Shown here: positions 1 through 64,000 of the stretch, piece after piece
Position numbering within the stretch: position 1 is the stretch's first letter
How the letters are laid out: each line of letters starts with the position of its first letter
From: Rhodospirillales bacterium
GTDB lineage: Bacteria; Pseudomonadota; Alphaproteobacteria; BOG-932; Roseiterribacteraceae
NCBI GenBank assembly: GCA_003165335.1
Contig: PLTD01000217.1
Span: forward strand, 6,247-70,246
Length of the DNA: 64,000 nt
Reading direction: 5' to 3'
The notes under the pieces: generated by a model
What the model was told of the DNA's origin: nothing
The model's database searches: none
Seen by the model: only the letters and a program-made list of their open reading frames with translations
Position numbers and translations under genes: made by a program

Positions 1-49
1 AAATAGTTACCGAATAGTCGAGCAAATTACAGCGACACAAGGGAATACG

Positions 50-1042
50 ATGACCCAACTTACAGTCAGCGTCGACGCCGAAGGCACAATGCATTTGGGA
101 CCGCGGGATATTCCGATGCCGGGGTCGATCAGTGACAACGCCAAGAAGTTCTTAAGCTCGATATTTCCCTCCCCGCCGCAGCCGGCGGCCAGCGACAGCG
201 AAAGCTGGAAAAAAGTCATCGCTGCTGCCAATGGCATGTTCGAGCCGGTCGTGGATCGGTGGTTGGCTACAGTTCCGGCAACTGTGGAGACACAGACCAT
301 CGCGGGCGTAACCGTCCATAAGGCGACGCCCAAGACCATCAAATATCCCGACCGGGCCCATCTGCGTATCCACGGCGGGGCCTGGGTGTTCATGGGCGGC
401 AAATTCTCAAAGGGGGAGGCGGTGGTAACTGCGGCTGAGTTTGGCTGCGTCACCTATGGGCTGGACTACCGGATGCCGCCCGACCATCCCTTCCCTGCGG
501 CAGTCGAAGATGGATTGGCTGTCTATCGCCATATGCTGGAGCATTATGACCCGAAGAAGATCGCGATTTCCGGCGCCTCTGCCGGCGGCAACCTGTCGGC
601 GACGGTAACGCTCAAGATCCGCGACAGCGGCCTGCCGATGCCGGCTGCCATCGGGCTGCTGACTCCTGCCACAGACTTGACTTGGTCCAGCGACACGATC
701 AACACCAACGCCGGCATCGACACGGTGCTGCGGCCCGGGGGCAACGTGGCAAAGCTTTACGCAGGCGGGCACGACCTGACCAACCCCTATATTTCCCCGA
801 TCTTCGGCGACTATACAAAGGGCTTCCCACCCACTTTCCTGCAATCCGGCACGCGCGACCTCTTGCTGTCGGATACGGTGCGCCTGCACCGCAAGCTGTT
901 GAACGCCGGAATTCCGGCTGAACTGCATGTCTGGGAAGCGATGCCTCATGGCGGTTTCGGTGGCATCTTCGGCAACCCGACACCCGAAGACGCGGAAATG
1001 TCGGCCGCGCTGGTAAGTTTTGTGGATCGGATATTGGGCTAG
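50..1042 (+). CDS. alpha/beta hydrolase, hormone-sensitive-lipase-type esterase/lipase (fold-3 family)
   Basis: 330-aa ORF. It has the oxyanion motif HGGAW (HGG type), the nucleophile elbow GASAGG (GxSxG) and a C-terminal catalytic His region HVWEAMPHGG. ORFs in the other frames are Arg/Pro-rich antisense artefacts. Confidence 0.8.
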   Translation: MTQLTVSVDAEGTMHLGPRDIPMPGSISDNAKKFLSSIFPSPPQPAASDSESWKKVIAAANGMFEPVVDRWLATVPATVETQTIAGVTVHKATPKTIKYPDRAHLRIHGGAWVFMGGKFSKGEAVVTAAEFGCVTYGLDYRMPPDHPFPAAVEDGLAVYRHMLEHYDPKKIAISGASAGGNLSATVTLKIRDSGLPMPAAIGLLTPATDLTWSSDTINTNAGIDTVLRPGGNVAKLYAGGHDLTNPYISPIFGDYTKGFPPTFLQSGTRDLLLSDTVRLHRKLLNAGIPAELHVWEAMPHGGFGGIFGNPTPEDAEMSAALVSFVDRILG

Positions 1043-1053
1043 GCCCGCTTGGG

Positions 1054-1602
1054 CTATTTCGATCGCCCAGTGTCGACCGAGACGCGCATTTCCTGGTGTG
1101 AGTCCTTGATCGCGTCCAACACCGCCTGCGGGTCCGCGGGCACGGAAAAAGCGGCGGCTTCGCTATCGACCCGATCGTTGATCATGGGGTTATCGCGGCG
1201 CGATTCCTCAATCAATTGAATGATCTTCGCGCTCTTCTGTTCACTCAACATCGCCAACTCCAGCGTCAACTGCTCGCGATGTTCCCCGATTTCCTTTTCT
1301 CTCTGTGTCGTCATGAGAATCAGCACAGTGATATAAATGGCGATCACCTCCCCAATGTCCTGCAATATTTGAAACGGCGGCGGATCGAACGCCCGTCCGT
1401 CGGCATTGAGCACGAGATTGACCGCGACCCATCCGATGATCGCAATCGTGAGATAGCCGATCATCAACGGGCGCCCTACCCACCGCACGGTCTGTTCGAC
1501 GACACGCTGAACCCGGGTCGCCTCCCGCAAATGGCGCGCGTGCAATTCGGCTATGGCATCTATTGTCTGCTGTATGTGATCGGGGATGTTCGGTTCTGGC
1601 AT
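1054..1602 (-). CDS. DUF1003-like membrane protein
   Basis: 182-aa ORF with two hydrophobic segments. The stretch FDPPPFQILQ...LMTTQREKE resembles the DUF1003 core (FDPYPF...MSQNRQ). It is convergent with the esterase gene. Confidence 0.5.
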   Translation of the reverse strand: MPEPNIPDHIQQTIDAIAELHARHLREATRVQRVVEQTVRWVGRPLMIGYLTIAIIGWVAVNLVLNADGRAFDPPPFQILQDIGEVIAIYITVLILMTTQREKEIGEHREQLTLELAMLSEQKSAKIIQLIEESRRDNPMINDRVDSEAAAFSVPADPQAVLDAIKDSHQEMRVSVDTGRSK

Positions 1603-1731
1603 AACTGGGCAACCTGACGTTTTGAAAGGTAAGGAGGCGCTTTCTCCTTCTCAACACCGTCAGCCCGCCAAGGTGCCATCCGCGAGAAATCTCGCCGCCA
1701 TCATGGATCGGAAATTGGGCTGGACCGCCCT

Positions 1732-2115
1732 TTACATTCCCTCGCCGGGGAGGAAGCAGCGGATCGCGGGCAGGCCGTCGATATGATAGAACCAGACCTC
1801 GGCATGGCCGAGCTTGTTAGGGCCGTGAATCACCGCCTCATCCGGCACCTGAACCCAGTGACCCTCGATCAGCACCCGATAGCCCTTGGTGTTCGTATCC
1901 CACTGCACGTCGCTGGGGCGCCATCCGTCCGCTGTAGCGCAGCAGGCAACACCAGGCCCATTTGTGAGGCTGGTCACCCAGGCCTGAATTTCGGGCGAAT
2001 TGTTGTCCTGCTTGTCCAGGTCGTGAGCGATGGCCGTGGGAACTGCAACAGCCATTGCCATCAGGCAGATGGACAAGGCACGCGCGACTCCGGTCGGTGA
2101 TCTGGTGGTCCGCAT
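1732..2115 (-). CDS. secreted hypothetical protein
   Basis: 127-aa ORF with an N-terminal signal-like segment (LSICLMAMAVAVPTAIA-HD). I recognise no domain. An AT-rich promoter-like region lies upstream (2116-2319). Confidence 0.45.
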   Translation of the reverse strand: MRTTRSPTGVARALSICLMAMAVAVPTAIAHDLDKQDNNSPEIQAWVTSLTNGPGVACCATADGWRPSDVQWDTNTKGYRVLIEGHWVQVPDEAVIHGPNKLGHAEVWFYHIDGLPAIRCFLPGEGM

Positions 2116-2319
2116 TCAGAAACGTCTCTTCTCTAAAGACAGTTCGCCATATTGAGTTGACGCGAGTCGCATTTATGCGCTCATGCTTCCTGATCGCAAC
2201 CAAAACAATATTAGGCTGATATCACCTGATTTCTCGTCAATTCAACATAAATCCAACAGGTTTCTAAGCTTCCATCCTATCCATCAGCGATAATCAAGAA
2301 ATCGCAGAATAGCCAAATC

Positions 2320-2847
2320 TTGACCAACCAAAAGATCATCGAAAAAGCGAGCCACGATTCCTTTGAATTTGACTATGAACATAACGTCATATTTTACCGG
2401 GGCGCGGTCATTTATTTGGCGCCCCTTGAAGCTGATATATTGCGTGTACTGCTGAACAACCGGGCCCGACCGACGCCCATGGGGGTTTTGATCAGACGGG
2501 TTTACGGCGGCAGCGAACCCGATAGCGCAGCCGTGTCGATACGAGTCGCCATACATTCTCTGCGAAAGAAAATCCAAGCGACCGGCATGAGCATTCGAGC
2601 TAAGCCGCGCATCGGATATGAAATTGACGCGTCGGCAATCCCGGAACTGAATCGGCGATTGAGCGACAAAATCCTGCTGGCACTAAATCTCGCGCGCTCG
2701 ACCGGCGAACCCGAGATTGCCGCCTTTCTGGAAACGGCGCTCAATATCGCAGAGAAAAAGCGCGAAGACTTGGCCACACAGAATCGTCGACAAAATGCGG
2801 CACGCGAAGCTGAATTGGGTCTGCCGAACCCCAAAACCCTCAGATAA
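2320..2847 (+). CDS. winged-helix DNA-binding protein (OmpR/PhoB-type C-terminal domain, no receiver domain)
   Basis: 175-aa ORF with a TTG start, so the start is uncertain. LAPLEADILRVLLNN...VSIRVAIHSLRKKI...IRAKPRIGYEI matches the trans_reg_C pattern. No phospho-acceptor receiver domain precedes it. Confidence 0.6.
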   Translation: MTNQKIIEKASHDSFEFDYEHNVIFYRGAVIYLAPLEADILRVLLNNRARPTPMGVLIRRVYGGSEPDSAAVSIRVAIHSLRKKIQATGMSIRAKPRIGYEIDASAIPELNRRLSDKILLALNLARSTGEPEIAAFLETALNIAEKKREDLATQNRRQNAAREAELGLPNPKTLR

Positions 2848-2889
2848 CGTAATTCTTACCCTTTACCCGCCATTGTCCCCAGCAGGGCA

Positions 2890-3510
2890 ATGGCGGGCGG
2901 AACTATGGCTGAGTTCGCAAAGCAGCATTCATCACGATGGCGCAACCCCATACAGGGGCTCTGTGGAGCAGGAGGTCTCGCAACGTTGGCGGTTTTCGCG
3001 GGCTGCGCCAGCGAATCACCGAGCCCGATCGAAAGCCAGATCTCCTACAAAACCAACGTCCTGACGCTCACCCATGCAGTCCATTTTAGTCCGGGGTCGG
3101 TCGTTCCAGATTCCGATCAGGAATAGAGCCTCGTACTTTTTGTGTCGTCAATCGGGACGGCTAAGGACGATGACGTACTGTGGCGGTTGCAAGGGACCTT
3201 TCAGCCGATGCGAGACGCACCGCCGCAATCGAGGCATTGGATCGCCTGCAAGTTCATGCGGTGCAGACCATGCTCTGGCGCCCGATACGGCATTAGTGCG
3301 TGTCGCCCTGCCCTATCAGGCCGTCTCGCGATGCCCGATCTCAGCCAGGCGGACGGGATCCAACTCGCCATTACTCCTAGAGGCAATTTTAGCTGCGTGA
3401 CCGTGAACGATCTTGAAGTCGCGCGCAATGAACGGCATCGCTCAGCCAACGCGCTTCTGGCAGCGGTCGCCCCAACCTATCAAGCTCTCATCGCCTATCC
3501 GCTAGAATAG
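2890..3510 (+). pseudogene. possible degraded CpaD-like pilus lipoprotein gene
   Basis: The frame-1 ORF starts with a lipobox (LAVFAGC-ASESP) and stops at an in-frame TAG (3124-3126). Protein-like continuations switch frames: frame 3 DLSADARRTAAIEALDRLQVHAVQT, frame 2 APDTALVRVALPYQAVSRCP, frame 1 DLSQADG...GNFSCVTVNDLEVA. The last piece is reminiscent of the CpaD CPDWS...NFGCA..NLA region. The reconstruction needs 3 frameshifts plus a stop, so the call is weak. Confidence 0.3.
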
Positions 3511-4449
3511 GAACATCTGTCCGACGATCTTCTCTGATGCATCCCATAGTAGCTCAGCCGTATGCTGATCCAGAGCCTCCTCGATCACGCCGGCAGCACC
3601 GAAATTGTCGGACGGGATATGCCGGGCCAAAGCGCAATCCTCCAGATATTGACCGGTAATGCCCTCAGCCTGGGGGGAGACGGATGCCCATATTTCAGTC
3701 GCCGCCCCCTGAGACGAGGATTTCTCAGGTGATCCGCTTGCCGCCGACCAGTCGATCGCCCCCTGCATGTTGGCTTCGGTCAGGTCGCGGAAGACTTCGG
3801 TGCGGATGGCGCCGGGATGAACGGAGTTGGCGGTGATACCCGAGCCAGACAGCCGCTTCGCCAGGGCCACAGCATGCAGCACATTGGCGCGTTTCGACTG
3901 GCAATAGGCCAATTGATAGTTGTATTCGCGGCGGAGGAAATTCAGGTCGCTGAGGTCAAAGCCCGGCATGCGGTGCCCTGCGGAACTGAGAACGACGACG
4001 CGCGACGGTGCTGCGGACTTCAGCGCCGGATAGAGCAGGTTGGTGAGCAGAAAAGGCCCGATATGGTTGGTGGCGAGGTGAAGTTCCAGCCCGTCCGGCG
4101 TTACGACATAGGGTCCGCCCATGATCCCGGCATTATTGATGAGGGCGTGGATTTTGGGATGCGCAGCCAGAATTTCCGCTGCCGCGCGGCGCACACTGGC
4201 TATTTCCCCCAAATTCATCGTGACAAGGCGAAGCTGGGCGTCAGGCTGAACGGAAGTGATCCGCGCCGCGGCGGCGGCGTTCTTCTCTGCGTTGCGGGCG
4301 ACCATCACGATTTCAGCGCCCGCCCCGGCCAGAACCCGCGCCGCCTCAAAGCCGAGACCGGCCGATGTACCGGTGACGACGATGGTCTTGCCGGAAAGAT
4401 CCAGCCCCTCGACAATCTCTTCGCTCGTCGTGCGCCCGTTGAAGCTCAT
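3502..4449 (-). CDS. SDR family oxidoreductase
   Basis: It carries the cofactor motif TGTSAGLG, NNAG, and the catalytic YCQSK (YxxxK). I chose the start at MSFNGR (4449). The maximal ORF extends to 4503 and would abut the upstream gene. Confidence 0.8.
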   Translation of the reverse strand: MSFNGRTTSEEIVEGLDLSGKTIVVTGTSAGLGFEAARVLAGAGAEIVMVARNAEKNAAAAARITSVQPDAQLRLVTMNLGEIASVRRAAAEILAAHPKIHALINNAGIMGGPYVVTPDGLELHLATNHIGPFLLTNLLYPALKSAAPSRVVVLSSAGHRMPGFDLSDLNFLRREYNYQLAYCQSKRANVLHAVALAKRLSGSGITANSVHPGAIRTEVFRDLTEANMQGAIDWSAASGSPEKSSSQGAATEIWASVSPQAEGITGQYLEDCALARHIPSDNFGAAGVIEEALDQHTAELLWDASEKIVGQMFLF

Positions 4450-4503
4450 ATCCACATTTCCCGATAAGTGTAAGTGATCCATGCCTAACATGCGCTCGGG
4501 CAT

Positions 4504-5256
4504 TCACCTAGATTCGGCAGCTTGAATCCTTGGCAATCGGCTGGTAATCCCGACCCAAGCCGGCACAGCGGCGATGATCACAAAGCGAAAGGCAACGCCG
4601 ACGACGCCCCCTTCTGGACCATAAGGCAAACCGGTCAACCAGCTCGGTCCCAGGTCGGTTATATGGAATATCCCACCGCCTAAGACGTGGCCGCTGACAG
4701 TAAAGCCTAACACGGGCCCCTGGACGAAATTCCAGGCGAAGTGGAGGCCAAGTCCTAGCCAAAGCCGCCCGGTAAGGACGAAGGCGAGCCCGTAGATCAC
4801 GCCGCCAAGACTGTTGCTGATCACCGATAGCGACGAAGCACCATCGAAGAACATATGCGTGATGCCGAAAAGCACACCGGCGATCAACACCGCGATCAAA
4901 GATCGCCCACCCAGAACGAGTGCCAAGCCCGATATCAGCATACCGCGCATCAGAAATTCTTCGACGAATGCATCCAGTATCAGGAACAAAGCGAGGGTCA
5001 TTGCTGCGGCGCTGTCGAAGACAGCGGGCACTGAACGAATGCCGCCAAAGACCAATTCCAGCACATAAATGCCGATCATGGCAGCAGTAGCAATCAGCAA
5101 TCCCGCGCCGATATCGATCACGCTTCGACGATCAATCGCCAATCCCAAGCCTTCGAGAACCGAAGATCCCTGTCGGCGCCACCTTGACGCGGCGACCAGA
5201 CCTAAAAAAACGGCGACGGTATAGACCGCGCCTTCAACCGCTACAGCGGCGTTCAT
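4504..5256 (-). CDS. CPBP family intramembrane glutamic endopeptidase (CAAX protease-like)
   Basis: 250-aa polytopic ORF with the three CPBP motifs: EEFLMRG (EExxxR), FGITHMFF (FxxxH) and HFAWN (HxxxN). Confidence 0.8.
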   Translation of the reverse strand: MNAAVAVEGAVYTVAVFLGLVAASRWRRQGSSVLEGLGLAIDRRSVIDIGAGLLIATAAMIGIYVLELVFGGIRSVPAVFDSAAAMTLALFLILDAFVEEFLMRGMLISGLALVLGGRSLIAVLIAGVLFGITHMFFDGASSLSVISNSLGGVIYGLAFVLTGRLWLGLGLHFAWNFVQGPVLGFTVSGHVLGGGIFHITDLGPSWLTGLPYGPEGGVVGVAFRFVIIAAVPAWVGITSRLPRIQAAESR

Positions 5257-5276
5257 GTCACTCTCCCCGGATCTAC

Positions 5277-6041
5277 CTAGAACGCGGCGAAACGGACTTC
5301 AGCCGGGGGAAAACCCTGAAACCGGGCGGTGATATAGGCGCCCGGCGGGCTGAGCGTCAGGCCTGTCCAGGAACCCGTGGTCACGACCTGACTGGCCTCG
5401 ATACCGCCGGCGGCACGCGCAACGTCGGAATTGGCCAGCCAGACGAGCAGTCGCACCAGGTCGCTGCCGCCCGGGTTGCTGCCCACCAGCTCTCGCCGTT
5501 TCACCCCATCGACCGCCATTATCACCGGCAGAGTGGCAAACATATCCGGGCTCCAGCGCTCGGCCGCCTTGCCGACAGCTAGGCTCCCATGAATGCCGAG
5601 ATCGGCCAGCTTGGTCAGCTCGTCCAGTCCTTCGTTGCTGCGAAAGCGTGGGTCGACCACCTCGATCGTCGCATGACAGGACGCGATTGCAGCCAGAACC
5701 TCGTCCCGTGTGAAAGGGGTGTCGCGGGGCAGCAATGACTTGCCGAAACGAAAGCCGATTTCACATTCCGACGCCCGCATCCTGGGTGTCGCCAGTGCAG
5801 GCGAAGGCTTGACGCCGGAGGCAGGCAGAGGTGCGGCAGTAGGCACAGCCTCAGGGTTAGCGGCGCCGACCTTCCAGCCGCCAATCGGACCTATCTCGCG
5901 CATCGTCGCAATCTGCACAGCGATCGCATCCGCCAGCGTAGGCGGACGCAGGCCCTCGGGCATGACATCGGTCAGGACCGCATCTTGAGACCGCTGACCA
6001 ATCAGAAAACGGACAGTAGCTTCGGGCTGAAAGCTGCTCAT
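5277..6041 (-). CDS. 2-keto-4-pentenoate hydratase / hydratase-decarboxylase family protein (MhpD/XylJ-like)
   Basis: 254 aa. GGWKVG, ECEIGFRF, IEVVDPRF, LADLGIHG and VVTTGSW follow the MhpD-type pattern as I recall it from E. coli MhpD. Confidence 0.65.
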   Translation of the reverse strand: MSSFQPEATVRFLIGQRSQDAVLTDVMPEGLRPPTLADAIAVQIATMREIGPIGGWKVGAANPEAVPTAAPLPASGVKPSPALATPRMRASECEIGFRFGKSLLPRDTPFTRDEVLAAIASCHATIEVVDPRFRSNEGLDELTKLADLGIHGSLAVGKAAERWSPDMFATLPVIMAVDGVKRRELVGSNPGGSDLVRLLVWLANSDVARAAGGIEASQVVTTGSWTGLTLSPPGAYITARFQGFPPAEVRFAAF

Positions 6042-6051
6042 TTCATGCGAT

Positions 6052-6516
6052 CTATCGTTTGATGGGAACTGGATGGTCCTTGGTCTTCATCAGCACAGTC
6101 ATGGTGCCGATTTGGATCAGCTCGTCGCGTTGATTGATGACTTCGAAGGCAAATTTGACCACACCCGCGCCTGGCTTGGAACTCTTGCGGGCCTCGGCAG
6201 GCGTGACGCGAGCATAGATCGTGTCGCCGATCATGACGACGCCCTTGAAGTCGAAATTGAGGTTCAGCAGTGCGATCACCCCCTCGCCCAGCAAGTTCAA
6301 CTGGGTCAGAAGGCCGATGGCGGTCGACATTGTCAGAGTACCGTGGGCGATCCGACCACCAAAGCTCGTCTTACTGGCGTAATCGGCATTGATGTGGATG
6401 GGCGTGAAATCCCCAACCAGACCGGCGAACAAGTTGATATCGCTCTCGCTGATCGTGCGTCCGGGCGAAAGCGGAAACGGCTGGCCGACTTCAAATTCCT
6501 CAACGTAACTGCTCAT
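6052..6516 (-). CDS. MaoC family (R)-specific enoyl-CoA hydratase/dehydratase
   Basis: 154 aa with a hot-dog fold signature: DINLFAGLVGDFTPIHINADYA...GGRIAHG. It lies 10 nt downstream of the hydratase gene on the same strand. Confidence 0.8.
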   Translation of the reverse strand: MSSYVEEFEVGQPFPLSPGRTISESDINLFAGLVGDFTPIHINADYASKTSFGGRIAHGTLTMSTAIGLLTQLNLLGEGVIALLNLNFDFKGVVMIGDTIYARVTPAEARKSSKPGAGVVKFAFEVINQRDELIQIGTMTVLMKTKDHPVPIKR

Positions 6517-6585
6517 CGGCTTTCCTCATCCTGTTCTGATTTGAGTTGGGAACTTAGCGTCCAATCTTACGCCCGTCAGCCCCGA

Positions 6586-8025
6586 TCAAATCAGCCTTGC
6601 ATGCGTCTTCTTGCGCCAAAACACCCGGTAATACCCGGCCTGCAAACCGAACATCACGACATAGGCTACGGGATAGCCGATCCATACCCCATCGAGTCCA
6701 ATCCGATGGCTGAGGAACCATGAAACCGGAACTTGCACACCCCAGATAGAGAGTATCGACAACGTAGTCGGCCAGAAAACGGATCCGCTGGAGCGCATTA
6801 CGCCGGTCAGCACCGAGACCAGGCCGTAGACCAGGAAACTCCATAGGGTAATCATCACTAAGCTGTCGGCAACGTCGACGACTGTCGGATCGGTAATCGA
6901 CAGCCCCAGGATACCGCGAGAAAAAGCATAGACAATCATCACCAAAAGACCGGTGATGACGAATTGCAGATTGATACCGGTGCGCGTGATCTTCGCCATC
7001 TGTGCATTGTCGCCCCGGCCGATCGCCTGTGCGCCGAAGACAGAGGCTGCAATACCGATCGACACCGCCGGTAACTGGACATAACTCCAAACCTGCAGAA
7101 CAGCGCCATAGGCTGCAGTCGCACCGGAACCGTATCCATTGACCAGAAACATGACCGCCATTTCCGACAGGGCAATCAACATTACCTGAATTCCGGTGGG
7201 TACGCCGACCCGGATTAGCAGCCATGACAACTTCCAGTCGACTTTGAGCTGCTTCAGCAGCACCCGGTCCGGCGCGAGGGGATGGCGCTTCCACAAGAGA
7301 TAGAAAGCCATCCACACCACAGTGAACAGAAACGAGAAAATCGTCGCATAGGCAGCGCTCACCACGCCCATCTTCGGCAGACCGGCCCAGCCTTTAATCA
7401 GGGCGACCATCATCACGAGTCCAACCACATTCTGGACCAGCAGTGCCAGAAACGGGGTCAGTGCGTCGCCGACACCGCGCGTTATGGTCGTGTAGATAAT
7501 AAAGACGAACAGCACCGGAACCGAAAAAAGAATAACCCGAGCATATTCGGTTTCGTCCACCAGAACGTCTGCCGGCGCGTGAAGCGCCATCAACATATCC
7601 TGCACGAATGGACCGCCGAAAAGAGCGATTGCAACGCCCATAGCAATCGACACGGTCAAAGTCGTGCCGGCGACGGCCTTGACCCGGATCAGTTCATTCG
7701 CGCCATAGGCCTGACCGATTAATACGCTGGCGCCGGAACCGAGCCCGATGACGAAGGATATCAGCAGGAAAAGAATCGGAAAGAAGCCGGACATCGCTGC
7801 CAGTGCATGCACACCCAACATTTTGCCGATCACGATCGTGTTGATCGTATTCGATGCCAGTTGCAGCACATTGGTCGCCATCATCGGCATGAGGAAGACG
7901 AGGAACGTCCGCCACAGTGGCCGTTTCGGGTTGACGCTCACCGACGCGGCGCTGGTTGAGGCAATGGCACTTGACATAACGGCTTTCCGGACGGCGGATT
8001 CAAATGGGGCCGTGCGGTTCGTCAC
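6586..8025 (-). CDS. MATE family efflux transporter
   Basis: 479-aa ORF, hydrophobic throughout with about 12 segments. The N-terminus (LWRTFLVFLMPMMATNVLQ...IVIGKMLG) is typical of MATE/NorM-type pumps. Confidence 0.8.
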   Translation of the reverse strand: MTNRTAPFESAVRKAVMSSAIASTSAASVSVNPKRPLWRTFLVFLMPMMATNVLQLASNTINTIVIGKMLGVHALAAMSGFFPILFLLISFVIGLGSGASVLIGQAYGANELIRVKAVAGTTLTVSIAMGVAIALFGGPFVQDMLMALHAPADVLVDETEYARVILFSVPVLFVFIIYTTITRGVGDALTPFLALLVQNVVGLVMMVALIKGWAGLPKMGVVSAAYATIFSFLFTVVWMAFYLLWKRHPLAPDRVLLKQLKVDWKLSWLLIRVGVPTGIQVMLIALSEMAVMFLVNGYGSGATAAYGAVLQVWSYVQLPAVSIGIAASVFGAQAIGRGDNAQMAKITRTGINLQFVITGLLVMIVYAFSRGILGLSITDPTVVDVADSLVMITLWSFLVYGLVSVLTGVMRSSGSVFWPTTLSILSIWGVQVPVSWFLSHRIGLDGVWIGYPVAYVVMFGLQAGYYRVFWRKKTHARLI

Positions 8026-8121
8026 CTTAGTTCCGGCAATCTCAGCCGAATCAACTTGCCCAGGATTGATCTAAAGCTTTTTTGGCCCCAGGCGAAGGGC
8101 AAACAGCACGTTCACGGATCG

Positions 8122-9171
8122 TTACAACCAGATATCGGGCGTGACCACCGCGCGACCGCGCAACGTTCCCTCGTCCAGGCGCTTATAGGCCTCTTCCACC
8201 TTGCTGAAGGGGAAATGTTCTGTCTCGTTGCGAACCAGTCCAGCCTCGACTAGCGCGATGACCTCGCGCAAATCGCGGATGCTTCCGCCTTGGAAGCTGA
8301 ACAGCTCGCCATCCTTGGGCAGATATCCCCAGAGGTTCTTGTTCAATGTTCCGCCCCCTGCACCGACCAAGGCAAATGAACCGGTGCTGCGAACCGCAGG
8401 CATTCCCTGCTCAAGACTGATGTCATTGCCGACGAAATCCAGAACGGCCTCCGCTCCTGCTCCACCTGTGATCTCCTTGAGTGCCGCAGTTGTGCGCTCA
8501 TCCACACCAGCCAGGACCTCATGTGCCCCAAACTCAAGTGCAAGCGCCCTGCGCGCTGGGTTATTATCCACCGCAATCACCCGCGCAGGACTCAAAACAC
8601 GCAGGAACTGGATCGCGAAACTTCCCAGACCGCCAGCTCCGATTACTACTGCCGACGAACCGGGTACCAGTTTGGGTAGCACACGGCGCACCGCATGATA
8701 GGCCGTCGCGCCGGCATCGCTGAGAGGGCCCGCGTCGCGCGGGTCCAAGGTATTCAGCTTGATAACGGCCCTTGCGTTGTCGACCAGCATATATTCTGCC
8801 AAGCCACCATCCCGGCCATAGCCGCGGCCGCTATGCGTTTCGACGCAGGAATTGTCGTGGCCGCTCATGCAATAATGGCAATGGCCGCACGAGTGCGCCG
8901 ACACGAGCACAACCGGATCGCCGACCGCCAAGCCACGAACGCCGGCACCCAACTGGGCAATCCAGCCGCCGACTTCATGACCCAGGGTAAACGGCATGTT
9001 CCAGCCTGCCATCCGTCCCATGGCCTCAGGCATGCCCATCATGCCGATATCGGAATGGCAAAGCCCGGCTCCGGCCACCTTGATCAGAACCTGACCATAG
9101 GCCGGAGTTGGAATTTCCATCTCAACCAGCTGCGGCGGCTTCTGCCACTGCGTCAGCCGGAACGCTTTCAT
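8122..9171 (-). CDS. zinc-dependent NAD(P) alcohol dehydrogenase
   Basis: It has the catalytic Zn motif GHEVGGWI, the structural Zn cluster CGHCHYCMSGHDNSC and the Rossmann motif VIGAGGLG. I chose the start at MKAFRL (9171); the maximal ORF reaches 9201. Confidence 0.85.
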   Translation of the reverse strand: MKAFRLTQWQKPPQLVEMEIPTPAYGQVLIKVAGAGLCHSDIGMMGMPEAMGRMAGWNMPFTLGHEVGGWIAQLGAGVRGLAVGDPVVLVSAHSCGHCHYCMSGHDNSCVETHSGRGYGRDGGLAEYMLVDNARAVIKLNTLDPRDAGPLSDAGATAYHAVRRVLPKLVPGSSAVVIGAGGLGSFAIQFLRVLSPARVIAVDNNPARRALALEFGAHEVLAGVDERTTAALKEITGGAGAEAVLDFVGNDISLEQGMPAVRSTGSFALVGAGGGTLNKNLWGYLPKDGELFSFQGGSIRDLREVIALVEAGLVRNETEHFPFSKVEEAYKRLDEGTLRGRAVVTPDIWL

Positions 9172-9213
9172 CGGTTGCCCCATCATTCTCTCCCCATGCA
9201 TTTCTTTGATTTG

Positions 9214-9636
9214 TCACTGACCAGTGGCGAGTGCCGCCACACTTCGTTTTTGTCGAATCGCGTTACCTGCAAACTCCAACTGGCGTTTGTCGCCATCATG
9301 GTCGAATGTCCGCCGATCGCGCACAGACATCCCTGCTGCGGCCTCGGCCTGAAACCGAGAGAATTGCGGATAACACATCGGAGCGATCAACGCGGCCGCG
9401 TTATCGACGGCTGCCCCCCCCTGGTCGGCATAGTGCGCAGCTTGGTCGAGGCAGGAAATATACGCTTGCCGGGCCACGGCAGATTCCCTTTCCTCCTCGG
9501 GCGTCAGCGTCGGCGGAGGCGAAGCAGACACGGCGTCCGGCAGGTTCTGTGCATGGTTTTCTGGCGCAAGTGAGGCGCAACCTGCAGTAGCCCCGATAGC
9601 CAGCAAGATGGCAATAAAGCTCAACTGTTTGCGCAT
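9214..9636 (-). CDS. hypothetical lipoprotein
   Basis: 140 aa counted from MRKQLS. It has a lipobox (LAIGATAGC-AS). I recognise no domain. Confidence 0.5.
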   Translation of the reverse strand: MRKQLSFIAILLAIGATAGCASLAPENHAQNLPDAVSASPPPTLTPEEERESAVARQAYISCLDQAAHYADQGGAAVDNAAALIAPMCYPQFSRFQAEAAAGMSVRDRRTFDHDGDKRQLEFAGNAIRQKRSVAALATGQ

Positions 9637-9791
9637 TGTCACCGAACACTCAGCCAATTGAAATAAACGGTGGGATAATCGTCCAGAAATCATGAGTAGG
9701 CCGCACTAAGCCGGCACCATAGAACGCTTGAGCGATAGTCAAGCCAGCCCCAGCGGATCAAACGGAAAGTTCGCATCATGACGCTAAGACT

Positions 9792-9836
9792 AAAACGAAA
9801 ACGCCGCCCCACGGCATAAGAGCCATGGGGCGGCGT
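9792..9836 (-). terminator. rho-independent terminator closing cassette 1
   Basis: The minus-strand RNA reads CGCCGCCCCAUGGC-loop-GCCGUGGGGCGGCG (12 bp, 1 mismatch) followed by UUUUCGUUUU. It lies 20 nt after the stop codon at 9856. Confidence 0.65.
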
Positions 9837-9855
9837 GATAGCGAGTTGTCGAGCG

Positions 9856-11133
9856 TTACGGCAGCACTTCACGCCAATACAGAGCCGATACTGCATCAAT
9901 CGGGTTCTGAGGTATCGCAGGAAGTGTCTTGCCGAGCGAGATGTCAAAATTATCGTGCGACGTCTCATCCCCAGGCTTTTGATCGCCGGTATAAGTGTAG
10001 ATGGCATAGCCCATATACGCCCACTGCGCTCCGCCTTCCTTGCGCTTCATCACACTCCAATAGCCTGATGATTTCGCGTCATCCGGCGCAGACACCGGAA
10101 CCCAGGTCTTGGTGCATTCGCCCGTGCACGTGCTCGTTCCAAGGAACTGGCCCAGCTGAGGTACACCTGCCTGTCCACCGCGCAGGCTGAAACCGCCAAC
10201 CTGAAAATGAAAGCGGTCGCGAGCGTAAACGGTCATGCCCTTCGCATCGGTCAGATAATCCATGCCGCGGACATTGATACCGAACTTCACGTTATCCGGC
10301 TGGAAATACTTTTCAGCCAGAGCAACGTGATAACGCGGGTCGACCATACGGCCCTTGGAGTCGCCGTGCTCCGCATCACCATCGTAGGTATAAAGCGGCG
10401 CGGACTGGTAGGCCCACTGACGTGTGCCGTCAGCTCGGGAAATCGGAGTGAACTCTCCCAGCGTGCTCGCCAATTGCGGAGCCAACAGCGGCGAAAATCC
10501 ATTGTCGCAAGTCGCACCGGGTGCGCAAGCAACCTTGTCGGCTTTGATATCGCCGCTGAAAGCGTAAATCGTGCGCCCCTTAGGATCGACGAAAGCCTGT
10601 CCGCCGGCGGCCACCATCTCCTCGGTCACGATGCCTTCTGGCAGCGGGATGCCATACATGGCGTTGTTAAGAACCCAGTGCCAGGATTCGACCGAGGCTC
10701 CCTTAATGTCTCCCACATTCTTGTCTTGTGCGTAAACGTAAAGCGGCTTGTCGTGCCGGGTCCATTGCTTGGTTCCGTCATCGCGCGTGATGACGCCCCA
10801 AAAGCCCGACGGCTTCGCATCGGCCGGCGCAGCCAACGGGAGGAAGTCTTTGGCGCAATCGCCGACGCAGGAAGATTTACCAGGCTGTGTGTCGTTATCG
10901 GTCGTGTAGATCGTGTGGTGTTTCTCGTTCGTGATGACGGCATAGCCTTTGAACGCGCCCATCGCACTCATCGCATTCTGTGCAGCAACGACGTTGAATG
11001 TAATGCCGACCGGCATTTGCGAAGCTTCAGCGGCTACTGCCTGCTTTTTGACGGTCGGATGAACCGCCTGACTGGCGAGAAAACCAACCATTGCTAAAAC
11101 TGCGACGCCAAGAGCGCCTGTTACGAGCCGCAT
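9856..11133 (-). CDS. COG4315 / Lipoprotein_15 secreted-repeat protein (cassette 1, gene 5)
   Basis: 425 aa from MRLVTG, with a signal segment. Units are repeated: HTIYTTDNDTQPGKSSCVGDCAKDFLPLAAP...WGVITRDDGTKQWTRHDKPLYVYAQDKNVGD; ...CAPGATCDNGFSPLLAP...; ...TSTCTGECTKTWVPVSAP...GGAQWAYMGYAIYTYTGDQKPGD. These match the secreted repeat of unknown function. Confidence 0.7.
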   Translation of the reverse strand: MRLVTGALGVAVLAMVGFLASQAVHPTVKKQAVAAEASQMPVGITFNVVAAQNAMSAMGAFKGYAVITNEKHHTIYTTDNDTQPGKSSCVGDCAKDFLPLAAPADAKPSGFWGVITRDDGTKQWTRHDKPLYVYAQDKNVGDIKGASVESWHWVLNNAMYGIPLPEGIVTEEMVAAGGQAFVDPKGRTIYAFSGDIKADKVACAPGATCDNGFSPLLAPQLASTLGEFTPISRADGTRQWAYQSAPLYTYDGDAEHGDSKGRMVDPRYHVALAEKYFQPDNVKFGINVRGMDYLTDAKGMTVYARDRFHFQVGGFSLRGGQAGVPQLGQFLGTSTCTGECTKTWVPVSAPDDAKSSGYWSVMKRKEGGAQWAYMGYAIYTYTGDQKPGDETSHDNFDISLGKTLPAIPQNPIDAVSALYWREVLP

Positions 11134-11199
11134 TTTACTGCCCTCCCCGACCAATATCCACGAACAACAAGTCAATCATCAAAACACGATTACGATGCA

Positions 11200-11221
11200 G
11201 CGGGGCCCCGAAGGACCCCGC
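11200..11221 (-). other. intercistronic GC-rich hairpin with UUCG loop
   Basis: The minus-strand RNA reads GCGGGGUCC-UUCG-GGGCCCCGC (9 bp including one G-U pair). It starts about 10 nt after the DUF1552 stop codon and has no U-tract, so it is not a canonical terminator. Confidence 0.4.
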
Positions 11222-11231
11222 GTTTCGCTTA

Positions 11232-12569
11232 TCAGACCAGAATTTCGCTGATCGGCTTGGAAGTCGCCAGCGACATCGTTCCCCAGCTATCAACCGGAAC
11301 GCCCAGCGCCTGCTGGATGGTTAGGCCGACCCGAGTTACCGGCTCACCCTTCGCCTGGATGTGCATGCCGGTCTTGATCCGACCACCTGCACCGCCGGCG
11401 ATGAACATCGGAATGTTCTCGAGCGAGTGTACCTTCGCAAAGCCGGTCTCGCTATGCGCCAGCATCAGTGTGCGGTCTAGCAAGGTGCCGTCGCCTTCTT
11501 TGATGCTGTCCAGCGTCTGAAGGTAGAAGGCGAGCGATTCGACGATCCGCACCATGAAGTAAGTCGCATTCGGCTGATAACCCAATACCGGATCCATCGG
11601 CTCTTCATGCGTCGAGATGTGGTGCGTCATGGCGACACCCGGACGACGCAGCGGAGAAGTCGCCTCGCCGAAGACGATGTTCGTTACATGAGTCTGATCG
11701 CAAGCCACGGCGTGCGCCAAAATCTGAGCGAACAGCTTGTGGTTCGCGACAACATTGTCGATCTCGGTGCCTATTTCGGCATCTGTCGGCTGCGCAGACT
11801 TCGAGCAAGCCTCAAGTGGTGCGGGCTTCTGCAACTGAAGATCAAGCTGCTGCTCAAGCTGACGCACGGCGGTAAAATACTCGTCCAAACGCTGACGATC
11901 ATTGACGCCAACCTGTTTCAGCAGGGCTTCGCGCTGATCCGTAACGCCCGACAAAACGCTGCGCCGAACCATAACACGTGGATCGGGCTTAAAGTCAGCC
12001 GCATTGGGGTCGGTGAAGTCCGGCCCGAAGACGCGCGTGTACAGTGCCGCCGGGGAGATTTCCGCCGGGTTTGAAACGCTGGCGCTGCGACGGCTCAGGC
12101 TATCTGTCGGCTTACCTGTTCCCGTCACTTCCAAAGAACGGAAGCGTGTGCGCGTGCCGATAGTGTCGGCTACAATGCTATCCAGACTGGCATAGTTGGG
12201 CTGCTCACGCGGCACATCGCCGGTCAGGATCGCCATTTCGCCGGTGAAGTGCGGGCGGGCACCTTTGCCGTCGAGGAAGACCTTGAAGCCGCTGAGCACA
12301 TTGATGCGGCTCTTGAAGGGCTGAAGCGCCGCACTCTCGATATTCATATCATAATTGGCGCCGATGGTCTTCGGCTCCCATCGACCGGGATTGAGACCGC
12401 AGCCCCAGAAGAAGGTGCTGAAGGCCACAGGCAGCGGCGCGCCGCTAGCCAGAGCCGTACCGTTGGTATTCAGGAAACAATCCAAGAAGGGCAGTCCGAC
12501 GCTCACCGCCGCGCCACCCATCATTCCGCGCAGAACATTTCTGCGGGTTGCGTTCATCGATGCGCTCAT
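11232..12569 (-). CDS. DUF1552 family protein, twin-arginine exported (cassette 1, gene 4)
   Basis: 445 aa. It has a Tat-type N-terminus (TRRNVLRGMMGGAAVSVGLPFLDCFL) and a His-rich motif (MTHHISTHEE). Its start overlaps the upstream stop as ATGA. A clear paralogue lies at 46336-47685. Confidence 0.8.
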   Translation of the reverse strand: MSASMNATRRNVLRGMMGGAAVSVGLPFLDCFLNTNGTALASGAPLPVAFSTFFWGCGLNPGRWEPKTIGANYDMNIESAALQPFKSRINVLSGFKVFLDGKGARPHFTGEMAILTGDVPREQPNYASLDSIVADTIGTRTRFRSLEVTGTGKPTDSLSRRSASVSNPAEISPAALYTRVFGPDFTDPNAADFKPDPRVMVRRSVLSGVTDQREALLKQVGVNDRQRLDEYFTAVRQLEQQLDLQLQKPAPLEACSKSAQPTDAEIGTEIDNVVANHKLFAQILAHAVACDQTHVTNIVFGEATSPLRRPGVAMTHHISTHEEPMDPVLGYQPNATYFMVRIVESLAFYLQTLDSIKEGDGTLLDRTLMLAHSETGFAKVHSLENIPMFIAGGAGGRIKTGMHIQAKGEPVTRVGLTIQQALGVPVDSWGTMSLATSKPISEILV

Positions 12570-14251
12570 TTTACTGCCTCCGTTTGAGTACTCGTCCCCG
12601 CCATAGACAAAGTTGCGTTATTCGCGTCGGTCCCCGGCGTCGAGATCCGATAAAATGCTTTGCTGCTTGCAATCCGTCGCATCAGTTCAGGAACCTTGTA
12701 TCCCGAATTAACGAACTGCTTCGTCTGATAGTTTAGCCATTCGGCCTCATCCTTCGTTCCTGCGCGGCCTGTGCCGAATGCATATAGCCGGTTGACAAGA
12801 CAAACTGGTACAGCCGGATGATCATGAACCGCCTTTGTGAATCCAATCGCGTCACTGAACTTCATGCCGTCGATTTCTCCGTTGGTCTCGATCGCAACAT
12901 CGTTTTCCGTGGTTCGGAAACCGCCTGCAGAATCGAAGTTCTCCATCGCTAGACCGACCGGATCCATGATCTTGTGACAACCCGCGCAAGTCGGCTGGTT
13001 GATATGCGCACCCAGCCGCGAGCGAGCGGTATGGAAGGCAGGATTCTTGGTGTCGTTAACGAGATTGAAATTCACATTGCCTGGTGGGTCAGGGACTTTC
13101 TGGCACAGGAAGACTTGACGCAACGCCTTGCCCCGAATTGTTGGGGAACTGCGACCGGGATGAGAATGCAGCGATACAAAACTGATCTCGGTCAGGATTC
13201 CGGCCCGCGGGTCATTCTCTGCATATTCATGCGGCTCCCACCCTGTGGATGTCATCACCGGCACGCCGTAGACTGACCCCAGTAAGCGCGTGAGATAGGT
13301 TTTGCGCGTCGTGAAGATGTCCCGGTAGTCGCCATTATTAGTAACCAACAGGTCGGTTAGAGTCCGAAGGGTCTGTTCCTGCGCGTCGACCGAAACCTGA
13401 GAACTGTATTTCGGATATATCTGCGGATCTTTCGCCAATGACACGAAACCATCGAATCCGAGCATATCAGAGAAGAACGCACGCACACCCGAAGCGAGAC
13501 GTGGCGAGTTCGTCATACGGTCGACCTGCTTAGCAATGCCGGCGTCCGTATCGAGATCACCCTTCTGCGCTGCCTCAAGCAGGTCGGCATCCGGTGTCGT
13601 GTCCCACAGGAAAAAGCTTAGCCGTGACGCCTTGGAATAAGCGTCAAGACGGCGCTGCCCCGCATTATCGGGATCTGCCTCGGATGCTTCCTGCCTGAAG
13701 AGGAACTGCGGCGAAACCAGCATGGCCCCGACGCTCATTTCCAGGCCCGTATAAAAATTGCCAAGCTTGGACGCCGCTTCGCCGGCATCCTTGACCTGGG
13801 TCTGCAGTTCGTCCTGCGTCATCGGACGACGGAAGAGCATTCTCCCCGTACGAGCAATGAACTTTGTCGCGCAGGCATCGTCGCGGTCATTTGCTTTGGC
13901 CGGCGTGCAGGGAACCAACGTTGTGCGATGCGCATCGTCGACAACCTGGGCAGCAATGCCACGCGCAGTGAGGTCATATTCCTCAAGCCCGGTGCCCGCG
14001 ACGCTTTCTCGCGACGTACCAACTGCGATCAGGCCGTTATCGCGCACATCAGGCTCGAACCGGCCCGGTACCTTGATAGTCGTGCCGAAGACATCGGCGA
14101 CAATCTGCCGATACTCCGGCTCCGTCAGGCGACGCAGTGAAACCGGTCCACCCTTCGTAACAGGCGCATCATCTTTAGGACCGCAACCGGTCAAAGCAAT
14201 TGCGGCTACAAACCCAAGCGCACCGAAAAAGCGCGTCGGAGACTTAGACAT
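12566..14251 (-). CDS. DUF1587/DUF1592/DUF1595/DUF1588/DUF1585 (PSD/PSCyt3-type) lipoprotein with CxxCH motif (cassette 1, gene 3)
   Basis: About 561 aa. It has a lipobox (ALTGC-G), RRLTEPEYRQIVADVFG, CTPAKANDRDDACATKFI...LFRRPMTQDEL, and QPTCAGCHKIMDPVGLAMENFDSAGGFR (CAGCH at 12974-12988). Its ATG shares one nt with the upstream TAA (TAATG); an alternative start is at 14257. Confidence 0.8.
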   Translation of the reverse strand: MSKSPTRFFGALGFVAAIALTGCGPKDDAPVTKGGPVSLRRLTEPEYRQIVADVFGTTIKVPGRFEPDVRDNGLIAVGTSRESVAGTGLEEYDLTARGIAAQVVDDAHRTTLVPCTPAKANDRDDACATKFIARTGRMLFRRPMTQDELQTQVKDAGEAASKLGNFYTGLEMSVGAMLVSPQFLFRQEASEADPDNAGQRRLDAYSKASRLSFFLWDTTPDADLLEAAQKGDLDTDAGIAKQVDRMTNSPRLASGVRAFFSDMLGFDGFVSLAKDPQIYPKYSSQVSVDAQEQTLRTLTDLLVTNNGDYRDIFTTRKTYLTRLLGSVYGVPVMTSTGWEPHEYAENDPRAGILTEISFVSLHSHPGRSSPTIRGKALRQVFLCQKVPDPPGNVNFNLVNDTKNPAFHTARSRLGAHINQPTCAGCHKIMDPVGLAMENFDSAGGFRTTENDVAIETNGEIDGMKFSDAIGFTKAVHDHPAVPVCLVNRLYAFGTGRAGTKDEAEWLNYQTKQFVNSGYKVPELMRRIASSKAFYRISTPGTDANNATLSMAGTSTQTEAVK

Positions 14252-15441
14252 TACCATCCCAACTTCCTCAACCATCCGCCCATATTGGCTTCTTCGACGT
14301 GGCGCACCTGAATGCTACCGCCCGCGTCGGAAACCTTCTTGTCGTTTTTGTCGTCCGTGTGCAGAACGAAAGCCGGCACAGCCTCGACCTCATAGGCGGT
14401 CGAAATCGCCGTGTTCTGCCCCGTCGCATCCGGATAAGCATCTGCATTGCGCTTGAGCGAGTAATACAAAGCCGGCATATCCACCGACGCGCTGTGTTCT
14501 TCGACCCATCCGGACTCGGCATAGCTCCAATAGAGCGCGTACCAATCGTGATACCCGCCCAATATTCCCTTCAGCGTGCCGTCGTCGTTCAACTTCAGCT
14601 TTAAGCGAGCCTGCTTCCAGTTGAACTCTGGAATCAGGAACGGGTCGGCAACGATGCGAATATCGGAAGCATCGGTGGTCAGAACACCGTTCTTGATGCT
14701 GCCATGCAGAACATTATGCGTCCGGGGATCGGGGTCGACCTTGAACGACATGTCGGACCGTACGCCGCCAGTCGTATCACGAGATATGTGATCGACGCCG
14801 CGCGAAATCGTGACCGTAACATTGTCCGAATTTTTCGGGTCTGTGATGCCGCTGATCTCAATCAGCCAAGCCGGCATCTCGTCGCGCAACACGTCCCACT
14901 GGGCCTGCGCCAATGTCGGATGGGCAGGCGGCGGAGCGCGGAAGCTGCGGATACAGCCGAGTGTCCGATAATACTGATTCTTGATGCCTTGTTCACCGGT
15001 ATCGGGATCGGTGAAGGATATCGGCGAGTCAGTTTTGCCGTCGAGGTTGAAACCATATGCAAACTTGCCCTTGATCTCCTTCAGGCCGGGATCGTAGGAC
15101 GATTCAGGATGGGCGTAGACATTCGTTTTTTTGTCTCCGCGCGTACCCATGATCTTGATATATTCGCCATCGGCCCTGCCAGGATTACCCGGAAAGTCCT
15201 TCAACAGCTTCGTCGCATCGGGATCGGAATAGCCGAGCCGAATCAGTTCGCGCTTGTAGAACTCGGTCGACATCGGGTTGAGACCGTCGGGGCAGTCGCT
15301 TTCGTTGCCATAATAGGTCGAAACACCGAACCAACTCACAACGTAGCCGCGGGTTTCGGCCGAAGCATGACCGGCTGCAGTAGCCAGCGCCAAGCCGGCT
15401 ATCACGCCGAGCGACCGCGAATAAGAGTGGAACCGAGTCAT
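14251..15441 (-). CDS. exported protein of unknown family (cassette 1, gene 2)
   Basis: 396 aa from MTRFHS, with RBS GGGAGG upstream and a signal peptide ending AGHASA-ETRG. I recognise no domain. It shares blocks with the ORF at 43540-44688: DCPDGLN, FGFNLDGKTDS, NQYYRxLGC, EFxxKQARLxL, YYxLKRxADxYPD, EAxPAFVLH. Confidence 0.7.
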   Translation of the reverse strand: MTRFHSYSRSLGVIAGLALATAAGHASAETRGYVVSWFGVSTYYGNESDCPDGLNPMSTEFYKRELIRLGYSDPDATKLLKDFPGNPGRADGEYIKIMGTRGDKKTNVYAHPESSYDPGLKEIKGKFAYGFNLDGKTDSPISFTDPDTGEQGIKNQYYRTLGCIRSFRAPPPAHPTLAQAQWDVLRDEMPAWLIEISGITDPKNSDNVTVTISRGVDHISRDTTGGVRSDMSFKVDPDPRTHNVLHGSIKNGVLTTDASDIRIVADPFLIPEFNWKQARLKLKLNDDGTLKGILGGYHDWYALYWSYAESGWVEEHSASVDMPALYYSLKRNADAYPDATGQNTAISTAYEVEAVPAFVLHTDDKNDKKVSDAGGSIQVRHVEEANMGGWLRKLGW

Positions 15442-15488
15442 TGTCGACCTCCCTGTCCCGTTTCGGGACATATAATTGAAATGTCTCA

Positions 15489-15779
15489 TCAGCTTTTTGC
15501 AGCCCATGAATCACAGTGCCCTTTGGGATTTGCAGGACCACTGAATATCTTGCACGTGCCGCAGCCCTTGTCTCCGTCCGCATCAAAAAAGCCGCAAGCC
15601 GAACAGGTCTTCGTCGTGTCGGAATACTGCTCTGTATAATGCAGCGAGGATCGCAAACTATCCGTCGGGTCAGCGCATGCCTCAGCAGCTTTCGCCAATG
15701 ACGGCAAAAGCGCGAATGCAGGAACCAAAAGTATGCCGCGCTCGATTGCCTCGCGCCGCGAAAGTTTGCCCGCACTCAT
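15489..15779 (-). CDS. high-potential iron-sulfur protein (HiPIP), twin-arginine exported
   Basis: 96 aa. It has a Tat motif (LSRREAIERG) and the mature-domain Cys pattern TCSACGFF...GCGTCKIF...GHCDSWAAK, typical of the HiPIP 4Fe-4S ligand set. Confidence 0.85.
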   Translation of the reverse strand: MSAGKLSRREAIERGILLVPAFALLPSLAKAAEACADPTDSLRSSLHYTEQYSDTTKTCSACGFFDADGDKGCGTCKIFSGPANPKGHCDSWAAKS

Positions 15780-16022
15780 TCGAATCAGCTCCCTTGCTGT
15801 CCCAAAATAGAATTCGCCGAGTCCGACTATGCCTAAAAAGCCAGAACCGGCCGATTGAAACCTAATATGGATATATGCTTTACAAATGTCGAGTCATTTT
15901 ACGGGTGTTCACAAGAATGCTATAGGTTGGCAGTGAGCATCCCATCACTTAGGGTGACTGATCGATATGAGCAGTTCGAGGAGCGATTCGATGGCGGTAC
16001 TGACAATCGAGTTGCCGCATTG

Positions 16023-16628
16023 ATGAACCAAACGAAGCCAATCCCCCTTCGGCGACAGCAGCGCGATTTCACGCGCCAACGTCTGATCGATGCAGCGCGC
16101 GAATTGTTCGTACGCAACGGGACGCGCGCCACTTCAATTGACGATATCGCCAAGGCGGCGGGAACATCTCGCGCGACATTCTATGCCCACTTCACCGACA
16201 AGCAGGATGTAATTCGCGAATTTGCGCGCAGCATGTGGGAAACTGCCTTCGCGGTCTATGAGCGTTTCGGTGCTCTGGGCGAATGGAACCACCAAACAAT
16301 CGGCGGCTGGATGCGTGAGTTGTTCGACGCGTGGGATCGCAACGCCGACACAACCTATATTGTTCTTCAGGAAATGCCGTCCGAGTTGAGGACGGATTTC
16401 CTGGCGCAGATGCAGCATCGCGTAAACGCGTTGATGAGCGACAATCCGCTCTGGAGCCGATTTACCCCCGAAGAAGGACGCCGACGTGCAGCCCTTCTGA
16501 TTTTCCAACTTGAACGCTGTATGGACGCTGCACATTATGGTGGCTGGAAGGAAGACCGTGGCGCGCTTTTCAAGACTCTAGTCGATATATGGGTCGCGAC
16601 CCTTACCAGCGATATGAGCGGCGATTAA
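16023..16628 (+). CDS. TetR/AcrR family transcriptional regulator
   Basis: 201 aa from MNQTKP. The N-terminal HTH reads RLIDAARELFVRNGTRATSIDDIAKAAGTSRATFYAHF. It is divergent from the HiPIP operon across a 243-bp shared region. The maximal ORF from 15855 is unlikely to be used. Confidence 0.85.
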   Translation: MNQTKPIPLRRQQRDFTRQRLIDAARELFVRNGTRATSIDDIAKAAGTSRATFYAHFTDKQDVIREFARSMWETAFAVYERFGALGEWNHQTIGGWMRELFDAWDRNADTTYIVLQEMPSELRTDFLAQMQHRVNALMSDNPLWSRFTPEEGRRRAALLIFQLERCMDAAHYGGWKEDRGALFKTLVDIWVATLTSDMSGD

Positions 16629-17404
16629 AGCAGCTTAATCGAATATCCGCCGTCGATTGTGACGCCTGATCCATTCATAAAATCGGAAGCCCGGCTCGCA
16701 AGAAAGACAGCGATACCGGCAAAATCATCCGGCTGCCCCCAACGTCCGGCCGGCGTGCGCCCCGCAATCATTTCCGGCAAGCCCGGGACTGTCTTGGTGC
16801 TGGCTGTAATGTCGGTTTCGACCCATCCCGGAAGCACGCAGTTTACGTTGATGCCGTCCGGCCCCCATTCGACTGCCAGCGCTTTGCTCAACTGCAAAAC
16901 GCCCCCCTTGCTAGCGCAATAATTCACCGAATAGGCCAATGCCCCCGTAGACGCGAGAGAACCTACATTAATGATCCTCCCACCATGGGGTCGTTCCGCG
17001 CCCGCTCGTTTCAGTTCAGCATAGGCTGCCCTGCACAGCAGAAACATTCCGGTCAGGTTGGTATCGATATCGACGTGCCAATCGTCCAACGACAGTTTCT
17101 CCGCCGAACCATATGCGTGCGCACCCGCATTGTTGACGAGTATGTCCAGCTTTCCAAAGCGCGCGACGGTGTCGGCCACGACCTTTGCCGCAAATGCCTC
17201 TTCGCGGACGTCCCCCTCGATAAATCCGGCTTCAGCGCCCAACTCGGCGAGTTGATGCAAGGCACTCTCGGCTTTTGCTGCGTTGCGCCCCGTGATCATC
17301 ACCTTGGCGCCGGCACCGGCCAGGCCTTTGGCCATGCCCAACCCAATTCCACCGTTGCCGCCGGTCACAACGGCAACACGTCCCGTCAATTCGAAAATGT
17401 TCAT
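16625..17404 (-). CDS. SDR family oxidoreductase (classical, FabG/glucose-1-dehydrogenase-like)
   Basis: 259 aa with VTGGNGGIGLG, NNAG, YCASKGG (YxxxK) and PGWVETD. Confidence 0.85.
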   Translation of the reverse strand: MNIFELTGRVAVVTGGNGGIGLGMAKGLAGAGAKVMITGRNAAKAESALHQLAELGAEAGFIEGDVREEAFAAKVVADTVARFGKLDILVNNAGAHAYGSAEKLSLDDWHVDIDTNLTGMFLLCRAAYAELKRAGAERPHGGRIINVGSLASTGALAYSVNYCASKGGVLQLSKALAVEWGPDGINVNCVLPGWVETDITASTKTVPGLPEMIAGRTPAGRWGQPDDFAGIAVFLASRASDFMNGSGVTIDGGYSIKLL

Positions 17405-17470
17405 TGAGGTCCTCGATAATGCCAGATGTCATAGCGCCGCCTTAGCCTAGAACAGGCCTTTGTCGACGAT

Positions 17471-19477
17471 TTACTCCACAACGATCTCTCCGTAACTCCA
17501 CGGATGATCTTTGCAAATATAGGTATAGGTGCCGGGCTTATCGAATTTCACCGTCCCGCTTTTGCCCGGGGCGACTTCACCCGTCGTCCAAGAGCCATCC
17601 TGCGCCGCAGCGTCGTGGGGCTCTTTTCCGTCATTGGTCCATGTTATCGTTGTCCCGGCTTTGACCTTGATCCGCATCGGTTGGAATACATACTCGTCGG
17701 TAAACTCTGCGTTCTTTATTACCCCGATACTCTTCACTGTCGCGGACATCGCCACATGATCGGTCGATACGACGCGCCCTGCGAATTCGCTGTCTGTTTG
17801 CGGCGGCGGCGGAGCAGATGCCGCGGCTATAGTTCCGCCTAAAGCGAAACTCCAAACCTTATTGGTTGCCGTAATCGCAACATACTGTTTACCGGCGACT
17901 TCATAAGTAATGGCTGGAGCTGTCGCCGCGCCACCTGTCTGAAACTGCCAAACTATATCACCGGTCTTGGCGTTATAGGCCTGAAACTGACCGTCTGGTT
18001 CACCGTGAAAAAGCAGATTACCGGCAGTGGCCGTGGTCCCGCTACCGAAAGCGATCGGGTAGGGAGTCTTTTTCTGCCAGGCGATCTTGCCGGTACGGCT
18101 GTCCAAAGCCGCCATGATCCCGTAACTCTTCATCCCTGGTACACTTGGCAACGTGAAAAAATATGGATCTTCGCCGCGGCGTATCCAATGCCCACCGGAC
18201 ATGCCTGTAACATACAGGAGGCCGGAATCGGGGTTGTAGGACATCGGTGCAAAGCGCGTTGACGTCGGGAAGACCAAGTTGGGCTGATCGTAATTCACAG
18301 GATCCCAGTAACAACCTGCTTTGAAACCAGGCGGGATTAGATCGGGCTCGACACAATTTGGCCCGACCTTATCGACACCGACGGAATAGGGCTGGGTCGG
18401 GGCCGTTGCGAGCCGCTTATCCTGCTTAACCGCTCGCTCTTCGACCGGGATAATGGGCATGCCTGTACCGCGGTCCAGTACAAACAACTCACCGTCCGTC
18501 CGCAGCACAGCGATCGCCTTGCGCGTCTTGCCATTATAAACCTGATCAAAAAGAACCAAGGGTGTGCCAAGGTCACCCTCCCAAATGTCGTGATGCAACG
18601 CCTGGAAGTGCCATTTCTCTTTGCCGGTTTTGATGTCGAGCGCGACCGCGGTTGCAGTGTAGAGGTTATCTCCAGGACGGACCTCGCCTCCGTATTGGGG
18701 AGAGGCATTGCTCGTGCCGAAATAGACCAATCCCAAAACTGGATCGACCGACGGGTTCATCCAGACCCCCGCACCGCCGTTTTTCCAAGCATCGTTGTCG
18801 GCTGGCCAAGTATCGTGACCCGCCTCTCCCGGGAGCGGAATCGTGTTGAATTGCCAGATGAGTTTGCCGGTCTTTGCATCTAGAGCAACGAATCGTCCCT
18901 TGATGCCTGCGTCGCCGCTGGCGAGCCCGACCATCACTTTCCCATCGGCGTAAGTCGGTGCGGCAGAAACGAACATTCCGAACCGCGCAGGACCATCACC
19001 GATATAAGTTGTCCAAGCGACCGCACCGGTTTTTTCGTCCAGCGCCGATACGCTGCCGTCGGTGAGTCCAAAATAGACTTTCCCGCCGCCGACCGCCAAT
19101 CCGCGATTGCGTGCATCGATGCCTGGACCTGTAGGGAGATAGCTCCATTTGACGGTGCCGTTTGCCGCGTCCAAGGCAGTAACGTGACCGCCTGCGGCAG
19201 CGACGAACATCAGCCCGTCAGCTACCACCGGCGGCCCCTTGGATTGCTCATCCTTCAGGTCGAAATTCCACGCAGCGCCAAGAGTTTTTACATTGTCGCC
19301 GTTGATCTGACTCAGGGTGGAAAAACGTGTATTGCCGAACGAACCACCATGCAGCGGCCATTCATTGGACGCCTGCTCAAATTTCGCGGAGCTCGACGGA
19401 GCCGCCTCGGCATATATGCCAAGACCAATGGCAACTGACGTCGCAGCGCAGGCTGACAAGATGTTTCGATACCGCAT
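17471..19477 (-). CDS. PQQ-dependent dehydrogenase (8-bladed propeller) fused to a C-terminal amicyanin-like cupredoxin domain
   Basis: 668 aa from MRYRNILS, with a signal peptide. The PQQ-dehydrogenase N-terminus reads WPLHGGSFGNTRFSTLSQINGDNVKTLGAAW, followed by GDNLYTATAVALDIKTGKEKWHFQALHHDIWEGD. The last ~100 aa (VKAGTTITWTNDGKEPHD...GTYTYICKDHPWSYGEIVVE) align with amicyanin (VKVGDTVTWINREAMPHN...GTYDYHCTPHPFMRGKVVVE). The 944-aa maximal ORF is an artefact that overlaps the kinase gene. Confidence 0.8.
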   Translation of the reverse strand: MRYRNILSACAATSVAIGLGIYAEAAPSSSAKFEQASNEWPLHGGSFGNTRFSTLSQINGDNVKTLGAAWNFDLKDEQSKGPPVVADGLMFVAAAGGHVTALDAANGTVKWSYLPTGPGIDARNRGLAVGGGKVYFGLTDGSVSALDEKTGAVAWTTYIGDGPARFGMFVSAAPTYADGKVMVGLASGDAGIKGRFVALDAKTGKLIWQFNTIPLPGEAGHDTWPADNDAWKNGGAGVWMNPSVDPVLGLVYFGTSNASPQYGGEVRPGDNLYTATAVALDIKTGKEKWHFQALHHDIWEGDLGTPLVLFDQVYNGKTRKAIAVLRTDGELFVLDRGTGMPIIPVEERAVKQDKRLATAPTQPYSVGVDKVGPNCVEPDLIPPGFKAGCYWDPVNYDQPNLVFPTSTRFAPMSYNPDSGLLYVTGMSGGHWIRRGEDPYFFTLPSVPGMKSYGIMAALDSRTGKIAWQKKTPYPIAFGSGTTATAGNLLFHGEPDGQFQAYNAKTGDIVWQFQTGGAATAPAITYEVAGKQYVAITATNKVWSFALGGTIAAASAPPPPQTDSEFAGRVVSTDHVAMSATVKSIGVIKNAEFTDEYVFQPMRIKVKAGTTITWTNDGKEPHDAAAQDGSWTTGEVAPGKSGTVKFDKPGTYTYICKDHPWSYGEIVVE

Positions 19478-19702
19478 ATCCCCCCCCGAGTCCGGCCGAT
19501 TATTCCATGAACAACAGTTCATATATCGCCTTGCCCGAGACCAATACACACAATCATCGACGAGCCAAAGTGGTTGTTGTCGTGATCCCTCCGATTGCGG
19601 GAACGGCACGGTGGATGATAGTTTCCGATCAGCTATGAAATTTATCGCGCAGGTGACGAAACTCACCTTCAGAGCAATCTTTCTCCGACTGGCAAAGAGT
19701 TC

Positions 19703-21067
19703 ATGATTGAACGCCTGAAGCGGTTTATCAGCGGCGCGAATGTCCCCGCCGCCGTGCAGGCGGAAATCATTGCCGAGCTCTACCCCAAATCGTTCAGGAT
19801 CGGCACATCGATCCTGACATCGATCGTAACCGGGACCGTCCTTGCGTCGATCATGCATAGCTGGCTGCCGCTGGCCTGGATGGCCGTGGCGCTCGCGATC
19901 TGTGGCGTGCGAACCGCGGACTGGTATAGCTATCTGCGAGCCCCGCAAAGCCGCACGCCGTCCGAATGGGCCATCCGCTTCATCGTGCGCTTTATCCCGT
20001 TCGGCGTATGGTGGGGAGCCACCGCTGCCGTGTTGCTGCTCTCCGACGACCCGCTGCTGATGGCGATCGCGGTACTGGCAACCGACGCGCAGGGCGCCGG
20101 CGCCTGTTGTTCTTACCCCGGTCATCCGCCTGCGGCGCTCGGCTTCATCTTGCCGGCTATGCTGATGTTTGCAGTCGCGGGACTGATCCAAGGCGGCGCG
20201 ATCGGCTATTCGATCAGCTTCGTTGAAATCGTCCTGATCGCCAATTATTTGATCATTATCCGCGAATTCTACCGCTCGACGATACGCGGCTTGATTGCCG
20301 GTCACGAAAAAGCGGAACTAGGCGATCATCTGGTTGAAGCCCATCTGGCACTGAAGCGCGAAGGCGCAGCGAAATCGGAATTCCTGGCACATATGAGCCA
20401 TGAATTGCGCACTCCGTTGAATGCCATTATCGGGTTTTCCGACGTCATCATGTCCGAAACTTTCGGCCCGATGGACAATCCCAAATACGCCGAATATCAA
20501 AACGACATCCATATGGCGGCATCGCATCTCTTGAACATCGTGAATGAGGTGCTGGACATCGCGAAAATCGAGGCCGGAGAATTGGCACTTCAAATCGGTC
20601 CGGTAGAACCATTGGAAGTGACCCGTTTCACCGCCCGCCTGATTCGTCAGCGTGCGCTGGCAAAAGGCCTAACATTTGACGTTGAGCTCAGTCCTGGCCT
20701 TGGTGACAGGCTGCTCGAAACCGATGAAGTGCGTTTGAAGCAGGCGCTCATAAATATTCTGTCAAACGCGGTAAAATTTACCAACGCCGGCGGCACAGTT
20801 CGGCTGTCCGCAGGAATTCGTGACGGAATCTATTTCGAGGTTGCTGATAATGGTATCGGCATGGCGCCGGACGATCTGCAGAGAGCATTGCTCCCCTTTG
20901 TGCAGGTGGGCAGGCCGATGCTGGCAAAAGAAGGAAGCGGGCTTGGCTTGCCACTCAGTCGGCAATTGATCGAGCGATTGGGCGGCCGGTTTCAAATTGA
21001 AAGCACTGTCGGCATTGGCACGACAGTCACAATAACCATGCCCGAGAGATTTGCCGCTCAGGAATAG
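19703..21067 (+). CDS. membrane sensor histidine kinase (HisKA + HATPase_c), no adjacent response regulator
   Basis: 454 aa. It has about 5-6 N-terminal hydrophobic segments, the H-box FLAHMSHELRTPLN, the N-box ILSNAVKF, and G-boxes DNGIGM and GSGLGL. Confidence 0.85.
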   Translation: MIERLKRFISGANVPAAVQAEIIAELYPKSFRIGTSILTSIVTGTVLASIMHSWLPLAWMAVALAICGVRTADWYSYLRAPQSRTPSEWAIRFIVRFIPFGVWWGATAAVLLLSDDPLLMAIAVLATDAQGAGACCSYPGHPPAALGFILPAMLMFAVAGLIQGGAIGYSISFVEIVLIANYLIIIREFYRSTIRGLIAGHEKAELGDHLVEAHLALKREGAAKSEFLAHMSHELRTPLNAIIGFSDVIMSETFGPMDNPKYAEYQNDIHMAASHLLNIVNEVLDIAKIEAGELALQIGPVEPLEVTRFTARLIRQRALAKGLTFDVELSPGLGDRLLETDEVRLKQALINILSNAVKFTNAGGTVRLSAGIRDGIYFEVADNGIGMAPDDLQRALLPFVQVGRPMLAKEGSGLGLPLSRQLIERLGGRFQIESTVGIGTTVTITMPERFAAQE

Positions 21068-21084
21068 GAGAGGCAACGAATGGA

Positions 21085-22776
21085 TTAGTCCAGCTTTACC
21101 CCTGCGATATGCTCGGCCGCCAGGAAACCAAACGTCATGGCAGGCCCAAGAGTCGCTCCTGCGCCTGGATAGTAACGGCCGGTTACCGATGCCGAGCAGT
21201 TACCGATCGCGTAAAGCCCTTCAATCGGTTTGTCGTCCCCACCCATCACCTGCCCATATTCATTGGTTAACAACCCCCCCTTGGTCCCGATGTCCCCTGG
21301 GTGGATTTCGACGGCATAAAATGGAGGCTCAGTCAGTGGCGCCAAGCACGGATTGGGCTTTATCCGAAAGTCTCCATACAACAGGTCGTAGCTGTTTTCT
21401 CCCCGTGCAAAATCCTGATCCTTGCCAGATGCCGCAAACCCGTTGAACCGATCGACCGTGCTGACCAAAGCGGCGGCTTCGACTCCCAACGCAACCGCTA
21501 ATCCAGCCACAGTCGAAGACGAAGTCAGCAGATCTTTGCGAATATGGCGAGGCTGGAGCCAGTTCAAATGCATTTCCGCAGGCAAGAGCGGGCCGAATGG
21601 ATAGTTGCGCTTATAGCGCTCGTCGAAAATCAGATAGGAAGGCAGATTTCCAGGCTGGTACATTGCCTGGACCGCAGTCGTATAGGCTACGGATTCGTTG
21701 AAAAATCTCCTTCCTTGCCGATTGACGACAATGGCGCCCGGCATTGAGCGTTCGGTAAACAAAGCCCTCGCACGATCTTCGCCCTTAACCGTCAAAGTTG
21801 GGCCCCACCACGCCTCGTCCATCAAGGATGTTGCTGCGCCAACCGCCTGCCCGGCAACCAGCATATCGCCGGTATTTGTCGGGTTGGCAGCTGACCACCG
21901 CGTGCTTGTCGGATTGGGAAGATATTGAGCACGCAATTTCTGGCTATGCTCAAATCCGCCTGAAGCAACGATGACGCCGCGTCGGGCGCGAATTACGATA
22001 TCTTTGCCTTCCCGCTTGGCCCGAACACCAACAACGGCGCCCTTTTCGACGAGAAGTTCACTAGCCGGACAACTGAGCCAAATCGGCACAGCCAGATCGA
22101 GCAGGCTTTTACGCAGGCGTCCAATAAGCGCGTTGCCCATCGTCAGTCGGCGCGAACGGCGCGAACGGAACCGCCAGGGGATGTCCGAGAAATATTGCCA
22201 ACTCAGCCGCAGCAGCAATTTGAACCAGCCGGGCGATTTGCTGAGCAGAATTGCGCCTTCGATATTGCTGTAGCCCATAAGCCCCAGCACCCGCACCTGC
22301 CGGTGCGGCATGTTCATATTCAGGAAGTCGTCTCCCAACTGCCGCGCATCATAGGGTAGCGGATCGATCGAACGTCCACCGGGACGGGCACCCTGAATAT
22401 GCTGATAATAATCCGCATATTCAGGCATCGCGATAAATTGGACGTGGCTGTTACTCATGACCCAGCGCAGCATACGCGCGCCGTTTTTGACGAACGACGC
22501 CACGTTTGCTGCGGGCACATCGTTCCCGGTCAATGCCGTCATGTAGGCTAAAGAATCCTCTGGATTGTCTTCAATCCCAACGCCGGGCATCAGATGATTG
22601 CAGGTAATCCACAAGCCCCCACCTGAAGTTGCCGAAGTGCCGCCATAGACATCGGCCTTCTCGATAATCAGCGTGTTCAAGCCGCACTGGGCGGCAACCA
22701 GCGCGGCTGTCATCGCCCCTGCGCCCGAACCCACGACCAATACATCGACTGTATGTTCTAGCGCCGACGATGACAC
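21085..22776 (-). CDS. FAD-dependent oxidoreductase, 3-oxosteroid 1-dehydrogenase (KstD)-like
   Basis: 563 aa with DVLVVGSGAGAMTAA...EKADVYGGTSATSGGGLW at the N-terminus and GLYAIGNCSASVTGRYYPGAGATLGPAMTFGFLAAEH at the C-terminus. It is paralogous to the ORFs at 25173 and 26983. Confidence 0.75.
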   Translation of the reverse strand: MSSSALEHTVDVLVVGSGAGAMTAALVAAQCGLNTLIIEKADVYGGTSATSGGGLWITCNHLMPGVGIEDNPEDSLAYMTALTGNDVPAANVASFVKNGARMLRWVMSNSHVQFIAMPEYADYYQHIQGARPGGRSIDPLPYDARQLGDDFLNMNMPHRQVRVLGLMGYSNIEGAILLSKSPGWFKLLLRLSWQYFSDIPWRFRSRRSRRLTMGNALIGRLRKSLLDLAVPIWLSCPASELLVEKGAVVGVRAKREGKDIVIRARRGVIVASGGFEHSQKLRAQYLPNPTSTRWSAANPTNTGDMLVAGQAVGAATSLMDEAWWGPTLTVKGEDRARALFTERSMPGAIVVNRQGRRFFNESVAYTTAVQAMYQPGNLPSYLIFDERYKRNYPFGPLLPAEMHLNWLQPRHIRKDLLTSSSTVAGLAVALGVEAAALVSTVDRFNGFAASGKDQDFARGENSYDLLYGDFRIKPNPCLAPLTEPPFYAVEIHPGDIGTKGGLLTNEYGQVMGGDDKPIEGLYAIGNCSASVTGRYYPGAGATLGPAMTFGFLAAEHIAGVKLD

Positions 22777-22982
22777 AGCAAACTCCCCTCATTTTTGTCA
22801 CGCATACGCCTAATAGGTGCGATTGCGTAATTCTTTGTAATCACGTCCAATTCCCGCGAACAGAGCGCACATCGTGACTTTTCGGTCAAACCCGAACGGA
22901 CGGGACACGACCTTTCGCACGGATTGCCCTTACTGCGGTATAGACTTCGTGGCAGAAGAGCGCTCGTGAACTCCTTCAGGAT

Positions 22983-23519
22983 ATGACTATGCCATCGGTC
23001 GCTCTCGTTTCAATTCTCTGCCACGACAGGGTCGGGCTCGTGTCTTCAGTTGCCGATTTCCTGTTTTCAGCGGGCGTCAACCTGCGCGACACGACCTTCG
23101 CCGTGTACGGCGCCGGCGCGGAATTTAGTTCGGTCTGCGAACTGCCTGACGGGACTACGGTGGACGACCTTCAAGAAGGGCTAGCCCGGCTCCCGGAATT
23201 GGAGGGGGCGGAACTGAGAGTCGCTCCCTTTGCCTTCGATCCGACTCCCGGACCGACTGTTCGCATTACTCATAGGATCGAAGTTAGCGGCGGTGACCAG
23301 TTGGGATTGATTGCTCGTCTTTCTGAGATATTCGCTCAATTCGGCGCCAATATTGTGAGGCTGGACGCCCAGAAATTGCCCGATGCCGAAGGCGGTCGGT
23401 ACGTAACACGCTTCGCCGTATCACTACCGCTGGACCGGGCGGATACCTGCCTCTCGGCAATCGCCAACACCGCGGGGAGCCTGGGACTGGAAAGCAGCGC
23501 CGTTAAAGCCACGGGCTGA
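22983..23519 (+). CDS. ACT-domain protein (two tandem ACT domains, GcvR-like)
   Basis: 178 aa. There are two repeats of the ACT pattern: VSILCHDRVGLVSSVADFLFSAGVNL and IEVSGGDQLGLIARLSEIFAQFGANI. Confidence 0.55.
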   Translation: MTMPSVALVSILCHDRVGLVSSVADFLFSAGVNLRDTTFAVYGAGAEFSSVCELPDGTTVDDLQEGLARLPELEGAELRVAPFAFDPTPGPTVRITHRIEVSGGDQLGLIARLSEIFAQFGANIVRLDAQKLPDAEGGRYVTRFAVSLPLDRADTCLSAIANTAGSLGLESSAVKATG

Positions 23520-23527
23520 CATCGCCT

Positions 23528-24016
23528 TTACTTCGGCTTGTAAGCAGGATTGGTGACCTCACCGGTTTCGTAATGCCGCTTGAAGCTTTCGGCGACCTGC
23601 AGCGTGTTGCCCCGCGCACCGCGATTTACGACCAGTGCGTCGAGCAGGCGGCCAGCGATGCCCCAGGGCATTTCATAGATCAATGCCGGGCTGAATAATG
23701 TGCCGCCATCGGGCGCATCGGATATGCGATAGTCGAACCACGCAGCTTTGAAAGGTGCCAACGGCTTGTCGCCGTAATGCAGCCGCAGCTTGAAGCCATA
23801 GCCTTCATCCCAACTGACAACCGTCTCATCGAGAGGCTGGCCCTTTAGTTGAAAAACCCGCCGGCTCGTCCCGACGCCCTCATGGCTGGCAGTCGTGAAC
23901 TCCGCGCCCGTCAGGTTCGGGACATAGAGCGGTGCGCGCGACAGGTCGCGCAACCCCTCCCAGACTTTGGCCCGCGGCAAATTAATATGGACTTCGCAAG
24001 TCGCAACACTCGGCAT
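23528..24016 (-). CDS. SRPBCC (START/polyketide-cyclase-like) family protein
   Basis: 162 aa from MPSVATCEVHINLPRAKVWEGLRDLS, a typical SRPBCC N-terminus. The maximal ORF to 24127 would overlap mepA. Confidence 0.55.
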   Translation of the reverse strand: MPSVATCEVHINLPRAKVWEGLRDLSRAPLYVPNLTGAEFTTASHEGVGTSRRVFQLKGQPLDETVVSWDEGYGFKLRLHYGDKPLAPFKAAWFDYRISDAPDGGTLFSPALIYEMPWGIAGRLLDALVVNRGARGNTLQVAESFKRHYETGEVTNPAYKPK

Positions 24017-24030
24017 GTTCTCTCCCTCGA

Positions 24031-24987
24031 TTATTGCTGCGCCAGCAGCCGTTCGCAGGCGGCAGGCAATGTGCGTTCTATTCTTGGTTTGGCAGCCTGC
24101 TTCGGCAATGAAAGATGATGTGTCCACTCTTCAAGAGCGGCGTCGCAGCCATCGCCGTCTGGAACCGGTGCTTGAGGCTCGCAGTCTGGTGAATTTCGCG
24201 GGCAAAGCAGTCTGACGTGGAAATGATCATCATGTCCCCACCATGGGCGCAATTTGTGCAGCCAGCCCAACCCAGCCTCGGCCGCGTCGCCGTATCCCCT
24301 GCAGAGTGCCAACTTTATGACCGGATTGACGAAGATACGGTCCACACGAGGATCGCTCGCTGCCAATTCCAGCAGCCTCACTTGTCGGCAGCCGAAATGG
24401 GTCGGGTCGATCTGAGCCACGTTTTGCACTATCATCTTCGGCAGTTCGGGATCCTCTCTTTCATCAGGCGTAAGTCCCGGCTTGGTATCAAGCGTAAACC
24501 AGATATCGACATCCAGCCCGGTCTGGTGGCTGGCATGGCCGAAGGGTAGCGGTCCACCGCGGGGCTGAGCCATATCGCCGACATAGAAGATTGGGAGTCC
24601 CGCCGCCTGAGCCTGGCGGCCCAGTCCCTCGACGAAATCGACCGTATCGTCATGCCCGAAATAGCGCCTGCGGCTCAGCCTGATTACCTCATAGCCCCGC
24701 CCATCGAGCGGTAGCTGCACCGCCCCGGCTAGACAGCCATCGGTAGTTCCGCCGATGGCCTGAGCAGGTCCCCCGCTCTGCCGCTCTAACCTGCTCCATG
24801 CATTGGAGGAGGTCCCGTCCGCAGCCGCCAGGGCTGGTGCCGCGAGCGCCCATGCAGCCAACGCCAGCACAAATGAACGCCAGAGATCATGTGCGCGCAG
24901 GCTACGTCCCCTCGTTGAAACGCATATCGACTGTCTCTGCGAAGCCTGCCCGAGCCGCGCTGGTCGAAGCGCCGCTGGCGCTGACAC
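24031..24987 (-). CDS. mepA: penicillin-insensitive murein endopeptidase
   Basis: It has the LAS-metallopeptidase motifs HASHQTGLDVDIW and WWGHDDHFHVRL, plus an N-terminal signal-like segment. The exact start is uncertain. Confidence 0.75.
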   Translation of the reverse strand: MSAPAALRPARLGQASQRQSICVSTRGRSLRAHDLWRSFVLALAAWALAAPALAAADGTSSNAWSRLERQSGGPAQAIGGTTDGCLAGAVQLPLDGRGYEVIRLSRRRYFGHDDTVDFVEGLGRQAQAAGLPIFYVGDMAQPRGGPLPFGHASHQTGLDVDIWFTLDTKPGLTPDEREDPELPKMIVQNVAQIDPTHFGCRQVRLLELAASDPRVDRIFVNPVIKLALCRGYGDAAEAGLGWLHKLRPWWGHDDHFHVRLLCPRNSPDCEPQAPVPDGDGCDAALEEWTHHLSLPKQAAKPRIERTLPAACERLLAQQ

Positions 24988-25172
24988 GTCGCACGCCGTC
25001 TGCAGTTAGGTCGGCCACGCGCATATCAGAATTAATCAGCAGCACATTGACCAGATTCGGTGGCGCAGAGGCTAAGAATTCGGCGATGGCGGCCAGTTCG
25101 TTCACGCTGGGGCATAGAGTCAGTCGGCAACAACGTCTGCGCAAGGTATGGGAGAGCTCCCTGGTAGTCGCA

Positions 25173-26861
25173 TCAGTCGTTCACGCCCACCATATGCCGT
25201 GCAGCCAGATAACCGAAGGTCATTGCAGGGCCCAAAGTCGCCCCCGCCGCAGGATAAGAATAACCCATGATACTGGCGGTCGTATTGCCGGCAGCATAAA
25301 GGCCAGGTATCGGCTGCCCATCTTTGCCGATCACCTGCGCGTTCTCGTTGATAACGAGCCCGCCATTGGTGCCGATGTCGCCTGGGTAACAAGGGAAGGC
25401 GTAAAATGGTCCCTTGTCCAATGCTCGCAAGGTTGGGTTCGGCTTGACCTTCGGGTCGCCGTAATAACAATCGTAAGGATCGTCGCCGCGAAGAAACTCC
25501 GGGTCCTTACCTTCGCGTGCATGCTTATTGAAATTCTCGATCGTCTCTTTGAGCGGCGCCCAAGGCAATCCAGCTTTCTTTGCAACCTCTTCCCAAGTTT
25601 TGCCCTTGATGAGAACGCTTTTGATTGCCGAAGACAAAATCCAGTCCGGCAAAAGCGGCAGCACGGGCCCCATTGGGTAAGCATGGCGATATTGGGAATC
25701 GAACAAAATGTAGGATGGGATCGTGCTCGCGCCCTTTTTATTATTCTCAATCATCGCATGGCCGGCGATGTGATAAGAGGCAGCCTCGTTGAAATAGCGC
25801 TTTCCGGCTTGATTCACGACTATGCAGCCTGGCAAGGCGCGCTCAAACGTCATCAGTCGCGTCTTGTCTTCGCCCGGGATGGCCAGCGAGACGCCCCACC
25901 AGGCCGAATCCATTCGGGCGGTTTGCGCGCCCAACTCCATCGCCCCGCGGATAGCGTCGCCGGTATTTGGCGGCTGTGCGCCGGTATAAATCGTTGCTAC
26001 CGGCAAGTACTTCGACCGCATTTCAGGATTGCGCTCAAAACCACCGGCAGCCAACAACACACCCTGACGGGCGCCAATCCGCATGCGCTTGCCTTCGCGC
26101 TCCACGACTGCACCGGTAACGCGGCCGCCTTCGACGACCAATTCCAGAAATTTGGTCTTCAACCAAAGCTTGGCACCCAACTTGTCCATCGAGAGCTTCA
26201 ACCTTGCGGCCATCGCGCTACCCAAGGTTAGGAATCGGTCGCGCGCGGAGCGAAACCGCCAAGGCAAGTCGGTGTAATATCGCAGGAACAGGCGCACCAC
26301 GATCTTCTTCCAGCCCGGTGACCGGAAAAGCAGCGGGCCTGTCTCGTCAACTGTCCAATTGATCTTGCCAAAGAACTGCGCCGCGGGGTGCTGCGCACGC
26401 TGGAGCAGGAAGTCCTTACCCAACCTCCTTGCATGGATCGGCATGGCGTCGTGAGATCGGAAGGCGGTTTTTCCACCCGGTAAGTTGGGGTGATAATCGC
26501 AGTAATGTGTCGTGGCGTATTTGAGTTCGCTGTTCTGCTCCATCCAGTCCAGCATTTTGGGGCCGTTATTGACGAATGCCCAAATGTTGGCATCGGGTAC
26601 ATCCGGAGCGGTCAACGCACGAATATATTTGAAGCCGTCTTCCGGTGTATCGTCGCTGCCCGCTTCCTTCGCTTGGCGCGTTGCGGGAATCCACACAACG
26701 CCGCCCGACGTGGCCGAAGAACCGCCATAAAGTTCGCTTTTTTCGATGACCAGCGCATCTGCATGGTTTTTCTGCGCAACGATCGCCGCCGTCATCGCTG
26801 CCGCGCCCGAACCAACGATCAGAACGTCGACCTCGGCATCCCATCCATTTGCATTCGCCAT
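25173..26861 (-). CDS. FAD-dependent oxidoreductase, KstD-like (paralogue 2)
   Basis: 562 aa with DVLIVGSGAAAMTAA...EKSELYGGSSATSGGVVW and GLYAAGNTTASIMGYSYPAAGATLGPAMTFGYLAARH. Confidence 0.75.
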   Translation of the reverse strand: MANANGWDAEVDVLIVGSGAAAMTAAIVAQKNHADALVIEKSELYGGSSATSGGVVWIPATRQAKEAGSDDTPEDGFKYIRALTAPDVPDANIWAFVNNGPKMLDWMEQNSELKYATTHYCDYHPNLPGGKTAFRSHDAMPIHARRLGKDFLLQRAQHPAAQFFGKINWTVDETGPLLFRSPGWKKIVVRLFLRYYTDLPWRFRSARDRFLTLGSAMAARLKLSMDKLGAKLWLKTKFLELVVEGGRVTGAVVEREGKRMRIGARQGVLLAAGGFERNPEMRSKYLPVATIYTGAQPPNTGDAIRGAMELGAQTARMDSAWWGVSLAIPGEDKTRLMTFERALPGCIVVNQAGKRYFNEAASYHIAGHAMIENNKKGASTIPSYILFDSQYRHAYPMGPVLPLLPDWILSSAIKSVLIKGKTWEEVAKKAGLPWAPLKETIENFNKHAREGKDPEFLRGDDPYDCYYGDPKVKPNPTLRALDKGPFYAFPCYPGDIGTNGGLVINENAQVIGKDGQPIPGLYAAGNTTASIMGYSYPAAGATLGPAMTFGYLAARHMVGVND

Positions 26862-26982
26862 TACTTTTCTCGATCCCTCTCAACGGCCAGCTCGCATCGG
26901 ATGCGGCCAGGTGTCTTATAGCGAATCCGACGGTGGGAAAATCCCCATAAATTTAACGAAAATGACCCGCTATTACGCATCC

Positions 26983-28683
26983 CTACCCATTCGCGCCGGT
27001 CAGGTGCCGCGCAGCGCGATAAGCGAAGGTCATCGCCGGACCCAACGTAGAGCCCGGTCCTGGATAGGTGGGCAAAATGGCCGCTGCGCAATTGCCTGTC
27101 GCATAGAGGCCCGCAATCGGCTTACCGTCGATGTTCTTCACCTGGCCGTTTGGATCGGTTTCAAGCCCACCCTGGGTGCCAAAGTCACCCAACTCCATCC
27201 GGACCGCATAAAATGGTGGCTTCTCGATCGGACCGAGACACGGATTTGGGGTGACAGTCGGATCGCCGTAATAGCGGTCGTAAGCTGAATCACCGCGACC
27301 GAACTCCGGATCCTTGCCGGTGCGGGCGCTGGTGTTCATCATCTCGACCGTTCGCGCAAGTCCGGCTGAATCGATCGACATCTGCTTTGCCAGCCCATCG
27401 ATCGTGTCTGCCTTCGCCAAAAAGCCTTTTTCATAATAGATCCTTGGCAGCGTGAAATCCGGTCGGAAGGAAGCTTTCATCAGCGGGCCAACCAGATATT
27501 TCGAACGGAAATTCGCGTCGAAAATCATATAGAGCGGCGATGACGGATGCTCGGAGGAATGAACAGCGAAGGCCTGTTTCACATAGGCCATATAATTCAT
27601 GGACTCGTTGGCCACCCTTTTGCCCTCGCGATTGACGCAGATCGTGCCGGGATAGGACTTCTCCATGATAGCCAGATGCGGGATCGATTCGCCGGGTACG
27701 CATAAAACCGGGAACCACCATCCGCCGTCGACCAGCTTAAAGGCTGCACCAATTGCCATACCCGCGGTGATCGCATCGCCGGTGTTTGTGTGGACCCCGG
27801 CGCTCCACGCCGTGTCTGTCGGCTTCGGCAGATATTTGTCGCGCATAGCCTGATTCTTCTCGAACCCGCCCGCCGCCAGCACGACGCCGCGCGTGGCCCG
27901 GATGTTCATCCGCTTGCCTTCGCGCTCAATGACCGCCCCTTCGACCTTTCCTTCATTGGCAATCAGTTCAATCAGCCGCGTCTTGCGCCAAAGGGGCATA
28001 TTGCGGTCGATCATCGAGAGCCTCAGCCGGGCGACACCGGCGCTGCCGCAAGTCAGGCGCCGTGCGATCTTGCTCTTGAAACGCCAAGGAAAATCAGTTG
28101 CATAGCCGAGCAGCATCTTCCCGATCATGCTTTTCCAGCCCTTGGCCTGGACATAAAGCAGTTGCGCCTCGACCTGTGTGATGCCCACGCGCCCCAGGAA
28201 GCGCATCATCGGATGAACCGGCATCAGGTGCTCGGCTTCATCACCGAGAAGGCTCATGTCGACCGGCGCGGGCTCGTGGGAGCGGTGCCCGACCTTTGCT
28301 CCCGGCAGATCGGAATAATAATCAGGGTAATGCGCCAGCGATTCATAACGAACCCGTGTGCGGTCGTGCAGAAAGCGCAGCATCTCGGGACCGGATTCGA
28401 CATAGGCGTCCAGCATCGCCGGGTCGACGGAGCCAGCCGGAATCGAATGGGCTAGATATTCCCGCGCTTCGGCCAACGAATCTTCAGCCCCGGCCTCGAT
28501 CGTATAATGGCTGCAAGGGACCCAGATACCGCCTCCGGAATAGGAGCTGGTGCCACCGTATTTCTCACCTTTTTCAATAACTAAGACGTTTTTTGCGCCC
28601 ATCTCGTAACAGCAAAGCGCCGCCGTCATTCCGCCGTTGCCGGAGCCGACGACCAAGACGTCGACCGTGCTATCCCAATTCAT
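26983..28683 (-). CDS. FAD-dependent oxidoreductase, KstD-like (paralogue 3)
   Basis: 566 aa with DVLVVGSGNGGMTAA...EKGEKYGGTSSYSGGGIW and GLYATGNCAAAILPTYPGPGSTLGPAMTFAYRAARH. Confidence 0.75.
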   Translation of the reverse strand: MNWDSTVDVLVVGSGNGGMTAALCCYEMGAKNVLVIEKGEKYGGTSSYSGGGIWVPCSHYTIEAGAEDSLAEAREYLAHSIPAGSVDPAMLDAYVESGPEMLRFLHDRTRVRYESLAHYPDYYSDLPGAKVGHRSHEPAPVDMSLLGDEAEHLMPVHPMMRFLGRVGITQVEAQLLYVQAKGWKSMIGKMLLGYATDFPWRFKSKIARRLTCGSAGVARLRLSMIDRNMPLWRKTRLIELIANEGKVEGAVIEREGKRMNIRATRGVVLAAGGFEKNQAMRDKYLPKPTDTAWSAGVHTNTGDAITAGMAIGAAFKLVDGGWWFPVLCVPGESIPHLAIMEKSYPGTICVNREGKRVANESMNYMAYVKQAFAVHSSEHPSSPLYMIFDANFRSKYLVGPLMKASFRPDFTLPRIYYEKGFLAKADTIDGLAKQMSIDSAGLARTVEMMNTSARTGKDPEFGRGDSAYDRYYGDPTVTPNPCLGPIEKPPFYAVRMELGDFGTQGGLETDPNGQVKNIDGKPIAGLYATGNCAAAILPTYPGPGSTLGPAMTFAYRAARHLTGANG

Positions 28684-28691
28684 GCTTTCCC

Positions 28692-28713
28692 CTGATTTTC
28701 GGCACTGATTTTC
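28692..28713 (-). repeat. tandem direct repeat GAAAATCAG-N4-GAAAATCAG just upstream of the KstD-like start codon
   Basis: The plus strand shows ctgattttc at 28692-28700 and again at 28705-28713. The repeat is preceded (in the direction of transcription) by a 6-bp hairpin, GGCAGG-N8-CCTGCC, at 28715-28734. Confidence 0.35.
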
Positions 28714-28753
28714 AGGCAGGATATCGAACCTGCCGCGCAGTTAACAGCATTCG

Positions 28754-29197
28754 TCACGCATCCGACGGCCCAAGTATATCCCGGCTGCCCAGTTCGCAGT
28801 CGACCGCCATCCCCCATTCGACCGCGCGCCACCCGGCCGCCAATCGTCGCCAGCGCGTGCGATATTCCCCCATAACCTCGTACGTAACCCCCGCATCATC
28901 GCCCCTGCCCCGGTGGAACGCTCGCACATAGCAGCGGCTGTCCGCCGACTTGCCTGCTGCGGTCACGACAAAGTTGCCCAACATATGCTGGCTGGGTCCG
29001 CAGCCGCCCAAATAGGACCGGATGCTGGCGATGATGGCCTCGCGCCCCTCCAGCACCAAACCGTTGCCATAATCGGCTATCGCATCCGGCGCGAACACAG
29101 TGTCGAACAGTGCCCAGTCCCGCGTATCGCAGGCCCGGGCATAGCGCCCCAACGCCGTCTGGATATCGCGTTCGATCAGCAGAATCTCGTTACTCAT
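28754..29197 (-). CDS. SnoaL-like / NTF2-fold protein
   Basis: 147 aa. Its size and pattern (ALGRYARACDTRDWALFDTVFAPDA...) are typical of NTF2-like SnoaL_4 proteins. Its start overlaps the upstream stop as ATGA. Confidence 0.65.
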   Translation of the reverse strand: MSNEILLIERDIQTALGRYARACDTRDWALFDTVFAPDAIADYGNGLVLEGREAIIASIRSYLGGCGPSQHMLGNFVVTAAGKSADSRCYVRAFHRGRGDDAGVTYEVMGEYRTRWRRLAAGWRAVEWGMAVDCELGSRDILGPSDA

Positions 29198-29925
29198 GAC
29201 GCCGCCGCCTCATCGAACAGAGGGAGTGATTTCAAAACCGCAGCCGCAGCGGTCCTGGCCGCCTTTGCGACGAATGTCTGAAAGTCGAGCTGGCTGTCCT
29301 CCCCTGCCAGATCCGACAATGCCCGAATGATGAGCCACGGTACCGCGAAAGCATCCGCGACCTGCGCCACAGCCCCGCTTTCCATATCGACGGCCTTGCC
29401 GCCCAGACCGGCGAACAGCCTTTCGCGCGTCAGCCCGCAGCCGAGATAATAATCGCCCGTCAGAATCGTGCCGAAATGCGCATCGGTCAAAGCCCGACGG
29501 GCAGCTTCGATCAAGCCCGCGTCGGCGATATAGGGCAGTTCGCCGCGAAATTCCGGAAAGGGCAACGCCCCGGCGCGATAGACCTCCAGCGTCCCTTGCA
29601 CCATCGCGCCATAATCATGCTGGATCACCTCGGTCGCAACCACGAGCTCGCCCACGCCCAGCGCCGGGTCCAGCCCGCCAGCGACACCGGAAAAGATGAT
29701 CCCGGCGCAACCGAATCTGTCGAGAAGGATCGCCGCGGCCAGCGCTGCATTCACCTTTCCGATCCCGGACTCGGCAAGCACGATCGGGTGCCGGTCCAGC
29801 CGGCCGTGGTGGATGCGGATGCCCGCGACCGTCTCCTGCCCGCTTTCGATCAGATGGTCGCCGAAAGCGGCGATCTCTTCCGGAATGGCGGTCAGAACGG
29901 CGATGGGTCTGGAAGGCATGTGCAA
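29194..29925 (-). CDS. MTA/SAH nucleosidase-like phosphorylase family protein (PNP_UDP_1)
   Basis: 243 aa, collinear with E. coli Pfs/MtnN as I recall it: ESGIGKVNAALAA, FSGVAGGLDP, VDMESGAVAQVA (compare VEMEATAIAHVC) and IRALSDLAGEDSQLDFQTFVAKAA (compare [24 protein letters not shown]). Confidence 0.7.
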   Translation of the reverse strand: MHMPSRPIAVLTAIPEEIAAFGDHLIESGQETVAGIRIHHGRLDRHPIVLAESGIGKVNAALAAAILLDRFGCAGIIFSGVAGGLDPALGVGELVVATEVIQHDYGAMVQGTLEVYRAGALPFPEFRGELPYIADAGLIEAARRALTDAHFGTILTGDYYLGCGLTRERLFAGLGGKAVDMESGAVAQVADAFAVPWLIIRALSDLAGEDSQLDFQTFVAKAARTAAAAVLKSLPLFDEAAAS

Positions 29926-29984
29926 TGATCCGGATCTGGCTCGGGCGGGCTACTGTCCAGGGACGCACCCATTCCTTCAAGCCC

Positions 29985-30521
29985 CTATCGCGCCGCAGTG
30001 GGCGTCCAATACTCGATTTTGCGCAACATAAAGACTGCGTCCGCGTCATAGCTGCGCAATTTCGCTGCCAGCCGAGGATCCGAGACCGCCTGGAACCCAA
30101 GCCGCTCCCAGATTGCAGCCGATCGGTTGACCGCGACCAGACTGAGGTTCGGCAGCTCCATACGCCGCGCCTGATCCGACAGATAGTCGATCACCGGCCG
30201 CGCCGCTCCGGCCCCGCGGGCCTCGGGCAGCAAGGCGATGTCGTGAATATAATATGTCGTCGGCAAAGCCGGCAGCGCGCCCAGCAAACTGTTGAGCTTT
30301 GGCGGCTCGCCATAGATCCAGGGGTGGCTGACGATATAGCCGGCCGCGGCGCCCGCCGAGCCTTCCAGTACAAGACACCCTGCGGGATGAAGCGCCAGCC
30401 GTTCCTCAAAGATGTCCGGGTCTTCGGGATAGAGCGGATGGACCGCCTCTGGGATTGCGAGCATGGCCGGCAGATCGGCCGCGGTCATCGGCCGCCAGCG
30501 AAAAGGGTTTGGCTGGGTCAT
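29985..30521 (-). CDS. GNAT family N-acetyltransferase
   Basis: About 178 aa from MTQPNP. The acetyl-CoA motif region reads IHDIALLPEARGAGAARPVIDYL...AIWERLGF. Confidence 0.65.
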   Translation of the reverse strand: MTQPNPFRWRPMTAADLPAMLAIPEAVHPLYPEDPDIFEERLALHPAGCLVLEGSAGAAAGYIVSHPWIYGEPPKLNSLLGALPALPTTYYIHDIALLPEARGAGAARPVIDYLSDQARRMELPNLSLVAVNRSAAIWERLGFQAVSDPRLAAKLRSYDADAVFMLRKIEYWTPTAAR

Positions 30522-30594
30522 GGGGCAGGCTGATAGCACAAAGTTAATGTGGAGCCCCAGTGACGAACCCGATTTGTTCTCCCATATTGGCGGG

Positions 30595-33063
30595 ATGACT
30601 TCACTGCCGCGTCATACCTTCACCAACCGGCCAGCCGAACTTTTGCCGCCCAACATAGCCGCATGGTTCGCCCATCGCGGCTGGACCCCCCATGCCCATC
30701 AGCTGGCGATGGTCGAGGCGGCCATTCACGGCAGAAACGCTCTGCTCGTCGCCCCGACCGGCGCCGGCAAAACTCTCGCCGGCTTTCTGCCCACCCTGGC
30801 GGATTTGGCCGAGCGCCCCCGCCCCGGCCTGCACACGCTCTATATCTCGCCGCTGAAAGCCCTGGCCGTCGATATTCAGCGCAACCTGGAAACGCCGATT
30901 GCCGAATTGCGGCTACCCATTCGGGCGGAGACCCGCACCGGCGACACGCCACAGGCGAAGCGTGAACGGCAGCGCAAAGCCCCGCCGCATATTCTGATGA
31001 CGACCCCCGAAAGCCTGGCGCTGATGCTGTCCTATAGCGACGCGGGCGCCATCTTTGCTGGGCTGAAAACGATCATCATCGACGAGTTGCATGCCGTGAC
31101 CGGAACCAAGCGCGGCGATCTTCTATCGCTCGGCATCGCGCGACTGCGACGGCTGGCGCCGCGCGCCCGGGCGGTGGGCTTGTCCGCAACCGTGGCCGAC
31201 CCGCCGCGTCTGGCCGCTTATCTGTCGCCCACCGGCCTGGCTGGCGCGCAGGACGTCACCATCATCCGCGGCCGCGACGGTGCGGCGCCGGTGGTGGAGA
31301 CTTTGGCGACGCGCGAACGAATGCCCTGGGCCGGCCATATGGCCGTCCATGCGATGGCCGAGGTTTACGAGCGTATCCGCACCGTCAAGACCGCCATCGT
31401 CTTCGTGAATACCCGCGCCCAGGCGGAGCTGTGCTTTCAGGCCCTCTGGCGCTTCAACACCGACAATCTGCCCATCGCCATCCATCACGGCTCGCTCGAG
31501 ATCGACCAGCGCCGCAAGGTCGAGGCGGCTATGGCGCGGGGCGAACTTCGCGCCGTTGTCGCCACCTCCTCGCTCGATCTCGGCATCGATTGGGCCTCGG
31601 TCGATCTTGTCGTGCAGGTGGGCGCGCCGAAGGGCGCCTCGCGGCTCATTCAGCGTATCGGCCGCGCCAACCATCGGCTGGATGAGCCCAGTCACGCCCT
31701 GCTCGTTCCCGGCAACCGGTTCGAATATCTGGAATGCCGCGCCGCCGCCGATGCCGTGGCGGCCAAGAGCTTCGACGGCGACCCGGTCGTAGCCGGCGGG
31801 CTCGACGTGCTGGCGCAGCATATATTGGGCATGGCCTGCTCCGCCCCCTTCACCGCCGACGGATTATTCGCCGAGGTGACCGGCGCCGCCCCCTATTCCA
31901 CTCTGGCCCGGCGCGACTTCGACGATGCGCTCCGCTTCGTCGCCACCGGCGGCTATGCCCTGGGCAATTACGAACGCTTTCGCCGCCTGAAGCTGGATCC
32001 TGACACCGGTGAATACAGCTTGGCCAACCGCGACGCACAGCGGCAATACCGCATGAATATCGGCACGATCGTCGAGCAGACGATGCTGAAGGTGCGCCTC
32101 GGGCGCGGAAAGATTTTGGGCGAGGTTGAGGAATATTTCGCCAACGGTCTGGTGCCGGGCGACACCTTCGTCTTCGCCGGCCGGCTGCTGAAATTCGTCG
32201 GCCTGCACGACACCGAAGTGATGGCGGGCGACGGCGGAACCGGCGACCCGAAGGTCCCCGCCTATGCCGGCGGGCGTATGCCGCTGACCACCCATCTAGC
32301 TGACCGCGTGCGCGCCATGCTTGCCGACCCCGCCGCCTGGATCGACATGCCGTCGGACGTCAGGGAGTGGCTTGAGTTGCAACGCTGGGCTTCGGAGATG
32401 CCCGACCCGCACGGGCTGTTGGTCGAGAGTTTTCCGCGCGGCAACCGCGAATATATGGTGGCCTATTGCTTCGAGGGACGAAACGCGCACCAGACGCTTG
32501 GCATGCTGCTGACCCGCCGAATGGAGCGGATGGGGCTAAAGCCTCTGGGCTTCGTCGCTACCGACTATGTGCTTGGCATTTGGTCATTGACGCCCATCAC
32601 GGCCCGCGACCTCGCCGAACTCTTCGACGAGGACCTTCTGGGCGACGACCTGGAGGCCTGGATGGAGGATTCCAGCCTTCTGAAACGCACCTTCCGCAAC
32701 GTCGCCATCATCGCCGGCCTGATCGAACGCAACCACCCCGGCGAAAAACGCAAATCGGGCCGCCAAGTGACCTTCAGCTCAGACCTGATCTACGAGGTCC
32801 TGAAGCGCCACGAGCCGGATCACATACTGCTCCGGGCCACCCGCGCCGACGCCGCCCGAGGCCTGACCGACGTACGCCGCGTCGCCGATCTGCTGAAACG
32901 CGCCAAAGGCCGCATCACCCTAAAACGCCTGGACCGGGTCTCCCCGCTGGCCGTGCCGGTGCTGCTGGAAATCGGCCGAGAGAGCGTGTGGGGCGAGGCG
33001 CGGGAAGCCCTGCTGGCCGAGGCGGAGGAGCAGTTGGTCAGGGAGGCGACGGGGACACGGTAG
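30595..33063 (+). CDS. ligase-associated DNA damage response DEXH-box helicase (Lhr-core type)
   Basis: 822 aa from MTSLPR with motif I APTGAGKT, motif II IIDELH, SAT, and helicase C motifs VATSSLDLGIDW and QRIGRANH. The long C-terminal extension is typical of the ligase-associated Lhr-like family. Confidence 0.8.
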   Translation: MTSLPRHTFTNRPAELLPPNIAAWFAHRGWTPHAHQLAMVEAAIHGRNALLVAPTGAGKTLAGFLPTLADLAERPRPGLHTLYISPLKALAVDIQRNLETPIAELRLPIRAETRTGDTPQAKRERQRKAPPHILMTTPESLALMLSYSDAGAIFAGLKTIIIDELHAVTGTKRGDLLSLGIARLRRLAPRARAVGLSATVADPPRLAAYLSPTGLAGAQDVTIIRGRDGAAPVVETLATRERMPWAGHMAVHAMAEVYERIRTVKTAIVFVNTRAQAELCFQALWRFNTDNLPIAIHHGSLEIDQRRKVEAAMARGELRAVVATSSLDLGIDWASVDLVVQVGAPKGASRLIQRIGRANHRLDEPSHALLVPGNRFEYLECRAAADAVAAKSFDGDPVVAGGLDVLAQHILGMACSAPFTADGLFAEVTGAAPYSTLARRDFDDALRFVATGGYALGNYERFRRLKLDPDTGEYSLANRDAQRQYRMNIGTIVEQTMLKVRLGRGKILGEVEEYFANGLVPGDTFVFAGRLLKFVGLHDTEVMAGDGGTGDPKVPAYAGGRMPLTTHLADRVRAMLADPAAWIDMPSDVREWLELQRWASEMPDPHGLLVESFPRGNREYMVAYCFEGRNAHQTLGMLLTRRMERMGLKPLGFVATDYVLGIWSLTPITARDLAELFDEDLLGDDLEAWMEDSSLLKRTFRNVAIIAGLIERNHPGEKRKSGRQVTFSSDLIYEVLKRHEPDHILLRATRADAARGLTDVRRVADLLKRAKGRITLKRLDRVSPLAVPVLLEIGRESVWGEAREALLAEAEEQLVREATGTR

Positions 33064-33197
33064 CCGCCAGCAAAAGCTTTTCCTGTTCCACCAGCAGTTT
33101 GGGGCACTAACCAAAACCCCAATCGCTTGGCGATGGCGCGCGGTCCTGCGGAGACATAGACTGCAGCGGCCATTCAAAAAACTACTAGGGAGGACAA

Positions 33198-34463
33198 ATG
33201 CCGGAGTCGTATGATCGCAGGGCGAAGTGGCAGCCTGCTCCACGACCGGATTGGCTGGCCACTTTCAATGCGCTGGGTCGGCATTTGGATATCGGGGCCA
33301 TCGTCCCTCTCGACGAGGCCTCGCTGCTTGGCGCAGCGAAGCGGAACACCGGTCTCGATGACTTCGGTGACGACAATTGGCTGCCCCATTTTAGAATGCT
33401 GGTCGGCCTGATCGAAAGCGAGGCCCGGCTCAATTTTTTCGGGCGCATCCTCACCCGCTCCGATTTCCTGATCTATCTCTCGGCCCGCCTCCGCATAGTC
33501 GATGCATTCAAAACCCACCCTGGGATCGCCGATGAGGTCATAACGGAGCCGGTGTTCGTTCTTGGGCTCGGCCGCTCCGGCACCACGATCCTTCAGGATG
33601 TTCTGTCGCGCGATCCTCAATTCCGGTCGGTGCGAAAATGGGAATCGCTGTTTCCCTGGCCGCCGCCCGAGCTGGAAACTTATGACACCGATCCGCGGAT
33701 CGCAAAGGCACAGCAGATTGCGGGGGTGCATTGGGCGGCGACGCCCGAAGTCCGCGCAATGCATGATGCGGACGGCGACCAGCCGGTTGAGGATACTGAG
33801 TTCACCTATCCTGCATTTATGTCCGAAGTCTGGACCTGGATTTACAAGATCCCGTCTTGGGACGCGTATTTCGCTGAGCAGGATCTGGACCATCATTTCG
33901 CGTGGCATAAGAAGACTCTAAAGTTTCTACAGTGGCGCCACCGCAAGCCGCATTGGCTGCTGAAAAACCCGACCCATATGCCGCGCATTCCCCAATTGTT
34001 ACGGCACTACCCCGACGCGAAATTCATTTTCACGCACCGCGACCCGATCCCCTCTGCGGATTCACTGACCAGCCTGATGGGCACGATTTTCTGGCTTCGC
34101 ACAGATCAACCCTATGGCAGCGGCGCCGGCGACGATTTCGCCGTCGCCGACCATCGTGCGCAACTGTGGGACAAGGTCATCGACTGGATCGAGAGCGGTG
34201 TCATTGCCAAGGGCGCCTGCGCACATATCCACTACCCCGAATTCATGGCGGCGCCCATGGAAGCCATCAAACGCGCCTATCGCGATATCGGATTGCCGGT
34301 CACGGAAAAGGCCATCGCATCGATGAGTGCCTATCTGGCCGATAAGCCCCAAGGCGGGCGCGGGAAACATAACTATCAGCGCGCAAGCGATGCCGTGATT
34401 GCCGATGAACGCCGCAAATACAAACGCTATCAGGAATACTTCAACGTCCGGAACGAGATTTGA
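33198..34463 (+). CDS. sulfotransferase family protein
   Basis: 421 aa with a PAPS 5-prime-phosphosulfate binding loop (VLGLGRSGTT), LKNPTH and THRDP. The pattern is that of bacterial Sulfotransfer_3-type enzymes. Confidence 0.7.
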   Translation: MPESYDRRAKWQPAPRPDWLATFNALGRHLDIGAIVPLDEASLLGAAKRNTGLDDFGDDNWLPHFRMLVGLIESEARLNFFGRILTRSDFLIYLSARLRIVDAFKTHPGIADEVITEPVFVLGLGRSGTTILQDVLSRDPQFRSVRKWESLFPWPPPELETYDTDPRIAKAQQIAGVHWAATPEVRAMHDADGDQPVEDTEFTYPAFMSEVWTWIYKIPSWDAYFAEQDLDHHFAWHKKTLKFLQWRHRKPHWLLKNPTHMPRIPQLLRHYPDAKFIFTHRDPIPSADSLTSLMGTIFWLRTDQPYGSGAGDDFAVADHRAQLWDKVIDWIESGVIAKGACAHIHYPEFMAAPMEAIKRAYRDIGLPVTEKAIASMSAYLADKPQGGRGKHNYQRASDAVIADERRKYKRYQEYFNVRNEI

Positions 34464-34480
34464 CCGACAGGGGCAGGGTA

Positions 34481-35845
34481 ATGCCGATTGAAAGAAGGAA
34501 CCATCCGCAGGAGGTTTTGACAGTTGATTTCCTAGTCCTGGGCGGCGGCATGGCCGGAATGACCGCGGGCGGGCGCGCTGCCGCCGCGGGGTTGCGGGTG
34601 CTGGTGGTCGAGAAAGGACCTGAGATCGGCGGGTCGGCGCTACTGTCGGGCGGCAAGCTGTGGACCGCGAAATCGGCTGAGCTGTTCGCACAGGAAACGC
34701 CCGGCGGCGACCCGGCGCTTCAGCGCGCGATGCTTGATATGTTCGACACTTCGGTCGATTGGCTGCGCTCCACCGGCATCGATGTCGCCGACGTCAGCTA
34801 TCATCTGCATTACGGCAAGGGTTACGATTTCGATCTGATCGCCTATTTCGAGCATTGCCGCATGCTGGTGGAAAAGGCCGGCGGCTGGATCGTCCGCGAT
34901 GCGGTCGCCGACCGATTGATCGTCGAGGATGGGCGGGTGACCGGCGCGGTCATCTCGGACCGTGACGGCGACACCATCGTGCACAGCGACTGGACCTTGC
35001 TCGCCACCGGCGGCTTTTCCGCCAACCCGCAACTGCTGGAATGTTTCGTCAACCGGAACGCCGCAAAGGCGCTGGCCCGGTCGAACCCGTATAGCACGGG
35101 CGACGGATTGCGCCTGGGTGTCGAGGCCGGGGGCAGCATCTCGCCCTTGATGAAAGGTTTCTATGGCCATGTCATCCAGTCGCCGGTCCATAAATGGGGC
35201 CCACGCGAATTTCGCGCCTATACTCAGGGCGGTAGTATCCGCAGCATCCTGATCAACCGGTCGGGCCTGCGCTTCTGCGACGAGTCGCTCGGCGACCATC
35301 AGAACGCCCAGCGCATTCTGGAGCAGCCCGGCGCCACTATACTCATCGTCTTCGACGAGGGCGTCCGCCGGGCAGAGGCGCAGACCATCCTGGCCAACAC
35401 CAGCACCCCGATCGACAAGGTTCAGATAGCCATCGACGAAGGCGCACATGTCGCCGCCGCCGATAATTGGGCTGAATTATTCGAAAAGACGCGGGCATGG
35501 GGTTTCGACGCGGAAACGGCCATTGAGACCGTCGCCGACTATAATCGGCAGGCCATGGCCACCGAACCGCCGACCCCGCCGCGCATTCGATCGCTGCAGC
35601 CGTATCTGGAGCCACCGTTTTACGCGATCGAAGGCCAGGCCGGCGTCACCGCAACCCACGGCGGGCTGCGGGTCGATACCGTGGCGCGAGTGCTGAACGC
35701 ATTCGGTGAGCCGATCCCGGGCCTATTGGCGGCCGGGGCGGATGCCGGGAACGTGCATGGCGAAGGCTATGCCGGCGGCCTCTGCTTCGCCGCCACATTC
35801 GCCCTGCTGGCCGCCCGCCACGTCATTGGCGAACGTCCCGGCTGA
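34481..35845 (+). CDS. FAD-dependent oxidoreductase (fumarate reductase/KstD-like flavoprotein, short form)
   Basis: 454 aa from MPIERR with DFLVLGGGMAGMTAG...EKGPEIGGSALLSGGKLW and GLLAAGADAGNVHGEGYAGGLCFAATFALLAARH. I rejected the TTG at 34460, which overlaps the sulfotransferase stop. Confidence 0.75.
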   Translation: MPIERRNHPQEVLTVDFLVLGGGMAGMTAGGRAAAAGLRVLVVEKGPEIGGSALLSGGKLWTAKSAELFAQETPGGDPALQRAMLDMFDTSVDWLRSTGIDVADVSYHLHYGKGYDFDLIAYFEHCRMLVEKAGGWIVRDAVADRLIVEDGRVTGAVISDRDGDTIVHSDWTLLATGGFSANPQLLECFVNRNAAKALARSNPYSTGDGLRLGVEAGGSISPLMKGFYGHVIQSPVHKWGPREFRAYTQGGSIRSILINRSGLRFCDESLGDHQNAQRILEQPGATILIVFDEGVRRAEAQTILANTSTPIDKVQIAIDEGAHVAAADNWAELFEKTRAWGFDAETAIETVADYNRQAMATEPPTPPRIRSLQPYLEPPFYAIEGQAGVTATHGGLRVDTVARVLNAFGEPIPGLLAAGADAGNVHGEGYAGGLCFAATFALLAARHVIGERPG

Positions 35846-35859
35846 CTATTCTTCTGCCG

Positions 35860-36765
35860 TCAGCCCTGCCGGAACTGCGGGACGATTTCCTCGCGGATGC
35901 AACGCAGAACATCGCCGCGGCGATATCCCAGCAAGGCCGTATCGGCAGGGTTTGCCTCGAAAAACAAATTGTTGCCGCGCCCCCAGGGAATGGCTGCATC
36001 GGGTAGCATCGGGTGCTCCTGGTCGATCACCACGGGCGCAGGCTTTCCGACCGCCTCGAAGAATGCGCCGAAATATTGCCCGAAGGTCAGATTCTCATCG
36101 GCGATCAGATAGGCCTTGCCGTTTTCCTCACGCGTCAGCGCATTTTCCACCGCGTCCGAGATCGAGTTGGTGGTGATGAAGTTGACGCCGCCCGCCGGCG
36201 CGAACACCGGCATCGGATCGAACTTTCCCTCGGCATACTGAACATAGGCGGCAAACATCGTCTGCAACCCCGGAACCGCACCCAGGACGAATGGTGCATC
36301 GAGGCTGATAACCCTGAAGCTGTCGCTGGCCAGAGCGCAAATCCCGTCTGAGGCATCCTTCCGCGACTGCATATAAGGATTATCCTTCATCAGCTCCGGC
36401 GTCACATGCGGGTAATAACTACCGATATTGATGGCTGTGCGAATTCCGGCATCGCGCGCGGCAGCAAAAAAACGCGGCTGGGCGACGGCGTTGGCATAGG
36501 TCACATGTTCGTAATAATCGGCGCCCGCCGGCACATGGCGGATATCGTTGCCGGCAGCGAAAATCATCGTATCGAATTCGGCCAACCGGGCCTTGGGCAC
36601 TTCGTCGATGATATAGTCCAGGCGCAAAAACTTCAGACTGCCGAGAGGCGTACCGGCGGCCGGCGGATTGCGCCCCGCAATGGTTACATCGTGCCCCTTG
36701 CTTGCCAGCCTAAGCGCGATATGTCCGCCGATCATTCCGGCGCCGCCGACTACCAATGTCTTCAT
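35860..36765 (-). CDS. NAD-dependent epimerase/dehydratase family protein (extended/atypical SDR)
   Basis: 301 aa with the N-terminal Rossmann motif MKTLVVGGAGMIGGHIALRL. Confidence 0.7.
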   Translation of the reverse strand: MKTLVVGGAGMIGGHIALRLASKGHDVTIAGRNPPAAGTPLGSLKFLRLDYIIDEVPKARLAEFDTMIFAAGNDIRHVPAGADYYEHVTYANAVAQPRFFAAARDAGIRTAINIGSYYPHVTPELMKDNPYMQSRKDASDGICALASDSFRVISLDAPFVLGAVPGLQTMFAAYVQYAEGKFDPMPVFAPAGGVNFITTNSISDAVENALTREENGKAYLIADENLTFGQYFGAFFEAVGKPAPVVIDQEHPMLPDAAIPWGRGNNLFFEANPADTALLGYRRGDVLRCIREEIVPQFRQG

Positions 36766-36849
36766 AGACTCGTCCCTCTCATGTGGAGGGCGAACCTATG
36801 AAGCCCGATCGCCTTTGGCAATCACCCTTGGCGCCGGATCGAAATCACC

Positions 36850-37371
36850 TCACCCGGCATGCACGCCCGAGCCGCGGACGCCATGAAAACCTGCGGCCAT
36901 ATCGCGGCGGAAATGATGATAATCGTCACGGCGAAAGGCGTGGCCCGGGCCGTCGGTGAAGTAGAAATAGCCGTCGGCAGCCCAATATCCGTCATAGAAC
37001 GGGCCATAAAAATCGTCGTAATAGCCGCTATAGGCCAGCGACCCCGGCAGGACCGTCGGACCAGTGACCGAGACCGGCCCCGGACCGGCAACGCCCTGGA
37101 CGCATTCGAACACGACAACCCTGCTGTCCGGGCCCTGGTCGATATGGGCTGTTCTCGGCACCGCCTGGTACTGGCTGCAATAGGTCGCCGCGCTCTGGTT
37201 GGCCTGCAGCAGCTCTGCGTCGTTATGATATTGATAGGTGATGCTCGGATTGCTGGCCTGCACCACGGAAGGGGTCGTATAGCGCGGCACGCACCCCGTC
37301 GCCATCAAACCGGCCAGCACGACTGCGCCCTGAACGCTCGCTTTGAAAGCGTGAGAAGAATAGACGGTCAT
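36850..37371 (-). CDS. hypothetical lipoprotein with Tyr/Asp/Gly-rich C-terminus
   Basis: 173 aa from MTVYSS. It has a lipobox (LMATGC) and the C-terminal segment YSGYYDDFYGPFYDGYWAADGYFYFTDGPGH. I recognise no family. Confidence 0.45.
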   Translation of the reverse strand: MTVYSSHAFKASVQGAVVLAGLMATGCVPRYTTPSVVQASNPSITYQYHNDAELLQANQSAATYCSQYQAVPRTAHIDQGPDSRVVVFECVQGVAGPGPVSVTGPTVLPGSLAYSGYYDDFYGPFYDGYWAADGYFYFTDGPGHAFRRDDYHHFRRDMAAGFHGVRGSGVHAG

Positions 37372-37573
37372 TTGATAAAAGCCCCTGCTATTCGATCGCC
37401 GTCGGCAATCGAAATATGTCACTGGAGCCAATTCGGTCGCGCCGCCGGACCGGCAGGCGCGACACTGGCCCGATGTCACAGGAACCCGGGAAATGACCTA
37501 CTGTTCCGCACTGTTGAAAACGGGCAGTACCCTTTTGGGCGCCATCGCACAGACGATGGCGCCCAGGTAAAAC

Positions 37574-38743
37574 TTACTCCGCAGCGATCGCGATCGTCGG
37601 CGATGCCTTGCCCGGCCGCTTCGCACGGAAATACGGGATCACGTAGCGGCCGATATTGGAGATCGTCTGCAACTGCGCCCATTGCGGCACAGTGCCCATC
37701 TGGCAGATGAAGAGTATTTCATCGGCCCCGGCCTCGATCAGCTTTTCGACATAGCCGATGCAATCCTCAACCGTGCCATAGGCATGGTTCGGGTTAGACA
37801 GCATCAGGCTGGGGTCGCTGAAATCGACCGTGATCTTTTCCGACGCCCACTGGGACTTGATCACGGTCTGGCCGGTCGTCGTCTCGACCGTGTCATCCGC
37901 GTCGGCCCAGGCGTTCCAATCGGGCAGCGGCCCGCCGCCGTTCCAATAGGTGATTGCCTCCATGAAGAAACGCTGGCCGCGGATACCGATCTTGCGAGCC
38001 TCTTTGCCATTATCCAGCACAATGGCGGGGCACAAGGCCGCCAGATGCTCGATCGGGCGGAACCCGACCTGCTCTTCAGGTTTGCGGCTGGCCCAGGCCT
38101 CGCGGTAGATGCGGTTCTTGTTGGCGACGTCGTCCGGCCCGCCGAAACCCAGCACCAGCGCACCCATGCCGCGCTTGCCAGCCTTGGTCAGCGTATCGGT
38201 GTTGGTACAGGCCAGATACATCGGGGGATGCGGATCCTGATAGGGCTTGGGATGGATCGGCCGCTTCGGGATGTCGATATATTTGCCGTGATGCTCGATT
38301 TCGTCCTGCACCATGATCTTGGGAATCAGGTACATGGATTCGTCGATCTGCTCCGGCAGGGTGTTCAGGTCATAGCCGAACGTGCCGGATTCCTGCTGCG
38401 TGCCACCCTTGCCAACGCCGAAATGAACACGGCCCTTCGACAAGATATCAAGGCAGCCGATGCGCTCCGCCACCTTGACCGGATGGTTCATGTTGGGCGG
38501 CAGGCAGACGACGCCATGGCCGATGCCGATGCGGCTGGTCTTGCCCGCGATGAAGGCCAGGAACGTCTCCGGCACGCTCATATGCGCGTAATAGGTCAGT
38601 GCCGTGTGTTCGACGCACCAGATGATGTCGAAGCCGACTTCCTCGGCCAGCATCACTTGCTCGACCATGTCATCGAAGACCTTGCGGTCGCCTGCCCGCG
38701 ATGCATCCGTCGTCTGGGCTTCATAAATCAAAGAAAATCGCAT
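37574..38743 (-). CDS. LLM-class (luciferase-like) flavin-dependent oxidoreductase
   Basis: 389 aa. MRFSLIYEAQ...AEEVGFDIIWCVEHT...GRVHFGVGKG is a typical luciferase-like monooxygenase pattern. Confidence 0.8.
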   Translation of the reverse strand: MRFSLIYEAQTTDASRAGDRKVFDDMVEQVMLAEEVGFDIIWCVEHTALTYYAHMSVPETFLAFIAGKTSRIGIGHGVVCLPPNMNHPVKVAERIGCLDILSKGRVHFGVGKGGTQQESGTFGYDLNTLPEQIDESMYLIPKIMVQDEIEHHGKYIDIPKRPIHPKPYQDPHPPMYLACTNTDTLTKAGKRGMGALVLGFGGPDDVANKNRIYREAWASRKPEEQVGFRPIEHLAALCPAIVLDNGKEARKIGIRGQRFFMEAITYWNGGGPLPDWNAWADADDTVETTTGQTVIKSQWASEKITVDFSDPSLMLSNPNHAYGTVEDCIGYVEKLIEAGADEILFICQMGTVPQWAQLQTISNIGRYVIPYFRAKRPGKASPTIAIAAE

Positions 38744-38878
38744 GTCCCTCTCCCGTCGGCGTATTCATTGCACAGAATGGGCATCGCGACCGCCGCGTCG
38801 CGCTTTCAATATTCAGCATTTGCGGTTTCGGGGCATCGTCTATTCGGGTGAGCCTGAAAGTCGCGCCCCGTTACGACG

Positions 38879-40144
38879 TCAATCACCGAAACGCTGCTGA
38901 ACATGGCGCCTACGCTCGGCGATTTCCGCGCTGCGTTGGTCCGCGGCGAATACCGGCGTATCGGCCGGCAGATACTTGCGCAACTCTGACAGTTTCACCT
39001 TTAGGGTTGTCGGCCATTTATCCTTGGCGAATTCCGCCTCCTTCATCCCGTCATAGCGAAGCAATATGACGCCCTGGCGCAGCCCATCCGTATCCAGCCA
39101 GTTCTGCACGCCCGGGTCCTTGGCCGAGATCACGAAATGAAAGGCGCCATCGGCTGTGCGGTAAGCCTGATCGGCGGTCAGGCTGCTCTGGCGGTTGGCA
39201 TATTCAAGCGATGAGAACCAGCGGTCGGTCAGTTGGATGCCCTGGTAGTTCGCGCTCGTCGGCCATGTGGTCACGATCAGCGCCTCGTCGTCGGCCAGAT
39301 CGAAATGCCCCTCGGTCATCCAACGGCCCTTCACCCCGCCCTGGGCGGAGGGGTCCATCGGCGGGATCAGCGTATTGGCCGGTATGGCGTTGACATAGCG
39401 GTCCAGCACAAAGCTCGGCCAGACCTTGACGATCATCAGCAGGTCCTTGGCCGCTTTGTTCAGCTTGGCAGCCATCGCGGCCTCGCTCAGCGGCGGCTTC
39501 AGCGCACCCTCGAAGCCGACGCGGTCGATATGGACCTCGCCCGGTGTTTCGTTCTTCCAATCGCTGAATATCTGCCGGACCATGATCTTGGTCGCGTCCG
39601 GCGCATTCTCCATCCAGTTTCCGTCGCGCTTCGCGGGCGACAGGAAAACCTCAAAGCTGCCGTCCTTGCCGAAGGTCACATTCTCCATTGCCAGGTTCGA
39701 GACGACCCGCCCGCCGCCTTTGACGTAGGGGTCGCCGGCATAGATCTGGAAATCGATCCGCCGCTGTTTCCCAAGCCGACCCCACACGCGGTATGTCTCG
39801 CCGCCGCGGATCGGTGCGAACAGATAGCGCTGATCGGGGTTGTCGCCGCCTTCGCGGATACGGAAATCCAGCACCCGGAAGAACGGGAAGTCGGCATCCA
39901 GAACGACATCCTCCTCCAGGGTGCGGATCATCATGCTGGAGATAAATGCCAGGCCCGAGGCGCGGCTTTCTGCGTCTTTGTAGAACGGGTGCTGCTCGAC
40001 AAAGTCCCGCGATTCCTTCACCGCATCCATGAAACGGCTGAAGGCCTGATCCATGGCAGCCGCGTCGCCGGGCTCATCGGCACGCAAAGGGAGAGCGAAC
40101 CCGATCAGGATCATGACCGCACAAGCGATCGTGCGAAGCTTCAT
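38879..40144 (-). CDS. exported DUF1214-like protein
   Basis: 421 aa with a signal peptide (ILIGFALPLRA-DE). The C-terminal segment ...YQGIQLTDRWFSSLEYANRQSSLTADQ...DGAFHFVISAKDPGVQNWLDTDGLRQGVILLRY fits the DUF1214 pattern as I recall it. A paralogue lies at 40961-42337. Confidence 0.45.
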   Translation of the reverse strand: MKLRTIACAVMILIGFALPLRADEPGDAAAMDQAFSRFMDAVKESRDFVEQHPFYKDAESRASGLAFISSMMIRTLEEDVVLDADFPFFRVLDFRIREGGDNPDQRYLFAPIRGGETYRVWGRLGKQRRIDFQIYAGDPYVKGGGRVVSNLAMENVTFGKDGSFEVFLSPAKRDGNWMENAPDATKIMVRQIFSDWKNETPGEVHIDRVGFEGALKPPLSEAAMAAKLNKAAKDLLMIVKVWPSFVLDRYVNAIPANTLIPPMDPSAQGGVKGRWMTEGHFDLADDEALIVTTWPTSANYQGIQLTDRWFSSLEYANRQSSLTADQAYRTADGAFHFVISAKDPGVQNWLDTDGLRQGVILLRYDGMKEAEFAKDKWPTTLKVKLSELRKYLPADTPVFAADQRSAEIAERRRHVQQRFGD

Positions 40145-40161
40145 TGCCGCCCTCCCCTTTT

Positions 40162-40950
40162 TTATGGACGCTCTTTGAACGCCTTGAGCCAGCCCAAAGT
40201 CTCACCTGTCGGACCCGCCGGAAAATACTCCGCGCCATACCATCCGACATAGCCTTCCGCTTCCAGCGCTGCAAAGGCCGCCGGAAAGTCGATTGTCCCT
40301 GAACCCGGCTCCCGCCGGCCCGGCGCATCTGAGAACTGAACATGGCGGATCAGGTCACGGTACAAATCCGCCGCCTGCACCAGATCGTCGCCAGCGCAGG
40401 TTAGGTGATAGAGGTCGAACAATAGTCCCACCCGCCCGCCGAACCGGCGCCTCAATATATCGGCCGCCTTGCCGACGCTCTGAAACAATGCGGTCGGCGC
40501 GTCCAGCGGGTTCATTGGCTCAAGAACCAGCGTGAACGCCGCGCCATTGGCCTCGGACACCGCAGCCTCGGCATTGGCGACATAGGCATCCAGGCATTGC
40601 GACCGGCTGACACCCGATGGGATGCGCGAGGGGCCGAGATGGACAAACGACGCACCGAGCTGCGATGCGGCGTCGAAGGCATTGCCAACCGCGTCTCTAA
40701 ACGCCGCCTCGCGTCCGGGAACGCCCGACAGCCCGTTCCCGCCTTGCAGGTAATCCCCCATATCGACATTGACGAGCACCACATCGACACCGGCAGAGCG
40801 TGCGGCATCGGCCATCTCGCCCGCGTCCCCCTCGCTCAGCACCTGAATTTCGACGCCGTCGAAGCCTGCCGCCTTCGCGGCAGCAAATCGTTCGATCAGC
40901 GGTAACTCGCGGAACATGAAGCTGACGCTAGCTGAGAACTTGCGACCCAT
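40162..40950 (-). CDS. hydroxypyruvate isomerase family protein (xylose-isomerase-like TIM barrel)
   Basis: 262 aa from MGRKFSASVSFMFRELPLIERFAAAKAAGFDGVEI, aligning with the E. coli Hyi N-terminus (LRFSANLSMLF...FEKAAQCGFRGVEF). Confidence 0.65.
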   Translation of the reverse strand: MGRKFSASVSFMFRELPLIERFAAAKAAGFDGVEIQVLSEGDAGEMADAARSAGVDVVLVNVDMGDYLQGGNGLSGVPGREAAFRDAVGNAFDAASQLGASFVHLGPSRIPSGVSRSQCLDAYVANAEAAVSEANGAAFTLVLEPMNPLDAPTALFQSVGKAADILRRRFGGRVGLLFDLYHLTCAGDDLVQAADLYRDLIRHVQFSDAPGRREPGSGTIDFPAAFAALEAEGYVGWYGAEYFPAGPTGETLGWLKAFKERP

Positions 40951-40960
40951 TCTGCCTGGT

Positions 40961-42337
40961 TCAATCCAGCCGTAGGGCATAGGAGCGTGCGCGATCAGCC
41001 AGTTGGATGCGTCGCTGGAACGCCGACAGCAGTTGTACTTCCGAGGGCATGGCGCCCTTGAGCTGCGACAGTTTCACCACTTTGACCGAGCGGATCGCAT
41101 GATCCGGGGACACGGTCTTGTCAGTCAATTCCTGCCAGCGCAGAGTTATCAGCCCGGCATGCATGCCGACGCTATCGATCCAGTTACGATAACCCGGGTC
41201 GCGGGGGCATAGAACATAAGTAAAGCTGCCGTCGGCCGATGGTGCGGCCTGGTGGTTGTTCAGGCTGCTCGTGTGACGGATATAGTCCGGAGCGACACTC
41301 CAGGGATCGGCGATCTGAAAGCCCAGGTAGCGCGCGCCGGCCGGATCCAATGTCACGACCAGCGCCTCGTCCGGCTTCAGATCAAAGCGCGCCATAACGG
41401 CAAAGCCCCAACCTCCGTCGCGTCGGCGAGGCGTCTCGATCACATTGGCGGGATGGGCATAGATATAGTCATTGTCGAATTTCAGCCAGAACGGAACCAT
41501 GGAGCGCATCAGCTGGATCGCCTGCTCGGCAATGACCTTGTTCGTCGGTTGCGGCTTCAGCGGCGGACCGTCCGCACGCGCAACGGCAAGTCCGTTCGGT
41601 CGCTCTTTCGACCAATCCGACAGAGTGTCGCGCACGATCAATATCTCGTCGGGGTTGTCGCCGCTCTGAATATGGTTGCCCGGGCCATTCGCGCCATCGT
41701 GATCGATAGTGATTGTAAAAGACCCGTCTGACGCAACGGACAGGTCTCGCGCTGTCAGCGCGCCCAAGACTGGTGAACCTTCGAACACGGCCTGCTTTTC
41801 GGTACCGCCTGAGCCAGGACGGGTCTTATAGAGCGTAAAGCTCTCCTGAAGCGGCCCGTCCTGCCTGATTCTGCCGGTAATCGTGTAGCGCGCTGCGCCG
41901 TCTATCGGGATGTTTCGGTAGAAATTGTCCGGATTGTCGATGCCATGCCCGGACCCGGGAACATGCAGCGCGCGCCAGTCATGGGTGGCAGCGGTTGCCC
42001 AGCTGATTTTCGGTCGGTCCGGATCGTTATTGGCTGCCGCAAGTACTGACGCGAAGGCCACCGATCCCAAACCCGCTTCCAACCTTGCGCGTCCGTCCTG
42101 CTGACTCGCCTCGGGGTCCTCCACATACAGCGCGCGAAGCCTCGATTTTTCCGCCTGCACTGAAGGCATTGCGAACACGGCGACTGCCTGCCGATCGACC
42201 GCAACCTGGTCGTCTGAAATGGCCGCCGCGCCGATACCCGGGGCAAAACCGGCGAGGCTCAAACAAATCGTTACGGATGCCGCTCCAACTGATCGAATGC
42301 TGTTCAAGCTGTTTTCCCCGAATATGCGCGAGCCCAT
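40961..42337 (-). CDS. exported DUF1214-like protein (paralogue)
   Basis: 458 aa with a signal-like N-terminus. It shares blocks with the 38879 ORF: DNPDxxYxxxPI, GARYLGFQIADPWSVAP...DGSFTYVLCPRDPGYRNWIDSVGMHAGLITLRW. Confidence 0.45.
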   Translation of the reverse strand: MGSRIFGENSLNSIRSVGAASVTICLSLAGFAPGIGAAAISDDQVAVDRQAVAVFAMPSVQAEKSRLRALYVEDPEASQQDGRARLEAGLGSVAFASVLAAANNDPDRPKISWATAATHDWRALHVPGSGHGIDNPDNFYRNIPIDGAARYTITGRIRQDGPLQESFTLYKTRPGSGGTEKQAVFEGSPVLGALTARDLSVASDGSFTITIDHDGANGPGNHIQSGDNPDEILIVRDTLSDWSKERPNGLAVARADGPPLKPQPTNKVIAEQAIQLMRSMVPFWLKFDNDYIYAHPANVIETPRRRDGGWGFAVMARFDLKPDEALVVTLDPAGARYLGFQIADPWSVAPDYIRHTSSLNNHQAAPSADGSFTYVLCPRDPGYRNWIDSVGMHAGLITLRWQELTDKTVSPDHAIRSVKVVKLSQLKGAMPSEVQLLSAFQRRIQLADRARSYALRLD

Positions 42338-42480
42338 TCCTGCAGCCCTTGATCTATCTCATCGTCTCAGCGTTCCGCGACATATTCAATCTTGCGCTTG
42401 AAGCGGGCTTCTCTTGCGTCTTTTCTTGAGCCGGATTACGCCCATTGTTTAATGCGGGTCCAAGGACCGAAGAGGACATC

Positions 42481-43296
42481 ATGGACGATATTCCCTATCT
42501 CTTGCGCGGCATCACCCAGATGACGACAGCGTCGAGCACGTTGATCAGCTCATCGCGCTATCTGAACAGCCCGCGCATGCGCGAATGGGTGGCGCAGGAA
42601 CTGCTGCGCAAGAACGGACCGGACCTGCCGACGCCGTCGGGCGCTTTCCAACTCTCCTTCATCATCAAGGAGATGCAGAACTACGCCGAGATCGACGCGA
42701 TGATGGAGGAGGAACGCAAGCATAACGCAAAGCTGGACCGCTTCCTCTCCGAGCGTTTCGTCTCAAGCTACACGCTGGATGACCTGTCCAAATATCCGCA
42801 GGGGTCAGTGGCCGCCCAGTTCTACAAGCAGCTTCACGACGGCAATTACCAGGTCAATATCGTCCCGCCCTATGAGGCCAAAGGCAACTACGACTATTGG
42901 CTGCTCAGGTCCGGCCAGTCGCACGATCTGGAGCACATCATCACCTCGGGCGGGTTCGATTCTCTGGGCGAGGTCGTGGTCGGGCTAGCCAAGCTTGAGA
43001 ATATCTACAAGCATTTCAGCCCCGAGTTGGCGAACGAGCTGGCGGTCATGCAGTTCTTCACCTCGTTCCGCTTCATCTCGCGCATGGCCTGCCACTATCC
43101 CCATGTTTGGCACCACATGTGGGCGGCGGTCGACCGCGGGCGCAAGATCGGCACGGCGTCGGATTGCTATGTCATATCCAAGTACGAGGACGTCTTTCAC
43201 CTGACCCCGGCCGAGGCCCGCGAGGCGCTGGGAGTCCGCGAAGTTGAGGAGGTCGACACTGCAGCCGCCTCAGCCATCTGGGACGGTCGCGCCTGA
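42481..43296 (+). CDS. Coq4 family protein
   Basis: 271 aa from MDDIPY, with RBS GAAGAGGA upstream. It carries the Coq4 zinc-ligand motif HDLEH-x11-E (SHDLEHIITSGGFDSLGEVVV). Confidence 0.65.
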   Translation: MDDIPYLLRGITQMTTASSTLISSSRYLNSPRMREWVAQELLRKNGPDLPTPSGAFQLSFIIKEMQNYAEIDAMMEEERKHNAKLDRFLSERFVSSYTLDDLSKYPQGSVAAQFYKQLHDGNYQVNIVPPYEAKGNYDYWLLRSGQSHDLEHIITSGGFDSLGEVVVGLAKLENIYKHFSPELANELAVMQFFTSFRFISRMACHYPHVWHHMWAAVDRGRKIGTASDCYVISKYEDVFHLTPAEAREALGVREVEEVDTAAASAIWDGRA

Positions 43297-43452
43297 TCTG
43301 CCGCAAACAACCTGTTCGGCAGGCGCAATGGGACGGCTGGTCTTCGGATAATCGACGGCGGACCGTCGCCATAGCGACGAATTCGGATGCAACTCAGCAG
43401 CCGCATGTGAGCTTCGCGTAAAATCGGGACGCGGCGTTTGCGCGCCGGTTCT

Positions 43453-43481
43453 TTCACTTTGCGTTATATTTCTGCTAGAAT
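43453..43481 (+). promoter_or_regulatory. candidate sigma70-type promoter for cassette 2
   Basis: TTCACT (43453-43458), a 17-nt spacer, then TAGAAT (43476-43481), about 58 nt upstream of the ATG at 43540. This is a sequence match only. Confidence 0.3.
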
Positions 43482-43539
43482 AAACGGTCCGTGTATGCGC
43501 CCCGGAAGAAGCGTGGCGGCAGGTTTCGGGAGGGGCGCA

Positions 43540-44688
43540 ATGGCACGATTGAATTCGATCTTCTGTTCGGCGGCGGCGATGGCCGGCTTGCTGGCTCTTG
43601 GCGCGAACGCCTCGGCGGGTGAGGCCAAGGGCTTTGCGGTCACTTGGTTCCAGCCTGCCATGTACACGGCCGACGACGATTGCCCGGATGGCCTCAACAA
43701 ATCGCCTGATTTCAAAGCGATCTTCGCGGCTGAGGGCAAGACGCCTGAACAGATCAAGGATCTGATCGACCATCCCAATTCCAAGGAATTCGCCGACGCC
43801 GTAATCAATCGCGGTCCACACGGCGAGAATGTCTGCGCCGACCCGGCCTCGGCTCCCGACCCGGGCCAAAAGACGGTACAGGGTAAGATTGCTTTCGGCT
43901 TCAACCTCGATGGCAAGACCGATTCGGGCAGCACGCCTGCGCCCAACACCTGCGCACATGCCAAATTCACAAGCCCTGATGGAACGCCCGGCATCGACAA
44001 CCAGCATTATCGGGCTCTCGGCTGCATGATCGCGCTTCGCGGAAAACGCGGCCACGACGGGTTCGTGCTCAGCTACATCATGGAGCGGATGAAAGCCGAG
44101 GGCCTGCGGACCTATCTTATCGAGATCAAGGGAATAAATGATCCGAAAGACAATAAGGATGTTGAGGTCGGCGTCTATCTCGGCAGCGACCCTTTGGTAC
44201 TGGACGCCAAAGGCGAAGTCCGTCGCGACACGACGCAGCGGGTCAGTAAGGATGTACGCTGGCACAATGTTGTCCACGGCTCGATGAAGGACGGCGTCAT
44301 CACGACCGACGTCTTTGACCTGAACCTGCTGGGCGACCCAATCTGGGTGCCGGAGTTTCATTTCAAGCAGGCCAGGCTACAGCTTACGGTTCAACCGAAC
44401 GGAGACATCAAAGGTACGCTGGGCGGCTACCAGGATGTCATGACGATGTACTACAACACCGTGAAGTCCGGTATTTTGTTTGAGACGACCAACGCGGCCT
44501 CGTGCCCGGGCGTCTATTACGCGCTGAAAAGGCTGGCGGACGGATATCCCGACCCTAAGACGGGCGAGTGCACACAAATTTCCACCGATTTCAATATCGA
44601 GGCGATCCCGGCCTTCGTGCTGCATCAGCCCGGTGACACCGGAAAGACCAAGACAGCCCAAGCGACGCCCGCAGGCCATCAGGACTAG
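43540..44688 (+). CDS. exported protein of unknown family (cassette 2, gene 1; paralogue of 14251-15441)
   Basis: 382 aa from MARLNS, with RBS GGGAGGGG and a signal peptide ending ANASAG-EAKG. It shares conserved blocks with the cassette 1 protein. The 416-aa maximal ORF start is unlikely. Confidence 0.7.
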   Translation: MARLNSIFCSAAAMAGLLALGANASAGEAKGFAVTWFQPAMYTADDDCPDGLNKSPDFKAIFAAEGKTPEQIKDLIDHPNSKEFADAVINRGPHGENVCADPASAPDPGQKTVQGKIAFGFNLDGKTDSGSTPAPNTCAHAKFTSPDGTPGIDNQHYRALGCMIALRGKRGHDGFVLSYIMERMKAEGLRTYLIEIKGINDPKDNKDVEVGVYLGSDPLVLDAKGEVRRDTTQRVSKDVRWHNVVHGSMKDGVITTDVFDLNLLGDPIWVPEFHFKQARLQLTVQPNGDIKGTLGGYQDVMTMYYNTVKSGILFETTNAASCPGVYYALKRLADGYPDPKTGECTQISTDFNIEAIPAFVLHQPGDTGKTKTAQATPAGHQD

Positions 44689-44689
44689 C

Positions 44690-46339
44690 ATGAACAGAGT
44701 TTTAAAATTCGGCGTCGCAGCTGCGTTCGTCCTCGGCACGCTCGTCAGTTGCGGCAACAACGACGAACCGCAGTCTTCCGGCGGGCCTATCGTGGTCAGG
44801 CGGCTGACTCAAGAGCAATATCAGACGATCATTGCGGATATATTCGGCGCGGATATTAAGATCGGCGGCAGGTTCGAACCCGATCTACGCAAATCCGGAC
44901 TGCTCGCGATCGGAGCCGGTGAGGTCAGCGTTACACCGGCCGGCTTCGAGCAATATGACAGCATGGCGCGCGGTGCTGCCGGTCAGATCGTGGACGAACA
45001 GCACCGCGACATGCTGATCGGTTGTAAACCGGCGTCAGTGAAGGCGCCCGACGAGACATGCGCCAAATCCTTCTATTCCAAAGTCGGACGCCTCCTCTAC
45101 AGACGTCCCTTAACTGCGGACGAGCTCAACGCCCAACTGGCGATAGCCGATGCCGCCACTGTGAAACTCGGCAACTTCTATACCGGTCTGGCGATGGGCC
45201 TAACCGGGATGCTGGAAGCGCCGCAGTTCCTGTTTCGCCGCGAAGTCGCAGAAGCCGACCCCGACAATGCGGGACAACAGCGGCTGAACGCCTTTTCAAA
45301 GGCCACACGCCTCAGCTTTTTTCTATGGAACACCACGCCGGACGATGAGTTGTTGACCGCCGCCGAGAACGGCGATCTCAATTCGTCACGGGGGTTGGCC
45401 CGTCAAGCCGACCGCCTTATGGCTTCGCCCCGCCTCACCGCGGGAGCACGCGCTTTCTTCAACGATATGATGGGGTTCGACGCCTTCGCAGACCTGTCGA
45501 AAGACACGACGATCTATCCCAAGTTCACCAACGCCGTCATCGCTGACGCGCAGGAGCAGACCCTGCGAACAATCACGGACCATCTGCTGGTCGCAAAAGG
45601 TGACTACCGTGACCTCTTCACGACACGTAAAACATTCATGACGCCGCTGCTGGGAACGATTTATCGCGTGCCGGTTGAAACCCATGAAGGTTGGGAGGCA
45701 CATGAGTTTCCGGCAGACGATCCACGAGCCGGCCTACTGACACAAATCAGCTTCTTGTCGCTCCATTCCACGCCTGGCCGCAGTTCGCCCACAATCCGCG
45801 GCAAAGCGCTTCGTGAAGTTCTGCTTTGCGAAAAAGTGCCGGATCCGCCAGGCAACGTGAACTTCAATCTGGTTCAGGATACCAAGAACCCGCAATACCG
45901 CACAGCGCGGGCCCGGCTCAGCGCCCACGCGATCCAGGCCACCTGTAAGGGCTGCCACCGGCTGATCGACCCGATGGGGCTGGGGTTGGAGCAGTTCGAT
46001 TCGCTGGGCGAGTACCGCCCAACCGAAAACGAAACACCGATTGATGCCTCGGGTGAATTGGACGGAGTGAAATTCACCGACGCCGCCAGTCTCGGCCGCG
46101 CGCTGCACGACAATCCGGCTACGGCGTCCTGTCTGGTCAACAGGCTGTATGCCTATGCTGCTGGGCGCGCTGCGGGCAAGGGCGAGGCCGATTGGATGAA
46201 GTATCTCGACACCAGCTTCGCTGCCGATGGCTATCGTCTGCCCGCTCTGATGCACCGCATTGTGACCAGCGAAGCATTCTATCGGATTGCCGCTCCAGAA
46301 ACGGCCGCAGTCAGCTCAACCAAGGAGAGCGCTCAATGA
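44690..46339 (+). CDS. DUF1587/1592/1595/1588/1585 (PSD/PSCyt3-type) lipoprotein with CxxCH motif (cassette 2, gene 2)
   Basis: 549 aa from MNRVLK with a lipobox (LVSC-G), RRLTQEQYQTIIADIFG, LYRRPLTADEL, and QATCKGCHRLIDPMGLGLEQFDSLGEYR (CKGCH at 45944-45958). It starts 1 nt after the upstream TAG. Confidence 0.8.
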   Translation: MNRVLKFGVAAAFVLGTLVSCGNNDEPQSSGGPIVVRRLTQEQYQTIIADIFGADIKIGGRFEPDLRKSGLLAIGAGEVSVTPAGFEQYDSMARGAAGQIVDEQHRDMLIGCKPASVKAPDETCAKSFYSKVGRLLYRRPLTADELNAQLAIADAATVKLGNFYTGLAMGLTGMLEAPQFLFRREVAEADPDNAGQQRLNAFSKATRLSFFLWNTTPDDELLTAAENGDLNSSRGLARQADRLMASPRLTAGARAFFNDMMGFDAFADLSKDTTIYPKFTNAVIADAQEQTLRTITDHLLVAKGDYRDLFTTRKTFMTPLLGTIYRVPVETHEGWEAHEFPADDPRAGLLTQISFLSLHSTPGRSSPTIRGKALREVLLCEKVPDPPGNVNFNLVQDTKNPQYRTARARLSAHAIQATCKGCHRLIDPMGLGLEQFDSLGEYRPTENETPIDASGELDGVKFTDAASLGRALHDNPATASCLVNRLYAYAAGRAAGKGEADWMKYLDTSFAADGYRLPALMHRIVTSEAFYRIAAPETAAVSSTKESAQ

Positions 46340-47685
46340 ATTCCAACGCGCGCATGAACCGCCGCACCATCCTGCGTGGGATGTTAGGGGGCGCGGCAGT
46401 CAGCATGGGAATGCCGCTGCTCGATTGTTTTCTCAACACTAACGGCACGGCGCTGGCGTCCGGTGCGCCGCTGCCGGTCAGGTTCGGAACCTGGTTTTGG
46501 GGCTGCGGCCTTAACCCCGGCCGTTGGATTCCGCAGAAGATTGGAACCGACTACGATATGCCGGCCGAGATTAAAGTCTTGGCTCCATACAAGGACCGGC
46601 TCAGCGTTTTCAGCGGATTCAAGGCAATCGTCGACGGGAAGCCGGCCGTTGTCCACTATACGGGGTCGATGAGCATCCTGACCGGATCAGCTCCTAAGGA
46701 CATGCAGTCGGTCGAGGCGCCGACGATGGATACGTTCATTTCCGACGCAATCGGATCGACCACCCGATTCCGGTCCCTGGAACTCGCAGCCACCGGCAAC
46801 CCACGCGACAGCAACAGCCGCCGCAGCTCCAGCGTCATCAATCCGGCAGAAGGCTCACCTCTCGCTTTTTATACGCGGTTGTTCGGCCCGGACTTCAAAG
46901 ACCCCAACGCCGCTGATTTCGTGCCCGACCCCGCTGTGATGGTTCGCCAAAGCGTACTGTCGGCGGTAACCGAACAGCGCCAAACAATTCTTGCTGGGCT
47001 CGGCTCGGCCGATAAGGCGCGCATGGATCAGTACTTCACCTCGGTACGGCAACTCGAACAACAGCTTGCCCTGCAATTGCAAAAGCCCGCCCCGCTGGAG
47101 GCATGCACCAAACCGGGTCAACCAAGCTGGAGCGAGACCAAGGAAAACACCCAGATCGACGTCGTTACCGCCAACCACAAGCTGATGGCCGGTCTATTGG
47201 CCCAGGCATTGGCCTGCGACCAGACAAGGGTCTTCAATATGGCCTTCGGCGACGCGACCTCATCGTTGCGCAAAGCGGGCAGCACGGTGACCCATCATCA
47301 GCTGACTCACGAGGAACCGATCGACGAAAAGCTCGGCTATCAACCGGAGGCCACCTTCTTCGTCGACCGGATTATGGAGGGTTTGCTGACGATGGTGACA
47401 GCGTTGGATTCGGTTAAGGAAGGCGATGGCACTCTCCTCGACCACACTTTGATGCTCGCTCACAGCGAATGCAGCTATGCCAAGATCCACTCGCTTGAGA
47501 CCCTTCCAATGTTTATAGCCGGCCGAGCCGGCGGGAAGATCAAGAGCGGCCTGCATATCGACGGCAATGGCGATTCCGTGACCCGCGTCGGCCTCACGAT
47601 ACAGCAAGCCCTTGGGCTGCCACTGAACAAATGGGGCACTGGGTCGATGGAAACGTCCAAAACCGTCGGCGAGATCATGGCGTGA
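46336..47685 (+). CDS. DUF1552 family protein, twin-arginine exported (cassette 2, gene 3)
   Basis: 449 aa from MNSNARMNRRTILRGMLGGAAVSMGMPLLDCFL, with VTHHQLTHEE. Its start overlaps the upstream stop as ATGA, the same junction as in cassette 1. Confidence 0.8.
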   Translation: MNSNARMNRRTILRGMLGGAAVSMGMPLLDCFLNTNGTALASGAPLPVRFGTWFWGCGLNPGRWIPQKIGTDYDMPAEIKVLAPYKDRLSVFSGFKAIVDGKPAVVHYTGSMSILTGSAPKDMQSVEAPTMDTFISDAIGSTTRFRSLELAATGNPRDSNSRRSSSVINPAEGSPLAFYTRLFGPDFKDPNAADFVPDPAVMVRQSVLSAVTEQRQTILAGLGSADKARMDQYFTSVRQLEQQLALQLQKPAPLEACTKPGQPSWSETKENTQIDVVTANHKLMAGLLAQALACDQTRVFNMAFGDATSSLRKAGSTVTHHQLTHEEPIDEKLGYQPEATFFVDRIMEGLLTMVTALDSVKEGDGTLLDHTLMLAHSECSYAKIHSLETLPMFIAGRAGGKIKSGLHIDGNGDSVTRVGLTIQQALGLPLNKWGTGSMETSKTVGEIMA

Positions 47686-47720
47686 CCTTGGTACATAAGG
47701 CGTATTTCAGGAAGACAGAG

Positions 47721-48533
47721 ATGCGAAGGATTTTGCTGACGAGCGCAATCGCCGTCGGGTTGTTCACTGCCGGCGGCGCGGGTGCCGATACATCTGTCGC
47801 GCCGGACAATTCAGCAACAGCCCCCGGCGTCATTACGACCCAACTCGTTCCCGGTGGCGCGGTCTTGGCCGACGTGATGGGCCACACGATCTATACGTAC
47901 GACCGGGACACCAAACCTGGAAAATCGTCCTGCATCGAAGCCTGCGCCCAGGATTGGAAGCCGCTTCCCGCCGCTTGGCTCGCCAATCCAGCGGGCGACT
48001 GGTCGGTCATCACCCGCGAAGACGGCAGCAGACAATGGGGATATAAGGGTAAGCCGCTTTATACGTTTTCGGGCGACCACAAGGCGGGCGATACGAACGG
48101 CGAGGGTGCTGACAATAGCTGGCGCGCGGTCGTCACCGCCCGAAAGTTCCTGCCTCCCAAGGTTGCGATCTGGCACAGCGATTTCGGTCCGGCCTTTGCG
48201 ACAACGGATGGCAAAACTCTTTATGTCCTCGCGGAATTGCACTTCAACCCATTAGGCACGAAACGACACACCGGCCCCAATATCGGCCTGACGGATTGCA
48301 CCGCTGAATGCACGAAGACTTGGGTTCCGTTCAAAGCCCCCGCTGACGCTGTGGCGGCGGAGGACTGGTCGATCGTCACGCGCGACGACGGGACCCGGCA
48401 ATGGGCCTATAAGGACTGGCCGGTCTACACAAATGTGCAGGATTCGAAGGCCGGGGACACGCTTGGCGAAGGTATAAGCACTCTTAAGACAGGAATTACC
48501 GGCCTGTCCTGGCAAGTGGCCACCCTGCTCTAG
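47721..48533 (+). CDS. COG4315 / Lipoprotein_15 secreted-repeat protein (cassette 2, gene 4)
   Basis: 270 aa from MRRILL, with a signal peptide. It has two repeat pairs: HTIYTYDRDTKPGKSSCIEACAQDWKPLPA...DGSRQWGYKGKPLYTFSGDHKAGD and ...TDCTAECTKTWVPFKAP...DGTRQWAYKDWPVYTNVQDSKAGD. Confidence 0.7.
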   Translation: MRRILLTSAIAVGLFTAGGAGADTSVAPDNSATAPGVITTQLVPGGAVLADVMGHTIYTYDRDTKPGKSSCIEACAQDWKPLPAAWLANPAGDWSVITREDGSRQWGYKGKPLYTFSGDHKAGDTNGEGADNSWRAVVTARKFLPPKVAIWHSDFGPAFATTDGKTLYVLAELHFNPLGTKRHTGPNIGLTDCTAECTKTWVPFKAPADAVAAEDWSIVTRDDGTRQWAYKDWPVYTNVQDSKAGDTLGEGISTLKTGITGLSWQVATLL

Positions 48534-48578
48534 TCCAGCGTTTTCGAGAAACCAGCATATCTGGCACTCTATAATTCG

Positions 48579-49112
48579 ATGGTCACCATGTCGAAAGCAT
48601 TTGCCGTGCGGTCTATGGGGCTGCCGAATGTCGAAGATTACCGAACCATCCGGTTATCTGCTTTAAAAACCGCACCGGAAGCGTTCGGCTCAGTTCATGC
48701 CATAGAAGCCTCCAAGCCTATCGAGGAGCATGCGGAACGGCTTACCTCATCGCTCGTGTTCGGCGCCTATGACGACGATCAAATCGTGGGTATGGTTGGC
48801 TTGAAAGCCGAAAAAGGGCCCAAGGACGCCCACAAAGGCTTTATGAGGGGGGCTACATCGAACCCGAATATAAGGAAATGCCGTATTGGATCAGCCTTAG
48901 TTTCCGCTCTCTTGAAAGCTGCACACGGCGTAGTCGAGCAAGTGACGCTGTCGGTGGTAGCGGAGAATGCAGCCGCCATCGCCTTGTATGAGGAATTCGG
49001 ATTCACAAGATACGGCATTGAACCAAGAGCGCTGAAAACACCGGCGGGTTATTCCGACGAGGTTCTGATGGTCTTGTTCCTTGGAGCGCAAACGCCTCGC
49101 TCGGGTTTCTAG
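48579..49112 (+). CDS. GNAT family N-acetyltransferase (possible compensated frameshift in motif A region)
   Basis: 177 aa with ...RKCRIGSALVSALL...VVAENAAAIALYEEFGFTRYG. Residues MRGATSNPNI (about 48843-48872) look out of character, and the alternative frame over the same bases reads YEGGYIEPEYKE. Confidence 0.6.
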   Translation: MVTMSKAFAVRSMGLPNVEDYRTIRLSALKTAPEAFGSVHAIEASKPIEEHAERLTSSLVFGAYDDDQIVGMVGLKAEKGPKDAHKGFMRGATSNPNIRKCRIGSALVSALLKAAHGVVEQVTLSVVAENAAAIALYEEFGFTRYGIEPRALKTPAGYSDEVLMVLFLGAQTPRSGF

Positions 49113-49211
49113 AGCCGCTTTCCACCCGCTGTGGGTATTGGACCCGGCCACAGGTTATCCTCGTCTCTGGTAGGTTCGGCTTTTTGGAAACGATGAACTC
49201 GGAATTCGAGG

Positions 49212-50657
49212 TCAGCTGGTCGGAGCCCAGGGTTCTTCAGGTCCGGGATCCGGGCCATAGATTTGCGCGTCTGCCTCAGCAGCCAATTGCATTTCGGCAA
49301 TATATGTGTCGAGCGTGCCCGACCGCGCAGCCTCGCGCTCGAACATGCGCCATAGGATCGGCATTGCTTTGAAAGTTACCGCGGCACCGATTGCACCGAT
49401 GATCGGGTCGGTAAAATCGGGGCGAAGCCCAGCTGTCATCAATCGGCCGAGCTCCATCAGCAACGACAGGCCAAATGCGAGGCCTGCCGAAAAAGTGGCA
49501 CCCTTCGACCAGAAGCCGCGGCGTAGCCAGACCATGACGCCGATGGGTGCGAACAACAGGAACTCCACAACAAAACTCTGCGTCGCATGCGCCTTGCTGA
49601 CGATATAAAAGTTCCAGAAAGGCAAAAACTGCCGAATAGTCAGCCCATGCACCCCCTCGTCGATGGTCCACCACTCTCTGCTTAAAAGCCCGCTGACAAA
49701 CATCACCAGAACCACATAAACCGGGATCGCGAACGGCAGGAAACGCGAAAAATAATAATGCCGTTTGCGCAGGTCTTTACCCTTTAGGCGCTGAATAAAC
49801 TGCAAACCGATGGCCACGCCGATTATGCGATAAATCAGTGAAATCAAGAACGGGGACGCACTCAGCACAAACATCTGCAGGATGAAGACGAAAAAAATCA
49901 GACCAAAAGCACGCCGTAAAAGTGAATTGAATGACCGCTCCCGGTCCCAGACCGCCAGAAACATACCCAAGGGTGCAGTCGACAATATCTCCGCCAGCGT
50001 GACGAGAAACTGGTAAGCGGCAGGGTGCCCTTCACCCGGTGTCGCCACCAGTATTCCAGGCAATTCGATAAGGCGACCGGCCAAATCGCCTAGGCTCAAA
50101 GTAAAATCGAAGGGCGTCAGAAAATAGCCGATCAGCCAGACGGAATAAGCCCCCAGGACGATCGTCAATCCATCGCCAGCGGCGAATTGGCTTACAAGTG
50201 CAGGGTAAAGTCGGGTGTGCGAAAGCCAAAATACCGCAATCCCCAGTACTGCGCCGATCGTTTGCGCCGTGATGTAATTCAGCGTTACCGTGCGCGGGGG
50301 AAAGAACAACTGGGTATATTTGACGGCGAGAATAAATAGGACACAGACGATCAGGGTGGAGAAACTCCCGATCGCATCGCGGCTTTTGTTGCCGCCTGGA
50401 CTGAATGCGCTGTTCAGGAAATACGCCAATGGTATCGGCATCAGCATATTGGCGATCCAGTCGGCGCGCTGATCAGAGCCGTGATGGACAAATCGGACAG
50501 CCATGAATTTTTGCCAGGCCTGATCGGGGCTGATCGCGACATAGTGCAACCCTGCGGGTCCGAGCACCAAGCTGCTATAAATGATACCCAGCGCATAAAG
50601 CGCTGCCAGTAACAGGAAATGATCACGCCGCAGGCCGATCATAGGGCCACAACCCAA
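49212..50657 (-). CDS. polytopic membrane protein, possibly VanZ-like (two halves)
   Basis: 481-aa ORF that is hydrophobic throughout, with at least 10 segments. The VanZ-like assignment rests only on weak recollection of the pattern. The start could be at MIGLRR (50642). Confidence 0.35.
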   Translation of the reverse strand: MGCGPMIGLRRDHFLLLAALYALGIIYSSLVLGPAGLHYVAISPDQAWQKFMAVRFVHHGSDQRADWIANMLMPIPLAYFLNSAFSPGGNKSRDAIGSFSTLIVCVLFILAVKYTQLFFPPRTVTLNYITAQTIGAVLGIAVFWLSHTRLYPALVSQFAAGDGLTIVLGAYSVWLIGYFLTPFDFTLSLGDLAGRLIELPGILVATPGEGHPAAYQFLVTLAEILSTAPLGMFLAVWDRERSFNSLLRRAFGLIFFVFILQMFVLSASPFLISLIYRIIGVAIGLQFIQRLKGKDLRKRHYYFSRFLPFAIPVYVVLVMFVSGLLSREWWTIDEGVHGLTIRQFLPFWNFYIVSKAHATQSFVVEFLLFAPIGVMVWLRRGFWSKGATFSAGLAFGLSLLMELGRLMTAGLRPDFTDPIIGAIGAAVTFKAMPILWRMFEREAARSGTLDTYIAEMQLAAEADAQIYGPDPGPEEPWAPTS

Positions 50658-50818
50658 ATCACCGGATTGCGATTAACCGACATGAGCAATTCTCTCGCTT
50701 CTATCCATTTTCTACGGATAACGCAGAAGTGGGATAAAAACCAGCAGAACACCCGAGGCGCCGCTGCGGATATCGCGTCTTGCCTGCATGTTCAAACCGC
50801 GCTTAGTTGCCAAATCTC

Positions 50819-51514
50819 ATGAACATCAACCATTCGATTCCCCTCGGGAGCACGACCCTACTAGCCGACCTCAACGGGGCGTTGATGTGGACCGAGGAAG
50901 CAACATTGATTGTTGCCGATCTGCATCTTGAGAAAGGCTCGAGCTATGCCGGGCGCAATCGCCCCCAGTTCCTGCCACCCTACGATAGTCGCGCCACGAT
51001 CGAGCGGCTAGAGGCGCTTCTCGCACGCTACGAGCCGAAGCGCGTTATCTGCCTTGGAGATTCGGTACATGATTCCGATGGGGCCCAGCGAATGGCCGCA
51101 GAGGACACTAACCGGGTCACTGCCATGACCGGTAGCCGTGACTGGATCTGGATAGCAGGCAACCATGACCCCGTACCGCCATCATGTTGGGGCGGCGCCG
51201 TCTTGCATGAAGTTTCGATCGGCAACATCGTGCTCCGACATCAGGCGAGAACGATGATGCCGGAAGATGAGACTTATGAAATTTCAGGTCATTTCCACCC
51301 GACGGCATCTGTCACTACCAGATCCGCAAAAATCTCTGCGCGTTGTTTTGCGAGCGACAAACGGCGTCTGTTGATGCCCGCTTTCGGAGCCTACGCCGGC
51401 GGGCTTAACGTTCTCGACCCCGCCATCACGGCCTTGTTCGGTCTGGTTTTTAACGTTGTGATGCTTGGACGAAGGCGTCTCTTCGCATTTTCCAGCGCCA
51501 GTCTGAGGGCATGA
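50819..51514 (+). CDS. pdeM: ligase-associated DNA damage response endonuclease/phosphoesterase PdeM
   Basis: 231 aa from MNINHS. LIVADLHLEKGSSYAGRNRPQFLPPYDSRATIERL...RVICLGDSVHD...AGNHDP...GHFHP fits the PdeM calcineurin-like pattern. Confidence 0.75.
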   Translation: MNINHSIPLGSTTLLADLNGALMWTEEATLIVADLHLEKGSSYAGRNRPQFLPPYDSRATIERLEALLARYEPKRVICLGDSVHDSDGAQRMAAEDTNRVTAMTGSRDWIWIAGNHDPVPPSCWGGAVLHEVSIGNIVLRHQARTMMPEDETYEISGHFHPTASVTTRSAKISARCFASDKRRLLMPAFGAYAGGLNVLDPAITALFGLVFNVVMLGRRRLFAFSSASLRA

Positions 51515-51518
51515 CCTG

Positions 51519-53072
51519 GTGGCGCTGATCCGACGATCGGGCAATATCGGCAGCGCCATTGCGGGACCGAGCGCTCCGCCGAATAAAACCCTGATCACCC
51601 TCATTTTGATGCTTTCGACCGTGATGCAGGCGGTCGACACGACAATCGTCAATGTCGCCCTACCGCACATGGAAGGAAGCCTGGGTGCCACGCAGGATCA
51701 AGTTTCCTGGGTATTGACCTCATATATCGTGGCGGCGGCAATAATGACCCCCGCCACCGCATGGCTCGCTGGACGATTTGGTCGGACCTATTTGCTGGTT
51801 GTATCCCTGGTGGGCTTTACGGTTGTGTCCCTATTCTGCGGCGTCGCAGGTTCGATCAGCCAAATGGTATTTTTCCGAATATTGCAGGGCGTATTCGGAG
51901 CGTCGCTGATGCCTTTGTCCCAAGCAATATTGCTCGACACGCACTCCCGGGCGGAAATGGGCAGAGCCATGGCGATTTGGGGCGTGGGGGTTATGGTCGC
52001 CCCTATCCTGGGGCCCACATTGGGGGGCTATCTGACAGAGGAATACAGCTGGCGCTGGTGCTTCTACATCAATCTACCGATCGGGATACTGACCGTCCTT
52101 GGGACGATGACCTTCATTCCGGAATCCGTCAAAGTTCGGGATCGAAAGTTCGATTGGTTTGGCTTTTCATTTTTAAGCCTCGCTATTGCCTCGCTTCAAC
52201 TCGCACTGGATCGGGGTGAACAACTTGGTTGGTTCGCGTCGGCTGAGATCGAAATTGAAGTCGCGTTGGCCGTATTCGGCATTTATATGTTCGTGGTGCA
52301 CAGCCTAACGGCGCAACGCCCGTTTATTGACCTTGCCCTCTTTCGTGACCGCAATTTCGTTCTTTGCATCGTCCTGGCCATTGTAACGAACCTCGTATTT
52401 AACGGATCCTTCGTTCTGTCGCCGCAATTATTGCAAACAGAACTCAATTATCCGGTCGTGACGGCCGGCCTGGTAATGGGGCCTAGGGGCTTTGGAACCA
52501 TCGCAGCAATGCTGCTTTTCGGCCGCGTATCCAATCGGATCGATCCGCGCCTGCTCATTTTTGTCGGTCTGAGCACCGTCGGTTGGACGATGTACGCAAT
52601 GTCGGGATGGTCGCTCGAAATTGGAGCCAAACAGTTCATCGAATTGGGGCTGATCCAGGGATTCGGCATGGGCCTATCCTTCGTACCGATGACCACCTTG
52701 GCGTTCTCCACCCTTCCCGTCGGTCTGCGGACCGAAGCCTCAGGATTCTATGCGCTCGTCCGCAATGTCGGAGGCGCAATCGGCATTTCGATCGTGATAT
52801 CCCGCCTCTCGGAGCTCACCCAATCCAACCATGCCCATCTAGGGGAGTTCATGACGCAGTTCCGCCATCTGTCCGCTGCGCATGGAATGTCGGGCCGCGC
52901 TTCGATCGAGATGCTTAATCTCAGCATTACGCGACAGGCCGGCATGATCGCATATGTAAATGTCTTTCGCCTTCTGGCGATTCTGTGTGTTGTCGCTGCA
53001 CCGCTGTTGCTGTTGATCAGGGCACAACCGCCTGCGGGTCGCTCAGGGGCCGCCGGCGCGTCCGCTCACTGA
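51519..53072 (+). CDS. MFS transporter, DHA2 (EmrB/QacA, 14-TMS) family
   Basis: 517 aa with a GTG start. It has MQAVDTTIVNVALPHMEGSLGAT, LAGRFGR and FRILQGVFGA, with about 14 hydrophobic segments. Confidence 0.8.
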   Translation: MALIRRSGNIGSAIAGPSAPPNKTLITLILMLSTVMQAVDTTIVNVALPHMEGSLGATQDQVSWVLTSYIVAAAIMTPATAWLAGRFGRTYLLVVSLVGFTVVSLFCGVAGSISQMVFFRILQGVFGASLMPLSQAILLDTHSRAEMGRAMAIWGVGVMVAPILGPTLGGYLTEEYSWRWCFYINLPIGILTVLGTMTFIPESVKVRDRKFDWFGFSFLSLAIASLQLALDRGEQLGWFASAEIEIEVALAVFGIYMFVVHSLTAQRPFIDLALFRDRNFVLCIVLAIVTNLVFNGSFVLSPQLLQTELNYPVVTAGLVMGPRGFGTIAAMLLFGRVSNRIDPRLLIFVGLSTVGWTMYAMSGWSLEIGAKQFIELGLIQGFGMGLSFVPMTTLAFSTLPVGLRTEASGFYALVRNVGGAIGISIVISRLSELTQSNHAHLGEFMTQFRHLSAAHGMSGRASIEMLNLSITRQAGMIAYVNVFRLLAILCVVAAPLLLLIRAQPPAGRSGAAGASAH

Positions 53073-53129
53073 TTAATTCCACACCGGCGCCATTGACCCG
53101 CGACATTCGCGGCTTAGGTCGCATATCTC

Positions 53130-54556
53130 ATGGCAAATACACCGGACCCCACCCTTATCTGGTTCCGGCAAGATCTACGCGTCGAGGACAATCCGGCATT
53201 GATCGCCGCTTCGAGCTTCGAGGTTCCGATTCTGGCTATTTACGTACTGGATAACGAAACACCCGCTCCCTGGGCCATCGGCGGTGCCGCGCGGTGGTGG
53301 CTGCATCACAGCCTGAAGTCGCTGGCCGCGACGCTCAAAACCTACGGCATCGCGCTGATCCTGCGGCGGGGACGGGCAGAAACAATAATCCCGCAGGTTG
53401 CCCGCCAAATCTCCGCCGGAGCCGTCTATTGGAACCGCTGCTATGAGCCATTTGCGATTGCGCACGACACGGCAATAAAAGCCGGTCTTCGCGATTTCGG
53501 CATAGAAGCGCAAAGTTTCAGCGCTTCCCTGCTGTCGGAGCCTTGGACAATCAAGACACAGTCCGGGACACCCTTCCGCGTATTCACGCCATATTGGCGA
53601 GCATTGTCCAAAGACGTGCGAATTCCCCGCCCCCTAAAGGCGCCTTCTATCAATCAAAAGCCTCAACCGGCGGCGGGCGATCGATTGGAAGACTGGAATC
53701 TCCTCCCGACGCACCCGAACTGGGCAGAGAGATTTTCTGACAATTGGACGCCCGGCGAAGCGGGCGCGCAAAATCAGTTGAAACTGTACATTGAGGATGC
53801 CCTCGTCGACTATCCCGAGACCCGCAATCTGCCCGGTGTCAATGGCGTCTCACGACTGTCGCCCTATCTGCATTGGGGCGAAATCTCAATTCGCCAAGTC
53901 TGGAATGCAATCGCCCTGCATGCCGGTGCCGGGGCGGACGCCTATCTCAGGGAGTTGGCTTGGCGGGACTTTGCGCATCATCTGCTTTGGCAATTCCCGG
54001 AGCTGCCCCAAAAGCCATTCGCCGAGCGTTTCAGCGCTTTTCCCTGGCGAACCGACGCGAAGGCTCTGAGAGCTTGGCAGCAGGGGCGAACAGGCTATCC
54101 GATCGTCGATGCTGAGATGAAACAGCTTTGGGCTACTGGCTGGATGCACAACCGCGTGAGAATGGTCGTCGCGTCATTTCTGGTGAAGCATCTGTTGATT
54201 TCCTGGCGTGCTGGAGAGGATTGGTTCTGGGATTGTCTTGTCGATGCCGACCTCGCCAATAACGCAATGAACTGGCAATGGGTTGCCGGATCGGGGGCTG
54301 CGCGGCGCCTTATTACCGAATCTTCAATCCGGTGCTGCAAGGCGAAAAATTCGACGAAGACGGTCGCTATGTCAGACTATGGGTGCCTGAGATCGCAACT
54401 TTGCCTAATTCATGGATTCACAAACCTTGGATGGCTCCCCCCGATATTCTGTTTAGGGCAAATATTCGCCTGGGCGACAACTACCCCGAACCCATCGTCG
54501 ATCACGCGGCGGCCCGATCACGCGCTCAATCCGCCCTGGAAAATCTCCTACGCTGA
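53130..54556 (+). pseudogene. phrB: deoxyribodipyrimidine (CPD class I) photolyase carrying a 1-nt frameshift
   Basis: The N-terminal frame (TLIWFRQDLRVEDNPAL...NWQWVAGSG) runs into nonsense-like sequence after about 54298. The conserved C-terminus (AAPYYRIFNPVLQGEKFDEDGRYVRLWVPE...YPEPIVDH) continues in the +1 frame (ORF 54278-54556). Restoring one nt (GC to GAC, Asp) gives a 475-aa protein. Confidence 0.8.
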
Positions 54557-54663
54557 CACGGGCGGGACCAAACTGTCGCCGTTCCCGGCTTGGTATTCCC
54601 CGTGAACAGGAATTATACTGTCCCTAATTCGATCAAGAGCAAGTCGTTGCCGAACCGCAGATA

Positions 54664-55620
54664 GTGTCAGCCATTTCTTCCTCCGAACACCCAAGACACC
54701 CAACTGCGGAACCGTCGGGAGATAATCCCTCCCGAGGGATCGTCCTGATTCTCATTTCGAGCGTCTCGTTCGCGATGATGAACGCTGTCGTAAAATTAGT
54801 GTCCGGACATTTGGGACCTGTCGAAATCGGGTTTTTTCGTCAGATATTCTCAATGATCCCCGTCATTTCTCTGGTGATGCGCCAAGGCGGACCATCGATC
54901 CTGCGCACCCGGCGCCCCTTTGGACATTTGTTTCGCGGGCTGATCGGTAACTCCGCGATGATCATTTTTTTCCTATCCGTCGCCAAGTTGCCATTGGCCG
55001 ATGCCAATGCACTTTCATTCGCATCACCGTTGTTCGTAACCGCTCTGTCGATGCCTCTGTTGGGCGAGGCGGTCGGACGCCACCGCTGGACTGCGGTCGC
55101 AATCGGATTTGCCGGTGTTCTAGTGATGACAAACCCGAGCGGCAATTGGTTCTCCGGCGGGTCGGGGGTAGGTGCCGGCATGGGGGTGCTGGCTGCGTTC
55201 ATGAGCGCCCTGATGACAATCACGATCCGTCAACTGAGCAAAACAGAAGCCCCGGTCACCATCGTGTTTTATTTCGCAACCATCGGCAGCATCGTTTTCG
55301 GATCTTTGCTGGGATTATTCTGGGTGCGCCCGACAATTTGGGAGTGGGTCGGCTTAGGAGCAGTGGGCCTTATCGGCGGCCTTTCTCAACTGGTAATGAC
55401 CTACGCTTACCGCCACGCGCCGGCATCGACACTGGCGCCGTTCGGCTATGTTTCAATATTGTGGAGCACGTTGTTCGGTTTTTTAATCTGGGATCAGTTG
55501 CCCGGTCCGCGCGTTATGGTCGGATCGGCAATAGTCATATTGAGCGGCCTGTACATTATTTACAGAGAAATGCGAGTGCAGCCGAGGGTAGTAGCGCGAC
55601 CGTTATCCGAGGCGCTTTAA
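54664..55620 (+). CDS. DMT superfamily (EamA-type) transporter
   Basis: 318 aa with a GTG start. It has 10 hydrophobic segments arranged as two EamA-like halves. Confidence 0.7.
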   Translation: MSAISSSEHPRHPTAEPSGDNPSRGIVLILISSVSFAMMNAVVKLVSGHLGPVEIGFFRQIFSMIPVISLVMRQGGPSILRTRRPFGHLFRGLIGNSAMIIFFLSVAKLPLADANALSFASPLFVTALSMPLLGEAVGRHRWTAVAIGFAGVLVMTNPSGNWFSGGSGVGAGMGVLAAFMSALMTITIRQLSKTEAPVTIVFYFATIGSIVFGSLLGLFWVRPTIWEWVGLGAVGLIGGLSQLVMTYAYRHAPASTLAPFGYVSILWSTLFGFLIWDQLPGPRVMVGSAIVILSGLYIIYREMRVQPRVVARPLSEAL

Positions 55621-55874
55621 GTGACTTGGGGCAAAGAATACCGCGTCCAAGCGTCGCAATCTTCGTCAGCAACCAAAATGGCTCAATCTTTCTCGATATC
55701 GCTGAATTCAGTCAAAACTTACTGATCGTCGGGCGATCGTGTAGCGACTTAAAAAGCACAACTTTGCGGATATGAAACCGAGTATCAGGTCAGGGGGACT
55801 GGCATTGTCACGCGGCCTGTCGCATATGTTGCCCGATCCGCGAATCAATGTGGCGGGTGGCCCTGGAGCGTTCT

Positions 55875-56210
55875 ATGCCTTATATTGTCACTGAATCCTG
55901 CATCAAGTGTAAGTACACCGACTGTGTTGAAGTTTGCCCCGTCGATTGCTTCTACGAAGGCGAGAATATGCTGGTCATTCATCCTGACGAGTGTATCGAC
56001 TGCGGTGTTTGCGAACCAGAATGCCCGATCGAGGCGATCGTGCCGGACAGCGACCCCCGCGCCGAGGCCTTGGCCGAAATGAATCGTGATTACTCAGAGA
56101 TATGGCCCAATATCACCCGTAAGAAGCCGGCACCGGCAGATGCAGACGCCTGGAAAGATGTCGCCAATAAATATGCCGATCAGTTCAGCCCGAAACCCGG
56201 CAGCAATTGA
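55875..56210 (+). CDS. fdxA: 7Fe ferredoxin (3Fe-4S + 4Fe-4S)
   Basis: 111 aa beginning [29 protein letters not shown]...[14 protein letters not shown], the Azotobacter-type FdxA Cys pattern. Confidence 0.9.
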
Positions 56211-56290
56211 GCCAGATATTGCGAACATTCCGGGTTGGCTCTAAGCTCTAACTCTTTCCGAAACTGAAAACATTTGCGAGCGTTGCATTC

Positions 56291-56319
56291 TTGTAACAGT
56301 CGCAGTTTTCAGGTATAAT
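56291..56319 (+). promoter_or_regulatory. candidate sigma70-type promoter for carD
   Basis: TTGTAA (56291-56296), a 17-nt spacer, then TATAAT (56314-56319). It would give a leader of about 150 nt containing three stem-loops. Confidence 0.4.
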
Positions 56320-56474
56320 CATCGTTTAGGTCGATCGTCGGTTCCTGCTCCGCCTAACATACGGCGGGCGGACTTCGCTCATTCATAGCGAAGCGTCCGG
56401 ACTCGCTTTATGAGCGAGCCCATAGGGAGGAATTGCACTCAACCTGTTCGTTCGGACAAGGATAAGCGCAATCT

Positions 56475-56975
56475 ATGTCACAAAAACTTGAGTTCGTTGC
56501 TGGTGACCTCGTGGTGTATCCTGCGCATGGCGTTGGGAAAGTCGATGGGGTCGAAACACTTACTGTCGCCGGTCAATCCGTTAGTCTCTATGCGATTACG
56601 TTCGAAAAAGAACGGATGAAGCTGAAAATTCCGGTAGGAAAGGCGAAAACCTCTGGTCTTCGGCGGCTCAGTTCAAAGGACCGCCTGAAGGCCGCACTCG
56701 ACACGCTGCAGGGGCGCGCGCGCGTCCGGCGGACAATGTGGAGCCGTCGAGCCCAGGAATACGAAGCTAAAATCAACTCTGGTGATCCGGTCTCGATCGC
56801 CGAAGTGCTTCGCGATCTTCGTCGCAATACTGAACAGGCCGAACAATCCTACAGCGAGCGCCAAATTTACCAAGCGGCGCTGGAGCGGTTGGCTCGAGAA
56901 CTCGCCGCGGTCGAAAAAATCGATGAAGCTCGTGCTGCCGAACGCCTCGAAGCCGTATTGGGCAAAGCAGCCTAA
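56475..56975 (+). CDS. carD: CarD/CdnL family RNA polymerase-binding transcription factor
   Basis: 166 aa beginning FVAGDLVVYPAHGVGKVDGVE...YAITFEKERMKLKIPV, a TRCF-RID-like N-terminal domain. Confidence 0.85.
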   Translation: MSQKLEFVAGDLVVYPAHGVGKVDGVETLTVAGQSVSLYAITFEKERMKLKIPVGKAKTSGLRRLSSKDRLKAALDTLQGRARVRRTMWSRRAQEYEAKINSGDPVSIAEVLRDLRRNTEQAEQSYSERQIYQAALERLARELAAVEKIDEARAAERLEAVLGKAA

Positions 56976-57067
56976 ATAAATCGGATAATATCACCGGATC
57001 ACGTTGTCGATCGCCTGACGGGGAGTAAACTCCTCGTCAAGGTGATTCGATATTCGAAACTTGTGCT

Positions 57068-57874
57068 GTGAGCGACGAGAGCAAATTCGGCTATCTTGGC
57101 CGGCCGCGCCGCATTTGGGCGGTTGCTGCCTGCCATGGCGAAATTGAGCGCCTGGACATTGTCCACGCGGCTGTCGCCGAACGCTTTGCCGTAGGCGATC
57201 GACTGCTATATCTCGGCAATTACTTGGGTGGCGGCTACCCTAGTGAGACCATTGACCGGCTGCTGGCGTTCCGAACCTACCTGCTCGCGGCGCCCGGAAT
57301 GATCGCTAACGATCTGATTTATTTGCGCGGTATCCAAGAGGAAATTTGGAGCAAGCTGCTGCAAATCCAATTTGCCCCAAACCCGCATGAAGTTTTGCTT
57401 TGGATGCTTGAGCGTGGCGCAGAGGCTACGCTTCGCGGATATGGCGGTGAATCGCGCATCGGATTGGCTGCAACGCGTGAAGGCGCGATTGCGATGACCC
57501 GCTGGACTAACGGGCTGCGCGAGACAATGCGGCAGAGACCGGGCCACAACAAGTTTATGAGTGTTCTGCGTCGGGCCGCCCTGACAGAGGAAACTGAGGA
57601 AGGCCCCCTCTTATTCGTTCATGCCGGTATCGATCCGGCGCGCGAGCTATCGGCGCAAGGCGACAGCTTCTGGTGGGAATCCGGAGGATTCGATAAGACG
57701 ACCACCCAATTCGAAAATTTCAAACGATTGTTTCGTGGTTGCGACCCTGCGGGCGACGGCCTCAAACTAGAGGGTTATGCCGTCACGCTGGATGCCGGAT
57801 GCGGCTCCGGTGGCCCTTTAATCGCGGCAGCGATCATGCCCGACGGCCGCATTGTCGATATCATCAAGGCTTAA
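57068..57874 (+). CDS. metallophosphoesterase-fold protein with degenerate catalytic motifs (probable pseudo-phosphatase)
   Basis: 268 aa with a GTG start. It is collinear with PrpA/lambda-phosphatase-type enzymes, but the motifs read AACHG (for GDIHG), GNYLGGG (for GDxxDRG), RGIQEE (for RGNHE), VHAGID and RGCDP (for GHTP). Confidence 0.6.
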   Translation: MSDESKFGYLGRPRRIWAVAACHGEIERLDIVHAAVAERFAVGDRLLYLGNYLGGGYPSETIDRLLAFRTYLLAAPGMIANDLIYLRGIQEEIWSKLLQIQFAPNPHEVLLWMLERGAEATLRGYGGESRIGLAATREGAIAMTRWTNGLRETMRQRPGHNKFMSVLRRAALTEETEEGPLLFVHAGIDPARELSAQGDSFWWESGGFDKTTTQFENFKRLFRGCDPAGDGLKLEGYAVTLDAGCGSGGPLIAAAIMPDGRIVDIIKA

Positions 57875-57957
57875 GAAAAAAATCCGGCAAAACATCCGCG
57901 AGACATCCCCAAGCGTATTGAGAAGCAAAGCGCTCTCATTCGCAATCGAGGTGTCCA

Positions 57958-58839
57958 GTGGCTCATGTCGATGATCCGGTCACGCAAAAGGCGAATCTTG
58001 ATTACATCAAAACAGCAATGCGTGAACCGCTGCTGGAGAGAGCAAACGAGTTCGCCTTGGCACAGCGATGGCGGCAGAACGATGATGCGAAGGCATTGCA
58101 TGAGCTCGTTCGATCCTACACGCGGCTCGTAGTCTCTGTCGCGTCGCGATTTCGCAATTACGGACTGCCCAACGGTGATCTAATTCAGGAAGGCAATGTC
58201 GGCCTCATGCAGGCGGCAGCGCGTTTCGAACCCAGCCGCGAAGTGCAATTTTCGACCTACGCAACCTGGTGGATACGCTCCGCCATGCAGGATTATGTCC
58301 TGCGAAACTGGTCGATTGTCCGCACAGGCACTACAGCGGCGCAAAAATCACTCTTCTTCAACCTGCGCCGACTGCGCGCAAAAATCGAAGACTCGGGCGA
58401 ACCACTTACTAACGAAGGCCGACAGTGGATTGCCGACCAGTTGAAAGTCGCGCTGCACGACGTGACTGAAATGGAGATCCGCTTCGCCGGGACTGACCAA
58501 TCGCTAAACGCGCCACTGCGTGACGCCGGCGAAGACGAATGGCAGGACTTCATGCCCGACGCCGCCCCAAATCCGGAAGACATAGTGATCGGGATGCGCG
58601 ATGCGCAAACAAGATCGAAATGGCTGGCTGAGGCGATCGGAGACCTGTCTCCGCGCGAGCAGACCATTATCCGCCAAAGACGGTTGGGAGACGAAGCTGT
58701 GACGCTGGAAGACTTAGGAAAGGAACTCGGCATTAGTAAAGAACGAGTGCGGCAACTGGAGCAACGCGCCATTGGCAAGTTGCGGGTTTCAATATTGCGC
58801 AAGGTGGAAAACCCGGGAGACCTCCTTCTGGAAGAATGA
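57958..58839 (+). CDS. rpoH: RNA polymerase sigma-32 (heat-shock) factor
   Basis: 293 aa with a GTG start. It has region 2 (DLIQEGNVGLMQAAARFEP...FSTYATWWIRSAMQDY), an RpoH box (AQKSLFFNLRRLRA) and region 4 (LEDLGKELGISKERVRQLE). Confidence 0.9.
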   Translation: MAHVDDPVTQKANLDYIKTAMREPLLERANEFALAQRWRQNDDAKALHELVRSYTRLVVSVASRFRNYGLPNGDLIQEGNVGLMQAAARFEPSREVQFSTYATWWIRSAMQDYVLRNWSIVRTGTTAAQKSLFFNLRRLRAKIEDSGEPLTNEGRQWIADQLKVALHDVTEMEIRFAGTDQSLNAPLRDAGEDEWQDFMPDAAPNPEDIVIGMRDAQTRSKWLAEAIGDLSPREQTIIRQRRLGDEAVTLEDLGKELGISKERVRQLEQRAIGKLRVSILRKVENPGDLLLEE

Positions 58840-58863
58840 CGCTCTGGCAGATGGGCTCTATCG

Positions 58864-58895
58864 GCGCTATCTCCCTGATGGTGAGGAGATAGCGC
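58864..58895 (+). promoter_or_regulatory. perfect 11-bp hairpin sequestering the osmC-family Shine-Dalgarno sequence
   Basis: GCGCTATCTCC (58864-58874), a 10-nt loop, then GGAGATAGCGC (58885-58895). The ATG at 58897 follows after 1 nt and the GGAG SD lies inside the 3-prime arm. There is no downstream T-run. Confidence 0.5.
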
Positions 58896-58896
58896 G

Positions 58897-59367
58897 ATGG
58901 GCCGGCAGCATAAGTACGAGGTGACGGTTACCTGGACCGGAAACAAAGGCTCGGGAACTGTCAACTATCGCGCCTACGCTCGCGATCATACGATTGAAGC
59001 TGAGGATAAATCGTCGATCGCCGGTTCGTCGGATCCAACTTTCCATGGGAACCGCAACCGCTGGAACCCCGAAGAGTTGCTCCTGGCAGCCCTCTCTGCT
59101 TGCCACAAATTGTCCTACCTGCATTTCTGCGCAATCTCCGATATCGTGGTCACAAGCTACATCGATCATGCCGAAGGATTGATGACAGAGGACGGGAAAG
59201 ACGGCGGCCGTTTCACATCGGTAACATTGCGCCCGACTATAACTATCCAATCAGGCAGCGACATCGAATTGGCGAAAAGTCTGCATCACATCGCGCACGA
59301 AAAGTGCTTCATTGCCAGTTCCGTTAATTTTCCGGTCACCTGCGAACCTGAGATCGTGATCCTCTAA
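58897..59367 (+). CDS. OsmC/Ohr family peroxiredoxin-like protein
   Basis: 156 aa. ...NPEELLLAALSACHKLSY... and ...AHEKCFIASSV... give the two conserved Cys contexts of the OsmC family. Confidence 0.75.
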   Translation: MGRQHKYEVTVTWTGNKGSGTVNYRAYARDHTIEAEDKSSIAGSSDPTFHGNRNRWNPEELLLAALSACHKLSYLHFCAISDIVVTSYIDHAEGLMTEDGKDGGRFTSVTLRPTITIQSGSDIELAKSLHHIAHEKCFIASSVNFPVTCEPEIVIL

Positions 59368-59452
59368 TTCCGTTCCCCTACTGTATCCCACAAGACTTGG
59401 CTCTGGAGCGCGCGGGCTCTAAGGTGGCCGACCGGCGGCGTACAGGCATTTC

Positions 59453-60433
59453 ATGACCAGGATTCCATTTTATCCCTCAATCGAGCCCTATCGTTCTGGG
59501 CGGCTGAAGGTCGATTCTCTCCACGAGTTATATTGGGAGGAATGCGGCGCTCCTGATGGCCTGCCGGTGGTCTTCCTACATGGAGGGCCGGGGGCCGGGG
59601 CATCGCCGGCGCATCGACGTTTTTTTGACCCACGCCGCTATCGAATCGTCGTCTTCGATCAGCGCGGTGCCGGACGCTCAACCCCCCTTGGCGAAATTAC
59701 GAATAACGACACGCCCCACCTGGTCTCTGACATCGAAATGCTGCGGATGCATTTGGCGATCGACCGCTGGTTTGTGTTCGGTGGGTCTTGGGGGTCAACG
59801 CTGGCTTTGTCATATGCGAAGTCTCATCCAAACCGCACACGCGGTTTGTTCCTGCGCGGCATCTTCCTCATGCAGCCCAGCGAGATCGACTGGTTTCTCT
59901 ATGGCATGAAAACCGTCTTCCCCGAAGCCTGGCAACGCTTTGCCAACTTCATTCCCGAATCCGAACGCGGGGATTTACTAGTCGCTTATAGCCAAAGACT
60001 TAACGACCCCGATCCCGCTGTCAGGATTCCGGCAGCGCGGTCCTGGAGCGTCTATGAGGGATCATGTTCAACTCTGTTGCCCAATCCGGAGGTATTGTCC
60101 ACTTCGGGAGAAGAGCGCCATGCGGTCGGACTGGCCCGCATTGAAGCTCATTTCTTTACACAAAATATATTCGATCCAGAGGATGCGCTCTTGCGTGATC
60201 TGGAAGAAGTGCGCCGAATTCCTGCTGTGATTGTTCAAGGACGTTATGATCTGGTATGCCCGATCATAACGGCGGATTCGCTTCATAAGGCTTGGCCGGA
60301 GGCCGAATACATTGTCGTCCCAGACGCAGGCCATTCCGCGCTGGAGCCGGGAATTCGTTCGGCGTTGATCGACGCCACCAACCGCTTCGCCGATCGGGCA
60401 GAAGCAGAGCAACGGCGGGCTGTCTCGCGATAG
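59453..60433 (+). CDS. pip: prolyl aminopeptidase (proline iminopeptidase)
   Basis: 326 aa with VVFLHGGPG, DQRGAGRS, the nucleophile motif GGSWGSTLAL and the C-terminal AGHSA. Confidence 0.85.
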   Translation: MTRIPFYPSIEPYRSGRLKVDSLHELYWEECGAPDGLPVVFLHGGPGAGASPAHRRFFDPRRYRIVVFDQRGAGRSTPLGEITNNDTPHLVSDIEMLRMHLAIDRWFVFGGSWGSTLALSYAKSHPNRTRGLFLRGIFLMQPSEIDWFLYGMKTVFPEAWQRFANFIPESERGDLLVAYSQRLNDPDPAVRIPAARSWSVYEGSCSTLLPNPEVLSTSGEERHAVGLARIEAHFFTQNIFDPEDALLRDLEEVRRIPAVIVQGRYDLVCPIITADSLHKAWPEAEYIVVPDAGHSALEPGIRSALIDATNRFADRAEAEQRRAVSR

Positions 60434-60467
60434 CCTGTCGAGAATCAATCGATGGGGATAGCTCCGG

Positions 60468-61658
60468 ATGAGCGGAATTAGAACACTGAACGGCGTAAAT
60501 GTCGCCGGCAAACGCGTGATAGTGCGCGCAGATTTGAACGTACCGGTACAGGATGGACATGTGACGGACGCTACGCGCATCGACCGGCTCGCCCCCACTG
60601 TACATGAACTAGTCGGGCACAAAGCGCGCGTCATCTTGATATCCCATTTCGGCCGGCCAAAGGGACCCGACCCCAAGGACTCTCTAGAAGGCCTTGTGCC
60701 GGTAATCGCAAAGCGGCTCGGTCTGAAAGTATCATTCGCCAAGGATTGCATCGGCCCCGAGGCGGAGGCAGCAACCGCGGCCCTAAAGGACGGCGACGTC
60801 CTATTGCTCGAGAACCTGCGCTTTCATGCCGGTGAGGAAAAAAACGACCCCGGCTTTACCGCTGCCCTCGCAAAGCTTGGCGAAATATATGTCGATGACG
60901 CCTTTTCCGCAGCACATCGCGCCCATGCTTCGATTTCGGGAATCGCTGGCTTGCTGCCGGCCTATGCCGGGCGGGGTATGGAGGCTGAACTCACGGCGCT
61001 CGACAAGGCCCTGGGCAACCCGATCCACCCCGTGGCTGCGATCGTCGGCGGCGCGAAGATATCGACCAAGCTGGATCTGCTCGGCAATCTGGTCGGCAAG
61101 GTCGACCTTCTGATCCTCGGCGGCGGCATGGCGAACACCTTCCTGGCGTCGCGCGGCGTGGCGATCGGCAAGTCGCTCGTCGAAGCCGAGATGCTGGATC
61201 AGGCCCGCGCTATCGAAGCCACAGCCAAGACAAAGGGCTGCAACATCGTGCTGCCAGTCGATGCGCTGGTCGCCGAGAAATTCGGTGCCGGCCAAGTAGC
61301 CGAGACTGTTGCTATCAATGCGATTCCAGCGGACCGGATGATGTTGGACATCGGCCCGGCCAGCGTTGAAAACATTCGCTCCAAACTGAGAAATTGCCGC
61401 ACGATTGTCTGGAACGGCCCTATGGGCGCATTCGAAATCCCACCCTTCGACAGCGGCACGGTCGCAGTCGCAAAGGCCGTGGCAGCGCTGACCCGCGATG
61501 GCACATTGGTCAGCATCGGCGGCGGTGGAGATACGGTTGCGGCTCTCGCTGCGGCCGGAGTCGAGGATGATTTCACCTATATTTCGACTGCCGGCGGTGC
61601 CTTCCTGGAATGGATGGAAGGTAAAATATTGCCCGGCGTCGTGCCGCTGATGCAGTAA
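60468..61658 (+). CDS. pgk: phosphoglycerate kinase
   Basis: 396 aa with KRVIVRADLNVP, SHFGRPKG, AIVGGAKISTK and STAGGAFLEW. Confidence 0.95.
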   Translation: MSGIRTLNGVNVAGKRVIVRADLNVPVQDGHVTDATRIDRLAPTVHELVGHKARVILISHFGRPKGPDPKDSLEGLVPVIAKRLGLKVSFAKDCIGPEAEAATAALKDGDVLLLENLRFHAGEEKNDPGFTAALAKLGEIYVDDAFSAAHRAHASISGIAGLLPAYAGRGMEAELTALDKALGNPIHPVAAIVGGAKISTKLDLLGNLVGKVDLLILGGGMANTFLASRGVAIGKSLVEAEMLDQARAIEATAKTKGCNIVLPVDALVAEKFGAGQVAETVAINAIPADRMMLDIGPASVENIRSKLRNCRTIVWNGPMGAFEIPPFDSGTVAVAKAVAALTRDGTLVSIGGGGDTVAALAAAGVEDDFTYISTAGGAFLEWMEGKILPGVVPLMQ

Positions 61659-61665
61659 CCGCCCC

Positions 61666-62199
61666 GTGACCGATCAAGGCCCGCGCATTCTAACTATTCC
61701 AGCCGGAGATGACCGCGAGCGCCTAACCTGCCCGGACTGCGGATTCGTCGCATATGAAAACCCCAAGATGGTGGCCGGTTCAGTCGTATCGGTCGACGAG
61801 CGGATCATGCTGTGTCGCAGGGCGATCGAACCGCGCAAGGGGTTCTGGACGCTTCCAGCAGGCTTTTTGGAACTGAATGAAACGCCCGAGGAGGGTGCAC
61901 GACGCGAAGCCTGGGAAGAGGCGCGGGCACGCATCTCGATAAATGCCCTACTCGCCGTCTATTCGGTGCCGCGAATCAGTCAGGTGCAATTGATCTATCG
62001 CGCCACCCTGGCCGAACCCGGTTTCGAAGCCGGGCCGGAAAGCCTGGAAGTGGCATTGTTCACGTGGGCCGACATTCCTTGGAATGAAATAGCGTTCCCG
62101 TCGGTACGCTGGGCGCTGGACGAATATAAGGCGCGGCTGAACCAAACGGTCTTCGCGCCGGGCGTCAATCCACCGGGCATGGTTGTCGATCGGTTTTAG
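61666..62199 (+). CDS. NUDIX hydrolase with N-terminal zinc-ribbon-like CxxC pair
   Basis: 177 aa with a GTG start. It has the Nudix box GFWTLPAGFLELNETPEEGARREAWEEA, preceded by LTCPDCGF. Confidence 0.8.
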   Translation: MTDQGPRILTIPAGDDRERLTCPDCGFVAYENPKMVAGSVVSVDERIMLCRRAIEPRKGFWTLPAGFLELNETPEEGARREAWEEARARISINALLAVYSVPRISQVQLIYRATLAEPGFEAGPESLEVALFTWADIPWNEIAFPSVRWALDEYKARLNQTVFAPGVNPPGMVVDRF

Positions 62200-62596
62200 C
62201 TATCAAACGGATCGACAATGCGCAGTTGATTGTCGAGCACCATGCCGCCTTGCATATTTTCCGACCATAGCGTGTCACAGCCCGCCCGGGGCGCTGAAGC
62301 CTCGATCATGGCATCGTAGATCGCGAACCCGTAGCGCTCAGCCACGACAAGTCCGGCGTCATGGATGTCGATTGTCAGCGGCTCTACCGGAAGCAACCCG
62401 CGAATCGCGTCGAGAAACGCGTGGGTTTCCGGCCAGTCATACCCATCTTGCTGCGGGCGACATTCGCGACCTCATTCAGCACCTGAATGCTGATCATACC
62501 GCCATCAGCGATCAGCTTTTCGGCCCGCTCAGACTTGGCGGGATCGCCCGAGGCGATATAGACGTGGACATTCGTATCGAAGAAATTACCTGGCAT
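62196..62596 (-). pseudogene. vapC: PIN-domain (VapC-type) toxin gene with 1-nt frameshift
   Basis: The N-terminal part (MPGNFFDTNVHVYI...QVLNEVANVARSKMGMT) is in one frame. The continuation (WPETHAFLDAIRGLLPVEPLTIDIHDAGLVVAERYGFAIYDAMIEASA...) follows after a missing nt near 62435-62437. The restored length would be 133 aa. Confidence 0.7.
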
Positions 62597-62815
62597 TCGC
62601 CTCGTCCCGATCGAACTTGAAGTCCGCGGGGGGCGTCCGCGGAAAGTGCGAAGCCGTTTCAACAATTTATCGCGACCGGGTTTGCGCGACAGGCCGAATT
62701 CTCATCCGTCGGCAATATGGATTTCGATATCGTCGCCCTCTTTCAATTCGAGCGCATCGACCAAGGGGGCCGGAAGACGCACGGCAAGACTATTTCCCCA
62801 TTTGGCGACTTCCAT
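62586..62815 (-). pseudogene. vapB: AbrB/SpoVT-type (VapB) antitoxin gene with in-frame TGA and homopolymer frameshift
   Basis: MEVAKWGNSLAVRLPAPLVDALELKEGDDIEIHIADG is followed by TGA (62702-62704). Then comes EFGLSRKPGRDKLLKRLRTFRGRPP, and the expected tail ADFKFDRDEANAR-stop is out of frame after a C6 run (62628-62633). The tail overlaps the vapC start. Confidence 0.65.
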
Positions 62816-62824
62816 AGCAAACCT

Positions 62825-62856
62825 CTAGATATACATTCATAAAAAAGCATATCTAG
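62825..62856. promoter_or_regulatory. 8-bp perfect inverted repeat in an AT-rich spacer between ftsY and vapB
   Basis: CTAGATAT (62825-62832), a 16-nt spacer, then ATATCTAG (62849-62856). The right arm overlaps the ftsY stop codon. It could be a vapB operator/promoter element or a weak ftsY terminator. Confidence 0.3.
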
Positions 62857-63809
62857 GGAAGCTTAGAATCAAGGGAAGCCTCCTCATCCTCAACACCCAT
62901 CAGCGACCGGGCGAAATCCTGAGGGTCGAAAGACTGAAGATCCCGCGCGGTCTCACCCACTCCGACAGCGTGAACCGGTAGCTTGAACTTCTCGGCCAAC
63001 GCGACGAGAACGCCGCCTTTGGCGGAGCCGTCCAGCTTGGTGACGACCAGACCATTCACCTGAACCAGACTGCGGAATGTTTCGACCTGCTGAAGCGCAT
63101 TCTGGCCGGTGGTGGCATCCAGCACCAACAGGGTCGATTGAGGTGCGGTGGGGTCGAGCTTTTGCAGAACCCGAATGATCTTCGCCAACTCCTCCATCAA
63201 ACCGGCCTTGTTGTGCAGCCTGCCGGCGGTGTCGATCAGCAAAACGTCTATATCTTCACGGCGCGCACGCTCAAGCGCCTCGTAAGCTAGCGCAGCCGGA
63301 TCGGCGCCCTGATCCTTCCTGACGACAGATGCGCCGGTGCGCTCGCCCCAGATAGCAAGTTGAGCCACTGCGGCTGCACGAAATGTATCGCCGGCCGCCA
63401 TCATCACCCGCTTGCCTTCGCCGCGGTAACGCTCCGCGAGCTTGCCTATCGTTGTCGTTTTGCCGACACCGTTGACGCCGACGACGAGTATGACAAAGGG
63501 CTTTGAACCGGCGGTTTCGAGCGGTACGGCGATCGGCGCCAGAAGCGCAGCTACACGGTCCGCCAAAAATAGGCGCACTTCGTCATCGGTCACTTCTTTG
63601 CCGAATCGCGACTTGCCCAGATCAGCGGCAAGCGAAGACGCAGTCGATGGTCCAAGATCGGCGGCGATCAGCAACTCTTCAATTTCGTCGAGCGTCTCCT
63701 GATCCAGCTTTCGCTTGACCAGGATTGCCGCCAGGCCTTCCGTAAGACGCGATGAAGACCGCGACAGCCCCTGTTTGAGCCTCTGAAACCAACCGGTTTT
63801 TTCACTCAT
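62853..63809 (-). CDS. ftsY: signal recognition particle-docking protein FtsY
   Basis: 318 aa with GVNGVGKTTTIGKL, DTAGRLHNK and TKLDGSAKGG, the SRP-GTPase G1-G4 motifs. Confidence 0.95.
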   Translation of the reverse strand: MSEKTGWFQRLKQGLSRSSSRLTEGLAAILVKRKLDQETLDEIEELLIAADLGPSTASSLAADLGKSRFGKEVTDDEVRLFLADRVAALLAPIAVPLETAGSKPFVILVVGVNGVGKTTTIGKLAERYRGEGKRVMMAAGDTFRAAAVAQLAIWGERTGASVVRKDQGADPAALAYEALERARREDIDVLLIDTAGRLHNKAGLMEELAKIIRVLQKLDPTAPQSTLLVLDATTGQNALQQVETFRSLVQVNGLVVTKLDGSAKGGVLVALAEKFKLPVHAVGVGETARDLQSFDPQDFARSLMGVEDEEASLDSKLP

Positions 63810-64000
63810 AGCGGTCGCGCTACCAAGGCTCCGTCCAAAACTCCAGTGACCCGAGCCTTCACGACACTACCGACACATGCCAAGTCGTCAGTAAGGCGAA
63901 CGGACGCATAATGTTCGCTGCGTCCCTCTCCTGGCTTTTCGATAAGGGCCCAAATTTCCGCATCGATCTGGCTGGTCAAAAACAGATCCAGACGCCGATT
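63806..64000 (-). CDS. C-terminal fragment of a radical-SAM methylthiotransferase (MiaB/MtaB family, TRAM domain); 5-prime end lies outside the window
   Basis: My own translation of the minus strand gives ...IEKPGEGRSEHYASVRLTDDLACVGSVVKARVTGVLDGALVARPL-stop. The stop overlaps the ftsY ATG as ATGA. The family call rests on the TRAM-like tail and the usual alphaproteobacterial mtaB-ftsY synteny. Confidence 0.45.
   Translation of the reverse strand, partial: NRRLDLFLTSQIDAEIWALIEKPGEGRSEHYASVRLTDDLACVGSVVKARVTGVLDGALVARPL

Follow-up and report, generated by a model that had tools for sequence, protein, structure and literature searches.

A family of unnamed proteins, predicted to be exported, encoded beside DUF1592-type haem lipoprotein and DUF1552 genes

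In this study, we found that a 64,000-nt stretch of DNA (the window) carries two genes of an unnamed protein family, here called X, which is probably a subunit of a periplasmic machine of undescribed kind, because its genes are nearly always located beside, and sometimes fused to, genes for haem and repeat proteins. The flagged protein, X_A, and its paralogue X_B each belong to a cassette (A and B, respectively) that also encodes a haem lipoprotein of the DUF1592 type, a DUF1552 protein with a Tat motif and a Lipoprotein_15 repeat protein (Table 1). The original prediction described the two reading frames as related exported paralogues, and both were found as described, with identity far above chance (41% over 348 residues, BLASTP E 3e-84). 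They share the blocks DCPDGLN, GFNLDGKTDS, GIxNQxYRxLGC, LIEIxGIxDPK, HNVxHGSxKxGVxTTD, PEFxxKQARLxL, LGGY, YYxLKRxADxYPD and EAxPAFVLH, as had been listed. The cysteines of the DCPDG and LGC contexts, C50 and C163, are indeed conserved, being identical in at least 95% of 94 aligned complete copies; they are the sole cysteines in 56 of the 94 and presumably form a disulfide. Export of X_A and X_B is predicted from a reading by eye of their N-termini, which are basic, then hydrophobic, and close with AxA or AxG ahead of E-x-(R/K)-G. Although the longest open reading frame of X_A extends to 15507, the ATG at 15441 is preferred as the start because homologues and a ribosome-binding site (GGGAGG) favour it.

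Table 1. Features of cassettes A and B and predicted parts of X_A (window positions unless residues are given)
Feature	Position	Strand	Remarks
X_A	14251..15441	-	396 aa; flagged gene; predicted to be exported; unnamed family
X_B	43540..44688	+	382 aa; paralogue, 41% identical to X_A; four additional Cys
HiPIP-like iron-sulfur protein	15489..15779	-	PF01355, E 1.2e-4, 22.7 bits against a cut-off of 22
Cassette A haem lipoprotein	12566..14251	-	PSD3-PSD5-PSD4-PSCyt3-PSD2 = DUF1587/1595/1592/1588/1585; lipobox LTGC; CAGCH
Cassette A DUF1552 (HXXSHH) protein	11232..12569	-	Tat motif TRRNVLRG; start overlaps preceding stop
Cassette A Lipoprotein_15 (PF03640) repeat protein	9856..11175	-	probable start ATG 11133
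Terminator-like hairpin	9801..9836	-	15 pairs (12 G-C) followed by T-run; 20 nt past last gene of cassette A
TetR-family regulator	15855..16628	+	divergent from HiPIP-X_A operon
Cassette B haem lipoprotein, DUF1592 type	44690..46339	+	ATG 1 nt past X_B stop
Cassette B DUF1552 protein	46336..47685	+	Tat motif NRRTILRG
Cassette B Lipoprotein_15 repeat protein	47721..48533	+	longest frame from 47631
X_A signal peptide (predicted)	residues 1-28		
X_A beta-barrel (model)	residues ~29-40 and 192-360		
X_A insert, Cys50-Cys163 (model)	residues 39-190; DNA 14872-15327		

The X family comprises 1261 clusters at 50% identity, and every member that has a name is called hypothetical. Pfam and NCBIfam profiles gave no family for X_A or X_B at E≤0.1, the precomputed Pfam assignment is blank for all 120 listed homologues, searches of the PDB by sequence and by profile gave no match, and a search of the ESM Atlas returned just unnamed clusters of the X family itself. 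Together with a Foldseek search using the AlphaFold2 model, which gave no family either, these results agree with the earlier view that X has no recognisable domain, and the claim that it is a folded, selected protein is borne out by the confident model, the size of the family and the RNA-library contigs that lie over the gene. As judged from the absence of database models and names, the family appears to be undescribed, and it merits a name and a profile because current annotation cannot see it. Three further candidates were tried. A relation to type VI Hcp was rejected because the Hcp-like stretch of P0236, which is N-terminal to the X domain, sits behind a signal peptide and is weak, scoring 23.4 bits against the Pfam cut-off of 23.5; an Atlas cluster named Hcp scored 0.75, below the lead threshold, in a comparison confined to named clusters. 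YceI (PF04264) was rejected at the sequence level, with no match in the window's genome, which has 11 X copies, and matches in 5 of 14 control genomes. Carbohydrate-binding modules were found neither as CBM Pfam matches to X nor among the Foldseek rows listed or the best 50 rows of the VIA structural comparison.

Several proteobacterial lineages carry X, with about 10 to more than 20 profile matches per genome (11 to 25 in genomes of 2.6-5.2 Mb). The next gene encodes a DUF1592 protein in 68 of the 86 X copies whose flanking sequence is long enough for a judgement. Among 75 testable copies, DUF1592 and DUF1552 both lie downstream of X in 67, and the full order of X, DUF1592-type haem lipoprotein, Tat-DUF1552 and Lipoprotein_15 is found in 60. 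Seven have DUF1592 and DUF1552 but no Lipoprotein_15 match, two have Lipoprotein_15 as the only partner, and five have none of the three partners within 6.5 kb. Furthermore, all nine DUF1592/DUF1552 pairs in the window's genome have X ahead. The proposed partnership of X with the CxxCH lipoprotein is thus strongly supported as a general rule, considering both counts of adjacency and the fusions described below. The word obligate goes too far, since some X copies have Lipoprotein_15 as their sole companion or stand by themselves, and some DUF1592/DUF1552 pairs lack X; likewise, homologues do not always neighbour both genes. In a sample of 300 other genomes of the phylum, DUF1592 was found in five, only one of which has X; of the four X-free genomes, three were read.

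The neighbours of partner-free X are metallophosphoesterase, TonB receptor or MFS genes, and in L066 such an X lies directly after a TonB receptor gene. In L071, tandem X-Lipoprotein_15 pairs are located among tryptophan and molybdopterin genes without the core, and in G124 a cytochrome c' takes the place of Lipoprotein_15. These partner-free and Lipoprotein_15-only copies show that the core is not a fixed companion of X. Within the window, the predicted translational coupling of X and the haem lipoprotein fits the gene junctions, with a TAATG overlap in cassette A, where the probable ATG of the lipoprotein (14251) has one base in common with the X_A stop, and a 1-nt spacing in cassette B. The statement that X heads both cassettes stands for cassette B, which is without a HiPIP gene, but not strictly for cassette A, where the gene for a HiPIP-like protein bearing the twin-arginine motif SRREAIERG lies 47 nt upstream of X_A on the same strand. 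A link to PQQ dehydrogenases was rejected, as two of the nine cassettes in the window's genome have one of its roughly 20 such genes at a distance of 10 kb or less, which by a rough estimate is near chance.

X is also found as the N-terminal part of fusion proteins. It is joined to DUF1592 in eight clusters (P0132, P0149, P0277-P0280, P0282 and P0283) and to Lipoprotein_15 in ten (P0128, P0133, P0144, P0175, P0180, P0258, P0269, P0281, P0284 and P0285), and the five fusion linkers inspected contain neither an internal signal peptide nor a lipobox. With its more numerous fusion clusters, Lipoprotein_15 is no less close a partner of X than DUF1592, a point that the original prediction missed. 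In pairwise comparisons of 61 full cassettes, identity averages 0.42 for X, 0.39 for Lipoprotein_15 and 0.55 for DUF1592, and DUF1592 is better conserved than X in 98% of the pairs; the value for DUF1552, from own-genome pairs only, is 0.458. The identities of X correlate modestly with those of DUF1592 (0.46) and Lipoprotein_15 (0.45). Five adjacent X-X pairs, 49-79% identical, occur at four loci upstream of one copy of each partner gene. X thus changes more quickly than the haem protein, and it is X that has been duplicated in tandem.

The AlphaFold2 model of X_A (pLDDT 85) shows a small barrel of up-and-down beta-strands with an insert of about 150 residues, bearing the invariant Cys pair, between barrel strands 1 and 2. 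Foldseek against the PDB gave nothing at E≤1e-3, and VIA reached Z 7.7 at best with the whole model and 3.6 with the insert by itself. The best matches to the barrel part are 7n34_A (Z 7.7, rmsd 4.1, 98 aligned), 2f1t_A (Z 6.9) and avidins (Z 6.0-6.7), and the kinds that resemble it are avidin/lipocalin (calycin) and other 8-stranded barrels such as the Cap15 receptor barrel and OmpW. Avidins and lipocalin-like proteins taken together gave Z 6.0-6.9, over about 100 residues at an rmsd of about 4 Å. All these matches stay below Z 8, which the tool reads as a common arrangement, have 1-20% identity and leave the insert uncovered; neither the barrel nor the insert of the model convincingly resembles a solved structure. 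When the insert is folded alone, residues 127-159 fall mostly below pLDDT 50, although the full model predicts them with confidence, which suggests that these conserved loops pack against the barrel.

A set of polar residues, R101, D117, N132, D134, N155, E315, Y326, Y327, D334, D338, N343 and S347, is conserved at 90-95% or more in the 94 complete copies. In the model these residues are located on the insert and on the C-terminal helix-loop, and conservation and pLDDT make them a candidate pocket. Fourteen sites, including nine of the twelve pocket residues, are retained in all ten checked copies without DUF1592, among which are Lipoprotein_15-only and partner-free ones; N132 and N155 are not among the residues retained in all ten. 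Besides the presumed disulfide pair, X has no conserved His, Cys or Met for haem, copper or iron-sulfur.

Pairs of PSCyt3/PSD and DUF1552 genes, known from Planctomycetes and Verrucomicrobia merely as domains of unknown function, have the same make-up (DUF1587-1595-1592-1588-1585 plus HXXSHH) as the pair that accompanies X in 67 of 75 copies. The available text of PMC5615132 states that PSCyt3 genes usually adjoin a family of unknown genes and that their function is not known. X, however, is not part of the pair as described, and the pair stands without X in four of the five DUF1592-positive genomes among the 300. The papers found by text search, PMC5615132 and PMC8981238 among them, gave no function for DUF1592-type cytochromes or DUF1552 in the passages available, a listing of papers on PF03640/COG4315/SCO0930 and a passage of PMC8078820 gave no functional statement, and the three partner proteins themselves found nothing in the PDB by sequence. 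A parallel may be seen in Cbp2D and Cbp2E of Cellvibrio japonicus, where, according to the accessible part of PMC8981238, a small exported ubiquinone-8-binding barrel (X158/YceI-like) lies N-terminal to cytochrome c and DUF1587; Cbp2D has in addition a CBM2 module. X occupies the same relative position in its operons and fusions. Unlike X158/YceI, it has the 150-residue insert, which that part of PMC8981238 does not report for those domains, and no YceI structure is among the best 50 VIA rows.

Long DUF1592 proteins without X carry other modules at the N-terminus, namely three CBM26 domains with GSDH and cytochrome c, Ig-like domains with cytochrome c, or DUF2231 with PSCyt1. Each of these genes is followed by a DUF1552 gene, and X takes the same N-terminal place in the fusions; X is mostly a separate polypeptide, however, and the CBM26, GSDH and Ig-like modules have no kinship with it in sequence or fold. 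SusD-like proteins, encoded in the PULs of Bacteroidota, are exchangeable substrate-binding components of multi-copy utilisation loci. Their likeness to X is conceptual only, lying in many diverged copies per genome and a fast-evolving, duplicated peripheral part. No homology is known, and X is without a general link to TonB-dependent receptors: in three genomes, the X matches that have a Plug domain 10 kb away or less number 0 of 22, 2 of 25 and 8 of 24, the expected shares being about 5%, 11% and 16%.

We tentatively favour, at a little less than even confidence, the reading that X is a peripheral, exchangeable ligand- or cofactor-binding subunit of a periplasmic cytochrome complex. X would be a Sec-exported, disulfide-stabilised periplasmic protein in which an insert that matches no known fold is packed on an avidin/lipocalin-like barrel. 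Its contacts would be the Lipoprotein_15 repeat protein and the N-terminal side of the DUF1592-type haem lipoprotein. In the conserved pocket X would take up a small ligand, be it a substrate, a metal or a redox cofactor, and it would deliver this ligand, or electrons from it, to the conserved core of cytochrome and Tat-DUF1552; the core might in turn trade electrons with HiPIP, cytochrome c' or other soluble carriers. Physical contact between the proteins, a pocket, its ligand and which way the electrons run are inferences from sequence and predicted structure. Speaking for this reading are the conserved gene order, the fusions as indirect evidence of contact, the fast evolution and tandem duplication of X, the modules found N-terminally in X-free DUF1592 proteins and in Cbp2D, the polar sites that persist in copies without DUF1592, the predicted packing of residues 127-159 and the RNA contigs across the X/DUF1592 junction. 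Against it stand the X copies that lack the core, the modest identity correlations and the result that no binding-protein family was matched in the Foldseek and VIA comparisons. The near-invariance of the polar set across paralogues of 38-42% identity also fits catalysis or cofactor binding better than recognition of substrates that differ from one cassette to another. X itself could then be catalytic or a cofactor-bearing redox subunit, with the Asp/Asn/Arg/Tyr cluster as its active or metal/cofactor site, and electrons would run from X to the DUF1592 haem, as they presumably do from the fused PQQ-type GSDH of the long DUF1592 proteins. The conservation of the polar set, nine of whose twelve residues persist in all ten partner-poor copies checked, speaks for such a role, as do the ability of X to stand alone, the HiPIP and cytochrome c' carriers found with the cassette, and the GSDH dehydrogenase (E 3.4e-40) with cytochrome c that holds the N-terminal position where X is missing. 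We nevertheless consider it somewhat unlikely, since no enzyme family was matched by sequence or fold, the usual ligands for haem, copper and iron-sulfur clusters are not conserved beyond the presumed disulfide pair, the evolutionary rate of X equals that of the repeat protein and exceeds that of the core, and multiplication of X alone in tandem is more typical of specificity subunits.

The peripheral subunit reading overlaps, rather than excludes, a second alternative, which we regard as distinctly unlikely: X may be chiefly a partner of Lipoprotein_15, the two forming an autonomous unit often recruited to DUF1592/DUF1552 operons, with the adjacency to the cytochrome being secondary. The ten fusion clusters with Lipoprotein_15 against eight with DUF1592, the core-free pairs, including the tandem ones of L071, and the fast evolutionary rate common to both proteins would be explained in this way. 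However, two genes separate X from Lipoprotein_15 in 60 of 75 cassettes, seven copies have DUF1592 and DUF1552 but no Lipoprotein_15, and G124 has cytochrome c' instead. It is improbable, in our judgement, that X is an assembly or stability factor (chaperone, carrier or scaffold) for the lipoprotein or the Tat enzyme with no ligand of its own. X is encoded first, overlapping the start of the lipoprotein gene, and its barrel-plus-helices shape fits carrier proteins; yet the partners fused to X have lost the lipobox, the invariant polar site persists where no partner gene is nearby, and X duplicates and diverges. That no carrier-type fold is among the best 50 VIA rows is weak evidence in the same direction.

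A bolder reading, which we put forward as a rather doubtful speculation, is that X and Lipoprotein_15 are interchangeable recognition subunits, for substrate or cofactor, of a new kind of periplasmic 'oxidative utilisation locus' present in many copies. A conserved haem lipoprotein and Tat enzyme would be combined in every cassette with an X/Lipoprotein_15 set that has diverged, and the respiratory chain would receive electrons from a compound of peat or plant origin that differs between cassettes. If true, X would found a new class of ligand-binding fold, a barrel with a disulfide-stapled insert and an Asp/Asn-rich pocket, and would offer experiments a first way into the function of the DUF1592-type cytochromes and DUF1552, whose gene pairs make up very large families in bacteria of soil, freshwater and the sea. 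X appears to be compact, soluble and single-domain, its genes are tightly tied to this pair in several proteobacterial lineages, and RNA contigs come from peat and permafrost samples. If it binds a ligand or cofactor, a binding partner or a ligand-bound structure of X could show the target of the system.

As to regulation, the divergent TetR gene may possibly regulate the HiPIP-X_A operon, as its position suggests. TetR genes adjoin an X cassette in G124 too. Promoter and terminator counts in the region were not above those of shuffles, and the 15-pair hairpin alone stands out. Metatranscriptome contigs, which may include DNA, leave 16018-16700 uncovered. Contigs of four peat/permafrost runs, at least 99% identical, overlie parts of all five genes, and in three runs the junction of X and DUF1592 is spanned by one contig. 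The X_A gene is real and evidently transcribed in peat and permafrost.

Family X, the unnamed exported proteins of the two cassettes, is represented in the window by X_A (cassette A) and X_B (cassette B). In these cassettes X is followed by a DUF1592-type haem lipoprotein, a Tat-signal DUF1552 protein and a Lipoprotein_15 repeat protein. The original prediction described the two ORFs as sharing discrete blocks, and they are paralogues, 41% identical over 348 residues (BLASTP, E = 3e-84), with every sequence block listed earlier seen in both proteins alike. Export is likewise supported, as judged by eye, by N-termini that look like Sec signals ending in AxA or AxG; directly after the putative signal both carry a conserved E-x-(R/K)-G-(Y/F)-x-V-x-W-F motif. 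Each gene has a GGGAGG-type ribosome-binding site 5' of its ATG. The X_A stop overlaps the following gene's likely ATG by one base (TAATG), and 1 nt separates the X_B stop from the following ATG. X_A had also been placed at the head of its cassette, but it is not first in the operon, being preceded by a Tat-signal HiPIP gene.

Features of the two cassettes and adjoining genes (window coordinates)
Feature	Position	Strand	Remark
X_A	14251-15441	minus	396 aa ORF
X_B	43540-44688	plus	382 aa ORF
Tat-signal HiPIP gene	15489-15779	minus (as X_A)	47 nt upstream of X_A
Strong hairpin	9801-9836		3' of cassette A's last gene
ORF adjoining a cassette	40961-42337	minus	458 aa, no Pfam match
ORF adjoining a cassette	9214-9693	minus	159 aa, no Pfam match
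ORF upstream of X_B	42445-43296	plus	283 aa; weak Coq4-like match, E 1.9e-4, below cut-off
Dehydrogenase frame	17471-20305	minus	944 aa from first start; Pfam matches begin at residue 316; cassette A is 2 kb away

That X has no recognisable domain holds across Pfam, NCBIfam, PDB and the ESM Atlas. X_A and X_B had no Pfam or NCBIfam match at E≤0.1, PDB searches by sequence and by a 43-sequence profile gave chance-level rows only, and the ESM Atlas returned only the family's own unnamed clusters. Of the 505 relatives that a word-indexed search brought up, the best 120 carry no Pfam domain and are called "hypothetical" wherever named. A full HMMER search with the family alignment extended the family to 1261 clusters (50% identity level, E≤1e-3); for 400, the E-value is 1e-30 or lower. 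Two representatives, P0236 (573 aa) and P0202 (552 aa), have ~190-220 additional N-terminal residues after the signal peptide, weakly Hcp-like in P0236 (23.4 bits). A divergent subfamily (G305:C2:26606-30985 and further places), which includes four tandem copies, matches profile positions ~110-375 only. About one-fifth of profile matches, several of them in G301, G302, G304 and G305, carry one in-frame stop (TAA/TAG/TGA); these may be pseudogenes, assembly errors or matches overrunning gene ends.

The AlphaFold2 model built on the family alignment (pLDDT 85.1, pTM 0.81) consists of a strand (29-40), a helix-and-loop insert (~41-190), strands (192-299), helices (300-332) and closing strands (335-360). 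The structure search proposed as a check assigned no known family: Foldseek found nothing in PDB at E≤1e-3, and VIA-wide returned small up-and-down barrels and nothing else, with scores under Z 8 throughout, a range rated as a common arrangement (Cap15, Z 7.7; OmpW, Z 6.9; avidins and lipocalin-like proteins, Z 5-6.7). A separate model of the insert, built on 51 sequences (pLDDT 71.3), matched nothing (best Foldseek E 1.9; best VIA Z 3.6, a three-helix piece only). In that model, residues 89-104, 107-109 and 114-121, which correspond to 127-159 in the full-length protein, fell below pLDDT 50, yet are confident in the full model, and we therefore read these conserved loops as packing against the barrel. 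In the divergent subfamily, the range of the profile match implies that the insert's first half is absent or unrecognisable.

Among 94 complete copies, F38, C50, G53, R101, G102, P112, D117, G125, G130, L133, D134, P146, G152, G162, C163, G296, P323, A333, D334, P337, D338, G341, I346, S347 and A357 (X_A numbering) are at least 95% identical, and N55, N132, N155, W182, Y297, Y304, E315, Y326, T340 and N343, with others, 90-95%. Variation is lowest in blocks 101-110, 131-160, 291-300 and 321-350, and highest in 71-100, 161-190, 211-220, 261-280 and 301-320. Considering that 56 of the 94 copies have two cysteines only and that the protein appears to be exported, the sequences point to a C50-C163 disulfide. 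Ten checked copies lacking DUF1592 all keep 14 of 24 sites checked, including nine of the twelve putative pocket residues (R101, D117, N132, D134, N155, E315, Y326, Y327, D334, D338, N343, S347), while N132 and N155 each vary among them. This retention suggests that the kept residues serve X itself and not just docking to DUF1592.

A one-genome-per-species scan gave 78 loci, and in these and the window's genome tblastn with the window's cassette proteins located 98 X copies. Where at least 2.2 kb of downstream sequence is available (86 copies), the gene next to X encodes DUF1592 in 68, Lipoprotein_15 in four, DUF1552 in one and another X or other protein in 13. With at least 5.5 kb downstream (75 copies), all three partners follow in 60, DUF1592 and DUF1552 only in seven, DUF1552 and Lipoprotein_15 in one, and Lipoprotein_15 alone in two. 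The proposed check, whether homologues always neighbour DUF1592/DUF1552 genes, gives 67 of 75 copies; "always" fails, five having none of the three partners nearby. Partner-less copies lie directly downstream of a calcineurin-like metallophosphoesterase gene (L048, 5190-6770; L053, 673-1761), follow a TonB receptor gene (L066) or adjoin MFS transporter genes (L009, L026). Pairs of X and Lipoprotein_15 that lack the core lie among unrelated housekeeping genes. Nearness to outer-membrane importer genes is not a general trait of X: in three genomes, 0 of 22, 2 of 25 and 8 of 24 X matches had a Plug domain within 10 kb. Of the 98 copies, eight have a HiPIP gene immediately upstream and five have one downstream. 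In the window's genome there are 11 X copies and nine DUF1592/DUF1552 pairs, each pair preceded by X and one by a tandem trio. The trio (G000:C4:26153-34400; 77-79% identical) stands before a single DUF1592-DUF1552-Lipoprotein_15 set. The window's contig bears a third cassette, made up of X, DUF1592 and DUF1552, ~7 kb beyond the right end of the window (G000:C140:77411-81542), with no Lipoprotein_15 match by tblastn.

X is also found fused to its partners. The best 150 cluster representatives include seven fusions to Lipoprotein_15 and two to the DUF1592 domain set; a search for longer proteins gave ten long forms, six with DUF1592 and four with Lipoprotein_15 (one already among the seven). 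X is N-terminal in every case. Five linkers examined lack a hydrophobic signal or lipobox, so these look like genuine fusion proteins and not like products of read-through. X-less long DUF1592 proteins, by comparison, have N-terminal modules of their own, the DUF1552 gene being next in each case: three CBM26, GSDH and cytochrome c (L081), Ig-like domains, weak GSDH and cytochrome c (L080), or DUF2231 and PSCyt1 (L079). These modules suggest that X occupies the place taken elsewhere by binding or redox modules. YceI-like barrel modules hold a similar position, yet X is not detectable as YceI, which rules out that assignment at the sequence level. Growth on cellulose is reported to require Cellvibrio japonicus Cbp2D, and X183 to be able to reduce LPMOs (PMC8981238); PSCyt3 genes are described as adjoining an unknown family, with function said to be wholly unknown (PMC5615132).

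Very likely, X is a dedicated part of a putative periplasmic complex that it would form with the repeat protein and the haem lipoprotein. How it acts there is a more tentative matter. We favour, at somewhat less than even confidence, a peripheral, exchangeable subunit that would hold a small ligand or cofactor in its own putative polar pocket and serve the conserved cytochrome/DUF1552 core. The main rival, in which X itself would be the catalytic or cofactor-bearing subunit, is favoured by a polar cluster that stays invariant among diverged paralogues; overall it seems unlikely.

Across 61 full cassettes, DUF1592 has a mean pairwise identity of 0.551, X of 0.417 and Lipoprotein_15 of 0.391; within the window's genome (21 pairs) the means are 0.567, 0.377 and 0.378, with 0.458 for DUF1552. 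That X and Lipoprotein_15 form the primary unit is rather improbable. An assembly factor is the least probable role. Five adjacent X-X pairs, across four loci, are 49-79% identical. The peripheral, exchangeable subunit thus stays our preferred reading.

Loci with X are labelled uncultured Rhodospirillales and other Alphaproteobacteria, Steroidobacteraceae and other Gammaproteobacteria, and Marinimicrobia-labelled MAGs. Nine of the 11 genomes in the window's small order carry X, at 4-16 matches per genome; it is missing from two near-complete genomes belonging to a third genus. In five genomes (2.6-4.7 Mb) to which the loci led, the matches number 1, 11, 22, 24 and 25, which are not exact copy numbers. 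A phylum-wide sample of 300 other genomes yielded X in one and PF07631 in five. The two coincide in G124 alone, where X is followed by a 562-aa DUF1592 protein, then DUF1552 and cytochrome c'; three other PF07631-positive genomes encode long DUF1592 proteins (1098-2157 aa) without X. This single cassette of G124 (G124:C1:190500-201500), in a complete-looking 3.7-Mb genome, has cytochrome c' and glyoxalase-family genes replacing Lipoprotein_15 and two TetR genes upstream.

X_A is present in 20 public runs from 17 studies, six of them RNA libraries, and the organism label, where given, is always peat or permafrost. Contigs from four RNA runs, which may include DNA carry-over, are at least 99% identical and cover parts of five genes (HiPIP through Lipoprotein_15), bridging the X/DUF1592 junction in three runs and the HiPIP/X junction in one; 16018-16700 is uncovered. 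The dehydrogenase frame near cassette A joins a PQQ-dependent dehydrogenase propeller to a C-terminal cupredoxin/plastocyanin-like domain, and the window's genome has 36 PF01011 matches, counted as ~20 PQQ-dehydrogenase genes.

Follow-up and report, generated by a model that had tools for sequence, protein, structure and literature searches.

A second, long-diverged copy of a four-gene PSCyt3/PSD–DUF1552 cassette in an uncultured alphaproteobacterium

The DNA analysed here, a 64-kb stretch referred to as the window, contains an intact, translationally coupled four-gene operon (copy 2), and its host, an uncultured alphaproteobacterium, carries at least two old paralogous cassettes of this kind, of which copy 2 is one. 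Export is predicted for all four products, with g1 and g4 as Sec substrates, g2 as a lipoprotein and g3 as a Tat substrate. The genes and local signals of copy 2 are as follows.

42445–43296, + strand: Coq4-like gene upstream of copy 2, in a position kept in the copy-2 orthologues
43432–43447: terminator-like hairpin, just ahead of the promoter-like site
43453–43481, + strand: promoter-like site TTCACT-17-TAGAAT, about 60 nt upstream of g1; a weak candidate
43540–44688, + strand: g1, 382 aa, predicted Sec-exported protein of an uncatalogued family (open reading frame and alignment)
44690–46339, + strand: g2, 549 aa, predicted lipoprotein (lipobox LVSC) with PSD3-PSD5-PSD4-PSCyt3-PSD2 domains and one CxxCH haem-c motif (CKGCH)
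46336–47685, + strand: g3, 449 aa, DUF1552 (HXXSHH) protein with the twin-arginine signal NRRTILRG (PF07586, 168 bits)
47721–48533, + strand: g4, 270 aa, predicted Sec-exported PF03640 (COG4315, 'Lipoprotein_15') repeat protein with two C-x3-C...W-x-P units

The four reading frames named in a preliminary description are all present, in the same order as in the partner cassette (copy 1), and products of 382, 549, 449 and 270 aa also appear in an independent public gene call on an identical metagenome contig. Read directly, the g1/g2 junction is TAG-c-ATG, with g2 starting 1 nt past the g1 stop, and g2 and g3 share an ATGA overlap. Promoter-like sites are no commoner in the copy-2 region than in shuffled sequence. 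Outside the copy-2 orthologue group the Coq4-like gene does not belong to the cassette. Neither a HiPIP gene nor a TetR gene flanks copy 2, as first described, and the same holds for its orthologues L001, L002 and L005; no electron-carrier gene of any kind adjoins copy 2. Copy 1 and its flanks are arranged as follows.

9856–11133, - strand: g4', 425 aa PF03640 protein with three Cys-pair...W/F-x-P repeat units
11232–12569, - strand: g3', 445 aa DUF1552 Tat protein
12566–14251/14257, - strand: g2', 563 aa (public call) PSCyt3/PSD lipoprotein with an ambiguous start
14251–15441, - strand: g1', 396 aa exported protein of unknown family
15489–15779, - strand: HiPIP gene directly upstream of copy 1
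15933–16628, + strand: TetR-family regulator, divergent from HiPIP and copy 1
17471–19522, - strand: PQQ-dehydrogenase with a C-terminal cupredoxin domain, upstream of copy 1 and a recurrent cassette neighbour elsewhere

The public calls for g1' to g4' are 396, 563, 445 and 425 aa. The public start of g2' is at 14257; a start at 14251 gives a TAATG overlap with g1' and a cleaner signal peptide. That TAATG overlap is followed by an ATGA overlap at g2'/g3' (both read directly), so that in both copies, as had been noticed, a stop adjoins or overlaps the ATG at the first junction and ATGA forms the second. In copy 1 and its seven orthologues, g1 is directly preceded by a HiPIP gene, and a TetR gene is transcribed divergently.

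By BLASTP, the paired products share 41% (g1, E 5e-84), 58% (g2, E 0), 63% (g3, E 0) and 36% (g4, E 3e-43) identity, and the alignments span essentially the whole proteins in all four pairs, which shows that the likeness is not confined to signal or low-complexity parts. The DUF1552 pair is thus identical at well over half of its positions, as estimated by eye. The g1 pair is indeed much diverged, as the same description stated, but the most diverged pair is g4, which also differs in repeat number, with two units in g4 against three in g4' (one with wider Cys spacing, two with F in place of W). The cassettes point away from each other, their g1 starts lying about 28 kb apart as reported.

Old paralogy of the two copies is supported. 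Synonymous sites between them are saturated (dS 1.8–3.6), and each copy has its own orthologues with 67–90% protein identity in other species-level genomes: L001, L002 and L005 with all four genes and L003 in part (contig end) for copy 2, and L007, L009, L010, L012, L013, L015 and L016 for copy 1. The related, complete 6-Mb genome OZ255631.1 keeps both copies on its chromosome, divergent, about 30 kb apart and with syntenic flanks, which agrees with the old origin first proposed. The copies are not sisters, which had been offered as one outcome of a phylogeny: in a neighbour-joining tree of 191 DUF1552 proteins, computed without support values, the smallest clade containing both comprises 129 sequences, many of them from other cassettes. 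Across the proteobacterial genomes sampled the cassette is common, frequently in several copies (at least four in OZ255631, at least eight in the MAG DATGMP), and occurs in uncultured Alphaproteobacteria as well as in Gammaproteobacteria and cultured sphingomonads. Since the copies are not sisters and the family is multi-copy, the pair represents two members of an old expansion, whose first split may have been either a duplication or a transfer.

The separation of the copies in the tree would also fit their independent gain by horizontal transfer rather than duplication within the lineage, and related cassettes do reside on sphingomonad megaplasmids, one of which is conjugative. We consider this origin improbable. 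Both copies are embedded in shared synteny in OZ255631.1, the same set of related MAGs holds orthologues of each, neither cassette departs from the rest of the 64-kb window in GC or GC3, tandem duplicated cassettes are frequent in the family, and the tree that separates the copies lacks support values. The DNA of the copies yields a single blastn match (65% over 2.5 kb) and no megablast match, which excludes a recent duplication or an assembly repeat, as had been argued. The notion that copy 2 is such an artefact or a decaying, non-functional pseudo-operon is refuted and has practically no chance of being right, given this divergence, intact reading frames without visible lesions and with orthologue-like lengths, dN/dS against orthologues of 0.04–0.13 in all eight genes, and an identical copy-2 g3 protein on 5–6 independent contigs.

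The products g2 and g3 are the known 'planctomycete' PSCyt3/PSD and DUF1552 pair. In both g2 and g2', PSD3, PSD5, PSD4, PSCyt3 and PSD2 all score above the gathering threshold. CxGCH and an upstream His are invariant in 66 of 66 g2 homologues (CKGCH in copy 2), and haem attachment is assumed from this motif; a lipobox is present in 44 of the 66. The domains concerned (PF07626/37/31/27/24 and PF07586) were reportedly first described in Rhodopirellula baltica in 2004.

PF07586 is the sole family reported for g3 (168.1 bits; 152.3 bits for g3'; cut-off 30). Its N-terminus bears the predicted Tat motif NRRTILRGMLGGAAV followed by a hydrophobic stretch, and the RR is invariant in alignments, together with D100, H107, D226, E241, C257, C294, H321, H325, E362, D369, H385 and H407; the conserved His/Asp clusters are compatible with a metal site. 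The AF2 model (pLDDT 65) contains a long helical insertion at residues 212–293. The top 50 Foldseek matches of this model all belong to the alkaline-phosphatase superfamily, including S1 sulfatases, choline sulfatase, phosphonate monoester hydrolases and iPGM, with E down to 1.8e-5 and probability up to 1.0, but with TM of only 0.37–0.40, which weakly suggests an alkaline-phosphatase/sulfatase-like fold. An hmmsearch against PDB sequences gives no match. A type I (formylglycine) sulfatase is rejected as an identity for g3: there is no Sulfatase Pfam match, hhalign against a real sulfatase returns a probability of 0.3%, and no C/S-x-P-x-R motif is present, the sole candidate being GCGLNPGR, whose C57 is less than 90% conserved.

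g1, with a predicted signal peptide ending ASA|GE, matches no Pfam or NCBIfam family; its 824 homologues are all named 'hypothetical', and the family numbers 1847 representatives at 50% clustering. Conserved features include C48, C162, GFNLDG, IDNQxYRxxGC and ADGYPDPKTGxCTxIS, and its Asp/Asn/Gly loops may recall Ca-binding sites. The AF2 model of g1 is good (pLDDT 88, pTM 0.85) and has no Foldseek match in PDB or BFVD. g4 and g4' match PF03640 with 141.9 and 142.8 bits (gathering cut-off 24.4), and g4 has no lipobox cysteine. Assignment of g4 and g4' to the SCO0930-family lipoprotein equivalog NF040526 is rejected (107.7 and 130.8 bits against a cut-off of 275).

That the four proteins work as a unit, as the retention of two full sets had been taken to mean, is strongly supported. 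Among the 83 alpha- and gammaproteobacterial cassettes that no contig end interrupts, 53 show g1, g2, g3 and g4 in that order. g2 and g3 are adjacent and co-directional in nearly all loci, and g1, g2 and g3 show correlated pairwise distances (r 0.73–0.86). Fusions of g1 with g2 or with g4 occur in several independent lineages: g1-g2 in P0264, P0317 and the loci L048, L065 and L066, all of which keep the CxxCH, g1-g4 in six clusters on many contigs, and the reverse, g4-g1, in P0374.

The gene neighbours include several electron carriers. A HiPIP gene lies directly upstream throughout the copy-1 clade and in another group, to which L059 belongs; a class II cytochrome c gene directly follows g3 in L059 and Sphingobium herbicidovorans, and a cytochrome b561 gene follows the carrier gene in S. 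herbicidovorans and Novosphingobium sp. RL4. A PQQ-dehydrogenase–cupredoxin gene is found at 11 of 80 loci, in L083 immediately behind g4. The fusions and these neighbours together suggest that the proteins form a periplasmic complex connected to electron carriers. The commonest neighbours are TonB-dependent receptors (within 6 kb in 31 of 80 loci). The others form a mixed set (SDR, Zn-ADH, FAD enzymes, acyl-CoA dehydrogenase, CHRD) that points to no particular substrate.

We give an even chance to the reading that the cassette is a periplasmic redox-linked substrate-processing module in which the four proteins would form one complex. In this module g3, Tat-exported and probably metal-containing with an alkaline-phosphatase-like core, would be the catalytic subunit, and g2 its membrane-tethered mono-haem c-type partner. 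g1, with its fold without known analogue, and g4, with its PF03640 repeats, would be accessory subunits that bind each other and g2 and may confer substrate recognition. The substrate would enter the periplasm, often through a neighbouring TonB-dependent receptor, and be acted on there, with electrons exchanged with small high-potential carriers (HiPIP, class II cytochrome c or cupredoxin domains) that in some genomes would hand them on to a membrane cytochrome b561. Copy 2, with neither carrier nor regulator to itself, would depend on a carrier from another locus, such as the copy-1 HiPIP. Different substrates for different paralogues are plausible, and the paralogues would probably be specialised by substrate or by condition.

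A purely hydrolytic role in nutrient scavenging is unlikely, yet it is the strongest competitor of the redox module. Here g3 would be a sulfatase- or phosphatase-like esterase acting on organic esters taken up through TonB receptors to free sulfate, phosphate or a carbon skeleton, the other three proteins would serve in non-redox binding or anchoring, and the CxxCH haem would be structural or regulatory. The Foldseek neighbours of g3 and the frequency of TonB receptors fit this role, as does Tat export, which is common among periplasmic phosphatases. Adjacent electron-carrier genes, moreover, are few: about 15 of about 83 loci have one, which counts against the redox module. In contrast, g3 lacks any Pfam or profile likeness to real sulfatases as well as the formylglycine motif, and the CxxCH is invariant across the family. 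Several distant lineages have HiPIP, cytochrome c and cytochrome b561 genes in or beside the operon, a pattern that is difficult to account for unless electrons are transferred.

We see a slim chance that the cassette is instead a metal- or cofactor-handling and maturation system for periplasmic redox enzymes, such as the neighbouring PQQ-dehydrogenase–cupredoxin proteins, and not itself a catabolic enzyme. Its recurrence beside these proteins, HiPIP and TonB receptors, the paired cysteines in the g4 repeats and the possible Ca-binding loops of g1 would suit such a system. However, most loci, copy 2 among them, lack a PQQ-dehydrogenase gene nearby, the paralogue number in DATGMP would be unusual for a maturation factor, and no likeness to any known metallochaperone was found.

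The pairing of a PSCyt3/PSD protein with DUF1552 has been noted in Planctomycetes and Verrucomicrobia (PMC5615132). The cassette resembles this PVC pair in using the same families, adjacent on one strand, with the CxxCH kept and many copies per genome. It differs in its occurrence in Alpha- and Gammaproteobacteria, in the additional g1 upstream and g4 downstream, in the fusions that in some lineages join g1 or g4 to the pair or one to the other, and in the links to HiPIP, cytochrome c and cytochrome b561; the literature found on the pair does not describe the proteobacterial g1/g4 context, the fusions or the carrier-gene links. Analogous logic is seen in the highly expanded DUF1501 and PSCyt1/PSCyt2/DUF1549/DUF1553 pair of PVC bacteria, in which a Tat-signal sulfatase-like protein stands beside a large 'planctomycete cytochrome c' protein (see also PMC5615132). 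The Pfam families of that pair are different, the PSD1 match of g2 being sub-threshold (E 0.009). It is not known to have g1 or g4 partners.

g3 may share its core fold with the alkaline-phosphatase superfamily (S1 formylglycine sulfatases, phosphonate monoester hydrolases, iPGM, LtaS/EptA), as the pLDDT 65 model weakly suggests, whereas it lacks Pfam and profile likeness, CxPxR and the acidic residue that ends the first strand, and has the helical insertion and an obligate cytochrome-type partner. Characterised enzymes of this fold are hydrolases, transferases or mutases and are not known to include redox enzymes, which weighs against the redox module. Periplasmic oxidoreductases with a cytochrome b561-type subunit (PF01292) include MsrPQ and those with the gamma subunits of formate dehydrogenase and hydrogenase. 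The sphingomonad cassettes likewise join a putative Tat-exported catalytic subunit, soluble or tethered carriers and a PF01292 cytochrome, but their catalytic subunit is unrelated, without a molybdopterin, Fe-S or Ni-Fe domain, and the cassettes in the window have no cytochrome b561 gene. As with PUL-like loci centred on a TonB receptor, there are many paralogous cassette loci per genome, each with its own receptor, a TetR, AraC or LysR regulator and variable catabolic enzymes; in contrast to PUL-like loci, the cassettes have no SusD-like gene, and their core consists of four proteins annotated without function and not of glycoside hydrolases.

Tentatively, the cassette may encode a type of periplasmic redox enzyme complex that has so far gone unrecognised, in which a DUF1552 alkaline-phosphatase-like catalytic scaffold, a tethered mono-haem PSCyt3/PSD cytochrome and two accessory subunits, one with a fold not in the PDB, would deliver electrons to cytochrome b561 or terminal oxidases by way of HiPIP or cytochrome c. 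If true, a redox complex would be the first clue to what the 'planctomycete-specific' PSCyt/DUF1552 families do, which are very abundant in PVC bacteria and environmental metagenomes and have been without an assigned function since 2004.

The window holds two copies of a four-gene cassette, which encodes a predicted exported protein (g1), a predicted PSCyt3/PSD lipoprotein (g2), a DUF1552 protein with a Tat signal (g3) and a PF03640 repeat protein (g4); the corresponding genes of copy 1 are denoted g1´ to g4´. The preliminary description had placed a second, diverged cassette on the plus strand, and all four of its open reading frames are present. Their products agree with an independent public gene call on the 102,199-bp ENA metagenome contig ERZ27254231 k141_1774556, of which the window is the reverse.

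43540-44688, plus strand: g1, 382 aa (open reading frame and public gene call)
44690-46339, plus strand: g2, 549 aa (open reading frame and public gene call)
46336-47685, plus strand: g3, 449 aa (open reading frame and public gene call)
47721-48533, plus strand: g4, 270 aa (open reading frame and public gene call)
9856-11133, minus strand: g4´, copy-1 partner of g4
11232-12569, minus strand: g3´, copy-1 partner of g3
12566-14251/14257, minus strand: g2´, copy-1 partner of g2, with two possible starts
14251-15441, minus strand: g1´, copy-1 partner of g1
15489-15779: HiPIP gene, which precedes cassette 1
15933-16628: TetR gene, divergent, ahead of cassette 1

BLASTP aligns all four protein pairs over nearly their full length, with identities of 41% for g1 (E 5e-84), 58% for g2 (E 0), 63% for g3 (E 0) and 36% for g4 (E 3e-43), which indicates that the similarity is not confined to small regions. 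The most diverged pair is g4 and not g1, which had been singled out in this respect. The last gene differs in repeat number as proposed: g4 contains two C-x3-C...W-x-P units and g4´ three, of which one has a wider Cys spacing and two have F replacing W. The junction architecture is kept between the copies and reads as first described, with TAG-c-ATG followed by an ATGA overlap in copy 2 and a TAATG overlap followed by an ATGA overlap in copy 1. The start of g2´ is ambiguous among in-frame ATGs at 14275, 14257 (the public call) and 14251 (window 14249-14275, minus strand); only the start at 14251 yields both a typical lipoprotein signal peptide and the TAATG overlap with the g1´ stop.

At the DNA level, the two cassettes share a single blastn match (65% over 2.5 kb) and no megablast match, which rules out an assembly repeat or a recent duplication. 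Synonymous divergence between the copies is saturated, so dN/dS between the paralogues is uninformative; together with the DNA comparison, this saturation bears out the earlier view of an old paralogy. Measured against orthologues, dN/dS is 0.04–0.13 for all eight genes, and the reading frames of copy 2 are intact. A pseudogene is thereby ruled out, and the disabling lesions that could have undone the description are absent from copy 2. Copy 2 has orthologues in three cassette loci from other genomes (L001, L002 and L005) and partly in a fourth (L003), at 67–90% identity, and copy 1 has orthologues in seven (L007, L009, L010, L012, L013, L015 and L016), TetR and HiPIP genes included. In the complete chromosome of a related genome (OZ255631.1), both orthologous cassettes are divergent and lie ~30 kb apart with syntenic flanks; the two-cassette arrangement is therefore older than the divergence of these species. 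A neighbour-joining tree, built without support values from 191 DUF1552 proteins, places copy-2 g3 first with its own orthologues and then with clades at 70–79% identity, one of which carries the four-gene cassette followed by a PQQ-dehydrogenase-cupredoxin gene. Copy-2 g3 meets the copy-1 clade only later, and the smallest clade that holds both comprises 129 of the 191 sequences. The copies are therefore two members of an old expansion and not the sister pair about which the preliminary description had asked. Copy 2 is one among several old paralogues, an intact and selected operon with translational coupling, whose four products are predicted to be exported.

Copy 2 lacks the HiPIP and TetR genes, as had been described, and is flanked by a Coq4-like gene, a GNAT acetyltransferase gene and a VanZ-like gene. 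The Coq4-like gene (42445-43296, plus strand; Pfam score 21.3, just under the cut-off of 22.9) lies directly upstream of cassette 2; it is kept there in the cassette-2 orthologues (five loci; L001 and the window confirmed) and not elsewhere. Upstream of cassette 1, a PQQ-dependent dehydrogenase fused to a C-terminal cupredoxin domain is encoded at 17471-19522 (minus strand). At 37682-38851, the longest open reading frame on the plus strand is spurious, and the public call instead gives a luciferase-like monooxygenase gene on the minus strand (37574-38743). A promoter and terminator scan returned sites no more numerous than in shuffled sequence, and the sequence upstream of both cassettes showed no operator-like inverted repeat.

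All four proteins carry predicted export signals: a Sec signal peptide in g1 (…ANASA|GE), a lipobox (LVSC) in g2, a twin-arginine signal (NRRTILRG) in g3 and a Sec signal in g4. g2 contains PSD3, PSD5, PSD4, PSCyt3 and PSD2 domains, each above the Pfam threshold, and one CxxCH motif; g3 is a DUF1552 protein (PF07586, 168 bits). Together, g2 and g3 represent the known PSCyt3/DUF1552 pair. g4 matches PF03640; its SCO0930 match, the only one from NCBIfam, falls below threshold. For g1, neither Pfam nor NCBIfam contains a matching family, and 48 of its homologues, scanned against Pfam at relaxed stringency (E up to 1), gave scattered noise only. PDB sequence searches with the g1 family profile, with g2, with g3 (sequence and profile) and with g4 returned no relatives of solved structure. 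The predicted structure of g1 is confident (pLDDT 88, pTM 0.85), and a Foldseek search gave no significant match in the PDB (best E 0.026, TM 0.15) or BFVD, which makes g1 a structural target, with a confident model and no structural analogue in the PDB.

The g1 family comprises 824 relatives in a 90%-clustered collection, every one named 'hypothetical', and 1847 representatives at 50% clustering. A scan that took a single genome from each species, run with a 7-sequence g1 alignment, yielded 79 loci, which derive from uncultured Alphaproteobacteria (labelled Rhodospirillales/Rhodospirillaceae), Rhodobacterales, Gammaproteobacteria (Steroidobacteraceae, Cellvibrionaceae) and some bins labelled Marinimicrobia. 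In tblastn with the window proteins, the order g1-g2-g3-g4 is seen in 53 of the 83 cassettes that lie wholly within a contig; 13 lack g4 and three have g1 and g4 only. Tandem double cassettes are common among the loci, and single genomes carry at least eight (DATGMP, a multi-cassette MAG) or at least four cassettes (OZ255631). Paralogy is ordinary for the PSCyt3/DUF1552 cassette family and, since the family is routinely multi-copy, not remarkable here.

The tandem arrangement (g1-g4 then g1-g4) occurs in L020, L040, L044, L046, L047, L049, L051, L068, L070 and L078, mostly from Gammaproteobacteria (Steroidobacteraceae) and Rhodospirillaceae MAGs, often with a CHRD-domain gene between or beside the cassettes. 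In OZ255631.1, the closest complete genome, a third cassette (L019, 2167962-2189068; g1-g2-g3 without g4) is found ~45 kb past the orthologue of copy 2, with a fourth (L036, 6002053-6023150) elsewhere; an equivalent of the third might be encoded in the 33 kb of source contig past window position 64000, which are contig positions 1-32786. In cultured sphingomonads, megaplasmids or chromids bear the cassette: S. herbicidovorans pMSHV (L086, 40150-58902; B6S01_RS14745-14760), in which g1 is annotated as two hypothetical proteins, a possible frameshift, and Novosphingobium sp. RL4 (L087, 1313202-1332197). AraC and TetR regulators are encoded at the sphingomonad loci. A solo g1 homologue without g2, g3 or g4 is found on a Sphingobium sp. 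TomTYG65 plasmid (L088, 738192-739442) beside LysR, GMC-oxidoreductase and Zn-ADH genes; the species-genome loci include about nine more solo g1 genes, some of these genes being possible parsing artefacts.

The proposal that the four proteins work as a unit is supported by the conserved gene order, by correlated pairwise distances of g1, g2 and g3 (r 0.73–0.86) and by gene fusions. g1-g2 fusions, which always keep the CxxCH motif, are found in the g1-family proteins P0264 (933 aa) and P0317 (963 aa) and at loci L048, L065 and L066. Six further clusters join g1 to PF03640 repeats in one protein, and several of these clusters occur on more than one contig, from different sources. The reverse g4-g1 fusion (P0374) agrees with Novosphingobium sp. 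RL4, whose genes run g4-g1-g2-g3. The g2/g3 pair is regularly accompanied by g1 and g4, in some cases as fusions, and the fusions argue for a physical complex. Other g1 homologues carry an Hcp-like domain at the N-terminus behind a signal peptide (P0313 and P0376; Pfam T6SS_HCP) or a different 190-aa N-terminal extension (P0261). A T6SS-effector role for g1 was set aside because the two Hcp-like homologues have signal peptides and their Pfam match is at threshold.

TonB-dependent receptors are encoded near the cassette in 31 of 80 loci, PQQ-dehydrogenase-cupredoxin fusions in 11 of 80, CHRD-domain proteins in 18 loci, typically between tandem cassettes, and TetR regulators in 12. Small high-potential electron carriers are found inside or directly beside the operon in distant lineages. 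Every member of the copy-1 clade has a HiPIP gene upstream of g1, as does a second group, to which L059 belongs; in L059 and in Sphingobium herbicidovorans MH, the gene directly after g3 encodes a class II cytochrome c. In both cultured sphingomonads, S. herbicidovorans and Novosphingobium sp. RL4, the cassette is followed by a carrier gene for either a class II cytochrome c or a HiPIP, behind which a membrane cytochrome b561 (PF01292) is encoded. A PQQ-dehydrogenase-cupredoxin gene directly follows g4 in another cassette clade (L083, 12225-14372). We propose that g1 to g4 form one periplasmic complex, in which g3 would be the metal-dependent catalytic subunit, g2 its haem-c partner, and g1 and g4 accessory or specificity subunits. 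The complex would act on a TonB-imported substrate and exchange electrons with carriers of the HiPIP, cytochrome c or cupredoxin type. With neither a carrier nor a regulator of its own, copy 2 may rely on genes elsewhere or differ in regulation from copy 1.

The main rival explanation is that g3 is a non-redox hydrolytic protein and g2 a binding partner only. The g3 model is mediocre (pLDDT 65, pTM 0.68), and its top 50 PDB matches in Foldseek are all alkaline-phosphatase-superfamily enzymes (E down to 1.8e-5, TM 0.37–0.40), including S1 sulfatases, choline sulfatase, phosphonate monoester hydrolases, iPGM, LtaS and MCR-1. The sulfatase signature is absent from g3, and the g3 family showed no signal in hhalign when compared with a genuine sulfatase encoded at one of the loci, so the alkaline-phosphatase-superfamily fold is no more than a moderate-confidence lead for g3. 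Each of 66 g2 homologues (66 of 66) keeps CxGCH and a His located six residues before it, and g3 has its own invariant positions, comprising the RR motif and several His, Asp, Glu and Cys residues.

For the g2/g3 pairing, the literature found goes no further than to call it intriguing and uncharacterised in Planctomycetes and Verrucomicrobia (PMC5615132), and the other papers assign no function. We found no functional study of the DUF1552, DUF1592, PSCyt3, DUF1501 or PSCyt1/2 families, the matches examined for PF03640, COG4315 and bacterial CHRD domains offered nothing usable, and the literature naming these domains yielded no description of the four-gene proteobacterial form, the fusions or the electron-carrier link. 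DUF1552 and PSCyt3/PSD proteins are among the large conserved secreted-protein families of environmental bacteria that are still without a function. To these, the proteobacterial cassettes add a fixed four-gene unit, fusions, and a recurring association with genes for periplasmic electron carriers and for TonB receptors, which turn an anonymous gene pair into a concrete, testable proposal of a periplasmic, redox-linked processing module. The four-gene unit is also present in the cultured S. herbicidovorans MH and Novosphingobium sp. RL4, in which genetics is feasible.
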